Source: Mobula hypostoma (lineage: Eukaryota). From it: a DNA stretch of 64,000 bases. Where the stretch lies: the NCBI RefSeq assembly GCF_963921235.1, contig NC_086097.1, positions 87,050,001 to 87,114,000 of the forward strand, in the 5' to 3' direction. Both the position numbers and the translations under genes were made by a program. The first letter of the stretch is position 1. Each line of letters begins with the position of its first letter. Under the pieces are notes generated by a model that worked only from the letters and a program-made list of their open reading frames with translations, searched no databases and was not told where the DNA came from. Below are positions 1 to 64,000 of this stretch, one piece after another.

Positions 1-520
1 AGGACATGCTTTTGCCAATCCAAACTGACGGGGGTCGGCAAGTGAGGAAATCCAGAATCCAATTACACAAGGGGGTATAAAGGCCCAGGTCATGGAGTTT
101 ACAATTAGTTTTGAGGGGATGATGGTATTGAATGTTGAGCTGCAATCAATAGACAGCATCATGATGTATGTATCTTTGCTGTTCAAATGTTCCAGGTTCA
201 TGTGAAGAATCAATGAGTTGGCATCTACTGTGGATCTTATGCTTCGGTAGGCAAATTGGAGTGGATCTAAGTCACCACTCAGATATACTTCAACACCAGC
301 CTCTCAAAACACTTCACCACTGTGGATATAAGTGCCATTGGATGATAGTCATTGAGTCAGGTTGCCATGCTCTTCTTGGGCACTGGTATGATTGAAGCCT
401 GCTTGAAGCAAGATGGGTACCACACATCACACATCGCTGGAGCAAGAGGTTGAGGTTATCTGCGAACACACCAGGCAGTTGGTCAGCACAGGTCTTCAGT
501 ACTCAGCCAGGTACTCCATT
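1..520 (-). mobile_element. Rex1/Babar-type LINE RT fragment (degenerate)
   Basis: Minus-strand translation gives ..VVKCFE.. and ..[12 protein letters not shown].., typical Rex1/Babar RT segments; similar to 27234-27515. Confidence 0.65.
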
Positions 521-529
521 CACACCAGA

Positions 530-776
530 AAATCCCAGGAGATCAGCAGTTTCTGAGGTACTCAAACCATTCTGTCTGGCACCAACAATCATTCCATGGT
601 CAAGTCAGACAGATCTCATTTCTTCCCCATTCTGATGTTTGATCTAAACAACTGAACCTCTTGACCATGTTTGCATGCTTTTATGCACTGAGTTGCTGAC
701 AGATGATTGGCTGATTAGATATTTGCATTAATGAGCAAGTGTAAAGGTGTACCTAATAAAGTGACCACTGAGTGTA
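530..776. mobile_element. Tc1/mariner-like non-autonomous element end
   Basis: Ends in ACCTAATAAAGTGACCACTGAGTG followed by TA (a Tc1-type TIR plus TA target); a related copy lies at about 36806-37182. Confidence 0.6.
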
Positions 777-882
777 TAATAAATAAACAACATAGATTCA
801 GTCAAGCAGCATTTGTGAAAAGAGAGATCCTTTCTTAGAATTGGGAGACTGCAGTGTTTACAGTTTTCAAACCTGTGAGGTC

Positions 883-1190
883 CATAACACATAGGAGCTG
901 AATTAGGTCATTCGGCCCATCAAGTCTGCTCTGCCATTCCATCTTATTTTACCATTCAACCCCATTCTCCTCCCTGTAACCTGACACTCTTGCTAATCAA
1001 GAACCTATTAATCTTCACAAATATAGCCAATGACGTGGCCTCCATAGCTATCTGTGGCAATGAATTCCAAAGATTCACCACCCTCTGGCTAAAGAAATTC
1101 CTCATCATCCCTATTCTAATGGAATGTCCTTCTACTCTGAGGCTGAGCTTTCTGGTTCTAGACTCTTATCCTCTCCAAGTCCACTCTATT
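883..1190 (-). mobile_element. CR1 LINE 3' end
   Basis: Reverse complement encodes ..RNFFSQRVVNLWNSLP.. followed by a CR1 3' UTR. Confidence 0.75.
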
Positions 1191-1602
1191 TAAGCAAAGT
1201 TGTCCTTTTAAAGGTTTGTCCTATATGGCTTAGCGCAGGGGTAAGACAAAAACCTATATGAGATGGCTGAAGACAGATCAGGTGATAAGGAACATGAGAA
1301 TTAACCATTAACAAGATATTATAAAGAAATCAGATGACAAAGGGACATAGTCATGTTAATGGAAAAGAGTGAAAGCATAATTTACACAAAGTTAGAAGTT
1401 GTAATTCTATCTTGAGATGGACTTCACAATGTAGGTCACCACAGAGAGACAGGGTGGATTGTGAGTGGGATTAAAGTGTCATGCAGCAAGAAGTTAAGGA
1501 CACAACATGCTGAGGTCATTGTGCAAAGTTTCATTAACAGCAGGTTTGTTTTGGTAGCATTTAATATGATCAAAGAACTCAACAAAAAGACCCTGGCTAA
1601 TC

Positions 1603-1715
1603 ATAAACACAAGACATTCGGCAGATGCTGGAAATCTTGAGCAACACACACAAAATGCTGGAGGAAAAAACAGCAAATCAGACAACATCCATTGAGGGAA
1701 TAATCGGCCAACATT
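1603..1715 (-). mobile_element. Penelope-like terminal repeat fragment
   Basis: GCAGATGCTGGAAATC..GCAACACACACAAAATGCTGGAGGAA matches the other PLE terminal repeats in the window. Confidence 0.65.
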
Positions 1716-2304
1716 AAGTGACTCTGAATTGAAATCAATAAATGGCAGGAAATTATTTTGGTAGCAACATCATTGCTTATAACATTCATACAAGATTATA
1801 TCTGGTGGATATCTGGTGCAATTGGAAGACACACCTGGAAAATTGTTCTTGATTGCTGGAGTTTATCAGATCATTAAACGTAACCATGCAGTGAACACGG
1901 TAGGAAATCGTTTGAATGTAATGTGCTTATGGGTTCATAAACCTTGAAGGCTTTGTTTCTATGAGTTAATGTGATCAATAAACCCAGCAGGGAAAAAAAA
2001 ATTGGCAATTTATTAATGGAACTGATGAACACACACAATAGGAAAAATACATTGTTTGTGGTATTAATGAGAGCAATAATATATGACTTTTTCTTGATGC
2101 AATGCAAGAAATTTCCATATAATTAACACGACTATTTTCACTCTTGGTTATAGCAGGTCAAATCCAATGTAAAAATCCATAAACTACAGTCAGTTTTCTC
2201 TAGTCCTCCAGTGGATCTATTGTTATTGTCCTGGTACATAGACAATAACAATGGGCCAGCACTGAGATTACTGTAATTAATTCACTCAACACAGTAATTA
2301 GCCA

Positions 2305-2750
2305 AAGCAACACACACAAAATGCTGGAGGAACTCTGCTGGCCAGGCAGCATACAATAAATAGTCAACATTTCAGGTAGAGGCCGTTTATCAAGACTGGA
2401 AAGGAAGGGGGAATGCCCAAGAATAACAAGGGGGGAGGAAGGGAATGAAGGTAAGATGGAAGGTGATAGGGTGATGCCAGGTACGTGGGAAAGATAAAGG
2501 TCTCAAGAAGAAAGAATCTGATAGGAAAGGAGAGTGGACCATGGAAGAAGGGAAGAAGGTGAGGTACCAGGATGAGGTGATAGGTAGGTGAGGAGAAGAG
2601 GTAAGAGGCCAGAGTGAGGAATAGAAGAGGGAAGGGGGAGGGAAAAAAATTACCGGAAGGAGAAATCAATTTTCATGCCATCAGATAAGAGGCTACCTAA
2701 ATGGAATATGACGTGTTGCTCTTCCACCGTAAGAGCGGCCTCATCATAGC
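2305..2750 (-). mobile_element. Penelope-like element 3' end (GIY-YIG C-terminus plus terminal repeat)
   Basis: Encodes ..EEQHVIFHLGSLLSDGMKIDFSFR*, like 34919-35212, followed by a pyrimidine-rich UTR and a degenerate hammerhead. Confidence 0.8.
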
Positions 2751-2754
2751 AGAA

Positions 2755-3933
2755 GCACACTGTAGTGCTCTTTTTCATAATGCAATTTACATTTTTATCT
2801 ATTTCTTTTCCCTGTTCTTTGTATTTGCATTTTCTGCAAGTTTCACCTTTAAACTTGCATTGGTCTGGTGTATGAGCCCTGCCACAATGGTAGCATAATA
2901 TGTTTGGCCAGGCCAATTTCTGTTTAGAATTTGCAGCTTTGTTCATGCTCACTTTCTTTCCTGACTGCAACTCAATTACATCTCCATCTGCTGTTTCTAT
3001 TCACATAGCCATTTCAACTACTCTTTTAAATGTAAGTTGTGCTTCAGTTAGGAGCCAGTTTCAAAGGCTTTCTTGAAAGATTCTGCAAACTAGATGATCT
3101 CTCAGTGCATCATTATACCCATCATTGAACTGACAATGCTCAGGCAATCTCTTCCATTCAGCCAAGTAACCAGAAATGAATTTACTTTCTTTTTCATTTT
3201 GTTTCTGAAACCTAATGAGTTCTTCAGTCAATGATGGTTTTGGTTCTAAATGTTCACGATATCAATAAAACTCATTTCGGCTGGTTTGGTTGGAGCAGTC
3301 AAACTCCTATGTAAACTTAAACCCAATGAACTCAACAAAACTTGTACTTGTTTCTCATTGGTTATTTCATTTGTTTTAAGAATAGTGCTCAATCCATTCA
3401 GTATACCTATCCCAGTTATCTTTTATGTACGCAAACATGTCAGTCTTTTTGATGTAGCCAGCCATTTTTTAAAAGATTATTATCAACTGGCACTCACTGT
3501 TTATGAAACCATGAATACTTCCATTTTCTGCCTTTTTTAACTTAGTCACCTTTCCTTTTGCAAAGAAAACATGTTGCTTCGAAGAAAAAAATGTGCTGTG
3601 CTTTTTTTTCACCTCAATCTTCTGGCTGCACTTCAACAGGTAGGTAGTTGCCTCAAATTCGTTTTAAAAAACCTCGTCGCCATTGCTACATTTTGTAACT
3701 CAAAAATATAAAAACTAATTGAAAGAAAAGCAAGGGAGTCTGAAATGAAAGTCTAAGTTTGTGTTTACTTTAAGTGAAGGCACACACATATCACATGGTA
3801 GCATCAGGACATAGGTAATTCACTTATTTTTACATATAGCCTGTAATTAATTATTTAAACAAAAAAGAGTGCTTAATCAAACAATATATTTACACTATTA
3901 CTCGAATACTACTGAAATATTGAATACACAACG
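2755..3933 (-). mobile_element. Gypsy-type LTR retrotransposon 5' remnant: LTR about 3684-3933, PBS 3672-3682, degenerate gag
   Basis: CCHC knuckle CYHCGRAHTPDQC..CRKC and a gag-like LRDHLVCRI segment; TGGCGACGAGG lies immediately downstream of an LTR-like CA end on the minus strand. Confidence 0.65.
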
Positions 3934-4612
3934 TTAGCTTGCAAGTTGAGTTTGTGGTAAGGATAGGAAATGAAATGTTAGCACTCATTTAGAGAGGACT
4001 GGAATACAAAAGCAAGGCTGTAATCTGAGGTTTTATACGGCATTGATAAGGCTGCTTTTAGAGTATTGTGTGCAGATTTAGGCACCTTATCGGAGAAAAG
4101 ATACACTGGGATTGGACAGAGTCCAGAAGAGGTTCTTGAGAATGATTCTGGGAATGAAAGGGTTATTGTCTGTGCAATATTTGATGGCTCTGTGCCTGTA
4201 CTCACTGGACTTCAGAAGAATGAGGGGGGGATCTCATTGTAACCTATCAAGTATTGAAAGAGCTAGATAGAGTGGATGTGGAGAGGATGTTTCCTATAGT
4301 GGGTGTCTAGGACCAGAGGGCACAGCCTCAGAATTGAGGGATGTCCATTTAGAACAGAGATGAGGATGAATTTCTTTAGCCAGAGGTTGGTGAATATTTG
4401 TAATTCTTTGCAAAGACAGCTGAGGAGGCAAAGTCACTGGATATATTTAAAATGGAGTTTGATAGCTTCTTGATTATTAAGGATGTCAAAGGTTATGGGG
4501 AGAAGACAGGAGTATGGGCTTGAGAGTAATAATGAATCAGCCATAATTCAATTATGGAGCAGAGTCAATAGGCCAAATGTCCCAATTCTGCACCTGTGAT
4601 TTATGGTCTTAT
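3934..4612 (+). mobile_element. CR1 LINE 3' part
   Basis: Degenerate CR1 ORF2 C-terminus (AATTTCTTTAGCCAGAGGTTGGTGAAT) and a TTATGGTCTTAT tail. Confidence 0.75.
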
Positions 4613-4619
4613 AACCAAT

Positions 4620-5165
4620 GGAGGAGGGAAGATTTGAAATAGTGACAGAGGCTGGGAGGTAATAGGCAGAGACAGTAATAGGCTGCAGATATGGAATTTG
4701 AAAGGAAAGGAAGTTGGAATATGGAAGCAAATAAGTGAGGTGGGCTGGGCACATGAGAACGGTGGGGAAGTGACCCAGTGAGAGGATAGGAGGCCAGGAA
4801 TTGGGTGAGGTAGGGGTTGGAGGAACTGGATCGATCAGGAGGACAAAGAAAAGGTACAGAGGGAGAGGATTTTATCTGAGCTCACAGAATTCAATGTTCA
4901 TGCCATCAGGTTGTATACTACCAAGGCAGAATATGAGGTGCTGTTCCTCTAGTTCATCTTTAGCCTCACACTGGCAGTGGAGGATACTATGGAAAGACAG
5001 GTAATTATGAGAATGGGGAGGGAAATTCCAATTTCAGGAGCTCCAGAACACCAGGGCAGATGGAGCGCAGGTGCTCTGGGAAGTGTTTTCCTAGTATTTG
5101 CTTGCTTGAGGAAGCCATGCCCAGAGCACTGAATGCAACAAAACGCATTTGGAGGAGATGCATCC
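4620..5165 (-). mobile_element. Old Penelope-like GIY-YIG remnant
   Basis: Reverse complement has ..EEQHLIFCLGSIQPDGMNIEF.., matching 34919-35212. Confidence 0.65.
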
Positions 5166-6036
5166 ATAGCATTCTATTAGTGCATATTTTTTGGCCATCT
5201 CAAACTGTACCACTGTAGCTCCATCAAGTAGCACTTACATCTATAGAATTAAATTTAAAAACCTATCATGCCCTATGAAAAATTCCCTTGTGTTCCAGTA
5301 TAAAGGATGCAGAATTCAGAACAGATCTTCAGACTAACCCAGCTGACAGTGGGATGGAGTATAGGCATTAATTTATCCATAATCCCACATGTGAAAACAT
5401 TTCCAATATTAGTAATAGACATACTCCAAATATGACAGCTATTACTATGTTTATTGCCAATGAATGTCTATAGATGATGATTTTCTTGAGGAGAAGTTAT
5501 GAATTTCTGATCTTTAGCCATAGAAAAAGCCTCTGAGGACTCCAGCTGAGCCCACTTTTGATGCAGAGTACTACGAGATAAGAGAGTTTGATGCTTTTGC
5601 CAGTGCAGGAAAGAGCAGGGTATTATTAAGCATTGATTGCCTTTTAAACTGTCTCCTCATTCTTATTAGAAAGACTGCTTGCCATTTTGATGGCAAGAGC
5701 TATGAACTTGCACCTTTTCCAGCAATAACTTACTGAATCTAATCTAATGATTTGTTCTGACGATTTTTATTGTTATTTAACAGGCACATCCTTCATTTCT
5801 TCATTTCTCAATGTCCCATTACAGCTGGTAGAACAAGGGGGGATATGAAACAATTTCTGAGAGTTTGTTTTGATTATACCAAACATTCATTCAACAGTCC
5901 AAACTGTAACCCAGAATGATGACACTAAATGCAATGTTTAGTCACAACAGCATGCTGTGGTTTCCTTTGAATATCAATCATTAATGACCCTTAAATGAAC
6001 TTTGAGGCAGAATGCAATGCACTGATGCGTCTGTAC

Positions 6037-6525
6037 ACAGCAAGGTTCTGATAAACCTGTACTCTCGGGACTTTGGTGATGCCAGACTTGCAGTTTTTCC
6101 AGGTTTTTGGAGATAACTCACATTATTCCAACACACTTTTATTTCATTTGCTTTTACACTTTATACTGCAGTATAATAATTTAACAGAGAGCAGTCAGTT
6201 TCAAGGAGGCCGGAAGCCAACTTTCAGTGAGTTTGAGTTCACATATTTCTGCAGTGGAGAAACCTTTGAGAACTCCGACTTGTACTTTGGACCATGGCAT
6301 GTACTCCAGACTCTGGTTCTGGCCACATCCCCATCCCGTACTCCAGGCTCCAGCAACATCTACAGACCCCAGTGTTCCTGACTCCAGCCCGCACCCCAGT
6401 AACAAGAAGTCAACTTCATGCGTACAGGAATCTGTGTGGGTAGTTGGTCCTGAGTGTACTAATGAGCAAGCCTGATGCCAAACTGTTGGGATTTCTGAAC
6501 AACTGGATTATTAGAGTTCTACTAC
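6037..6525. mobile_element. Possible pogo/Tigger-type MITE
   Basis: Degenerate inverted termini (CAGCAAGGTTCTGATAA.. and ..CTGGATTATTAGAGTTCTACTA). Confidence 0.4.
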
Positions 6526-6549
6526 AGCATTAACATGGTTACCTATCAG

Positions 6550-6765
6550 AGTCTTTCTTCTCCAGCCCTTGACCTTTTCCACCCATCTGGCTACGTCCAT
6601 CACCTTCCAGCTAGCCTCTTTGCCCTCCCCCCATCTTTATATTCTGGTGCCTTTCCCCTTTCTTCTCAGTCCTGAAGAAGGATCTTGACATGAAACGTCA
6701 ACTATTTATTCTTTTCCATAGGTGCTGCCTGACCTGCTGAGTTCCTCCAGCATTTTGAGTGCTAC
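6550..6765 (+). mobile_element. Penelope-like terminal repeat with degenerate hammerhead (6667-6703)
   Basis: cagtc-CTGAAGA-aggatcttgacat-GAAAC-GTC-aact, followed by GCTGCCTGACCTGCTGAGTTCCTCCAGCATTTTG. Confidence 0.75.
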
Positions 6766-7794
6766 TTCATTTTTAGATAGGTGTTTATTTCAGAAATTTT
6801 CCAAGGATTTGGTATGGTATTCCACTTTTTTGGACATCAGGAAAAAGAGAGTGGTTAGTCACTGGCATAATATTGGGGTATGCCAAGGTGTTCTGGAAGA
6901 ATGAAAGAACATTAAATATTGGTTGTTGCAGAAGAGACAGGCAGGAAGAGAGGAGGATGACAAGTCATCCTCCTGTTCCAACCTTATTCTACCAGATCAT
7001 CTAATATTACAAAGACTGAATCATCCTGAAATCGGTGCCAATCAAAACAGGTACAATTTCAGTCCACATATACTGTTCCTTGACAATGGTTGAGTATTCT
7101 CAATTTTAGCGTTTGCAAATAATGTCGGGTAATAGCATTCTGCAATTAAGAACAAAACTGTGTGCTAAAAGATGTTTATTGGATGAAAGTAGGTGTAAAA
7201 CCAACCTGTCAATTAGAAAGACTTCCTGAAACGTGGATTGAGCACAAAAATAATGCTTGACTTTTACCCCGAAGTGTATATTGAGGACCTTCCATAAGTA
7301 CTCACTAACCACAAATATCATTGCACTGACCTCCCACCCATGCTAAATCTGTCCTGTTAGTGAGATAGGACATCCCAAAAGTGACAATGGTGAAATCTGG
7401 GAGTCAACCCAGAGGAATGCTTCTGTAAGTATGACCATGTCATGTCATGACCAGTCTTTGGGAAGGTTTCCCATCTTAAAAGCAAAACCCCAGATGCTCA
7501 TGAAGAGCAAGTTGTAGAATTAACTGAACAGTATATACTTTTAATGTGTGACTGAATTCAGTGCATTGATCGATGCTGTATATTTGACTACTTTTAGATT
7601 TATGACAAATTGTAGCATTGTGGTACAACCAAGAAACTTGTTTAGCCAATTTTGGGCAAAGTTTAGAAACAACCACTTCCACCTACTGGGCAGTTTATAG
7701 TCATGATTAGGTCAGTTTAAATTATTTGTGAACCATAACAATCCATATCCCAAGTGCAAATGCATTTAAAATATAAGACATTTCATCTTTTACT

Positions 7795-8580
7795 CAAAGA
7801 TTCAAAGGTTCATTTATTATCAAAGTAGGCAACTTGGAAATTCTTCTTCTCCAGATAACCATGAAACCAAGAAAGAAAAGAACAGCGGAACGATCATTAA
7901 CCCCCAAACCCCTCTTCCTCGCGCAGAAAATGAACAAAAGTGGAATAGGCACATTGACCCCCAAATCTCCCTCCTATGCACACACAAAAAAAGAGGAAGA
8001 ACCGGCCTAAAATACAGAATATAAAAAAACTATAAGACTGAAAAAAGTCTATAGGCCAAGTCCATATCCAAAACGCAGAAAACCTGGATAATATTCTATG
8101 GGTCCAGCAGCAGGCCTTTCCCTCTCCAGAGCACAGCGATCCCACCAGCGATCAAAAGGCAGTCTCCCCTCTCTATAGCGGAGTGATTCCCCTAGCGATA
8201 AAAAGACAGACAGCTGGCGCTTACCTTCCAAATTCGCCTTCATGTTTCAACCCTCCTCCTTGCTTTAATCGGCGAACAATGGGAGCTTTACTCAGTGAAC
8301 TGGAGTTGAACATTGGCATGCACCCTGTCCCGTAGCCTTCTCACCTCGAGTTTCGCTTACACAGCCGCTGCCTCCTGGAATCCTCTGGGAGACTGCAAAG
8401 CGCTGAAACAACCAAATAATCTCCAAACTGCAAATCACGGGCTCCGCAGGTCCAGAATCATGCTCAAGATGAAAAGCAAAATGTAAAAGGCATAACAGAA
8501 ATGAAATTTATGTTTCCATAATCTATCCGGAAGATGTTGACCGAAGGAGCATTGTACACAGGCACCATCTTGGCCAGAAT
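7795..8580 (-). mobile_element. Unclassified non-autonomous retroelement
   Basis: On the minus strand it starts GGCCAAGATGGTGCC and ends AATAAATGAACCTTTGAA; weakly related segments at about 9945-10250 and 14075-14515. Confidence 0.4.
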
Positions 8581-8724
8581 GACTTTGAACCTTGACGGTG
8601 CAGGATGAGCAGAAATCCTCTCTATCAGAGACAGAAATTGTTGCTTCCTGATGCAGTCTCCTTTCCATGGTCCCTACTTCTATCTGGGTGATGAAAAAGC
8701 TAAACCAAACTTTTCAACCATGAT

Positions 8725-8881
8725 CAACAGAAAGTCTATAGATGCTGGGAATCCAAGCAACACACACAAAATGCTGGAGGAACTCAGCAGGCCAGGCAGC
8801 ATCCATGGAAAAAAGTATAGTCGACGTTTCGGCCTTTCAGCAGGACTGGAGAAAAGAAAGCTGAGGAGTAGATTTGGAAGG
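8725..8881 (-). mobile_element. Short PLE terminal-repeat insertion with a 14-bp TSD
   Basis: TTTTCAACCATGAT at 8711-8724 and 8882-8895; contains a stem-II-deleted hammerhead variant at 8818-8848. Confidence 0.85.
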
Positions 8882-11800
8882 TTTTCAACCATGATTTTGT
8901 GTTTAGCTCTGAAAACAGTTTGCACCAATAAGACTTCTCAATTCAATCTCTGTAACACACCCAACTTTTGATTCAGTCATTCACTGGATGTGGATGTCTT
9001 AACTCCCACCCCACCTCCGGGTGCTGTTCTTTAACCTATAAAGGCCTTACCCACAGGAATTCCTTCTCATAGACTTCCTTTCAAATTTATCAATCCTTTC
9101 TAATACCTGCTGCTTTGTTCAAGCATTTTTCCATTTGAACTGATACCCTTTTTGAGTGCTGTGTTTTTTTTAGCACACTAAGGTGTTTTAATATTTATGA
9201 AGTGCAATATTATAATGATTGTTGAAGGTGAAATGGTGACTGCTTAAAGTGTGGTTGCAATTCTTGCAAATGTCAGTGCAGGCATTACTGTTATAGGTTA
9301 CGTGAAATACATTTGTGAAAATGAGTATTTCTGATGCAGTGTTGTTTGTTGCAGCTGCAAATGTATTAAGATTAGTGTACATGTATTGCGTAGGTGTGAG
9401 AAATAAATATTTAAGATTTAGGTATGTTTACTCCTAACAAAGTTGTATTTAGAATCAACTACAAGTGATTAGGAAATATATGTAAGCCTTGTTGAAGATG
9501 CAAGTGTATTGTGAGCATGTATGATGTGTTTTAGATTACTGCTGGAGGAAGGATAAGAAGGTTTATGTATTTTGAATCTTTCGGTTATAGACTTGATTCA
9601 TGCAGAAGTTGATGTAGATGCCTGGTGAAATCAAAATTGATCCAGTGATATGAAACGAGCACACGGTGGCAGTCTTCTACCACTTCACTACACTTCACAT
9701 GGCAAAAAATTAAAACCAATGCAGGACAAACTTTAATAATGCCAATAGACAGGCAAAATGATTACTTGACAACTATTTATGCACCTCTTTTATTTCAGAA
9801 ATAAATTACAAACTTATGAAAAATACATATTCTTTAACTATGTTCAGTTATTTTTGCAAGATCTCTGGTATCATGCTGTGGCCACCCTTAGATGCTGGTT
9901 CTGTGTGGAAAATTTACTGGTGATGGAAAAATATTTGTACTTTCAATGGTTCAGTGGTTCCATTGATATCAGAGAATGTATACAATATACATCCTGAAAG
10001 TTTTACTCTCCATAGACATCTACAAAAACAGAATAGAACCCCAAAGAATGAATGACAGAAAAAAAACATTAGAACCCCAAAACCTCCCACCCCCTCCCAT
10101 GAACAAGCAATGGTAAAGCATCAATCCTCCCCTTCCCCCACTTCTTTCAGCAGGAAGCATCAGCACCCATCACCCATCAAGCAAACAATAGCAAAGCCCC
10201 CAAAGAGAGGCCATGATCTGCAATCCAACAAAAACTATTGTTCATCGAATTGATGTGACGGAGGAAAGGGAGGTTGGCTAACAAATAGAAAAAGCTTGGA
10301 GACAGTGCAAAAAGGAGGATAGGCAGGTGGTAGAGAAGGGACACGCACAGACCGGTGGTTTGAGATGTGTCTATTTTAATGCGAGGAGTATGAGGAGCAA
10401 AGCGGATGAGCTTAGAGCGTGGATCAGCACTAGGAGCTATGATGTTGTGACGTGCAGGGGCAGGAATGGCTACTTCAAGTGCTAGGCTTTAGGTGTTTCA
10501 GAAGGGACAGGGAGGGAGGCAAAAGAGGTGGGGGTGTGGCACTGCTGATCAGAGATCGTTTCACAGCTGCAGAACAGGAGGAAGTCATGGAGGGGTTGTC
10601 TACAGAGTCTCTGTGGGTGGAAGTTAGGAATAGGAAGGGTCAATAACTCTACTGGGTGTTTTTTATACACCACCCAATAGTAACAGGGACATTGAGGAGC
10701 AGATAGGGTGACAGATTCTGCAAAGGTGTAATAATAACAGGATTGATGTGGAGGATTTCCCAAATATTGATTGGCATCTCCCTAGAGTGAAGGGTTTAGA
10801 TGGCGTGGAGTTTGTTAAGTGTGTTCAGGAAGGTTTCTTGACACAATAAATAGATAAGCCTACAAGAGGAGAGGCTGTACTTGATCTGGTATTGGGAAAT
10901 GAACCTGGTCAGGTGTCAGGTCTGTCAGTGGGAGAGCATTTTGGAGATCGTGATCTCAATTTTATCTCCTTTACAATAGCATTGGAGAGGGATAGGAATA
11001 GACAAGTTACAGAAATGTTTAATTGGAGTAAAGGGAAATATGAGGCTATCAGGCAGGAACTTGGAGGCATAAATTGGAAAGAGATGTTCTCAGGGAAACG
11101 TATGGAAGAAATGTGGCAAATGTTCAAGGGATATTTGCGCGGGGTTCTGGATAGGTATGTTCCAATGAGACAGGGAAAGGATGGTAGAGTACAGGAACCA
11201 TGGTGTACTAAGGCTATTGTAAATCTAGTCAAGAAGAAGAGTTTACAAAAGGTTCAAAAAACTAGGTACAGATAGAGATCTAGAAGATTATAAGGCCAGA
11301 AGGAAGGAGCTTAAGAATGAAGTTAGGAGAGTCAGAAGAGGCCATGAGAAGGCCATGGTGGACAGGATTAAGGAAAACCCCAAGGCATTCTACAAGTATG
11401 TGAAGAGGATAAGATGTGAGAGAATAGGACCAATCAAGAGTGACAGTGGAAGTGTGTGTGGAACCGAAGGAGATAGTAGAGGTACTTAATGAATACTTTG
11501 CTTCAGTATTCACTACGGAATAGTATCTTGGCGATTGTAAGGATGACTTGCAGCAGACTGAAAAGCTTGAGCATGTAGATATTAAGGAAAAGGATGTGCT
11601 GGAGCTTTTGGAAAGCATCAAGTTGGATAAGTCACCAAGACCGGACAGGATGTACCCCAGGCTACTGTGGGAAGTGAGGGAGGAGATTGCTGAGCCTCTG
11701 GCAATGATCTTTGCATCATCAATGAGGATGGGAGAGGTTCCAGAAGATTGGAGGGTTGTGGATGTTATTCCCTTATTCAAGAAAGGGAGTAGGGATAGTC

Positions 11801-12956
11801 CAGGAAATTATAGGCCATTGTGTCTTACTTCAGTGGTTGGTAAGTTGATGGAGAAGATCCTAAGAGGCAGGATTTATGACATTTGGAGAGGCATATTATG
11901 ATTAGGAATAGTCAGCATGGCTTTGTCAAAGGCAAGTCTTGCCTTATGAGCCTGACTGAATTTTTTTGAGGATGTGACTAAACACATTGATGAAGGTAGA
12001 GCAGTAGATGCAGTGTATATGGATATCAGCAAGGCATTTGATAAGGTACTCCATGCAAGGCTTACTGAGAAAGTAAGGAGGCATGGGATCCAAAGGGACA
12101 TTGCTTTGTGGATCCAGAACTGGCTTACCCACAGAAGGCAAAGAGTGGTTGTAAATGGGTCATATTCTGCATGGAGGTTGGTGACCAGTGGTGTGCCTCA
12201 CAGATCTGTTCTGGGACCCCTACTCTTTGTGATTTTTGTAAATGACCTAGATGAGGATGTAGAGTGTTGAATTAGTAAATTTGCTGATGACACAAAAGTT
12301 GGGGGTGTTGTGGATAGTGTGGAGGGCTGTCAGAGGTTACAGTGGAACATTGATAGGATGCAAAAGTGGGCTGAGAAGTGACAGATGGAGTTCAACACAA
12401 ATAAGTGTGAGGTGGTTCATTTTGGTAGGTCAAATATGATGGCAGAATATAGCATTAATAGTAAGACTCTTGGCAGTGTGGAGGATCAGAGGGATCGTGG
12501 GGTCCGAGACCATAGGACACTCAAACTGCTACGGAAGTTGACTCTGTGGTTAAGAAGGCACATGGTGCATTGGGCTTCATCAACCATGGGATTGAATTTA
12601 AGAGCCGAGAGGTAATGTTGCAGCTATATTGAACCCTGGTCAGACCCCACTTAGAGTACTGTACTCAATTCTGGTCGCCTCACTACAGGAAGGATGTGGA
12701 AACCATAGAAAGGGTGCAGAGGAGATTTACAAGGATGTTTTCTGGATTGGGGAGCATGCCTTATGAGAGTAGGTTGTGTGAACTGGGCCTTTTCTCTTTC
12801 TTCCCGGACCTCCTGTCTCATGATCCTCTCGTATCCCTTTTGCCAATCACCTGTCCAGCTCTTGGCTCCATCCCTCCCCCTCCTGTCTTCTCCTATCATT
12901 TTGGATCCCCCCCTCCCCCTCCAACTTTCAAATCTCTTACTCACTCTTCCTTCAGT

Positions 12957-12994
12957 TAGTCCTGACGAAGGGTCTCGGCCTGAAACGTCGACTG
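12957..12994 (+). ncRNA. Minimal type I hammerhead ribozyme motif
   Basis: tagtc-CTGACGA-agggtctcggcct-GAAAC-GTC^gactg. Stem I is AGTC/GACT, the core is CUGANGA/GAAA/GUC, and the palindromic ACGT replaces stem III. Confidence 0.75.
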
Positions 12995-13108
12995 TACCTC
13001 TTCCTAGAGATGCTACCTGGCCTGCTGCGTTCGTCTTGAAATCCCAGCATCTGCAGAATTCCTGTCGTTTGCGTTTTTAAATTCACTACTGCAAAGCCTC
13101 TTCCGGTG

Positions 13109-13273
13109 ATGCCTACACCGAAGAAGTTTAGATCCTCTCTTCGACGGGAGTTCAGTGAAACCATCTCTCACTGCTCCCCATCCGTAATTTCTTTGGCTCT
13201 TCAACTTTTCGACCACGTTTTGACTCAGACTCACTATCACAGCCATATATCCTTTCTTGGAATGTGCCGCTAA
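13109..13273 (+). CDS. 54-aa mini-ORF: PLE ORF N-terminus fused to the ORF's terminal codon
   Basis: MPTPKKFRSSLRREFSETISHCSPSVISLALQLFDHVLTQTHYHSHISFLGMCR*. It ends CCGCTAATGCCCC, identical to the end of the GIY-YIG ORF at about 35206-35218. Translation is not shown. Confidence 0.5.
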   Translation: MPTPKKFRSSLRREFSETISHCSPSVISLALQLFDHVLTQTHYHSHISFLGMCR

Positions 13274-13564
13274 TGCCCCACCTCCCCCTCACACCCCATC
13301 TGTTACTTATTTTTATACACACATTCTTTCTCTCACTCTCCTTTTTCTCCCTCTGTCCCTCCGAATATACCCCTTGTCCATCCTCTGGGTCCCCCCCCCT
13401 TGTCTTTCTTCCCGGACCTCCTGTCCCATGATCCTCTCGTATCCCTTTTGCCAATCACCTGTCCAGCTCTTGGCTCCATCCCTCCCCCTCCTGTCTTCTC
13501 CTATCATTTTGGATCTCCCCTTCCCCCTCCCACTTTCAAATCTCATACTCACTCTTCCTTCAGT

Positions 13565-13602
13565 TAGTCCTGACGAAGGGTCTCAGCCTGAAACATCGAC
13601 TG
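13565..13602 (+). ncRNA. Minimal type I hammerhead motif (second tandem copy, GTC changed to ATC)
   Basis: tagtc-CTGACGA-agggtctcagcct-GAAAC-ATC^gactg. Confidence 0.65.
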
Positions 13603-15284
13603 TACCTCTTCCTAGAGATGCTGCCTGGCCTGCTGTGTTCACCAGCAACTTTGATGTGTGTTGCTTGAAATCCCAGCATCTGCAGAATTCCTGTTGTTTT
13701 TGAAGGATGAGAGGTGACCTGATAGAGGTGTATAAGAAGAGGTATTGATCATGTGGATAGTCAGAGGCCTTTTCTCAGGGTTGAAATGGCTGGCACAAGA
13801 AGGCATAGTTTTAAGGTTCTTGGAAGTAGGTACAGAGGAGATGTCAGGGTAAGTTTTTACGCAGAGGGTGGTGAGTGGGTGGAATGGGCTGCCGGCAGCG
13901 GAGGTGGATGTGGAAACGATAGGGTCTTTTAAAAGTCTCCTGGATAGTTACATGGGGCTTAGAAAAATAGAGGGCTATGGGTAAAGCCTAGGTAGTTCTA
14001 AGGTAAGGACATGTTCGGCACAGCTTTGTGGGCCGAAGCACCTGTATTGTGCTGTAGGTTTTCTATGTTTCTATAATTCAACATTCCACAGGCTCTCTCT
14101 CACCAACAAGGGGCAGAGAGGTGTCACCCGGGGGGGCGGGGCGGGGGGAATCCATATTACAGTCTGGTGCATCACTTTTATTTTGAGTTTCTCTGACTTG
14201 AGAATCGGCAGCAAACTCTTCCCCACCATTGGAAGAAAGAGAGAGAGTGAGAGCAATCATCGATCAACAGAGATCTCTCACAGCTGATCCACCATTTGCA
14301 ATGTTCTGTTTCTCTCATGATGCCTCAGTTGGCGACACTGGCATGGAATTGGCCCATCCACAGAGCTGCAGGGCATCACCCTGTCTGAATCCTTGGGATA
14401 TCAAAAAATAGCTGGTGATTGAGTCCGGGAGTAGGAACCACCACTGTCAAGAAACAGAGTTTGAGTGCAGATGTGGATCACAAACTCTGACAGAACACCA
14501 TCCACCTCGAAATGCTGTTTTTCTGTAGTATTAGCTTTCTGAAGTTATTATCCGAAATCTAAATTGGCTGTTCTCATTATCTTAATTGCCTAGAATCTAA
14601 TTTACTTTAAATAATTGTTACACATACATTGGCAATTCAGTCGTATGGCAGCAAAATTCTCAAGCGCAAGTTATAAAGTGGAACTTAAAGGAACTTTGCC
14701 TTGTTCTCAATGCCACTACTGAGACCATAAAGGAAAATAGTAGTTGTCTTGGAGCAGGGCCAGGTGTGAAAAGATTGTATGGAAAGGAAGTCCTGAAGAT
14801 TGAAGATTGGAAACATGATTAGAATCTAGAGGTGTGGTGTAGGAAGCCTGCATGGGGTCTGGGATGTGCACGGAGTGAGGTTCTGCACTTGATCAGGACT
14901 TAGAGGATCAAGAGTATTTAGATATCAGAATCCGTTGGGTGTGTGACTATTGGTGAGGTGGTTGTTGTGTGAAAAGTAGACAGGAATGTAGGCTGAAAGG
15001 TTTGGTCCTGAGAATCTGATAAAAATAAAGTGTACCATGAAGAGGATGAGGTCCATGCAGGGACAGTAATTAATTAATTAATTAACTTAATTAAAGGGGA
15101 TGCACCTGAATCAGGCCCCCAGCATTTGGCCAGGACCTGCTTGGGAAGGCCTCCTGTAAATACACTATCTTTGCATTCGTTAAATGACATTATTTCATTT
15201 TTCATTTCGCTTTCACTCTTTCGCACGATGGTGGGGGAGAGTTTGCTGCTGATTCTCGAGTCAGAGAAACTTTAAAAAGCAACA

Positions 15285-17203
15285 AAGTACCGTTAAGCGA
15301 GCAATAAAGAAAGGGAAGATAGATTATGAAAATAAACTAGGACAAAATATAAAAGTGGATAGTAGAAGTTTTTATAATTGTATAAAGCAGAAAAGGGTGA
15401 CAAAAGAGAACGTAGATCCCTTGGAGGACGAGAAGGGGGAATTGATATTGGGTAATGAAGAAATGGCCGAGGCTTTGAATGACTATTTTGGTTTTGGTCT
15501 TCATGGTGGAGGACACATCTAACATGCTAAAGAGAGATGTTATGGATACGATGGGAGGTGAGGACCCCAAAACAATAGCTATCACTAAAGAGGTAGTGCT
15601 GAGCTAACTTGTGGGCCTGAAGATAGACATGTCCCTGGTCCTGATGGAATGCATCCCAGGGTACTGAAAGAAATTGCAGAAGTTATAGAAGAAGCTTTGG
15701 AGTTGATTTATCAAAATCCTCTGGACTCGGGGCAGGTACTGGTGGATTGGAAGACAGTGAATGTCACGGCACTGTTCAAAAATGGATGTAGGCAAAAGGC
15801 AGATAACTATAGGCCAGTTAGTTGAATACCTGTAGTTGGGAAAATGCTTGAAGCTATCATTAAAGAAGAAATAGCGACGTATCTGGAAAGAAATGGATCC
15901 ATCAGGCAGATCCAGCATGGACTCAGTAAAGGAAGATCCTGTTTGACAAACTTACTGGAGTTCTTTGAGGATATAACGAGTGCAGTGGATAGAGGGGAAC
16001 AGGTGGATGCTACTTACTTGGATTTCCAGAAGGCATTCGATAAGGTGCCGCATAAAAGACTTACCATAAGGTAAGGATGCATAGAGTTGGGGGTGATGTA
16101 TTAACATGGATAGAGGATTGGTTATCTAATAGAAAGCAGAGTGTTGGGATACATGGGTGTTACTCTGGTTGGCAATCAGTGGTGAGTGGTGTGCCACAGG
16201 GATTGGCGCTGGGCCCGCAACTGTACACAGTATACATTGACGATCTGGATGAGGGGACCGAGTACAGTGTATCTAAGATTGTTGATGATACTAAATTGAG
16301 TGGAAAAACGAATTATGCAGAAGATACGGAGTGTCTGTAGGCAGATATAGATAGTGAGTGGACATGGGTCTGGCAGATGGCAGATGGAATACAATGTTGA
16401 TAAATGCGAGGTCATCCACTTTGGAAGGAAAATGAAAGAGCAAACTATTATTTAAAAATTGCAGCATGCTGCTGTGCAGAGGGTCTTGAGAGTGCTGGTG
16501 CATGAATCACAAAAGGTTGGTTTGCAGTTACAGCAGGCTATTAAAAAGGCAAATGGAATGTTGGTCTCCATTGCTAGAGGAATTGAATTTAAGAGCAGGG
16601 AGATTATGCTGCAACTGTGCAGGATACTGGTGAGGCCACATATGGAGTACGGCATGCAGTTTTGGTCTGCTTACTTGAGGAAGGATATACTGAATTTCGA
16701 GTTGGTGCAGAAGAGGTTCACCAGGTTGATTCCAGAGATGAAGTGGTTAGACTATGAGGAGAGGTTGAGTCGCCTGGGGCTGTACTTTCTGGAATTCAGA
16801 AGAATGAGAGGAGATCTTAAAGAAACAAATAAAATTATGAAAAGGATATTCAAGATAGAGGCAGGAAAGTTGCTTCCACTGATAGGTGAGAATGAAATAG
16901 GAGACATAGCCTCAAAAATCGGTGGAGTAGATTAAGGACGAGATCAGGAGGAACTACTTTTCCCAGAGAGTGGAGAACCTGTGGAATTCTCTGCACAGTG
17001 AAGCAGTAGATGCTACCTTGGTAAATATAGGTTGTGATAGATATTTGTATGGTAGGGGAAGTAAGGGTTATGGGGAAAGGGCAGGTAGGTGGAGATGAGT
17101 CCATGGTCAGATCAGCCATGATCTTATTGATTAGTGGAGCAGGCCAGATGGCCAGTACGGGCCAGATGGCCTACTCCTGCTCCTATTTCTTGTGTTCATA
17201 TGT
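15285..17203 (+). mobile_element. CR1 LINE, 5'-truncated, different subfamily
   Basis: ORF fragments GRSCLTNLLEFFE, YLDFQKAFDKVPH, SGVPQG and IVDDTK, followed by a CR1 3' UTR. Confidence 0.9.
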
Positions 17204-17229
17204 TCAGTTCCAAACTGCTAAAAAATGTA

Positions 17230-17325
17230 ACAATAAACACAACACACAGGAGGAACTCAGCTATTCAGCCAGCAACTATAGAGAATTAAAAAGTTGACGT
17301 TTCCGGCCAAGACCCTTCATCAGGA
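17230..17325 (-). mobile_element. PLE terminal repeat fragment with hammerhead core (17293-17324)
   Basis: Reverse complement reads c-CTGATGA-agggtcttggccg-GAAAC-GTC-aact. Confidence 0.65.
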
Positions 17326-18294
17326 AAATATATTTCTGCATTCAATTGTTCTAAATACAGGCAGAGTTAATTCCTGAATTTGATTTGGTAATCTTAATGA
17401 GCATATGAAGAAAACATATCCACAAAGCTGTTAGGTAAAAAGAGAGGGAATTTGGGGAAAATGAAGGTGTAGGAACAGCATCCTATCTACAAGTAAATGA
17501 AGCATGTAATACAGAGGAACTCCTTTCTGATCACTGACTGGGAAAAAGCATTTGAATTTGTATTGAATGAGGTTTCCTCTTCGACCTGATATATGGTATA
17601 AGTTACAACTTAAGCATTGGTTGCTTGAGAACAAAACTATATGGCCTTAGTTCACTATGGAATTTTACTCAGGAAGGTGGAGACATATTTATTGTCCAAT
17701 AAGTTGATGATTAAATTCAAAAATTGTCCCAATAGTTAACAAATTTCACGTCACATGCTGGTGATAATAAACCTGATTCTGATTCTGAACAGCTTCAAAT
17801 GTTTAAATACATAAAATATGCTCTTTTATAAATACCAGAATTTGGAGTACATCTATTTTGTAATTGTGTCTTGGGAAAGAATTTTAGACTCTGATCTCAT
17901 TGAGTTTTAACCATTGAGAAAGTAACTGTGCTATTGTAAACTTTATATTTTGACATGCAGGAAGCAAAAGTAACAATAACAAGAGAGAAAGGATTTCAAC
18001 AAGGAGACGGGGAAGAACGTCAATACAAGGAGAGGTAGAGAAAGAAAAGGGAGCTGACAATCAAATAAATTGGCTTAAGTCTATGAAATGCATTTTCTTG
18101 AACCTTTCTGGTTGTTGATCTTTAGATATATATGATGTCAAAATCCAACATATTACTACAATAATTTCACGTACATCACTTCTTTTTGTAAGACACCCAA
18201 ATGCACATCACCGGGCTTCAATTAAAGAAAATCTGGAAATGAAAACTAAAGGAATGACATAGGGAAATGACAACAAATCCAGTGAAAGAGATAA

Positions 18295-18655
18295 AATATA
18301 CAAGTTCACTGATGACAATACTATTGTTAGACAAATCACCGGTGATGGTAAGTTGGTGTACAAGAGTGAGATAGGATTCCTGATTAAGTGGTGCCACAGC
18401 AACAACCTCAGCGTCAGTAACACCTCAACCTAAGGAAAGAGAAGACAGGTGTAAATATGCCAGTCTACGTTGGTGGATCAGCAGCAGAGAGGATGAGCAG
18501 CTTTAACTTCCTGGGTATTAACATAACAGATGGCCAAACATCAAAAATCCCACCATCTGGACCATGCCATGTTCTCAGAACTACTATCAGGCAGGAGGTA
18601 CAGAATCCTGAAGTCCCACAACACCAGGTTCAAGAACAGCTATTTCACTTCAACC
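18295..18655 (+). mobile_element. Rex1/Babar-type LINE 3' fragment
   Basis: KFTDDNTIV (degenerate RT motif), SFNFLGINIT and SGRRYRILKSHNTRFKNSYF. Confidence 0.7.
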
Positions 18656-19174
18656 TCCGCTGCCGCAGCAAATTTTTTCATTGCTCCTGTATGCGTGCAT
18701 ATAATGATACACCAAAATTTCAACCTTTGACTTTTGCTTTGAGAAGTCTTAAAGGAGAAAAGAGAGGTGGAGAGATGTCAATGTTTAGGGGGTGAATTCT
18801 AGAACTTAAAATGCTAACCATTGAAAATACAACATCTTTTGATGCATTGATTAAAATGGTGCATAAGCAAAAGGTCAAAATTGGAAGACTTTGGTTTCCT
18901 TGGAGAATTTCATGGATTCAAGAGGGTACAGAGATTGGGAGAGGTAAGTGGTGGAGAGAGTTATATGACAGCTTATTATGGGAAGCTATGGCAAGTCAGT
19001 AACCACAGGAATGATGCGTGGATGAGTGTTCGAATGGTTGTTTGGATAAGGACAGTGGACATCTGGGTGAACTGATGTTTTTAAACAATTTGAGAAAGCA
19101 ACAGCATTGATGAGATTTTCAGTAAAGAAAAGACGGCAGTTGGATCGCAGTATGGAGCCTAAAAGCACAGACAT

Positions 19175-21925
19175 GGAATATAGAACACTATAGCACAGTA
19201 CAAGCCCTTCAGCCCATGATGTTGTGCCAACTTTATAACCTACTCTGAGGCCAATCTAACTTTTTCCTCCTACATAGCCCTCCTTTTCCCATCATCCTAT
19301 CTAAGAGTTTCTTAAACATCACCAATGTATCTGAATCTACTACCACCCCTGCAGGGTGTTCGACACACCGTTGCTCTCTTTGTAAAAAAAATTACTTCTT
19401 TCATCCCCCCCATATTTTCCTCCAATCATCTTATGCACCCTCGTATTAGCCATTTCCACTCTGAGAAAAAGACTCTGGCTAGCCACTTAATCTATTCCTC
19501 TTATCATCTTGTATGCTTTTATCAAGTCACCTCTCCTCCTCCTTTGTTCCAAAGAGAAAAGCCTCATCTCAATTTATCCTCATAAGACATGCTCTCTAAT
19601 CCAGGCAGCATCCTGGTAAATCTTCTCTCCACCCTCTCTAAAGCTTCCACATCCATACTGCAATAAGGCAACCAGAACTGAACAGTATTCAAAGTATGGT
19701 CTAACCAGAGTTTTATAGATCTGGAACACTATCTCACAGCTCTTGAACTCAGTTCATGACTAATGAATATGCCTTTTCAACAACCCTGTCAACTTGTTTG
19801 ACAAATTTGAGAGATTTATGTACTTGGACCCCAAGGTTCCTCTGTTCCTCAATATTGCTAAGCATCCTGCCACTTCCCCTGTATTCTGCCTTCAAAATCA
19901 ACCTTCCAAAGTGAATCACTTCACACATTTCTGGGTTCATCTCTATCTGCCAATTTGCAGTTCAGCCTTGCATTCTATCAATGGTCCATTGTAACCTATA
20001 ACAAGATTCTACAGTATCCACAACTCAACCAACTTTTGTGTCATCTGTAAACTTACTAACCGACCCTGCCACTTCTTCATCCAAGTCATTTATAAAACTC
20101 ACAAAGAGCAGAGGTCCCAGAACAGATCTGTGCAGAACAATATTGGTCACAGGCCTCCAGGCAGAAAATGCTGCATCTACAACCACATGTGACTAATACA
20201 TTGATGGAGGAAGAGCAGTAGATGTAGTGTCTATGGATTTCAGCAAGGCATTTGATAAGGTACCCCATGCAAGACTTATTGAGAAAGTAGGAAGGCATGA
20301 GATCCAAGGGGACATTGCTTTGTGGATCTAGAATTGGCTTGCCCACAGAAGGCAAAGAGTGGTTGTAGACATGTCATATTCTGTATGGAGGTCGGTGACC
20401 AGTCGTGTGCCTCGGGGATCTGTTCTGGGACCCCCTACTCTTTGTGATTTTTATAAATGACCTGGTTGAGGAAGTGGAGGGATGCGTTAGTAAATTTGCC
20501 TGTGACAGAAAGGTTGGGGGTGTTGTGGATAGTGTGGATGGCTGTCAGAGGTTACAGCGGGACATTGATAGAATGAAAAACTGGGCTGAGAAGTGGCAGA
20601 TGGAGTTCAACCCAGATAAGTGTGAGGAGGTTCATTTTGGTAGGTGAAATATGATGGCAGAATATAGTATTAATGGCAAGACTCTTGGCAGTGTGGAGGA
20701 TCAGAGGGATCTTGGGGTCCAAGTCCATAGGACACTCAAAGCTGTTGCTCAGATTGACTCTGTGGTTAAGAAGGCATGCAGTGCACTGGCCTTCATCAAT
20801 CATGGAATTGAGTTTAGGAGCCGAGGGGTAATGTTGCAGCTATATAGGACCCTGGTCAGACCCCATTTGGAGTACTGTGCTCAATTCTGGTCGCCTCACA
20901 ACAAGAAAGATGTTGAAACCATGGAAAGAGTGCAAAGGAGATTTACAAGGATGTTGCCTGGATTGTGGAGTATGCCTTAAGAGTATATGTTGAGTGTACT
21001 TGGCCTTTTCTCCTTGGAGCGATGGAGGATGAGAGGTGACCTGACAGAGGTGTATAAGATGATGAGAGGCATTAATTATGTGGATAGTCAGAGGCTTTTT
21101 CCCAGGGCTGAAATGGCTAGCATGAGAGGGCACAGTTTTAAGGTGCTTGGAAGTAGGTACAGAGGAGATGTCAGGGGTAAGTTTTTTACGCAGAGAGTAG
21201 TCAGTTGGCTGCCGGTGACAGTGGTGGAGACAGAAACAATAAGTTCTTTTACGAGACTCCTGGGTAGGTGCATGGACCTTAGAAAAATAGAGGGCTATGG
21301 GTAACCCTAGGTAATTTCTAAGGTAAGGAAATGTTCCACACAGCTTTGTGGGCTGAAGGGCCTGTACTGTGCTGTAGGTTTTCTATGTTTCTATGCTAAC
21401 CATCCTGTTCCTTCTATGGTCTAGTTAATTCTGAATCCACACAGCCAAGTTTCTCTGAATCCTTTGTGTCCTGACTTTCTGAATGAACCTACCATGGGGA
21501 ACCTTATCAGGCACCTTACTAAAATCTATCCACACCACATCGGCTGCTCTATCTTAATCAATGTGCTTTGTCACATCATCAAAGAATTGAATCAGGTTTG
21601 TGAGGCAAGTCCTGCCCTTCACAAAGTCATTGCTGACTATTCCTAACTGGACTATGTATCTGCAAATGCTTGTAAGTTCTATCTCTATGAATCCTCTCCA
21701 ATAACTTGGCCACCACTGAAGTTGAATATACTGGCCTATAATTCCCAGGGTTATCTCCATTCCTTTTCTGAAAAAGTAAATTACATTTACCACCCTCCAA
21801 TCATTTTGTACTACTCCTGTGACCAGTGAGGATGCAAAGATCACCATCAAAAGCACAACAATCTCTTTCCTCACTTCCTGTAGTAACCTTGGAGATAGGC
21901 CTCTGGCCCCAGGGATTAATATATC
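19175..21925 (-). mobile_element. CR1 LINE on the minus strand, split by an oppositely oriented CR1
   Basis: Minus-strand ORF fragments NPEMCEVIHFGR (19749-19940) and GRTCLTNLIQFFDDVT (21554-21874) flank the insert and are collinear. Confidence 0.85.
20187..21395 (+). mobile_element. 5'-truncated CR1 (same family as 10255 and 41352) nested in the minus-strand CR1
   Basis: Closely similar to 11972-14073; ends TTCTATGTTTCTATG. Confidence 0.88.
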
Positions 21926-21994
21926 CTGCTTTTTTGCAAAAGTTTCATCTCCTCATCTTTTCTTCCTAACATTGCGCGTCCACTCCAAAATGAT

Positions 21995-22626
21995 ATCGTA
22001 TGTGTTAGCTCGGGGCCATGCACAATCCTGATTTGATGGAGACGGATGTGAGAAGCACGGAGGAACACCTGGAGAAACTTCTGAAATGCCCGCTTCGCTG
22101 CCGCTGCTACTGTGCGATCGAAAATCTCCGGAGGGGAAGGCCCCAAATCCTCGGCTTTGCCTGTTGCCTGTTGCCTGTTTCCAGGACCGGGGTCGAAGCG
22201 CTCGGCAGAGATGGTGCTTGGTGCTCAGTGTCGGAGGGCTGGTCGGAGGCTCGGAGTTTTCGGACGGACTCAAAAGTCGGCTGAGGTCGGGTGCTTCCAG
22301 TATGCTTCATTGGCAAGTTTGCAGTGCTGGAAGCTTATGGCAGGAAAAGTTTTTTCTTCCTTCTACCATCTGCGTGAGATGATGGGACTTTTGAGAGACT
22401 TTGAGACTTTGTTTACTGTGCCCATGGTCTGTTCTTCATCAAATTACAGTATTGCTTTACACTGTTGTAACTATATGTTATAATTATGTGGGTTTTGTCA
22501 GTTTTCAGTCGGTTTGTCTTGTGTTTCTGTGATATCATTCTGGAGAACCATTGTATCATTTCTTAATACATGCATTACTAAATGACAATAAAAGAGGACT
22601 GCATGTCCTCATAACCTAATCTAATC
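21995..22626 (+). mobile_element. Unclassified non-LTR-type repeat with a (TAATC)n-like tail
   Basis: Second copy at about 58180-58718; both end AATAAAAGAGGACTGC..CTCATAA.CTAATCTAA. Confidence 0.7.
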
Positions 22627-22764
22627 TTCTTTCTTGATGTTGAAAGAACATTCTCTTTCTTCACAGATATTTGGTTTGAAGTTTATCCTTCGGATAAATA
22701 CATCAGATATCGAAGTTGTATGCCAACAAATTCAGCTTTACGTTTAGAGGTTAACTGACTTATT

Positions 22765-23057
22765 CATTTAGTGATACAGCACAGAATAGGCCCTTCTGGC
22801 CATTGGAGCATCCCAGCAACCCCCGACAAACCCAATTAACCCAAACCTCATCACAGAACAATTTACAGTGACCAATTAACTACCCGGTTCACCTTTGGAC
22901 TGTGAGAGGAAACTAGAACACCCGAGGAAAATTCATGATGGATTCCATGGGGAGGATGCACAAACTTCTTACAAAACAGCTCCGGAATTGAACTCTGAAC
23001 TGCAAACTCTGGAACGCCCCAAACTGTATTAGTGTCACGCTAACCACTACGTTACCA
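22765..23057 (-). mobile_element. V-domain (HE1-like) tRNA-derived SINE
   Basis: CTTTGGACTGTGAGAGGAAACTAGAACACCCGAGGAAA resembles the V-SINE core; tRNA-like head GGTAACGTAGTGGTTAGCG on the minus strand. Confidence 0.65.
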
Positions 23058-23261
23058 AGGTAAGTCATTAAATTGTTCTCCAAATACATTTCTAAACACA
23101 AATAAATCCTACAGGATAACCAAAAATGAGAACAACTTAGGAAATAAAAGAAGCATTTTGCACCAATTGTCTGATCACTCTGCATTTGTTGGGCTGAGAC
23201 TATAAGCATTAACTCTTCATTCTGTCATTAATAATCCCCCGGTAAACTGACTCACAGGTGA

Positions 23262-24812
23262 CTCAGATCACTGGAAAGTGAAGCTGGAGAGGTTATAATG
23301 GGGAACAAAGAAATGGTAGGTGAACTTAATAAACATTTTGCATCTGTCTTCACTGTGGAAGAAACCAATACCATAACAGAAATTCAGGAGTGACGGGGGG
23401 TAAATACAGTCACTATTACTACTAAGGAGAAAGTGCTTGGGAAGCTGAAAAATCTGAAGGCAGACGTCACCTGGACTAGATGGGCTACACCCCAATGTTC
23501 TGAATGGGGTAGCAGAAGAGATTGTGGAGGTATTAGGGATTTTTCAGGAATCACTAGATTCTACTACTTCTTTCTTTAATAATGGAGGGAGGCAAACGAC
23601 AGGAAATAATAGGCTTGTTAGCCTTACTTCAATAGTTGGCAAGAAGTTAGAGTCCATTATTAAGAATGAGGTTTTGGGGTGCTTGAAACACACTATAAAA
23701 TAGCCCATAGTCAGCATGATTTCACTTAGAGACAATCTTGCCTGACAAATCTGTTGGAATGTATTGAGGAAATAACAGGTAGGATAGACAAAGGAGAGTC
23801 AGTGGATGTTGTTTACCTGGATTTTCAAAAGGCCTGAATTCTCTGAGGAAATAACAATTATACAAAGGAGAGTCAGTAGATGATGTTAGCTAGGATTTTC
23901 AGAAAGCCTTTGACAAGGTGCTGCACATGGGGCTGCTAAACAAAATATGAGCCCATGGTATTACAGGAAAGATACTAGTATGGCCAGAAGATTGTTGCCT
24001 GACAGAAGGCAAAATGTGGAAATAAAATGGATGTTTTCTAGTTGGCTGCTGTTGACTGATGGTGTTTCGCAGGGTTTGGTGTTGGGTCCACTACTTTTCT
24101 CGACTATCAGGATGATGGAATTGATAGTTTTGTGGCCATGGTTAGAGATGATACAAAGGTAGGTTGAGGGACATGTAGTATTGAGGAAGCAGGGACTTTT
24201 CAGAAGGAATTGGACAGATTAGGATACTGAACAAAGAGTAGGAGAACAAGAAGATAAAAGTAATGATGTAATGCTGAGGATTTGTAAGGCATTTGTCAGA
24301 CAACATTTGGAGTATTGTGAGCAGTTCTGGACTCATTATCTCAGAAATAATGTGCTAGCATTAGAGACAATCCAAGGAGGATTACGAGAATTATCCCAAG
24401 ATAAAAGGTTTCATGTATCGAGTACATTTGATAGTTACCGGCCTATACTTGCTGGAGTTTAAAAGAATGAAGGGGTTCTCATTAAAACCTACAGAATACT
24501 GAAAGATAGAGTGTATGTGGAGAGAATATTTCCAATAGTAGGAGATTCTAGGATGTCAGAATAAAAGGACGGCCCTTTAGAACAAAGGTGAGGGGGAATT
24601 TCTTTAGCCAGAGTATGGTGACAGACAGCTATGGAGGCCAACTCACTGTGTGTATTTAAAGCAGAGGTTAATTGGTTCATAATTCATAAGGGTACCAACA
24701 ATTACAGGGAGAAATTAGAACAAAGGGGTTGAGAGGGAAAATAAATTAACCATGATGGGAAGGCAGAGTAAGCTTAATGGGCTGATTCTTTTCATACGGT
24801 GTTATGGTCTTA
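23262..24812 (+). mobile_element. Degenerate CR1 LINE with a short internal duplication (about 23766-23835 and 23846-23910)
   Basis: LDFQKAFDKV- and GVSQGLVLGPLLF-like segments; TTATGGTCTTA tail. Confidence 0.8.
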
Positions 24813-25832
24813 ATAATAATTAACAATTGTGTTCTTTCATTTTCCTCTATTTCTCACTCTTCATTTCCTTTATTTCATTCATTACACTGTTTAAATTAAA
24901 CCATGTAATATTCTTAGAACATGTAATCTTATGAAAACTGTCTATCATTTTTCAAAGCACTAATCCATTCAAATTAAAAATTCTGTTAATACTGCAAACA
25001 AAAGATTTTACATAAACCCATCTATTCACTATCAACATCACACAGTGCGACATCTTCTATCTCTCTACTTGTCAACAGTTATTTCTAATCCCGTTTCTCT
25101 TTGTGAGTCTCGCAGATGTATTTTCGTTCTTGCCCATGTTTTGAATCTTCTGGGTTTTCAAGAATCCCATCTGTGTCAATTTGTATAGCATCTATTTCAG
25201 AATCAGAATCAGGTTTAATATCACCGGCATATGTTGTGAAATTTGTTGTTATGCAGCAGCAGTACAATGTAATATATAATAATAAAAGACTGTAATTTAC
25301 AGTAAGTGTATATATATATATATATATTAAGAAATTAAATTGAATAAATAGGAAAAAAAAGTAGTGAGGTAGTGTTCATGGTTTCAATGTCATTTCAGAA
25401 ATCTGTTGGCAAAGGGGAAAAAGCTATTCCTGAATCATTCAGTGTGCCTTCAGGCTCCTATACCTCCTCCCTGATGGTTTCAATGAGAAGAGGACATGTC
25501 CTGGATGATAAGGGTCATTAATGATGCATGCCACTTTTTTGAGGCATCACTCCTTCAAGACAGCCTGGATGCTGGGGAGGCTGGTGCCTACAATGGAGCA
25601 GAGTGACTTCACAACTTTCTGTAGCTTATTTTGATCCTGTGCAGTGCCCCCCATACCAGATGGTGATGCAGCCAGTTAGAATAGTCTCCACAGTACATCT
25701 GTAGAAATTTTCAAGTGTCTTTGATGACACTCAGATACTTGAAATTGCTCACCTTCTCCATTACTGATTCCACGATGAGGACTGGTGTGTGTGCCCTCGT
25801 CTTATCCTTTCTGAAACCTACAATCAATTCTT

Positions 25833-27103
25833 TGTCTTGGTCCAATCTGTGAAGTCTGCATTCTGGTTCACGGTCCGGTCCATCGATCCTTGTTCTGGGT
25901 TTTCCTATTTTCTCCCTTGTTCTGTTGGGTGCTTTAATTGAGGCACCTGATTCTCATTTCGGTCTGACACATAAATACTTTTGCAAACCAGGGATTGTTG
26001 GCTGGACTGTTCCCTTCCCCTCCCCATCCGAATACCTGGCAGTTACTTTGGCAGTTTATCTCAACAGTTTCTTTGGCACTAACCTTCATCTGTAATCTTC
26101 GTCTGTTACCTTCGCCTGAAGCCTCGCCTGCAACCTTCGCCTACAGCCTTCGCCTGAAGCCTCTGCTTGCAACCTCGCCTGCATCCTCGCCTGTAACGCT
26201 GTCAGGATCAACCGCCAGAGCAAGATCGGGGGCCTTGCTGTGTCAAGATAAGGAACAGTCTGTTGTTGTTTGGAATTGTCTCTTTGTGTCCTCACCTTCG
26301 CTAGGTTGGTCCGGCCGTTTGCTGCTACCTTGAGTTGAGAACTGTCTCTGTGTCATCTCTTTGTGTCCTCACCTCTGCTGGGTAGGTCTGGCCGTTTGCC
26401 GCTATCCTGAATGGAAAACTGTCTCTTCGTGTTCAATGTTCTGTGTATAGAAAGAGCCCTGGCCCTTGGTCCTGTTCCCAAGGAGGGGGTCCTGGCTCTG
26501 TGTGCTGTGTACGAGTCCCGGCCCTATGTCCTGCTCCTAAGGAGGGGTCTCGCCTCGGTGTACCGTGTTTCCTGAGTTCCAAGTCCAAGAATCCGTGTTT
26601 CCTGAGTTCCAGGTCCAAGAATCCGTGTTTCCTGAGTTCCAGGTCCAAGGCTTCGAGGTTCCTGTCTCCCAAGATCAAGTCAAGGCTTTGTGTTCTCGCC
26701 CTGTCCATGTGCCTCGCCCAGCCCTGTGCTGGAGTTCCCTCGTCCTGTCCAGGAGTCCCACGTCCAGTCCTGTAGCCACGCCACAACCTGTAGCCACATA
26801 TTGTCCTAGCCTAAACCCGGATTCCAGTTCCGAGTCAAGACCCAGGTTCCGGGTCCTTGTCCAGGCACTAGTTCCGGAGTCCTGTGTCTCTAGTCCAGGC
26901 TCCTTGTTCCTAGTTCCTTGTGCGGGTTCTGTGTTTCTTGTCCATGTCCTAGCCAGGCCCTGCATCCTGGTCTTGTCCAGGGCCTGCGTCAATGTCGTTT
27001 CTTCCTGACTCACCTTGTTATCTCAATAATCCTAGCCCTGTTCCTAGAACTTCAGTGTCTGTGCCTTACATTTGGGTCCGCTACCAGTGCCCTCCTTGTA
27101 ACA
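25833..27103 (+). mobile_element. Solo LTR (Gypsy-type), 1271 bp
   Basis: TGT...ACA termini; 5-bp TSD TTCTT at 25828-25832 and 27104-27108. Removing it restores the host LINE. Confidence 0.8.
26563..26649. repeat. 30-bp tandem repeat, about 2.9 copies, inside the LTR
   Basis: Unit CCGTGTTTCCTGAGTTCCA(A/G)GTCCAAGAAT. Confidence 0.95.
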
Positions 27104-28988
27104 TTCTTTGGTCTTACTGATGTTGAGTGCAATGTTTTTTTTCTGCAACACCACTCAGCAAACTGATTTATCTTGCTCCTGTACACCTTCTTGTCACCAG
27201 TAAGGAAACTGAGGATCTATTTACAGATTTTGATCAGAACTGTAGGAATGATTGTGTTAAATACTGAGCTGTAGTCAGTGAACATAACATAAGTATTGGT
27301 ATTTTCCAGGTGATCAAGGCTGCGTGAAGAGCCAAGGCAATCACATGCGCTGTAGACCTATTGTGATGATAAGCAAATTGCAGTGCGTCCAGGGCCTTGC
27401 TCAGGCAGGAGTAGATTCTACCCATAACCAACCTCTCAAAGCACTTCACTACCATAGGTGTGTGTGTTACTGGACGATAGTCATTAAAGCAGATCAGCCT
27501 GCTAATCTTGGGCACTAATATGATTGAAGCAAGTGGGAACTTCAGACTATAGCAATGGGAGACTAAAAATGTCTGAACACCCCCAACAGTTGGTTGGCAC
27601 AGGTTTTCAAAGCCCTATCAGATACACCATCAGGGCCTGTCGCCTTGCGAGGGTTCACCCTCTTGAAAAACGAGCTGCTGTCAGTATCTGAGACATTAAT
27701 GCATCAATGGTGATTTATCCTTATTTTTATTTGGACAGTAATCTAGCAGGGAAGATTGCATGTATTTAGGAGAAGGTGTCTATTTTTCTTGTCTCTGGGT
27801 ATATTTCTGAGCTTAATTTCAAGACTATATTGAAAGAAACAGAAGAGCTAAAGAGTTGAAAACACATGTGATAACACAAGCACAACATTGTTTTCAGTTA
27901 TTGTGATCTTTAAGCCATATTACCAATGGGTGATTGGTGATAGAATGAAAGGTTACTGTAAGGTGGCTCATTCTAACAGACACTGCTGCTAAAGTGCCCT
28001 GAATTCTTTTCTTTACCAAGTAGTTTACATTTTTGGAGATTAGCTGCTATCTGCTTTTTTAAATTTGTTTTGGATGTTTTAGGAATGCAACTTCATCTCA
28101 TCATTTCAATCTGAATCTGATAGTTTATAACTTGGTGCCTGTTATGTTCCTGATACAGGAATAAGCTTGTAACCACAAATCTGTGCCGTTACCAAGACGA
28201 GTATTCGTATAGTGGAGAATGGCTTACCCACTATTATTGCTGTTTACTGTTAATTTGCATATTTTACAATATTAAAAGAAAGATGTAATTGAGATGTTTT
28301 ACAGGTGATGCGGGATAAATAGAGGGATAAATATTGGCCATTAAATACTGTAAGCACTTGCAATTATCCTCTGGGAGACCATATAGGGATTTTGTTTGAA
28401 ATTTCCAAGAGGCAGCACTTCTTTGAAAGAGTAGTTTCTTTTTTTTTTAATTTTATTTTTATTTGGATAAGGAATTCACAATTATCATGTACTTTTTTCA
28501 CACATATAACCTTTTCCATTTTTTATATGTATAAAACTACAATTATTTATACATTCTTAAGTACACATTGAGATGATATAAAAGGAAAATAAACATTTAA
28601 ATAGATAATTATGTACTGTGGTAAATCTAACCTATTAGGCTAAGTAATGAAATTAGTTGTTAAGAAAAATGGTAGTAATAGTTTCCATACAACCCTTCTG
28701 GACCATTTCCACTGGTCCAAAATGTTGCATACAAGCCTATATACCAACCATTGTAGGTGTTTATATCCCAATTTGTTCGTGCTTGTTCCTGCCCGCAGAC
28801 ATAATTATCCAATCCCTATGTACTTATTTACTTAATTTTTTCATTTTTTTTTATCCCTTTCCCAAATCTTTCCCTTTACTTGTGTTAATTCTCTATTTTC
28901 CAAAAAAAAACAAACATTTAGACTAGGGGTGCTTACGTTAGCAATATTACTGTGTTGATGAGAAGAGCAATATAAATCATTAGGAGAG

Positions 28989-31900
28989 TCATCTAAAGTC
29001 TGCTCGCATTGGGGTTATATATTCAATCCATTTATTCCAGATTTGATAAAATGTTTCTTTTTGAGTTCTCAGGGAGTAAGTCAACTTTTCCATTTTAAAT
29101 ATTTCCAAGATAATTTCGTACCAATCTTCTAATGTAGGTGATATTGGATTTAGCCATTTTCTAGTGATTGATTTCTTACTTGCCGCTAAGAGGGCCTGCA
29201 GCAACTTTATATCTTCCTTCTGTTCAAGGAACAATACATGCCCCAAATAGAGCGTCTCAAAGTTCAGAGGTATCTGGGACCTAAGTACCTTAACTAATGT
29301 TCTATGAATACCTTCCCAAAATAGACTTAATTTAGGGCAATCCCAGAAAATATGAAAATGATTTGCCTCCTTGGAGCCGCACCTTCTCCAACACATCACA
29401 TTTGTATCTTTATATTTTTCCTGATATGGGGTCTTGAAGTATCTTATAATGTTTTTCCAACAATGTTCTCTCCAAGTCAAAGAATTAGTCGAGGACCATT
29501 GAAAGCTACAGATTTTCCCCCAAGCCTCCTCTGAAAGTACCAACCCCGCTTCTTTCTCCCACTTCTCTTTAATATACAGTGTATTTACATTTTTAGCATG
29601 GGAGAGTGCATTATATAGGCGAGAAACTGATTTACTAGGTATTGAACTGCAAGCCGAATTCAGAATCTTGAAAAATTCTAATTCTACTGTTGATATATAG
29701 GTCTGTATATCTACAACTCTGGTTAACATAGTTTCATATTTGAAGGTACCTAAAAAAGTCATTATGTTCTAGGCCATGTTTGTCCTGCAGGATTTGGAAA
29801 CTTTGTAATACTCTTTTATCTATAAATGAGAGGTAGGTTGTAAGACCTTTCTTTATCCATAGCTCAAATCTTTTATCTCCTCTGTTGGGAAGGAATTCGG
29901 TATCATATGCACACCACCTAAAGAGTTTTAACATGTTATTAATTCCACATGAATTAACCACCTTCTGCCATACTTTTAATGTAAGATTTATCCAAGCATT
30001 ATTAAATTTTTCCAACTGGGCCATTAATCCTTTGTCAGCTATTGAGGCCTGAAGAGGAAAACTGTCAACTAATCCAAATTCTATTTCCTTCCATCTAGCC
30101 TTATATTCCCTATTACACCAATATAACAGAGAGGTTATCTGTGAGGCATAAAAATAATTTCTCAGGCAAGGAAGAACCATACCTCCTCCTTCCTTCCCTA
30201 ACTGTAAGGTGTTATATCAAATTCTAGGTTTCCTTCCTTGCCAAATGAAGCGGGAAATCCATTTGTCCCATTCCCTGAATTGATTATCATCCACCTCCAC
30301 TGGTAAAGTACGGAAAAGATATAATAACCGAGGAAGAATATTCATTTTTATAGTATTTATCCTTGAATTTAAACTTAAAAAGGGGATAAGATTCCATCTA
30401 TGCATATCTGCTTTTATCTCTGCGATTAATGGCCCATAATTTACCTGTGACAGTGTTGAAAGATCCTTCGGCAGGGTTATTCCTAAATATTTTAATGATT
30501 TAGCTTCCCACTTAAGATCGTATGTATCCTGCAATTTTTTGGATGGTGTATAATTTAGGGACATAACCTGCGTTTTCTTTACATTTATTTTATAACCTGA
30601 TATTTTCCCAAAGTCATCCAACAGTGTAAACAATCCTATAAATGATTTTTCTGGTTCACTCAGATAGACCAAAACATCATCTGCGAATAACGCCACTTTC
30701 TGTTCAATCCCTGCCACCTTGATACCTTTTACGATTTCGCTCTGTCTTATTAGTTGGGCAAGTGGTTCAATATATAGCGCAAAAAGGAGAGGAGAAATTG
30801 GGCATCCCTGTCTAGTGCCTCTCTCTAAAATGAAGGAGTCAGAGAGGTCCCCATTTATCTTAATTCGGGCTGTAGGGCTGTCATATAGAGTCTGAATTAC
30901 TTGAATAAACCTTTCTTGAAAGCCGAATCTTCCTAACGCTCTGTATAGGAATGCCCAACTAACCGAATCAAAAGCTTTCTCAGCGTCCAATCCTACTACC
31001 ATTGTCTCTGTCTCGTTCTTATTAACCTGTTCTCATATGTGCAGAGTTCTCCTTATGTTGTCCTGTGTTTGTCTTTGTTGAATAAATCCAGTCTGGTCTA
31101 AATGGATTAGGCCAGGTAAAAGCTTTTCCAATCTGCGCGCTAATATAGATGTAAATAGTTTGTAATCTAAATTAAGAACACCAATTGGCCGATAATTGCC
31201 ACATTCTAGTTTATCTTTACCCTCTTTAGGAATAACTGAAATAATCGCTTCTCTCCAGGAAGGTGGAGTTTCTCCTCTCTGCAAGATCCAATTAAAGGTG
31301 TTAAGTAATGGGGCTAACTGTGTCTTCAGGGACTTGTACCACTCTGAGGTAAACCCATCAGAACCCGGGGACTTTCCAGCCTTTAACCTAGAGATGGCCA
31401 CGTTCAGTTCTTTGACAGTTACTGGTTCTAATAAACTTTCATTTTGTAAATCTGTAAGTTTAGGTATATCTAAAAAATTCAATACACTGTCTATATAGGG
31501 CTCATTGGGGGCCTGGGGTTGGGAGTACAGCTCTCGATAATATGTTTCAAAACTCTCTTGAATTTTCCCTATTGTACTCTCCACAAGCTTTGTCTTTGGA
31601 TTCTTTATTTTATGAATTGTATTGTCTGCTTGTTGTTTTCGTAATTTATATGCTAATAATCTAGCTGATTTACCTCCTACTTCATAATTCTTTTGTCTCA
31701 GGTAAAGAAAATTTCTTTGAGTTTCCAACGTATAAATATCATCAATTTCACTTTGCAATTTCCTAATTTCCTGTTTTCGATTTGAATTACTTTTGTTGCT
31801 ATCTACAACTTGAAGTTGTTTTAATTTTCCTTGAAGGTCTGCTAATTTTTGTGCATTGATTTTTTTCATGTGAGTAGTAATGGAAATAATTTTCCCTCTC

Positions 31901-32778
31901 AGTACAGCTTTCAATGTATCCCATAAAATCACTGGTGATGTTTCTCCCGTGTCATTAAGGTCTAGATATTCTTTGATTTCTCCCCTTAATCTCTCCATTA
32001 CTTTCGGGTTATTGAGTATATGTGAGTTTAGCCTCCATAGTGTTTTCCTCATTTTCCTTTCCAGGATTAGAGACATAGAGACTGGGCTATGATCCGACAG
32101 ATCAATTGTTGCAATATTACAGTTTTTTATCCTGAGTCTATCTGTATTAAAGATAAAGAAATAGTCTATCCTTGAATAGGCTGAATGAGGGAAAGAGTAA
32201 TATGTATAATCTTTACTAGTAGGGTGTAATTCCCTCCAAGCATCTATAATTCCCAACTCCTCCATCAATGAATTCACTTTCCGAGTCAAAGGTTTATTCT
32301 GAGTAACTATTCTTGAAGAATCTAATATAGGATTTAATCTAATATTAAAAACCCCTCCACAAATTACTACCCCTCGAGAACTGACCATTAGGTCAAAAAT
32401 GTGTCTATAAAATGACCATTCACTACCTGGAGGAGCATAAACATTCAGCAATGTTATTTCTGTACCTTCTATTCTTCCTGTGATTTTTACAAACCGTCCT
32501 TCTTTGTCTCTAGTCTCTGAAATATGTTCATAATTAAGAGTACTTGATATTAAAGTAGCTACCCCTCTTTTGTGACTCAATTTATATGATGAATAAAATA
32601 CATGCTTAAAGCCCATTCTTTTTAATTTTCCATGTTCAGATTGGCTCATATGTGTTTCCTGGAGGAAAGCTATTTGTGCCCTCTCTTTTTTCAATTTAGA
32701 CATAATCTTATTTCTTTTAATTGGATTCAAAACCCCATTAACATTATAGGAAATTATTTTTACCAATTCAGTTTGCAT
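28989..32778 (-). pseudogene. L1 ORF2 (APE endonuclease, RT, CCHC), disrupted
   Basis: Motifs SYNVNG, FLQETH, SRIDYF, SDHSP, LDAEKAFD, GTRQGCPISP, LFADD and CWRRC..HFHIFWDC. In-frame TGA stops at about 31033, 30217 and 29734, and a frameshift near 29695. Confidence 0.93.
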
Positions 32779-33140
32779 TTTTCTCTAGTAGAAAAAAAGC
32801 ACTCTCCTTTTCTAACCAAACAGTAAGCAATCCCTTCTCAACAGTAAACCAAGACATATAACCACACCCTAGACATTTCTGAACGTATAACATTTGAAAA
32901 TTTTTCCCGACTTCCCACAGTGAGGCCTGAGCACCGACCCGCCTCAGTTCAGAGGGATAACCTCTATCTTCACCCTGTGTTAGAGGGCCCTCAGCAGTTT
33001 GAATAATCATAGAGAATTTTCTCCTACTTATGTCTCGACCATATTGCTATCATTCAAGTTATTCCGCCTAGTTTATTTTCAGTTACCAGTTTTCATTTTA
33101 CTTTTAAGTCCGATTTACTCTTTTCAGTCATTTCTCTTAA

Positions 33141-34127
33141 TTAATCTGTATTCTCTGTACATTCACGTCTGAATATTTGCAGCTTTTCCTTGTAGTTTGA
33201 CACTCTGGTTCGAGTGGAGCGTCCTCGCCCCACTAACTGCCACGACTTCTGCCGAATCCCCTCCAGTAGCGACTCCGATTGGGTGATAACTTTAATAGGT
33301 AGTCCCCGGTCCGCCAGGTCCAACGTTGCCTTCTCCACCGTAGCGTAAGTTTTTGTCCCTTCGTCGTAAAAGACTCTCAGCCGAGCTGGATACAGGGTCT
33401 GGAATCTGATGTTGTTTTCCTTCAGGACTCTCTGTGTTTCCGTATATTCCTTCCGTCTGGCAAGAATCCCCAGTGCGTAGTCGTGGTCTAAACTGATTTT
33501 GCAGTTGTTCCACATGAAACCTTTCTTTTGCCATGCTCTTTTAAGCACCTCTTCCTTCGTTCTGTAACTGAGAAATCTGATCAGAATCGATCTGGGCTGG
33601 GCGCCTGCCGGAGGCTGTGGTGCCAACGCGCGGTGAGCCCTTTCTATCTGTAGGTCTTTTGCGGCCGGTATATCAAGGTTCTCTCTAAGCAGCTTCTCCA
33701 CGAAGGGAATCATCAATCTGGGTTTACCTTCGGTTCCTTCGGGAACTCCGTAGATCCTCACATTTTCCTTTCTCGAGCGGCCTTCTTGATCTATTAGTTT
33801 CCACTGGAGCTGGTCTTGTAGCTTCAGCATTTCTGCTATCACTTCCTCGGCGTTTTGTAGCTTCTCTTCAATTCCAACAATCCTCGCTTCGGCTTCATCT
33901 ATCCGCGAGTTAGTTTTTACTATTTCTCCTTTAATATCTTCCAGCTGTTTGCTGTTATCTTGTCGGAACTCACGAATCTCTCCAAGAATCAAAGACAGAG
34001 TCACCGATTCCCCCTCATTATCTCCGTCCTGGCTTGCCGTGGGGGAGCTAGGCCCATCGCCTTGCTGCATCTCTTTATGTTTATCAGCTTTCGAAGCGGA
34101 CTTTTTATTCTTGTTCTTAGACATCAT
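33141..34127 (-). CDS. L1 ORF1p-like RNA-binding protein (328 aa, open)
   Basis: Coiled-coil region, then EGRSRKENVRIYGVPEG, IERAHRAL, PRSILIRF and LYPARLRV. Confidence 0.9.
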   Translation of the reverse strand: MMSKNKNKKSASKADKHKEMQQGDGPSSPTASQDGDNEGESVTLSLILGEIREFRQDNSKQLEDIKGEIVKTNSRIDEAEARIVGIEEKLQNAEEVIAEMLKLQDQLQWKLIDQEGRSRKENVRIYGVPEGTEGKPRLMIPFVEKLLRENLDIPAAKDLQIERAHRALAPQPPAGAQPRSILIRFLSYRTKEEVLKRAWQKKGFMWNNCKISLDHDYALGILARRKEYTETQRVLKENNIRFQTLYPARLRVFYDEGTKTYATVEKATLDLADRGLPIKVITQSESLLEGIRQKSWQLVGRGRSTRTRVSNYKEKLQIFRRECTENTD

Positions 34128-34276
34128 CCTTGCCCCTTTTATTAATATAGTTATGCAATATTAAGTATTTGTCTAAATTCAATTTTGGGGCAGTTTACCT
34201 TCTTTTTTGTCGAGAGACCTTTTCCTTACGCCGCCATTCCCTTGATGACCCGGAAGTCCATCGAAAGTGTAGTTTC

Positions 34277-34390
34277 ACAATGAATATTGCACTGAAGCAT
34301 CAGCCTAGATGTTACGCTGAAGTCTCTCAAATAAGACTTGCACCCAACCGGTTCTCACTACAGAAGCAAGAGTGTTACTACCAAGCCTAG
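34277..34390 (-). mobile_element. Head half of an old Deu-domain-type SINE (other half about 28300-28424)
   Basis: TGCACTGAAGCATCAGCCTAGAT..GACTTGCACCCA..AGAAGCAAGAGTGTTAC; GGGATAAATATTGGCCA on the far side of the L1. Family recognised from memory. Confidence 0.55.
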
Positions 34391-34918
34391 TAAACTGATC
34401 CAACAGAATCCATGGAAATTACTTAATCCTTCACAGCATTGAGGTATGAGGTGATTATGCATGAACAGTAAGTGTGCATGGCAATGTCTTTGAGACTATA
34501 GTTCTATTCGTATCAATCATTATTTAGACCTCCTAAGCTTCTCCTGGTAAGTTATATGCTATCATTAATGTTGAAGTTGACCCTTTCTCATTCTCCTGCG
34601 GGTGGAGAAAGAAATGACGCGTACTTTCTGTACGTCTTCAGAGCCTGAGGAAATGTGTATTCAAAATTGAAAGGCAGCTACTGTTGTAATGTTGGCAAAT
34701 CCAGCAGACAATTTTCTCACATCACACTGTCATAAACACCAGTGTAATAATGGCCCATTCACAAGGTGAAGTTCTTTGTTAGTCATCAGCTCTAATCACT
34801 GTTTGTACTTGCCTTCACATACTCTGTGCTGATGGTGTCAAAATGAGCAAGACCGGTTGCCAATAGTGTTGTACAGTTTAGCACTAGTGGTGAAAGGCAA
34901 TGTTCTCAGTCGGCTGGG

Positions 34919-35212
34919 GTGATATACTGCATCCGGTGCTCCCGATGTGGCCTTCTATATATTGGCGAGACCCGGCGCAGACTGGGAGACCGCTTTGCTG
35001 AACACCTACGCTTTGTCCGCCAGAGAAAGCAGGATCTCCCAGTGGTCACACATTTTAATTCCACATCCCATTCCCATTCTGACATGTCTATCCACGGCCT
35101 CCTCTACTGTAAAGATGAAGCCACATTCAGGTTGGAGGAACAACACCTTATATTCCATCTGGGTAGCCTCCAACCTGATGGCATGAACATTAACTTCTCT
35201 AACTTCCGCTAA
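34919..35212 (+). pseudogene. PLE GIY-YIG endonuclease domain (C-terminus of the PLE ORF, no genuine start)
   Basis: VIYCIRCSRCGLLYIGETRRRLGDRFAEHL..HF..EEQHLIFHLGSLQPDGMN. Confidence 0.9.
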
Positions 35213-35505
35213 TGCCCCACCTCCCCCTCGTACCCCATCCGTTATTTATTTCTATACACACATTCTTTCTCTCACTCTCCTTTTTCTCCCTCTGTCCCTC
35301 TGACTATACCTCTTGCTCATCCTCTGGGTTCCCCCCCCCCTTGTCTTTCTCCCCGGACCTCCTGTCCCATGATCCTCTCATATCTCCTTTGCCAATCACC
35401 TGTCCAGCTCTTGGCTCCATCCCTCCCCCTCCTGTCTTCTCCTATCATTTTGGATCTCCCCCTCCCCCTCCCACTTTCAAATCTCTTTCTAACTCTTCCT
35501 TCAGT

Positions 35506-35543
35506 TAGTCCTGAGGAAGGGTCTCGGCCTGAAACGTCGACTG
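35506..35543 (+). ncRNA. Minimal type I hammerhead ribozyme motif
   Basis: tagtc-CTGAGGA-agggtctcggcct-GAAAC-GTC^gactg. Confidence 0.72.
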
Positions 35544-35997
35544 TACCTCTTCCTAGAGATGCTGCCTGGTCTGCTGCATTCACCAGTAGCTTTGATGTGT
35601 GTTGCTTGAATTTCCAGCATCTGCAGAATTTCTGTTGTTCTCTATCAAATCTGCTTTGGTGTCATTGGTTGGTGAGTGGATAATTAGAGGTCAATCTCAG
35701 TAATCCCTTAGTGCTGAGAACAGCCTCTCTAGGAAATCGCGATCTGGATTTGGAGCACAGCTATTGACATATTTAGCATATTTAGAAGTGAGAAAGATGC
35801 TTATTATTAGGCAGGGAATTGGGTGCCAGTGGCCACATAAAAGGTCCTGGTGAGGCTAATTATTCACAAACAATCCTAGCAAGATTAATGTCCAAGGAAA
35901 TGGCAGACAATCTGAATGCTGGACATTGACACAGGCTCTGGACAAGACTAGGATGCTGGGCCTGGGCTAGGACATGGACAAGAAACATGGAACCCGG

Positions 35998-36805
35998 ACA
36001 AGTAAGATTGAAAGAGCGCACAGGAGATTTACTAGGATGTTGCCGGGTCTTCAGGAATTGAGTTACAGGGAAAGATTGAACAGGTTAGGACTCTATTCCT
36101 TGGAGCGTAGAAGAATGAGGGGAGATTTGATAGAGGTTTACAAAATTATGAGGGGTATAGACAGAGTAAGTGTGAATAGGCTCTTTCCACTTAGATTAGG
36201 AGAGATAAATAAGGGAGGACATGGCTTTAGAAACATAGAAACATAGAAACATAGAAAATAGGTGCAGGAGTAGGCCATTTGGCCCTTCGAGCCTGCACCG
36301 CCATTTATTATGATCATGGCTGATCCTCCAACTCAGAACCCCGCCCCAGCCTTCCCCCCATACCCCCTGACCCCCATAGCCACAAGGGCCATATCTAACT
36401 CCCTCTTAAATATAGCCAATGAACTGGCCTCAACTGTTTCCTGTGGCAGAGAATTCCACAGATTCACCACTCTTTGTGTGAAGAAGTTTTTCCTAATCTC
36501 GGTCCTAAAAGGCTTCCCCTCTATCCTCAAACTGTGGCCCCTCGTTTAGGGTGAAAGGGGAAAGGTTTAGGGGGAACTTCTTCACTCAGTGGTAGGATTG
36601 TGGAACGAGCTGTCATCTGACATGGTAAATGCGGGCTCACTCCTAAGTTTTAAGAATAAGCTGGACAGGTACATGGATAGGAGAGGTCTGGAGGGTTATG
36701 GACTGGATGCAGGTCGATGGGACTAGCGGAATAATGTTTTGCCACAGACTAGAAGGGCCAAATGGCCTGTTTCCTGTGCTGTAGTGTTCTTTGGTTCTAT
36801 GGTTC
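35998..36805 (+). mobile_element. CR1 3' part interrupted by an antisense CR1 3' end
   Basis: RRFTRMLPGL..RRMRGDLIEVYKIM; the host element resumes at 36545. Confidence 0.85.
36231..36544 (-). mobile_element. CR1 3' end with an (ATGTTTCT)n tail
   Basis: RKNFFTQRVVNLWNSLP on the minus strand; TTTAG duplicated at 36226-36230 and 36545-36549. Confidence 0.85.
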
Positions 36806-37182
36806 TTCTGCTGCTGTAGCCCATCCATATCAAGGTTCGATGTGTTGTGCTTTCAGAGATGCTCTTCTGAACACCACTGTTGCAACGTGTGGTTGTCTGA
36901 GTTACTGTCAGCTTGTTCCTGTCTGTTCATTCTCCTCTGACCTCTCTCAGTAACAAGCCATTTTCATCTGCAGAACTGCCACACACAGAATTTTTTTGTT
37001 TGCTTTTTGCACCATTCTCTGTAAACTTTAAGGAATGTTGTGTTTGGCCTAAACAACAACTGAACCTCCTGACTATCTGCATGCGTTTAAGCACTGAGTT
37101 GCTGTCATATGACTGACTGATTAGATATTTGCATTAACAAGCAGGTGTATAAAAGTACCTAATAAAGTGCCCATTGCGTGTA
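36806..37182. mobile_element. Tc1/mariner-like non-autonomous element end
   Basis: ACCTAATAAAGTGCCCATTGCGTG followed by TA; shares its subterminal sequence with 640-776. Confidence 0.6.
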
Positions 37183-37979
37183 TGTAGGTAATAGTTTAGT
37201 TAGCCAACATGGAGCAGTAAAGTTGGTGTTAGATCAATGAGAACTAATAGTCCAGTAATAAAGTTCTTAATGTCTGTAGAATTATAGTTGTTAAGTGTTC
37301 AACTGCATGAAAACAAAATCAGTTTCAAGCCCATATTTTTCTAAGCAGTAAAGTGGTCAGAGTCAGTCAGCCTTGTAACCAAGAACAAGTTCAATTACAG
37401 TATCAAAATTGCAACTCCTGTCTGTGAATTGTGCGCAGAGCAGTATCTAATTGTTTCATTAAACTGTCAGTAGTACTCAATCACTTGCTTTTGATGTGGT
37501 GAAATTCATTTCTAGGCAAACAAAAAAATTGTAGAAGTTGAACAATATTTCTGCAGGATTATTTATAGAAATATGCATGAGAAAAAAAGATGCTTGAAGA
37601 TAGGATCTCACAAATTGTTGATTTAAGATTAAACCTTTGTTACATTACCAACCTGAATTCAGGGTGATTGCTTTAAAGTGGATGTTTCTTTATTTCCTAA
37701 TGCATGACATAACATTTAACATGAGAGCTAAAGGAACTGCACTCTTTTTGAGGGTAGAAATATGAGGGGCAGTTTGGAATTAGTAAACTGAAAGTACTAT
37801 TACGCTTCATTCAAATTTTGCAGTGTGCTCTTTGGGGTCTATCTATCTTGCGCCTTTGAGTTAATCCCTCGCAAATGCAGCCTTTGCTGTTCTGAGAGTG
37901 TCTCCTCCCAATCCACTTTGGCCAGCTCCAACACCTCTCTCTAATGCCTCTGTAATTCCCGTTATCCGCTGTAATACTG

Positions 37980-38160
37980 CTGATATGGATGCCAAGGAAC
38001 TCAAAACTGTCCACCATCTCTACAGCAGCCCTGTTGATTAGGACAGGGTTGTTTTTGCTCCTCTGCTTCCTTATATCAACAGCTAGTTCTTTCATCTTGC
38101 TGATGTTAATGTTAGGTTGTGTTCTGACACTGTGACAGGCTTCCCTTTATTGCTGACTAG
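37980..38160 (-). mobile_element. Rex1/Babar-type LINE fragment
   Basis: KELAVDIRK..AVEMVDSFEFLGIHIS. Confidence 0.65.
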
Positions 38161-39207
38161 ATGCTTTTGATTCAGTCTACCTAGTTCGCTGGATGTTGGT
38201 TATCGTCTGGAACATTGCAGTAAATGAAATCTCTCTCCCAGGGCATCAGACAGCTGTGAACTTGCTAATTATCTGGGTCATAAGCATCTAATTCTATAGT
38301 AAAATAATAGTTGCTGGAAAAGCTCACTATCAAAAACAGCTTTTTTCTCATGTCCTCTATGAACTTATCATACTTAACATTGGTGAAATAAGAGACACTA
38401 CGTTTGACAATTCGGGAATTTCTCACTACACTAAAATTTTTGTTATACTCCAGAGAGCATTTCAGAATTGGCTGAGCTTCAGGTTCACCTGATATTTCTG
38501 ATAAAATGATTATTGTGTTTTTTAGAGCAGAGATCCAAGCTTGTAGCTGCTTGATTTTAAAATGAACAGTAATTACGATATGTTCTTGTCTACATGTCTC
38601 AGCTGTGAAATCAAGTTAAAAATAAATGCAAGCGTATGCAATACAGGGTGACAGTAGGCTCTGGAGTGTGATGCCTAGTGCTGATATATTAACATTCCAC
38701 ACATCTGCAATCGCTTTTAAATGTAACCTGTTCTTTCATATGAAAAGAAAACTTCTTACATCTTTTGCTGTAGTGTACAATGTGCAAGAGGAAATCCCTG
38801 CATTTATAAACCACCTTTCTCAACTCAAATCACCCCAATAATATATTGTGGAAGTTGCACTGTAAGAAAAATAATTGATATTACAAAATACCAACAGACA
38901 ATAGGAATGTGTCTTTTGAACCTTCTTTTGGAACAGAAGCTATTGGTGCTTTTCTGAACTTGCTCATAATGCAAAATATTATCTGTTCACTTTCAAGTAA
39001 AACTTAACAAAATAAGAAGTAGCAGGTTTCTGAGGATGGGAGGTTGACATTCCCAACCCTCTCAACCCCTGCCCAATCCCCTCCCACCTTCAATAAGATC
39101 ATGGCTCTAAAAGTTGCACGAGGAATAGCATACAATGTTATTATAGACCTCGTATGTCAGCTTAGCTCAACTATTTCAGTAAGTATGCACATCTCTAAAT
39201 TTTAGCA

Positions 39208-39713
39208 TGTAAACACAAGGAATTCTGCAGTGCTGCAAATTCAAGCAACACACATCAAAGTTGCTGGTGAACGCAGCAGGCCAGGCAGCATCTCTAGGAA
39301 GAGGTACAGTCGACGTTTCGGGCCGAGAACCGTCATCAGGACTAACTGAAGGAAGAGCTAGTAAGAGATTTGAAAGTGGGAGGAAGAGGGGGAGATCCAA
39401 AATGATAGGAGAAGACAGGAGGGGGAGGGATGGAGCCAAGAGCTGGACAGGTGATTGGCAAAAGGGATATGAGAGGATCGTGGGGCAGGAGGCCCAGGGA
39501 GAAGGAAAAGGGGGAGGGGGGAGAAAACCCAGAAGATGGGCAAGGGGTATAGTCAGAGGGACAGAGGGAGAAAAAGGAGAGAGAGAGAAAGAATGTGTGT
39601 ATATAAATAAATAACAGATGGGGTATGAGGGGGAGGTGGGGCATTAGCGGAAGTTAGAGAAGTCAATGTACATGCCATCAGGTTGGAGGCTACCCAGAAT
39701 TTGCTAAAGTTTG
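39208..39713 (-). mobile_element. Penelope-like 3' end with a 13-bp TSD
   Basis: CTAAATTTTAGCA at 39195-39207 and 39714-39726; encodes ..GSLQPDGMYIDFSNFR* followed by the terminal repeat. Confidence 0.88.
39307..39344 (-). ncRNA. Minimal type I hammerhead motif
   Basis: Reverse complement reads tagtc-CTGATGA-cggttctcggccc-GAAAC-GTC^gactg. Confidence 0.65.
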
Positions 39714-41763
39714 CTAAATTTTAGCAAACCACTTGACTTGAAGCAAGATGATTAATGATGGCAAACAGGTTTGACGTTATTACTCGTTGTTGTCCTGGCC
39801 TGCCAATCCAACTACATCATTCCAGGTATAGTAGCAGTTTCTCTATGCACCCCACAACATAATGGAGCTAATGGCTTAAAACCCAGAGGCCTGAACTCAT
39901 GTTGTGAATTTTAAGTTCAAGTAATTAAGTCTCAAATGTAACGAGATTTTACCAAAGGTAACCATGAAACTTCTGGACCGCTATAAGAACTTATCTGGTT
40001 CAGGAAAGGAAATCTTGCTGGTTTATATTTGACTCCAGCATCACGTATATGGCTGACTTTTAACTGCCCTCTCAATCGAGGTCCATCAGAAATGGATAGT
40101 AATCACTGGCCTTGCATCATATGAATGAATAAAGTAAATAAAAATCTTTGTCATGAACTCAGATTGGCGACAAATTGCTGTAAATCATTTTGTCAGTCAC
40201 ATAAATAATAATTTTCTTCTATAAGATACCAAACAGAATTGTACACGATAAAAAGTACTGTCACAAGTAATGCTTCTAGTCATGTGTTTGCATGGTGTTA
40301 ATTCATTTCTCTTAAGCTTTTAGCTTGATTCTAATGCCACACTGAGACACACTGTGTGAGGCAGCACTACCTCGAAGCTATGAAAATTAAGTGTGTGCCA
40401 AAACTCAAGCTGAGCAGGGAAGTTATTCAGAAGCTTTCTGTTTGGTTGGGTGAGCTTTATGATTAACAGGAGCAATATGTGAAGGCAAAGACTTCACATT
40501 CCATAAGAACACTTCTCGAGAAGCCAATCAGAGACTTCACATGGACGATAACTGCACAAGCTGGTACATTTAGAGGACAAATGGAGACAACATAAATTCC
40601 TTCGTGGGGTTCAGCAAATAGGGGCGAAAGAAGTTTTGTTTCGTTTGTTTCATGTTAATTGCCATTTCCAGTACACAAGTGTAAAGGAGCGCAAAATAAT
40701 TATTACTCCTGATCCGATGCAGCACAAGAGAAACACAATAAGATAAAGAATACAATAATAATTAAAAACACAATAACTACAAATACATAAGATAGCATAT
40801 ATACATAGATTGATTGTGATGCCAGGCACAGGAGTGACTGTACACAAGCTGACAGACAGGAAGTGATAAAGTGCTGGTGGTGGAGGTTGTGGACATGTCA
40901 GTTAGTGAGTGGAGGTGCTGTTCAGCCTTATTGCTTGGGGAAAATAACTACCTTTGAGTCTGGTATTTTTGGCATCAATGCTATGTAACCTCCTCCCTGA
41001 TGGGAGTAGGACAAACAGTCCATTCGTGGGGTTGACGGCGGGAGGGTGGCGGGATCCTTCATGGTGTTACTGGCTCTTTTCCGCCACCTTTCTGTATATA
41101 TATCCTAGATGGCAGATAGGCGGGTGTTGGTGGCTGATGCGTTGGGTAGTTTGACTACCTGCCGTAGAGCCTTCCTGTCCACTGCAGTGCTGTTTCCGTA
41201 CCACGAAGTGATGCAGCCTTTTTGGATGTTCTTAACTGCGCATCTGTAGATTGATGTGAGTATAAGACTATAAGTCCATAAGACATGAGCGGAATTAAGT
41301 CATTTGGCCCACTGAGTCTGCTCTGCCATTCAATCATGGCTGATCGTTTTTTTTTAGATACATAGATAAGTGGATGAGCTTAGAGCGTGTATCAGCACTT
41401 GGAGCTATGACGTGGTGGCCATTACAGAGACTTGAATGGTGTAGGGGCAGGAATGGCTACTTCAAGTGCCAGGCTTTAGATGTTTCAGAAAGGACAGGGA
41501 AGGAGGCAAAAGAGGCGGGGGGGGTGGCACTGTTGATCAGAGATAGTGTCATGGCTGCAGAAAAGGAGGAAAACATGGAGGGATTGTCTATGGAGTCTCT
41601 GTGGGTGGAAGTTAGGAACAGGAAGGGGTCAATATTTCACCTGGGTGTTTTTTATAGACCACCCAATAGTAACAAGAACATCGAGGAGCAGATAGGGAGA
41701 CAGATTCTGGAAAGAGTAATAATAACAGGATTGCTCTGGTGGGAGATTTTAATTTCCCAAATA

Positions 41764-43362
41764 CCCAGGTTTCCCCCGCCATCTGAAGGTAGAGCGTTCC
41801 TATGAAACAGTTTGTAAGCTGGAATGTCGTAAAGCAAAGAAGCAATTGCCATTAATTTATATGGGAAAAATTTGTGAGCATTCACAGACCCAAAAAAAAC
41901 CTACCAAATCATGCCAAATAACACATAAAACCTAAAATAACAGTAAAATATAGTAAAAACAGGAATGATATGATGAATACACAGCCTATATAAAGTAGAA
42001 ATACTTTTCCGCAATCATTGCCTTACTGTTCTCCGTAGTGAAAATCTCACGCAAGCGCCGTCGGCAAAACCAAGGCGCAAGCGCTCTCCAGTAACCTTTA
42101 AGCTATGAAGCTGCCAAATCATACCAAGTAAGGCATAAAAATATACAGCCTATATAAAGTAGAAATAATGTATGTACAGTGTAGTATCACTTACCGGAAC
42201 TGGGACAGCGCAGAGCACACTGTTGATGGTGTGTTAGGCTGAGTCGTCAGAGGTTGGGGTGGTGCAGTGGCCCCCACTCTCTGTGCCACCGACTGATACC
42301 GATCCACAAAGAATGCAGGGCTACAGTGGTGGCCGGGACGCACTCAGCACATCTTTAAGAAAAAAAGCCGAAATAAACAAGCTAATTAATTAGGTGCCGC
42401 CTGGCACATAAATGTCGGCCCAGATCAGAGACGACGCAACCAGCAATTGCCTCTGATCTGGGCCGACATTTACGTGCCGGGCAGCACCTAATTAATTAGC
42501 TTGTTTATTTCGGCTTTTTTCTTAAAGATGTGCTGTGTGTCTCTCAGCTACCGCTGCATTCTCCAACAGCCCCGGGGTTGGGGTGGTGGGACACTGGGGT
42601 GTCATCAAGGCAGGCAGGTCATCTTCTTCTATGTCTGCCTGCCTTGATGTCGAAGGTTGAGATTTGTCATCTGCTGTGGCTGATGTGGAAGGCGTGAAAA
42701 ATGGCAGTATGCTTGACTGCTTGGTCTCGCGCAATTTTAGATCATACAGTTCTTTGTAAGCACTCAAACCATCTTGGAAATATGCCCTAAACCGATGTAC
42801 CCTTTCAAAATTAAAGTCATACTTTATCATTGCAGTGAAAATCTCACGCAGTTGCTTCACATTCAGTTAAGAATTTGTTTTAGAATTTGTTCACTACTGC
42901 ATTCGGTTTCAATTGTTATCCTTTCCTCTTCCAATTGCATCAGCTCTTCATCTATCAGTTCTTGGTCATAGGATGCCAAAACCTCTTCAACATCATCTTT
43001 GTTAACTTCCACAATCCAAACTCACTTTGTCCTTACTTCGTTCACCACGATCGAAACGCTTAATTATGTCTAGTTTTACGTCAAGTGTAACACCCTTACG
43101 AGCTCTTTCAGGCTTTCCCAATATCTTAGAACTCATCTTGCAAATGGATGCTCACAGGCATGTGATTAAGCAATGCCGGCTAGAATGCCGTTCCGAATCC
43201 GGAGGAGAGCAGCTGCTCGGGGCACGCGCTGATTTTTTTTCGCGCACTGCTTTTTTCGTAACAGTGAAAACACCTTCTGTTAGTGAAAACAGGGAACTAA
43301 TATAGGTGTTTCATAACAGTGAGGTTTCATAAAGCGAACGTTCAAAAAGCAGGGGACACCTG
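41764..43362 (-). mobile_element. Tigger/pogo DNA transposon deletion derivative
   Basis: Imperfect TIRs CAGGTTTCCCCCGC and GCAGGGGACACCTG, flanked by TA (41762-41763, 43363-43364). N-terminus MSSKILGKPERARKGVTLDVKLDIIKRFDRGE (ATG at 43136) is joined to the C-terminus ..DDVEEVLASYDQELIDEELMQLEE..YKELY..KQSSILPFF. Confidence 0.85.
42345..42535. repeat. Long inverted repeat (about 85-bp arms, 20-nt loop)
   Basis: 42345-42430 is a near-perfect reverse complement of 42451-42535. Confidence 0.95.
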
Positions 43363-45426
43363 TATTGATTGGCAGCTCCCTAGAGTGAGGGATTTAGATG
43401 AGGTAGAGTTATTTAGGTGTGTTCAGTAAGGTTTCTTGACACAATATGTAGATAAGTCTATAAGAGGAGAGGCTGTATTTGATCTGGTATTGAGAAATGA
43501 ACCTGGTCAGGTGTCAGGTCTCTCAGTGAGAGAGTATTTTGGAGATAGTGATCACAAGTCTATCTCCTTTACCATAGCATTGGAGGGGGATAGGAATAGA
43601 CAGGTTAGGAAAGCGTTTAATTGGAGTAAGGGGAAATATGATGCTCTCAGGCAAGAACTTGGAAGCAAAATTGGGAACAGATGTTCTCAGGGAAATCTAC
43701 GGAAGAAATGTGGCAAATGTTCAGGGGATATTTGAGGGGGTTCTGAGTTGTTCCAATGAGAAATGGAAAAGATGGTAGGGTGCAAGATCCGTGGTGTACA
43801 AAGGCTGTTGTAAATCTAGTCAAGAAGAAAAGAAGAGCTTACGAAAGGTTCATAAAACAAGATAATGATAGAGATCTAGAAGATTATAAAGCTAGCAGGA
43901 AGGAGTTTAAGAATGAGATTAGGAGAGCCAGAAGAGGCCATGAGAAGGCCTCGGCAGACAGGATTAAGGAAAACCCCAAGTCATTCTACAAGTATGTGCA
44001 GAGCAAGAGGATAAGACGTGAGAGAATAGGACCAATCAATTGTGACAGTGGAACAGTGTGTATGGAATCGGCGGAAATGGCAGACGTACTTAATGAATAC
44101 TTTGCTTCAGTACTCACAATGGAAAAGGATCTTGGTGATTGTAGGGATGACTTGCAGTGGACTGAAAAGCTTGAGCATGTAGATATTAAGGAACATGATG
44201 TGCTGGAGCTTTTGGAAAGCATCAAGTTGGATAAGTCACTGGGGCAGGGTGGGATGTACCCCACACTACTGTGGGAAGTGAGGGAGGAGATTGCTGACGG
44301 TCTGGCAATGATCTTTGCATCATCAATGAGGACGGGAGAGGCTCCGGAAGATTGGAGGGTTGCGAATGTTGTTCCCTTATTCAAGAAAGGGAATAGGGAT
44401 AGCCCAGGAAATTATCGGCCAGTGAGTTTTACTTCAGTGGTTGGTAAGTTGATGGAGAAGATCCTGAGAGGCAGGATTTATAAACATTAGGAGAGGTATA
44501 ATATGATTAGGAATAGTCAGCATGGCTTTGTCAAAGGCAGATCGTGCCTTATGAGCCTGACTGAATTTTTTGAGGATGTGACTAAGCACATTGATGAAGG
44601 TAGAGCCATAGATGTAGTGTATATGGATTTTAGCAAGGCATTTTATAAGGTACCCCATGCCAGGTGTATTGAGAAAGTAAGGAGGCATGGGATCCAAGAG
44701 GACATTGTTTTGTGGATCCAGAACTGGCTTGCCCACAGAAGGCAAAGAGTGGTTGTAGATGGGTCATATTCTGCATGGAGGCCGATGACCAGTGGAGTGC
44801 CTTGGGGATCTGTTGTGGGACCCCTACTCTTTGTGATTTTTATAAATGACCTGGATGAGGAAGTGGAGGGATGGGTTAGTAAATTTGCTGATGACACAAA
44901 AGTTGGGGGTGTTGTGGATAGTGTGGAGGGCTCTCAGAGGTTGCAATGGGACATTGATAGGATGCAAAACTCGGCTGAGAAATAGCAGATGGAGTACAAC
45001 CCAGAAAAGTGTGAAATTGTTCATTTTGGTAGGTCAAGTATGATGGCAGAATATAGCATTTATGGTAAGACTCTCGGCAGTGTGGAGGTTCAGATGGATC
45101 TTGGGGTCCGAGTCCATAGGACATTCAAAGCTGCTACGCAGGTTGACTCTGTAGTTAAGAAGGCATATGGTGCATTGGGTTTCATCAATCATGGGATTGA
45201 GTTTAAGAGTCCAGAGGTAATGTTGCAGCTATATAGGACCCTGGTCAGACCCCACTTGGAGTACTGGCTCAATTCTGATCGCTTCACTACAGGGAGGACG
45301 TGGAAACCATAGAAAGGTTGCAGAGGAGATTTACAAGGATGTTGCCTGGATTGGGGAGCATGTCTTATGAGAATAGGTTGAATGAACTCGTCCTTTTCTC
45401 CTTGGAGCGACGGTGGATGAGAGGTG

Positions 45427-46305
45427 TGGTACGTAACCGGCAACAATGAACATTAATCGAGACAGGTTTTATAAAAACAACCAAACACTTATTAAACACG
45501 TATAAATGACAAGGGAAAAAAAAACAAAGCAGAACTTTAACCGGAGGTTAACAGGTACGCAGTTGTTCACCAACTCGCCACTCGGCTCTGGTTCTTAAAG
45601 CGTTAAATGCGAAAACAGTTCTTAAAGCGATACAGTCAGATATAGTTCTTAAAGCGATAACTTCAAAAATCCAACCGTTTTACACATTCAATTGGGAGAG
45701 ACTTCTCTGGAGAAAGATTTCTTCACAGACGCGCCTTTACTGCCAGTTTTGTCCACAGGATTCCCGGTGCCGAAAATAAACAGTTTAAATCAACTGACCT
45801 TAAACTCCTTTTAGAGAGAAAGAACCTTTTTGCATGAACTCATTGCCCTTTTTTCAAGAGTTATCTCAATGCAGGTTCTCTCCAACGAAGACTCAATAAG
45901 GCCGATTCTTTATTAAACTGCCAAACGATGCCGACTTCTCTCGATCCTTTACTGCGATGAATTCTTCACTCTCCCTTGAAAACTGTCGGAATTGAGCAAA
46001 TTGGCACTTCCAGCCACAAATTCCCAGTCCAAATATACTGTATCTTGTAAAAGAACGCACCTTCCGTTTTAAAAATGAAACTGCGTCACAAAAACAAACA
46101 CACAACAGAAACAGAGGCACAACGTGTTCTATCTGGAAATCTACAAACTCAAAAACTAACTGTGTCACCTGAGTCGACCCTTATGTAGTCACAGGGCACA
46201 TGTCATCACGTGACCTCACATCGGTGGGAAAATCACATCAGGTGACCTCCAAAAGACCATTACATCATTCTCACAAAAAAACCAGATCTCCTTGAGCATG
46301 TAACA
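45427..46305 (-). mobile_element. Solo LTR, 879 bp
   Basis: TGGTACGT...ATGTAACA termini; 4-bp TSD GGTG at 45423-45426 and 46306-46309. Removing it restores the CR1 sequence GAGAGGTGACCTG. Strand is tentative. Confidence 0.8.
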
Positions 46306-49269
46306 GGTGACCTGATAGAGGAGTACAAGATAATGAGAGACATCGATCGTCTGGATAGCCACAGGCTTTTCCCCAGGGCTTATATGGCTAGCTCGAGAGG
46401 GCATAGATTTAAGGTGCTTGGAAGTAGGTACAGAGGAGATGTCAGGGCTAAGTTTTTTACGCAGAGAGTGGTGAGTGGGTGGAATGGGCTGCCGGCGGTG
46501 GTGATGGAGGCAGAAATGATAGGGTCTTTTCAGAGGCTCCTGGATGGCTACATGGAGCTTAGTAAAATAGAGGACTATGGGTAATGCCTTGGTAGTTCTA
46601 ATGTAGGGACATGTTCGGCACATCTTTGTGGGCCGAAGGGCCTGTATTGTACTGTAGGTTTTCTATGTTTCTATGTGCATTGTCCAGCTCCCCTCAGCCT
46701 CCTCAGAAAGTAAAGGCATTAGTGAACTTTCCTGCATGTATAGGATGTGTTCTAGGACCCTGTGGCGTTGTGCGAGATGTGCACTCCCAGGAGTTTGAAG
46801 CTGCTAAGGTGCTGACGTAAAGAGGGGTGTGCGTGGTGTGAGCTCTCCTGAAGTTGATACCTATCTCCATTGTCTTGTTGCCATTGAGAAAATGGTTACT
46901 TGCCTGGCACCAGGCCTCGTAGCTGTTCCACCTCCTCTCTGTAGGCTTTCTTATCGTTGTTGCTGATGAGCCCCACCACTGTCGCATTATACGTGAATCT
47001 AACAATGTGATTGCTCGGGTGTTTGACCATGTAGTCATCTGTGAGCCGAGCATACAGCAATGGGCTCAGCACACAGCCCTGGGGGGCGCCTGTGCTGAGG
47101 GTGATGGGGCGTTTGCAGAAAATCCAAGCCAAACATGCAACTCCTCATCTTCCAGAGCTAGCTGAAGTTTTCAAAGCAATAACCGTGGATATAAGCCATG
47201 GCTTTAAACCTTGTATGTGAATGCATAACTGTAACTACTGAGTTAGATTGTTTATCTCACAGTGAGAATCAAGTTATTACAGAGCAAAACTGAGAAAATT
47301 TTTGAAATAGTTATGAATATCTCGAATCTTCTCATTGGAAAGTTGGAACAGATGTCAGCATTAGGTACCTGTGGACTCTGGTTCTGTCCCTAAAGAACCA
47401 ATATGCTTGGAGAAAAAACAGCTGTAGATTTAAATTTGGTCTCTAGGATTCTGTAAAATCAGTTTTAAGTTTATCCTCTGTTCTTTGTGGGATGAGATCA
47501 GAAGTAAATCTCCTCCTAACTTTGGGTAAATGTCATGGTCCTCACTTATTTCTTCAGCTGAGAGATATGGTTATCTCCTGCTGGGCAAGCATACATTGTA
47601 TGTTCTGAATCACCTTGAACTGAGTGGCTTGACAGCCTGTTTTAGTGGAGTGCACAGGTCAGGATGGTATATATTCTTCTTTGAAGGATATTAGTTAACT
47701 AGCTGAGTCTTTGATGACAATGAAACTGCAGTAGTAACATTGTCACTAAGAAAAATAAGATTTAAGTTTAATTAAGTTTAAATTTGGACTTCTGTCTGGG
47801 GATTTGAACATGTCCTTGAACCTTTGGTTCAGGCCTCAGGATACCTGCCCATTAATTTAACCATACTATGCTACTCCCTATCTAATGAGAGCCAGGACCT
47901 ATACAACTTACAGGCCTACATCTCCACAAGTCCAATACAATGGCCTCCAGTAGTACTGTCATACTCGTAATTCCTCCTGTAATACACCCAACCTCAGGAT
48001 AGGCAATCAATGTGACGAGCTGTCTGAAGTGAGTCTGCAGCAAATTATTAATGCAACAAGATCCTGTTGCTAGAGTGATAGCTGTTCCACATCCGTAGAG
48101 CAGCTGGATTTTCCCTGAACTGTTGCAGTCTTTTTGTACCCTTTCTTTTTTAACTTCATTAATATCAGTGACCCTGCTTCTCATTCACTGTTCAAAGAAG
48201 CTGGTGAAATGACTGCCACGAGATAAGGTGCTTAGACATTGTGAGCTGGCATTGCCCATTGATTTTCAATTTGCTGTCTTTGTGGCATGTCCTGGATATC
48301 CCAATGCTCTTCATGTTCAATGACTTACTTTCCATATTTATTCATAGTTGTCATACAGGCAAAGGCAGCAGCTAATTTTCACAGTGCAAAGTCCTATCAA
48401 CAGCAATAGAGATAAATATTAATCAATTAAAAATAGCTGATTCGGAACTGGAAGGACATCCAGTAAAAATGACATTCAGTGATAATTGGACATCTGTTGA
48501 GAATATCCCAGCAAATACTGGCATGAACTTTTAGATGTACAATTAGTAACATTGAATAAAAGTTAGAAATAAAATATAACCAATAAAATTTATTTTCTAT
48601 TTACACAGGTTAGCCAGTAGGGTCAAGTGAACCATTGCATGTTTTGACTTAAATTGGTTCCTCTCCAGTAAATTCCAATTTTCTGAAATCCGTGATGCAA
48701 TTAAATTCTTGGCTTTGTGTTAAGTGTCAGGTGTGGCTTCAAAATTGTTTGATAAATAATGTATTTTGACACTTGCTGAGAAATAAGCTGATTGAAAACC
48801 AATTCATGTCTCATCTTGATCAAATAGATTAACTTTATGGCTGGGTGGGTATTTAAGTTTAATACTGCTATTGTGCACTATGGAAAATAACTTCAGAATA
48901 AGAGCATTAGGATATTAAAACTAGGTGTGGTATTTGTTTAGTCTGATGAAGTTAAGCTCTTAATACCTTTGTAGTCTGAAGATTTTATAACAATTTAACA
49001 GAGGTTCTGTGAAAATTTTATTCAAATTGTCTAAAAAAATTGTCATTGATGCTTAAGTCCTATCCAAAAGGAACAATAGTTAATTGAGCTGATTGCTGAT
49101 CTAGTCTGCAATTATTTCACTTTAGTTTGCAAACTTTTTAGGAATATAGTGCAAAATATCTTAAGGGGTAGGAACGTAGGAATGAATTGAGGAAAATGCA
49201 AAACCTATGCCTTTAAACTAGACTCATTCCAATGAGACAAGCCATTGATTGTAGACTTCAGGAGTGGAA

Positions 49270-49965
49270 GTAGGGAGGTCAAACCCCAGTCCTCGCTGAA
49301 GGATTAGGAGTTAAAATGGTGAGCAACTTCATGTTCCTGAGCATCAACACCTCAGGGGATCTATCTTGGAGCCAACATACTGTGCACTCAAGAAGAAGGC
49401 ACACCGGCGGCTTTACTTACTTAGGTGTTTCAGAAGAATTGGTATGTCACCTAACGCAATTGCAAGTTCCTACCGATGTAGGCTGAAGAGCATCCTGACC
49501 TGGTATAAAGTCCTAAGCACAAGAAATTCTGCAGATGCTGGGATTCCAGAGTAATGCACACAAGATGGTGAAGGAACTCTGCGGGTCAATGCTGAGAAAT
49601 AAGTAGTCTGCGTTTTGGGCTGAGACCTTCAACCCATCTCTCTATCAAGGACGTTTTCAAGAGTCAGTGCCTCAAGATGGAAGCGTCCATCATTAAATAT
49701 CTCCATCCTCTGGGACATGCCCGCTTCATGTTACTACCTTTGGGGATGAGGTAAATAAGTCTGAAGACCCACACTCAATAGTTTCTTTCCCTCTTCTATT
49801 AGAATTATGAATTTTTTATCAACCCATGAATACAATTTTGTTATGTTCTCATTACTACCTCGTTATTTCTCTTTTGCACTATTTACTTATTTTTGTAACT
49901 TACAGCAATTTTAATATCTTACTGTGTCGTGACACATTTCAGTGATAATAAATCTGATTCTTACT
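49270..49965 (+). mobile_element. Rex1/Babar-type 3' fragment interrupted by a minus-strand PLE repeat (about 49505-49630)
   Basis: KKAHRRLYLLRCFRRIGMS..YRC.LKSILT, then GCACAAGAAATTCTGCAGATGCTG. Confidence 0.7.
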
Positions 49966-49999
49966 GTGGCCCAGCAACGATGCAGGAATAGTGATGAAT

Positions 50000-51180
50000 T
50001 TCTATTTCACAGTGATGTTTGACTTGGAGGATAATCCACTTGGTTGTGACCTACAAAATATCAATGCTGATCCTCCAAGATACCTGCTGGCCTTGTCCTC
50101 CTTGGTGTTGTTCTTAGTTGAGGTTGTAGTTTTGAGAGTTCCGGTCAGAATAAACTAGGTAAGTGACAGTAATGCAATCATAAATGGCATCCACTGACAC
50201 CAAAGAGTGTTGGTAGTGGATGAGGTGCCAATTATGTAGGCTGTCTTTTCCTGGAAGGTTCTGAGCTACTTGAGTGTTGACGGAGCAGCATTCATCCATG
50301 TCTGGGTTTCCCAGCCTGGGTTCTTGCTTAATGGTATAAAAAAGGTTGGAAACCCTGATCCATATGAATGGAGGTTATTCCAAAACCTTCCTGACCTGTG
50401 GCATGTAAGTGGTTTTGGGATGTCTGAAGGGGAGCTACTTAATGAAGGATATTAGACATCTAACCACATTGACTAGTTCTGTTAAATTTATACTTGAAGT
50501 TAATTCTTAGCTGCTGATGATGTCTAGATTGTCTCTTATCAGACATGGTCATTGTCTGGCACTTTCATAGCACAAATTTTCTCTGTCTTCTGAAAGAGTC
50601 TTTGATCTGAAACATTACTTCTTTTTCTCTCTTTTCAGTTCAAATGAAGGATCTTTAACCTGGCAGCTTAGCTAAGTTTCTCTTCTCACTGACATAGTCT
50701 AACTTGCCTTGTATTTCTAGTAATTTCTGTTTTTATAGTAGCAGACATATTACTTGGCACTTATGCCTGAAAGTGCTGCTGGTCTTGCTGCATGCAGCCA
50801 TGGACTACTTCCTTTCTTGAGGTTTTGAAAATAAAATTTACTATGGTGCTGTTTTCAATGGGAATCCTAATTTCTTGTCTTATATTGAAGGAAGTCATTG
50901 ATGAAGGTGGTGAAGATGGTTGTGTTGAGAACACTGTCCAAAGACTTACTGCGGCTGGGATGATTGAGCACCAAGCACCAGCAACCATGTTTGTGTGAGA
51001 CATGATTCTAACCATTGCAATCTTTCTCCTCCTTGATGCCATCTGCTTCAGTATTACCAATGTTCGTTGATGCCATGTTCAGTCAACTTTTGCATTATTT
51101 CACGCTTGCCTCCCATCTGGAATTCATCTCTTTAGGTTAAGCTGTGAAAAAGTGTGGAGCTGAGTGGTCCTGTCAAACTC
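50000..51180 (-). mobile_element. Old degenerate CR1/L2-group LINE RT remnant
   Basis: Reverse complement of about 50890-50945 reads ..SVLNTTIFTTFINDF.., a degenerate GSVLGP..FINDL motif. Confidence 0.5.
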
Positions 51181-53134
51181 ATTAGCAGCCCTATTTTTTA
51201 AAAAAACTTGTATTTAACATTTAAATTACTCTGTCATAAAATTTTTCAGTTATATAGATCAGACAGTTGGCCACATATTAACAGCTTGTGACATTTGTGT
51301 ATAACTGTTTAACAAATTAAAAACACCAAGTATGGAACTGAGTGCTTGCCAAAAGCATGTAGCAGATGTTAGATTAGGAGGATATTTGAAACTAGCAGGA
51401 GACATTTGAGACTGACATTGGACATAAAGGAGAACAGGGTCAATCAGGAGGGTAAAATGCATTTAAAGACAACCTGAAGGGCAAATTGTGAAATGATACG
51501 AAGTAGGAGTTTTGATAATAGGTGACCTTAATGGAATAATCAAGATTGAGGGTATGGTAGCTATAACTAAAGTGGAAGGGAAACTTACTACTGAGTCTCA
51601 TAACAATCTGACCAATGTAGTTTTAAAAAATTTCTTTTCTACGAAGCAGATGGTTTAATCACAAGTATGTTGATGAACATTTCTTATGTTGGACTGAACA
51701 ATTGGTCTTTCAATTAGCAGGAAGGAACAACATAGGCTATAATTCTACACAGCAAGAAGTGGCTTCAAAACTTTTGCGGTACAAGTGTAATAAAATTTCA
51801 AAATACTGTTTGTGTTTCATTCATTATTAGTATCCAGGCATTGTTGGCAAGGCTGGCATTTACTGCCCATCCGAGCTGCCCTTGAGCAGATACCGATGAG
51901 ACACTTCCTTGAAGAGATGCAGTCTTTCTAGAGAAGGTGCCCGTTCATGTGCTTGTCTAAAAACCTCAAGTATTGCTTCCACTATGTCCCCTGGCAGCAC
52001 GTACCAGACACCTACCTCTCCTTCTGTAAAATAAAACTCACCTCATAAATCTTCTTTAAACTACCCCCCCCACCTTAAAACCATGCCCTCTAATCCTTGA
52101 CTGAGTCTGATCTTAATTTATTTTCATTGACATGTGTAATGAAATTTGTTGTTTTGTAGGAGCAGTACAGTGCAAAACATTAAAAAATACTATAGGTTAC
52201 AAAAATAGTGGAAAAGACAAATAATGAGGTAATTTTTGTAGATCCATGGATCTGTGAAAGAATTGGCTTCACTGTCCGCAAAGCCCTAAACTCAAAAGGA
52301 AATGTTAAGCCCTGTCTGATATAGATATCTATGGGTACCCTCACTATGGGGAGGTTACCCTGTATCAACGTACTCTTCAAAGACTAGATTACTTTCCTGT
52401 CTAGTCTCTGTGGCAGCCTATACTGACCACTTGAGCAGTGGGATTCCCAGCCCTACCAAGGATAAGATACTTTCAGCTAACAAAGTAGCTTAAACATAGT
52501 TTATTTGTATTTTTAATGATGCACATTTATCTTTAGACAAGTAGTTCTTAACAAGCAGTTAACACTCACAGAGGAGTCTGTCACAGAAACTGAAGATTAA
52601 GGAATGGATTCCAGTTCTTCTTTCTGTCACTCTGTCTTCCTGTCAATCTCCTTGTCATTTCTAACAATCCCCAATGCTTTCTAACATTTATACTGTTTTT
52701 CTGATATTTGACATCATTTGTATGTGATGTTTTTGGATATCTTTGCTAGGACAAAATAATTAGCACAGGACAGAGTTTCCAGATGTCCAGAATTAAAGCT
52801 GTGAGGACTAACTCTCTAAGTACACATACATCCCAACTATTGATTGATCAGCTATATTTGTGACCATGATTGATGTACTAAGTGGTAAAATCAGTCTGGT
52901 CTGCAGTTTTCACTGAACTCAATCACAATGGTGGAAATAACTAAACCGGTGTTGTCTGGTGCGATGCAGGCCAATTAACATAACCCCATTGTCTTACATT
53001 GATTAAACATGGGCCTACAAGTCCTCACTGCTTACTTGTTTACAACAAGAAATATTGATTAGAAGTTTAACTTTGTTAAAACAACTGACTTTTTGAAAGG
53101 GTCAATAAGCTTCTCAAGCCCAGGAGAGTAAATA

Positions 53135-53350
53135 TCCATCAGAGATCATTCAGAAAACTGATGGCAGAGGGGAAGAAGCTGTTTCTGAAATGTTGAGTCT
53201 GGGTCATCAGGTTCCTGTGCCTCCTCCCCAATGGAAGTAATGTGCAGAGGGCACATCCCAAATGGTGTGGGTCTGTGATGATGTATGCTGCCTTATGAAG
53301 ATATCTTTGATATTGTGGAGGGTCATGCCTATGATGGAATTTGTGATGCA
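53135..53350 (-). mobile_element. Rex1/Babar-type 3' fragment
   Basis: IITDPHHLG..LLPLGRRHR..FRNSFFPSAI. Confidence 0.7.
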
Positions 53351-54290
53351 TGCCTTGCTTAAAGTAAAAAGAAAACTAACATACATGTCTTAGTGAGTGT
53401 TAAATGTGTGCCAAGAACTGTTTCTCCAAAATTAAATGTTTATTGTTAAAAATAAAATAGTAACATAGTAATTCTTATCTTTTTCTTTAAATTAGTTTTA
53501 TGCTTTCGAGTTACAAAACATCATAGCAGCATCAAGGAAGTTTTAAAAGAACGTGAGATGACTACCTACCTGTTGAAGTACAGTGAGATGTTTGAGGTTT
53601 AAAAAAGTGCAGCAAAAATGGTTGAGTGAAAAAAACAGTGCAGCATGTGCTTTCTTGGCATAAAAATGGCAGAAAACGGTACGAGAACTGGGTTGGAAAT
53701 TCAGAGGGGGCCAAGAATTGTGTTGCCAAGGTAACTGTGGCAATGAGTAAGTGTTTCAATATTGAGCTCTATTCAAATTTGTAATTCACCGATTTGCAGA
53801 TCTTCATCCCTGTTATATAAATAGAAGTCACAAAGACTCTACATATCATTCATCTTCCTAGACAAAAGTAAGGTGACTTATCTGCTTTCAGACCATTCAG
53901 TTTCCCAAGCACTTTCTCCCTGGTAGTGGTAACTTCACTCACTTCTGCCCCTTGTCACTCTGGAACTTCCAGCATATGATTTGTGTCTTCCACAGTGAAG
54001 ACGAATGCAAAATACTTATTCAGTCATCCATCATTCCCTTGTCCCCCATTACCATCTCTCTAGTGTCATTTTCCTGCAGTCCAGTATCTACGCTCACCTC
54101 CCTTTTACTCTTTATATGTCTGAAAAAAAAACTTTTGGTATCATTTTTGGTAATATTGGCTAGCTTACCTTCATATTTCATCTTTTCACCCCTTACATAT
54201 TTTTAGTTGCTTTCTGGTGGTTCAAAAATAAAATTCCAATCTAACTTCCCACAAATTTTTGATCTATTATATACCCTCTCTTTTGTTTTC

Positions 54291-54512
54291 ATACAAAATG
54301 CTGGAAGAACTCAGCAGGCCAGGCAGCATCTATGAAAACGTGTACAGACGACATTTGGGGTCAAAACTCTTCAGCAGCTGTCCTGCTGAAGAGTCTCGGC
54401 CTGAAACATTGACTGTACTCGTTGCCATAGATGCTGCCTGGTCTGCTGAGTTCCTCCAGCATTTTGTGTGTGTTGCTTGGATTTCCAGCATCTGCAGATT
54501 TTCTCTTGTTTG
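54291..54512. mobile_element. Inverted pair of PLE terminal repeats inserted in CR1
   Basis: About 54291-54377 is the reverse complement of about 54383-54470. Confidence 0.8.
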
Positions 54513-55144
54513 CTTTCGTATTCATGTTAGCTTTGACTTCCCTTATCAGCCACAGCTGCAGTCATCCTGCCCCTTTAAAATTCTTGCTCTTCTTTGCGAT
54601 GTATCTAACCTCTGCCTTTTGAATTGCTCCCAGAAACTCCAAACTCCGGTTGCACTGCTATCATCCTTGCTAGTGCCCCTTCCAATGAACGTTGGCCAAC
54701 TCGCCAGCTCCTCTCTCGTGCCTCTGTAATTCCCTTTACTCCACTGTAATACTGATACATCTGACTTTAGCTTCTCTGTCTCAAATTGTAAGGTGAATTA
54801 TATCATATTATGATCACTGTTACCTATGAGTTCCATTACCTTAAGCTTCCTAATCATATCCAGTTCATTACACAACAGCCAATTCAGAATTGCTGATCCC
54901 CTCAGGGGCTCAACCACAAGCTACTTCAAACAGCCATCTTGGAGGCAATCCACACATTCTCTCGAATCCAGCCTCAACTTGATTTTCTCAATCTATCTGT
55001 ATATCGAAATCCCCATGATTAATGTAGCATTGTTTTTTTTTGATATGTTTTTTCTATCTCCTGCTGTAATTTATAGACCACATCCTGGCTACATTTCGGA
55101 GGTCTATAAATATGTCCCATCAGGGTCATCTTACCCTTGCAGTT

Positions 55145-55233
55145 TCTTCTTCTTTTTCAATATTTTTATTGATATTATATAAATTACATGAATACAAATA
55201 CAAAATTCATAAAGATACAAGTAAATAATACGG
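55145..55233 (-). mobile_element. 89-bp poly(A)-ended insertion (extremely truncated L1-type 3' end)
   Basis: 11-bp TSD CCCTTGCAGTT at 55134-55144 and 55234-55244; AATAAA and an A-rich tail on the minus strand. Confidence 0.75.
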
Positions 55234-58179
55234 CCCTTGCAGTTACTTAACACTACCCACAGGGACTCTGCATTTTCCAACCGTGTCACCTCTTTTTAAA
55301 GATTTGATTTCATTTTTTACAAGCAGAGTCTCTCCTCTTCCTCTGCCTACCTGCTTGTCATTTTGATAGATTAATATTCAACTCCCAACACCAATCGCCT
55401 TTCAGCAATGACTCCATGATACTTACAACGTCATACCTGCCAATCTCTAACAGCGCTACAAGATCACCTACCTTATTTCGTATACTGCATGCATTCAAGT
55501 ATACCACCTTCAGTCCTGTATTTATCACACAGTTTTGTCCTCCTGATACACTGCAACGCATCCCTCCCACTGCAATTTTCCCCCATCATCTGCCTGTCTT
55601 ATCTGACAGTCTCACTACCTCTGCTTGTGCACTAACATCCCTCTCCTCAGCCCTATCACTCTGGTTCCCATCCCCCTGCTAAATTAGTTTAACTCCTCCC
55701 CAATAGTTCTAGCAAACCTGCCCACAAGGCTATTGGTCCTTCTCAGGCTCAGGTGTAGCCTGTCCCTTTTGTACAGGTCGTACCTTCTCCAGAAGAGATC
55801 CCAATGATCCATAAGTCTGAAAGTCTACTCCCTGCACCAGTTCCTCATTCACATAGTCATCTGCCAAATCATCATATTCTTGCCCTTATTGGCAGCAATC
55901 CAGAGATTGTTACCCTGGAGATCCTGCTTTTCAGTTTTCTACGAAGCTCTCTCTTTAGGACCTTCTCTCTTTACCTTCCTACATCATTGGTACTAGTATG
56001 TACCAAGACGCCTGGCTGCTCACCCTCCCCCTTTAAAATGTCATGGACACAGTCCGTGATGTCCCTGAGCCTGGCGCCTGGGAGGCAACATACCACCTGG
56101 GTCTCTTTATCACGCCCACAGACTGCAATCCACTTCTCTAACTATGGAATCTCCTCTTACCACTGCATTCCCCCTCTGAACCTTTCTGAGCCACAGCACC
56201 AGACCCAGTGCCAGAGACCTGATCACTGCAGTTCCCCCCAGATAGGTCTTCCTCTTCAACAGTATTCAAAACAGTATGCTTGTTATTGAGGGAATTGGCC
56301 ACAGAGATACTCTTTACAGGCTGTCTATTTCCCTTCCCTCTTCTGCTAGCCACCTATTCAACTACCTCCTGCAACCTATGAGTGACTACCTCCCTGTAGC
56401 TCCTATCTCTCATTTCTTTGATTTTCCTTATGAGCCAAAAGTCTTTGAGTTGCAGCTCCATTTCTTTAATATGTTCTCTGAGGAGCTACAGATTGGTGCA
56501 CATGATTCAGATGTGGTTATCGAGAAGCCTAGAGGTCTCCCAGAATTCCCAAATCTCACACAAGGAACAAGACACACCCCCTGGAGCCATTCTTACTGCC
56601 ATAACTATACATTTGCAAATGAAGATTAAGCAACAAAAAGCTTACCAGATACATACATTGCCCATGACTGTTATCGCCCAAGCCAAAAGTTCTGCCACTC
56701 TAACACTGGCCCACTCCAACAATGGCCAGTCCACTTACCCCTACCTCTTGAAAATTTCCAACATTTTCTCTGTTTGATTTCATTGTGTGGCCATCAACCT
56801 TCTTCTTTAACTTGTCCCATCGAAGACCTCATTGGAGTCTTCAGCAGCAGAACAAGTGAACTTTTTCTCCTTCCAGAGAGATGGTGACAGTGCGGCATTT
56901 CTTCCCTGTAGATACCCAAATATCCAGTCTCTCACCAGGTCAGATTCTGCCTCTGTTCTATTCTCTGAAATGAAGAAAATATCAACAATTCCAAGGAGGA
57001 GTGAGTGATGACGTGCTTTCATCTGCACTGCCTTATTGCTGATCCTCTACTTCCCAGCCAAAGTATCTTAATGAAGAAAGCCAGAATAGTAAAGCTGTGC
57101 TGTGATATGTAGGGGTTCAAGTGAAGAATGATTTAAAACATGCATTCTTACCGCATCTGCAGTTTCTCATGTGTATTGAATAGATAATGGGAATTGAGGA
57201 GGAGGGGGGTCAAGATTTGGCTTTGAGTTTATATTCATCCTAAGTAGTTACATCGTTGGTATTGGCAGTGCCTTCAGTAAAGCCTGTATCAGAAATGGCC
57301 AGTGCCCTTTCCTTCATTTTGGCAACTATCTCTCCTAATAATTGTTAGATTGTTCTTCGAGGTGGGGGGATGTGTTATTAGGTGCCTTGAAATGTGTTAG
57401 GGCTGTGGCCATGGGTGTACTTATGAACAGCACCTTCTACAATCACAATCCACAACATACTCCCCATTGTGCAGACTTTAGATATTGTTGGCCATTCATG
57501 CTAATGCATGCAACCAGCATGCAGTACAACAAGCCTTGCTTGTTAAAATCAAGTGAGAATATCATGTGAAGTTGTTGTGCATCCTTTACTGTGATCAACA
57601 GGCCTGCTTCTCCAGGCTATTGAATTTATGGTAGTGGAGTCAATCAGATCTTGTTTACAAATGCCCATTAACAGCAGATATCAATGGATGGATGACAGGA
57701 GCCACAATATTTTACCCACCTTGGCTGAAAATAGTTAACCTCAGGACAGAGTGATGATTAAAATTGCAATTATCTTAATGTATGTTCTATTTTAAACACT
57801 TAGAACTCAATTGCTTAACCAATAGGGATATTAAAGCACTGAACAGAGTAACACACTGGGAAAGATTTCACTGCTAACGTAATGATCTTTCTGTAGAAGC
57901 AGTGTTTGGGTTATGGTGAGAGATAACAGATGCTTTGGAATGTGAGCTGGGTCTTTTGTTAGGCGTGAGATGAAGAGATAAGATGCTGGAGAGAGCCAGT
58001 CGCGGGATATGATCCGGTGGGGAGATCATGATTCAATGGAGCCGTTCTGATAGATCGACTGAGGATCGGTGAATTGAGCTCCAACTGGTGCACGTTTGAC
58101 TGTTTAATTACGATGAGCCTTTTTTGTTTTTTCTTTCTTTTCTTTACTAACCCTTTTGTTAAGTTTCCTAAATTTCCTT

Positions 58180-58718
58180 CTGAAATGCCTGCCTCGCTGC
58201 TGCTGGTAATGTGTGATCGAGAATCTCTGGAGGGGAAGGCCCCAAATCCTCGGCTTTGCCTATTTCCTGTTGCCGGGGCCGGGGTCGAAGCGCTCAGCAG
58301 AGATGGTGCTCGGTGCTCGGTGTCGGAGGGCTGGTCGGAGGCTCAAAGTTTTCGGATGGACTCAGGAGTCGGCTGTGGTTGGGTGCTTCCGGGGTGCTGC
58401 ATCGGCAAGTTTGCGGCGCTGGAGGTTCATGGCAGGGAGAGTTTCTCCCTTCTACCGTCTGCGTGAGATGATGGGACTTTCGAGAGACCTTGAGACTTTT
58501 TTTTTACTGTGCCCATGGTCTGTTCTTTATCAAATTATGGTATTGCTTTGCACTGTTGTAACTATATGTTATAATTATGTGTTTTTTGTCATTTTTTTTA
58601 GTCTTGTTTTGTCTTGTGTTTCTGTGATATCATTCTGGAGGAACATTGTATTATTTCTTAATGCATGCATTACTAAATGACAATAAAAGAGGACTGCGTG
58701 TCCTCATAATCTAATCTA
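58180..58718 (+). mobile_element. Second, 5'-truncated copy of the 21995-22626 repeat
   Basis: Directly similar over about 540 bp, with the same tail. Confidence 0.8.
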
Positions 58719-60496
58719 AAAATCTAAATATAATTCCTTTAACCATATGCAGCGTGCTGTCTGCTGTTTCTTGGCAATGAATTGTAACAGGGTTGCAGAT
58801 TACCCAGCATCCACACAAACCGCGGTTTGGGGTGGGAGAGCATCTCAATCTCATGGGTTTGGTGGGACCAGAGTGTGTCTTCCCTAGATTTACACAGCCA
58901 AGGAAACCAGTGGGGTTTCATTGAATTAAGAACAATGCATTAACAGGAAATTGCCTACTTTTCAAATGCTTAAAATGGGTGTAATGTGGTACAAATTACT
59001 TCTATTTCAACTGACAAAACAGAAACGTTTCTGCACAGTACTGCTTCTACGGAGTATGAAACTTGGGAATTTGGCGTACTGAGGTGATATTCTGCTAAGT
59101 TAAAAAAAAAGATGAGAAGCATCCTGAGAGAAGGAATGGGGCAGGAGACAATGAGTTGTGAGCAGGGATGAAGCAGCAAAATTTTTTTAAAAAACCAAAG
59201 AGAAAAGGGTGAAGACTATAAAATACTCAACCTGATACAGAAAGCCAAGAACATGATTGGCTGATTGATATCAGTACAAGGAACGAGCTGGTTGATAGAT
59301 CACTGGGGATTGCAATTGGCTCATTATGTCAGTGACAGCTCTGACTCAAATTGGCTGTGTTAGTTTTCTAAATGTCAGCGTTGAGTTCTGATGGCTGCAA
59401 AGTGTCCCTATGGAAGATGATATGCTGCTTTTTGAGTCTATACTCAGATGTTACAGCGAGTCCAAAGAAAGAAAGGTCAGAGTGGAAATGGAATTTTAAT
59501 TCTTCATCCATCCCACTCTCGCTAGTTTGAAAAGAAAGTGAACCAATAATGTGTAATTTCATTTATCCTAATATTAATAAGGTACTATCAGTAAAAAAAA
59601 AATCAGATAGAGCGCGTAATGATGTTTTTTAGCCTGTACAAGATTTGGGAGAGAATTCTGAATTTAGTTTTAGGAAATGAAGCTAGCTGGTGAAAACGTC
59701 AAAAAGAGATTGTTTTTGTGGTCATAATGCAGTTAGAAGTGTCAGTAATTGTAAGGACAAAGATTCTAAGTTGGAGGAAGACCAATTTTACTATTTTAAG
59801 GAGTAGTTTTTCAAAAGAAGACTGCAAATGGTTGCTTGAATATAAATCAATGGGAGGCATTAAAAGAGTTTTTAGAGTAAATTTGCCATAAATATGATCA
59901 CAGAAAGATAAAAGGTAGAACTGCTAAATGTGAAGTCTATTCCATGTCAAGGTACACAGAGTGTAAGACAAGGTAAAATTGAAAAGTTGGAGTCAGATGC
60001 TGAGAAGTTAATGCTGCAGAAAGCCCAGAACAAAAGAGCAAATTTAGGGACTGGAATTTAAAAGAATTAGAAAAGCAAAAAAGGTAAAGAAAATGTATTG
60101 ACAAATAAAATAAAGTCTAAAAATGCTTTCTAGCTTAAGTTTGATAATTAACTAAAGGGCAGTGGCCATTGGGACCAATAATTATGCAGTAATTGAAAAT
60201 TGTCTAGGTGTTGTGGAAGAGCATAGAGACTTGGATTGGAGCTCATAGAACATAAAACAGCACTTTCTAATTGAAACTGTTGTAAATAAAACTATTAGAA
60301 TGGCATTTTATCATATCTGGAACATAAAGAGATAATGAACCCATATAAAGGTTCATTATAAATTTTAATAGGTCTTTAATTAGAATAATATGCTCCAAAC
60401 TTAAAAAAAGGATAAGTAAGTTTTGGAGACAATACTGCGCAGTATTAAGAGGGTACCTAGTGATGCAAATATGGAAGTCTTGAAAACTAAATCTTG

Positions 60497-60710
60497 ACAA
60501 CATACACAAAATTCTGGATGAACTCAGCAGACCAGGTAGCATATATGGAAAAAAGTAAACAGATAATGTTTTGGTCTAAGACCCCAGATCTTGGCCCAAA
60601 ATTTTAATTGCTTACTTTTTTCCCACAGATGCTACCTGGCCCGCTGAGTTCACCCAACATTTTGTGTGTGTTACTTGGATTTCCAGAATCTGAAGATTTC
60701 CTCATGTTTG
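60497..60710. mobile_element. Inverted pair of PLE terminal repeats
   Basis: About 60498-60582 pairs with about 60589-60672; TGAAA(A)CT(A/G)AATCTTG on both flanks. Confidence 0.75.
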
Positions 60711-60897
60711 TGAAACTGAATCTTGGTTTTTCACTTACAGATTACCACTTTATGCCATAGACTCGCTTAGAATTATGAAAGGATGAGACAAGAAGTGTAC
60801 GTAAAGATTATGTTGGGACAAATAGGTATATTTATAACATTACATGTAAGAAGTTTACAGTTGGGGTGAGGAAAACATTAAATACACAGCAAACATT

Positions 60898-61778
60898 TGT
60901 AGCCTGGGGAAAAGTACACACTCAGGACAACAAATACTTTTTCGGGTTTTAATTCCTTTATCTGTTTTCAATGTTTAAATGCCAGAAGAGGGTGGCAAAA
61001 CAAAACAAATGAATTTACAACCAGTTCTTGCTGTTACAATCTCAGTTTAATTTTTGATCCACACCCTTATGTATGAACAGAATTGCGTATGCTGTATAAA
61101 AAATACCAGAACTTATACTGTACTAATACAGTAGTGGCAATTCTGAAGGAACATAATACAAACAACATTAGAATCCCACCCACCCTGCATCTTATACATA
61201 ACAGCAAAAAATGTAAGCGAATACATCTCATCTAAGACATACACATGTGCTGAACTTCCGAACAGAGACTAAACATTCACGTTATGCGGTTGCATGCACA
61301 ATCAGTCCTAATACAATAAAGTTAGAAAAAAGGTACACTTTGGCACAATTTTTACAAGGTATTGCCTGGTAGTTAAATTACAGGATGCCTGACCTACTTG
61401 GATGGTGAGGAACTTTGCCCAAGCCACGCAATCCAGCGTTGAGTCATTTACTCAAGAAAATCTAAAGCATCCACATGTAAAACATGTCAAGTTACTGATA
61501 TTCTCGATTCGCCAACAAGAATAAACAAATTTACATGGATATCGTCAATTAATACTCACCTTTCCTCACCATGCCCAGTATCTCTGGGAGAAACTCAATT
61601 CCAATGCCCCAACAGCGACTTTAGCAGAAAACGAAATGGTCTCCCCACTATCCCACACATGCATAATGACATCACCGTCTCCCTTAAAGGCACAGATAAC
61701 TACTCTAGCATTACCCGGATGGATGCCCAAGTACACTTTTAACGATACTGAACAAGAGCCGATAGTCACTGTGTTACG
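60898..61778 (-). mobile_element. Putative 3' LTR of the Gypsy element
   Basis: On the minus strand a purine tract AGAGGAGAA (61779-61787) is followed by CGTAAC.. (inferred TGTAAC), and the segment ends ..CCAGGCTACA. Confidence 0.55.
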
Positions 61779-61819
61779 TTCTCCTCTGCATCCAAGTAAT
61801 CATCCTCGATTACTCGCTC

Positions 61820-64000
61820 ACTACAAGGGTACTTTTAACCTCCTTAACTGCTTCTCTAAAGAGAACTGAACTGAGACTAGCCAGTATCTCAGACACTGCT
61901 GCCGGACTTATGGAGACCTCATCAAGGACTAACCTTGGTTTGCGATGTGGGTTAGGGTGCTGTCCAGCATTTACTCATTTACTCTGGCGGGGTGCTGCTA
62001 CAAGAGGGCTACCAACCTCTGCCCCTGCATTAGCCGTTAATGGCTCCCCCGTCTCAGTTCCAGAAGCTGTCATATTTTCGGAAGATATGCTGTCTAAGCT
62101 AGGGTCAAGACTCTGTACACTCTGTTCTGACATGTCTTCTACCACTATCACACCATTCTCTGAATCCTCAGAATCTGATTCATGTCCCAGAGGTGAGCTT
62201 GCCTGAGTTACCGGAGTTTGCAGTCTCCTTCGGGTAGCTGGAGTGGGATGGTTCTCACAGGGCCTGATGTCTACCCTGTTCACCCTCTTGCTAGGCCCAC
62301 CCTCCAAAGGTTCCACCGTGTAGGTGTTGCCCAGTACCTCTACCACCCTGTAGACCATTGAGTTCCAAGCATCCTGGATCTTATTACGGCCTAATGGTCT
62401 GTTCCTCAAGTAAACCAGCGCATCCACATCAACTTTGGGACAGTACACTTTGTCCTCCTGCCAGGCAATGCGTTCTGCCGCCTTCTGTTCAGAGTATTCT
62501 TTTGCTCTGGCATGCGCATCCCTCAGTCGGCTCTGGTGTACAGCTAGCCAGTCATGTTTCCGGTCCACCGTCTATTCTTGCCCCAGCAGAGCATCCACGG
62601 GCAAGTGGGGATCCACCCCAAACAACAGACAGTAAGGCGAATACCGGGTGGTTGCGTGAGGTTTCGCATTATATGCAAACACCAACTCGGGTAGATGTTC
62701 TGGCCATCTGTGCTTCTTTTCTGGAGGCAACGCACGCAACAATTCATGCATCGTCCTGTTGAAATGCTCGCACTGCGCCTTGCCAGTAGGATGATGAGGT
62801 GTGGTACGGCTCTTCTTTACCCCATATAGTTTGCAAAGATCCGCTATGATTTCACTTTCGAAGTTATGGCCCTGGTCAGAATGCAATCTCTCAGGGACAC
62901 CGTACTTCATGAACCATTCCCTCAAGAGCACCCTTGCTGTGGTATCCACCTTTTGATCCCGAGTTGGAAATGCTTGGGTGAATTTACTGAAAACGTCCGT
63001 GACCACTAAGACATTCTCATGCCCATCAGTTGCCAGCTCCAACACAGTGAAGTCTACCGCTACAAGCTCAAGTGGCCTAGAAGCCAGAAATAATGACCAT
63101 GGGGGGGGGGGGGGGCGCGGATCCTAGGCTGCGGCATCTTAGTTATTACACAAGTGGACAATTTTTGACCCACCATGCCACATCCTTGTGTATGCCCACC
63201 CGAAAACATCGGCTTCTCAACAACTGCAGAGTACGTTCTATGCCTTGATGGCCCATAGAATCATGTACATACTTTAACACTTTGCTCCTCATGCTGTTAG
63301 ATATCAGAAGCTGGTAACACTCCCTAAGCTTCTCATCCTCAACTACCCTATACAGTAACCCTTTACGCTCCCTGATTCTGTCCCAGTGCCTTAACAGAGA
63401 CAAAACAGGTTTAGGCAGAGTTTTACGCTCCTGGCCACTCAGCTTCCTTTTCTGATCCCATAAGTCTCTTTGGACACCTAACACAGGGTCTTGCTGCTGA
63501 AAATTACGCAAGTCCCCATTAGAATAACCTGCGAGGGTTGGAGTGTTCCCTTGCATCGGACCACTTACATCACTAGTACCAGCTTCCCAGGCTCAAATTT
63601 GCTTAACCCTGCAGCTGTTAAGACCAGCGGTAACCAGTGCCAGGTCAAGGGCAGTGCCGCGATTGATCAAACTACCGATCGCCACAGCCCCACCAAACTC
63701 CACATCCTCTGAGACAGGCTCAGGCTCCCCCGCAAATGGCTGCCTAGAGAGTGCATCAGCCATGGTATTGCTCCGACCCGGACGATACTGGACATCGAAG
63801 TCAAACTCTGCTTAGACAAGTTGACTACACTGGCTGATAATGTTCATGCCTACAATACATGGGATAGGTGGTTCAGTGCTAACAGGATCCCTGACTACTA
63901 GAAAGCCACAGTTTGGTATCTTCATGCCCATTGCTTGAACCTCTAGCTCTAGATACCCAAGGTAAGGAATATCAAGACCATCTGCAACTGCTAGCCTAAG
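61820..64000 (-). pseudogene. Gypsy pol remnant: protease C-terminus, RNase H end and integrase (HHCC, DDE, GPY/F-like)
   Basis: GLDIPYLGY..CIVGMNI; YRPGRSNTMADALSR; HDSMGHQG..C; VDFT..TDVFSKF..HSDQG..QCEHFNRT; RNKIQDAW. Contains stops and frameshifts, including a poly-G run at about 63101-63115. Confidence 0.92.

Follow-up and report, generated by a model that had tools for sequence, protein, structure and literature searches.

An internally deleted Penelope-like element with two minimal hammerhead motifs in a ray genome, probably a single decayed copy

Endonuclease-bearing Penelope-like elements (PLEs), such as Pen2, Pen5, and Pen6 of the rotifer Adineta vaga (PMC3846280) and the internally deleted Chlamys-3_cRei (PMC8557442), are described as an upstream 5'-truncated repeat followed by a body and a tail. 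One A. vaga copy was inserted in a non-LTR element with a microhomology join and no target duplication, and a derivative carried an internal microhomology-mediated deletion (PMC3846280). The hammerheads of metazoan PLEs, as characterized by Cervera and De la Pena (2014; PMC4209133), lie about 3 kb apart and are of a minimal kind, with a type I core, an extra nucleotide after position 9, a short helix I, and a palindromic 15.2-16.2 that requires dimers. Such minimal hammerheads were reported to cleave poorly even as dimers (PMC4209133), and 8 of 9 published Xenopus dimer elements gave no cleavage. In animal non-LTR retrozymes, as described, a short and essentially noncoding PLE-related unit is bracketed by two type I hammerheads on the same strand (PMC7229834; bioRxiv 10.64898/2026.07.22.740005), and their link to PLEs has so far been argued from co-occurrence and repeat similarity. 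Other derivatives, including R2 SIDEs (PMC6765202), MRC1 (PMC8557442), and bipartite RTE derivatives (PMC7245038), keep both ends, have lost the open reading frame (ORF), and are shown or argued to propagate.

In the window (i.e., the whole 64-kb stretch of DNA that was analysed), we identified an insertion that is a partial tandem as defined in PMC8557442, comprising an upstream pseudo-LTR truncated at its 5' end as well as a tail (Table 1). Like the endonuclease-bearing PLEs described above (PMC3846280 and PMC8557442), it has a non-LTR host element, no target duplication, and a deletion at microhomology; unlike them, it has lost all but 54 codons, which brings its hammerheads to only 608 nt apart (0.6 kb, compared with about 3 kb in the elements of PMC4209133). 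Its 102-nt tail also differs from the 30 to 40 bp described for endonuclease-bearing PLEs. We consider the insertion to be probably a single decayed deletion product of a very common PLE family.

Table 1. Features of the insertion, its host LINE, and the other window copies
Feature	Positions	Strand	Description
Whole insertion	12797..13699	+	903 bp, 1.49 units; internally deleted partial-tandem Penelope-like element
Upstream pseudo-LTR	12797..12989	+	5'-truncated copy of 3' untranslated region, to predicted cut 1; 96% to 13405-13597
Minimal type I hammerhead 1	12957..12994	+	core 12962-12968, predicted cut after C12989
5' untranslated region	12990..13108	+	predicted cut 1 to start codon; lacks 21 nt at 13034
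54-codon ORF	13109..13273	+	first 53 codons of element ORF fused in frame to last codon and stop
Internal deletion junction	13267..13268	+	CC is the sole overlap between the ends (2-nt microhomology)
Full pyrimidine-rich 3' untranslated region	13274..13597	+	runs to predicted cut 2
Minimal hammerhead 2	13565..13602	+	private CpG changes at 13585 and 13595; predicted cut after C13597
Tail past predicted cut 2	13598..13699	+	102 nt; end register same as both other window copies (ends 35639, 39211)
Host LINE, decayed, left of insertion	11920..12796	+	reverse transcriptase remnant and downstream part; paralogues in window
Host LINE resumes	13700..14050	+	net 9 nt absent relative to uninterrupted paralogue
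Comparator copy 1	34909..35639	+	5'-truncated; GIY-YIG end, 3' untranslated region, hammerhead, tail; left end by eye
Comparator copy 2	39211..39698	-	shorter, 5'-truncated; keeps C at hammerhead 11.1; left end by eye

The borders of the insertion are defined by its host. When the flanks are rejoined, they align to an uninterrupted LINE paralogue at 20715-21370, with no target-site duplication and a 2-nt TC (12795-12796) common to the insertion edge and the host. The left part of this LINE, which we take to be CR1-type, gave a match to RVT_1 (E = 1.4e-13, stops read as X). Inside the insertion, direct repeats of 241 nt (12792-13032 and 13400-13640) are 96% identical at a spacing of 608 nt, and a further block of 36 nt (13035-13070 and 13664-13699) is repeated at a spacing of 629 nt, because copy 1 lacks 21 nt. 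A tandem repeat search of positions 12000-14500 (TRF 2 7 7 80 10 50 1000) found no match; the locus holds only 1.49 units, not two consecutive complete ones. Five positions shared by the two repeats set them against both other window copies; the repeats therefore derive from one event, and two independent adjacent insertions are ruled out.

The original prediction for this DNA described two direct repeats that each carry a minimal, dimer-type hammerhead, with the second copy damaged, and between them an ORF that joins the N-terminus of a PLE to the last codon of its ORF, the reverse transcriptase and GIY-YIG domains being gone. All of these elements were borne out. The cores (CTGACGA at 12962 and 13570) are followed by GAAA and then by GTC in copy 1 (C12989) or ATC in copy 2 (C13597). 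Both motifs fit the published minimal descriptor (CUGANGA, GAAA, UH, an extra nucleotide between 9 and 10.1, and a helix I of 4 to 5 bp; PMC4209133), on which the hammerhead call rests because an Rfam search of positions 11000-16000 gave no match at E ≤ 1. The pattern of core plus 4-bp helix I occurs four times in the 64 kb, always in this PLE family, and in none of 100 doublet shuffles. Hammerhead 1 has a 5-bp helix I, the extra A, a 4-bp helix II closed by G-U, and a palindromic ACGT helix III half. The conserved G10.1-C11.1 pair is absent from both hammerheads, with G-U in its place (T at 12981 and 13589), and the C of position 11.1 is kept only in the window copy at 39.3 kb; in this respect, and in the loss of the palindrome from copy 2, they differ from those of PMC4209133. 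Copy 1 keeps the palindromic 15.2-16.2, but in copy 2 a change at 13595 has destroyed it and places a C-A mismatch in the helix III that the two copies share; a second CpG change lies in loop 2 of copy 2 (13585).

Folding energies discriminate poorly here: the double hammerhead of copies 1 and 2 was evaluated at -6.9 kcal/mol, compared with -12.7 for two copies of hammerhead 1, and even this better-preserved homodimer lies far from its minimum-energy fold of -32.7. Within the full transcript, the active helices had pairing probabilities of ≤0.004, which were given no weight, since the model scores no ribozyme core. The fold of the 608-nt unit was not superior to those of shuffled sequences (z = -0.15; 8 of 20 equal or better), a neutral result. 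A transcript across the locus would probably be cut weakly at best, with C12989 a likelier site than C13597, and a 608-nt monomer or circle would accordingly be rare or absent.

Over its first 53 residues, the ORF corresponds to positions 1-53 of longer shark proteins; at its other end, it shares the final codon and stop with the GIY-YIG-ending ORF of the two other window copies. No Pfam family was found in the ORF, and the frame for reverse transcriptase and GIY-YIG is reduced to these 54 codons across the insertion. Of the eight protein matches of the N-terminus, P0029 was excluded (a repetitive protein matched on another stretch); alignment A2 is without P0031, which has a 72-residue extension. 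Word-indexed protein searches with the N-terminus found no protein of similar or greater length, and the protein collection does not contain the exact 54-residue sequence; this is weak evidence because the collection appears to be poor in eukaryotic gene calls of this size. In metagenome contigs, the junction 24-mer had no match, which is uninformative for a fish repeat, and the N-terminal peptide gave one weak, unrelated-looking locus among 594 candidate stretches, which was not used.

The 3' side of the deletion junction is defined by the window copies at 35206 and 39650 and the 5' side by contig loose ends behind 13268 in runs X3, X14, and X12. The fusion is in frame, for which the chance expectation is 1 in 3, a point that counts against reading it as a single accidental product. 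Splicing was ruled out as the origin of the gap, the left break having no GT donor and the right break no preceding AG. One contig from X12, a probable RNA run, carries a different deletion that would give a unit of about 430 to 440 nt and has its left end only a few bases from 13267-13268; the breakpoint may thus not be random.

Since insertion, the two repeats have diverged. Over 235 nt, copy 1 has four private substitutions and copy 2 has five (three of them at CpG), i.e., each repeat decayed independently by about 2%. The 21-nt deletion at 13034 is present in one of the four window copies of the segment, copy 1 alone, and the stretch that it removed is, in copy 2, the inner hairpin within a local stem-loop. 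The two repeats also differ at 13015/13623 and 13028/13636; apart from such differences, a read over the joint of a circle would be identical to a linear read through hammerhead 2. Because this deletion is private, 608 nt was never the length of the copied unit, which was 629 nt at best. In the N-terminal segment, 4 of 196 letters differ from 96 to 100% of the contig depth. The 21-nt deletion, the G-U at 10.1-11.1, the loop 2 change, and the LINE host without target duplication are observations that lay beyond the original prediction.

The parent family is represented in the window and in other cartilaginous fish. Across positions 13267-13699, identity to the two other window copies is 92.9% and 90.0%; one of these copies has a GIY-YIG domain (Pfam; 34880-35209). 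Ray and shark relatives carry reverse transcriptase and GIY-YIG, and P0001, which is 91% identical, reads into the same 3' region. No single protein was found with both the N-terminus and the reverse transcriptase; P0033 joins the N-terminus to what we take to be a DKG-like motif. A Cys-rich linker between reverse transcriptase and endonuclease, a feature taken from PMC8557442, was seen by eye in P0001 and P0006. The parent would accordingly appear to be a PLE with a linker of the Neptune/Nematis type, and with the linker read by eye, clade-level placement is left at that. We dropped a presumed relationship of the tail with the repeat MER6 and the Nematis clade, which found no support in the literature consulted.

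These features give the following history. In a single insertion, a PLE entered the 3' part of an old LINE with the layout usual for such elements, in which a 5'-truncated upstream repeat precedes the body and a tail extends beyond the second hammerhead. Nearly the whole ORF was lost between two CC dinucleotides, probably either through a template jump in reverse transcription or through later microhomology-mediated repair, both of which fit equally well. Neutral decay then changed each copy by about 2%; it included the CpG changes in the ribozymes and the loss of the 21-nt hairpin. The two-hammerhead layout is the normal partial tandem with the ORF deleted, and every partial-tandem PLE insertion has it; the tandem hammerheads are thus no evidence of a new unit, because they are inherited from the parent layout.

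Copy number was judged on public contigs, which carry no information on RNA ends, strand, or level, and not on the source assembly, using runs X3, X6, X12, and X14 (of 24 listed, with no matching run listed as RNA). Of the 20 matching run rows, 16 contained under half of the query words, and the comparison covered 32 contig pieces (of 2,143) and 24 loose ends (of 257), among those listed. Depth added up over contigs does not amount to a copy number, and rare variants are lost from contigs; the reference extended only 30 letters right of the junction, so that no contig could count as bridging. Intact-element contigs continue past 13268 in three of the four runs, among the pieces listed. In both DNA runs (X3 and X6), depth stays level across 13271-13294, beyond the junction, and the junction bin has 0.50 and 0.53 of the downstream depth, as expected if contigs start at 13267 without spanning. 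With that start assumed, the ceiling for spanning contigs is 410 of 51,525 (X3) and 1,906 of 33,329 (X6); shifting the start of the 3'-only contigs by one or two bases to the right raises it to 10,633-17,448 and 8,191-12,381, respectively. This leaves junction-spanning depth under about 1% for a start at 13267 and a much looser bound otherwise. In X12, a depth of 175 past the junction is assignable to neither the spanning nor the nonspanning class, and the blank in X14, which has no cover there, was not used as evidence. The contig data lean toward a rare or single junction, and the junction is probably single-copy or nearly so.

The same data bear on a small nonautonomous family, which we regard as doubtful. 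Here, the deletion would have arisen in a master copy, and the parent enzyme, acting in trans, would have placed copies of its 629-nt hammerhead-to-hammerhead RNA at between a few and a few tens of loci; this locus would be one aged daughter, with the 21-nt loss a later event. The cis parts are all present (the two untranslated regions, the two hammerheads, and the tail), the intact 5' part is present in the probable RNA runs, and the X3 ceiling of 410, set against lowest-depth contigs of 7 to 21, allows tens of similar copies. Precedents have been described in the putatively nonautonomous Chlamys elements (e.g., MRC1; PMC8557442) and in R2 SIDEs (PMC6765202), with which the locus shares ribozyme retention as well as kept ends and a lost ORF. 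However, in a rough model in which private variants survive assembly, ten 2%-diverged copies would leave 13271-13294 without a contig end at a probability of about 0.01, and the left-side contigs with loose ends must consume part of the 410. Propagation, shown or argued for those derivatives, looks unlikely here. We consider it quite improbable that a very abundant ray PLE family continues to generate gutted units with two hammerheads, about 280 to 630 nt long, with breaks recurring near codon 53 (this locus and the X12 contig) and at least one unit copied in trans via circular RNA.

An abundant retrozyme family of the kind described in coral, mussel, and axolotl, with a 608-nt monomer and circle as its products, is very unlikely. 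Animal non-LTR retrozymes are recognized in the published descriptions by two same-strand type I hammerheads and a unit of about 50 to 1,000 nt without a functional protein, all of which are found here, and the 608-nt spacing is inside the published range of 51 to 972 bp; a chondrichthyan genome has been reported to hold retrozymes, and animal retrozymes are argued to derive from PLE repeats. However, those descriptions specify canonical type I hammerheads and a unit GC content under 45%, whereas this locus has minimal ribozymes, a GC content of 49.5%, no array, and an ORF remnant. Helices II and III are damaged, and the published poor cleavage of minimal hammerheads (PMC4209133) and Xenopus dimers also argues against such a family, as does the depth arithmetic of the junction bin. 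Plant LTR retrozymes, as described, are more distant, with a type III hammerhead in LTRs and a 4-bp target duplication, in contrast to the type I motifs without duplication found here. The retrozyme reading is therefore weak, and the amplified nonautonomous family with a 608-nt circle that had been proposed originally is not supported: the layout is ordinary, there are 1.49 units, 608 nt hinges on a private deletion, and depth leans toward a junction that is rare or single. That the assembly collapsed the two ends of a longer element into one junction is scarcely credible, since, although no listed contig piece (32 of 2,143) spans the junction, the ends share 2 nt, too little to collapse on, and the window letter at 13217 leaves a depth of 8.3 of 38,995 in X3, a residue that could be another letter, in line with a locus present once.

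As a single dead copy, the insertion has little import, a cartilaginous fish repeating what rotifer and algal PLEs have shown. A family sharing the junction, or a circle, if true, would be a direct intermediate between an autonomous PLE and an animal retrozyme and would offer a short natural substrate for testing the cutting of minimal dimer hammerheads in vivo. Recurrent gutted units, if true, would represent a retrozyme family at birth, in which the minimal ribozyme and the ORF stump still reveal the parent.

The element at 12797-13699 was inserted in partial-tandem form, carries a junction with 2 nt of microhomology, and has subsequently decayed; it is best explained, with good probability, as a single decayed deletion product of a Penelope-like element. 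The repeats, hammerheads, 608-nt spacing, and short ORF of the original prediction were all found in place: the direct repeats (12792-13032 and 13400-13640) are 241 nt each, 96% identical, and 608 nt apart, and in each a 5-bp helix I encloses CTGACGA followed by one extra A, then a helix II of 4 bp, GAAA, and the cleavage triplet. The predicted cleavage triplets end at C12989 (hammerhead 1, upstream copy 1) and C13597 (hammerhead 2, downstream copy 2). This core-plus-helix-I pattern occurs four times in the window, every time in the same Penelope-like family, and in none of 100 doublet shuffles. Because an Rfam search returned no match to the two hammerheads, their identification depends on the minimal hammerhead descriptor in the accessible text of PMC4209133.

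Features of the window (positions in window coordinates)
Feature	Coordinates	Strand	Observation
Penelope-like insertion	12797-13699		both flanks match one uninterrupted LINE
LINE matched by both flanks	20715-21370		uninterrupted
Second family copy	34909-35639	+	5'-truncated
Third family copy	39698-39211	-	5'-truncated
Hammerhead-and-tail remnants	6658, 8830(-), 17325(-), 54372(-)/54380(+), 60620		older, more decayed; head-to-head inverted pair at 54.3 kb, meeting at the hammerhead
70-nt inverted repeat	14181-14250 / 15207-15276		83% complementary, 956 nt between
Long LINE	28989-34160	-	split into several open stretches, with a piece resembling ORF1 (weak PF02994), an endonuclease, and a reverse transcriptase
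879-bp insert resembling a solo LTR	45427-46305		TG...CA ends, 4-bp duplication (GGTG); in another copy of the host LINE, ~26 nt downstream of the Penelope-like insertion position
LTR-type element	62572-63123	-	integrase core domain (PF00665)

At the left end of the insertion, 2 nt are common to element and host, and the host shows a net loss of 9 nt without target duplication. The host LINE, which we take to be of CR1 type, retains a decayed reverse transcriptase in the left flank. Both other family copies stop in the register of the element, 102 nt beyond the predicted cut, and their match to it starts exactly at 13267 (92.9% for the second copy and 90.0% for the third). The second copy carries the end of a GIY-YIG ORF (PF01541); 25 of 59 candidates gave a score, the best named relative of this copy being one from Mobula hypostoma at 91% identity, and ray and shark proteins with both reverse transcriptase and GIY-YIG are among them. 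The window thus probably stems from a myliobatiform ray. Four annotated ray gene models (P0001, P0004, P0005, and P0024) contain pieces of the element ORF under host-gene names, which is probably annotation carry-over. Rotifer Penelope copies, as far as the accessible text of PMC3846280 describes them, are alike in layout, in having entered a non-LTR element with no target duplication, and in microhomology-mediated internal deletion, and the general partial-tandem layout is given in PMC8557442 (accessible text). The locus is real and ordinary in kind, with features already described for Penelope-like elements; a literature search, mostly open-access and without Repbase, turned up no publication on this ray element.

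Residues 1 to 53 of the short ORF correspond to the N-terminal 53 residues of longer shark proteins (six aligned; the N-terminal search gave eight matches, seven of them looked up and scanned). No single protein among the relatives examined links this N-terminus to reverse transcriptase; one, P0033, extends it through to a presumably DKG-like motif. Judged roughly from related proteins, the missing ORF would be about 2.5 kb or more. Beyond 13268, the intact element in public contigs continues in the frame L R R Q L T P V G F (a hand translation), and the continuation of the shark proteins is similar. Among the 24 of 257 loose ends listed, such contigs number five in X3 (a DNA run), two in X14 (a further run), one in X12 (a probable RNA run), and none in X6 (a DNA run). 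Loose ends behind 13178-13179 in all four runs mark a second subfamily, which has the first ORF codons in common and then diverges (58 contigs at 13179 in each of X3 and X6). The CC at 13267-13268 is the sole overlap of the deletion ends, the resulting fusion is in frame, and splice signals looked for at the breaks were absent. The ORF may have been deleted by template jump or repair; that the junction is an assembly artefact is hardly credible.

For 4 of the 24 runs listed, contigs were compared with 13071-13296 at 85% likeness, a reference that extends just 30 letters right of the junction and with which bridging contigs are not countable. The N-terminal part is represented by many variant contigs (1,082 in X3 and 884 in X6), with jagged summed depths of tens of thousands; the lowest depths among the 32 of 2,143 pieces listed are 7-21 and 5-14, respectively. 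Depth at 13271-13294 is flat (51,525 in X3 and 33,329 in X6), and the bin at 13263-13270 has 0.50 and 0.53 of the depth past the junction, as expected from contigs matching the 3' side only, from 13267. With that start, the ceiling for spanning contigs, left-side contigs included, is 410 (X3) and 1,906 (X6), and if the 3'-only contigs began one or two bases farther on, it would rise to 10,633-17,448 and 8,191-12,381; summed contig depth is not copy number. In a rough model, a ten-copy family with 2% divergence each would leave no contig ends at 13271-13294 with P of ~0.01, if private variants survive assembly. In X12, the depth of 175 past the junction is assignable neither to spanning nor to 3'-only contigs. 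The best-matching DNA runs may come from the very sample that the window represents. The contig test leans toward a single or rare junction, and a small family mobilized in trans is unlikely.

The two repeats share five positions against both other window copies and therefore derive from one insertion. Private substitutions in 235 nt number four in copy 1 and five in copy 2, three of the latter at CpG and two of these inside the ribozyme; of 196 letters in the N-terminal part, four deviate from 96-100% of contig depth. A gap of 21 nt after the hammerhead, the inner hairpin of a stem-loop, is confined to copy 1 among the four window copies. Repeated copying of the proposed 608-nt circle would have gapped both repeats, so that length does not hold as the copied unit, which, if any, would be 629 nt. 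The element amounts to 1.49 units, and TRF with published retrozyme settings found no array there. By the definition in PMC7229834 (accessible text), animal retrozymes are tandem repeats that carry canonical hammerheads and yield abundant circles. A 2026 preprint (bioRxiv 10.64898/2026.07.22.740005), in its accessible part, argues that they derive from Penelope-like repeats, finds them, with a mean of 363 bp, in one chondrichthyan, and observed cleavage for one of nine Xenopus dimers; its supplements may list this unit. The element resembles animal retrozymes in outline but lacks three of the membership features tested, and an abundant circle-forming retrozyme is very improbable.

For a single decayed deletion product, double cleavage would be little or none and the locus would not have spread. 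Both copies have G-U at 10.1-11.1, where a G10.1-C11.1 pair is reported as highly conserved (PMC4209133, accessible text), and the third copy, at 39.3 kb, retains C at 11.1. In dimer helix III, ACGU stands opposite ACAU, and the resulting C-A mismatch adjoins the core responsible for the predicted cut at C13597 and lies one pair farther out from the core for C12989. The evaluated energy of the double hammerhead (copy 1/copy 2) is -6.9 kcal/mol versus -12.7 for a hammerhead 1 homodimer, values that would measure relative damage only, because even the homodimer is far from the minimum-energy fold. Published minimal hammerheads cleave poorly, even as dimers (PMC4209133, accessible text). At 12962-12989, a C at a variable core position lets the core of hammerhead 1 pair with its own cleavage triplet, lengthening helix I into a predicted inactive hairpin (-12.2 kcal/mol).

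One X12 contig departs from the reference at 13266 and picks up again at the counterpart of 13462, inside the 3' untranslated region. It reads as a different internal deletion of the family, whose left break falls only a few bases from this junction and whose implied unit, by arithmetic, is ~430-440 nt; as a single contig of unlisted depth, it could also reflect a template switch during library preparation. A retrozyme family caught at birth, the boldest reading remaining, is improbable; gutted copies could stem from recurrent accidents just as readily as from a nursery in which new families arise.
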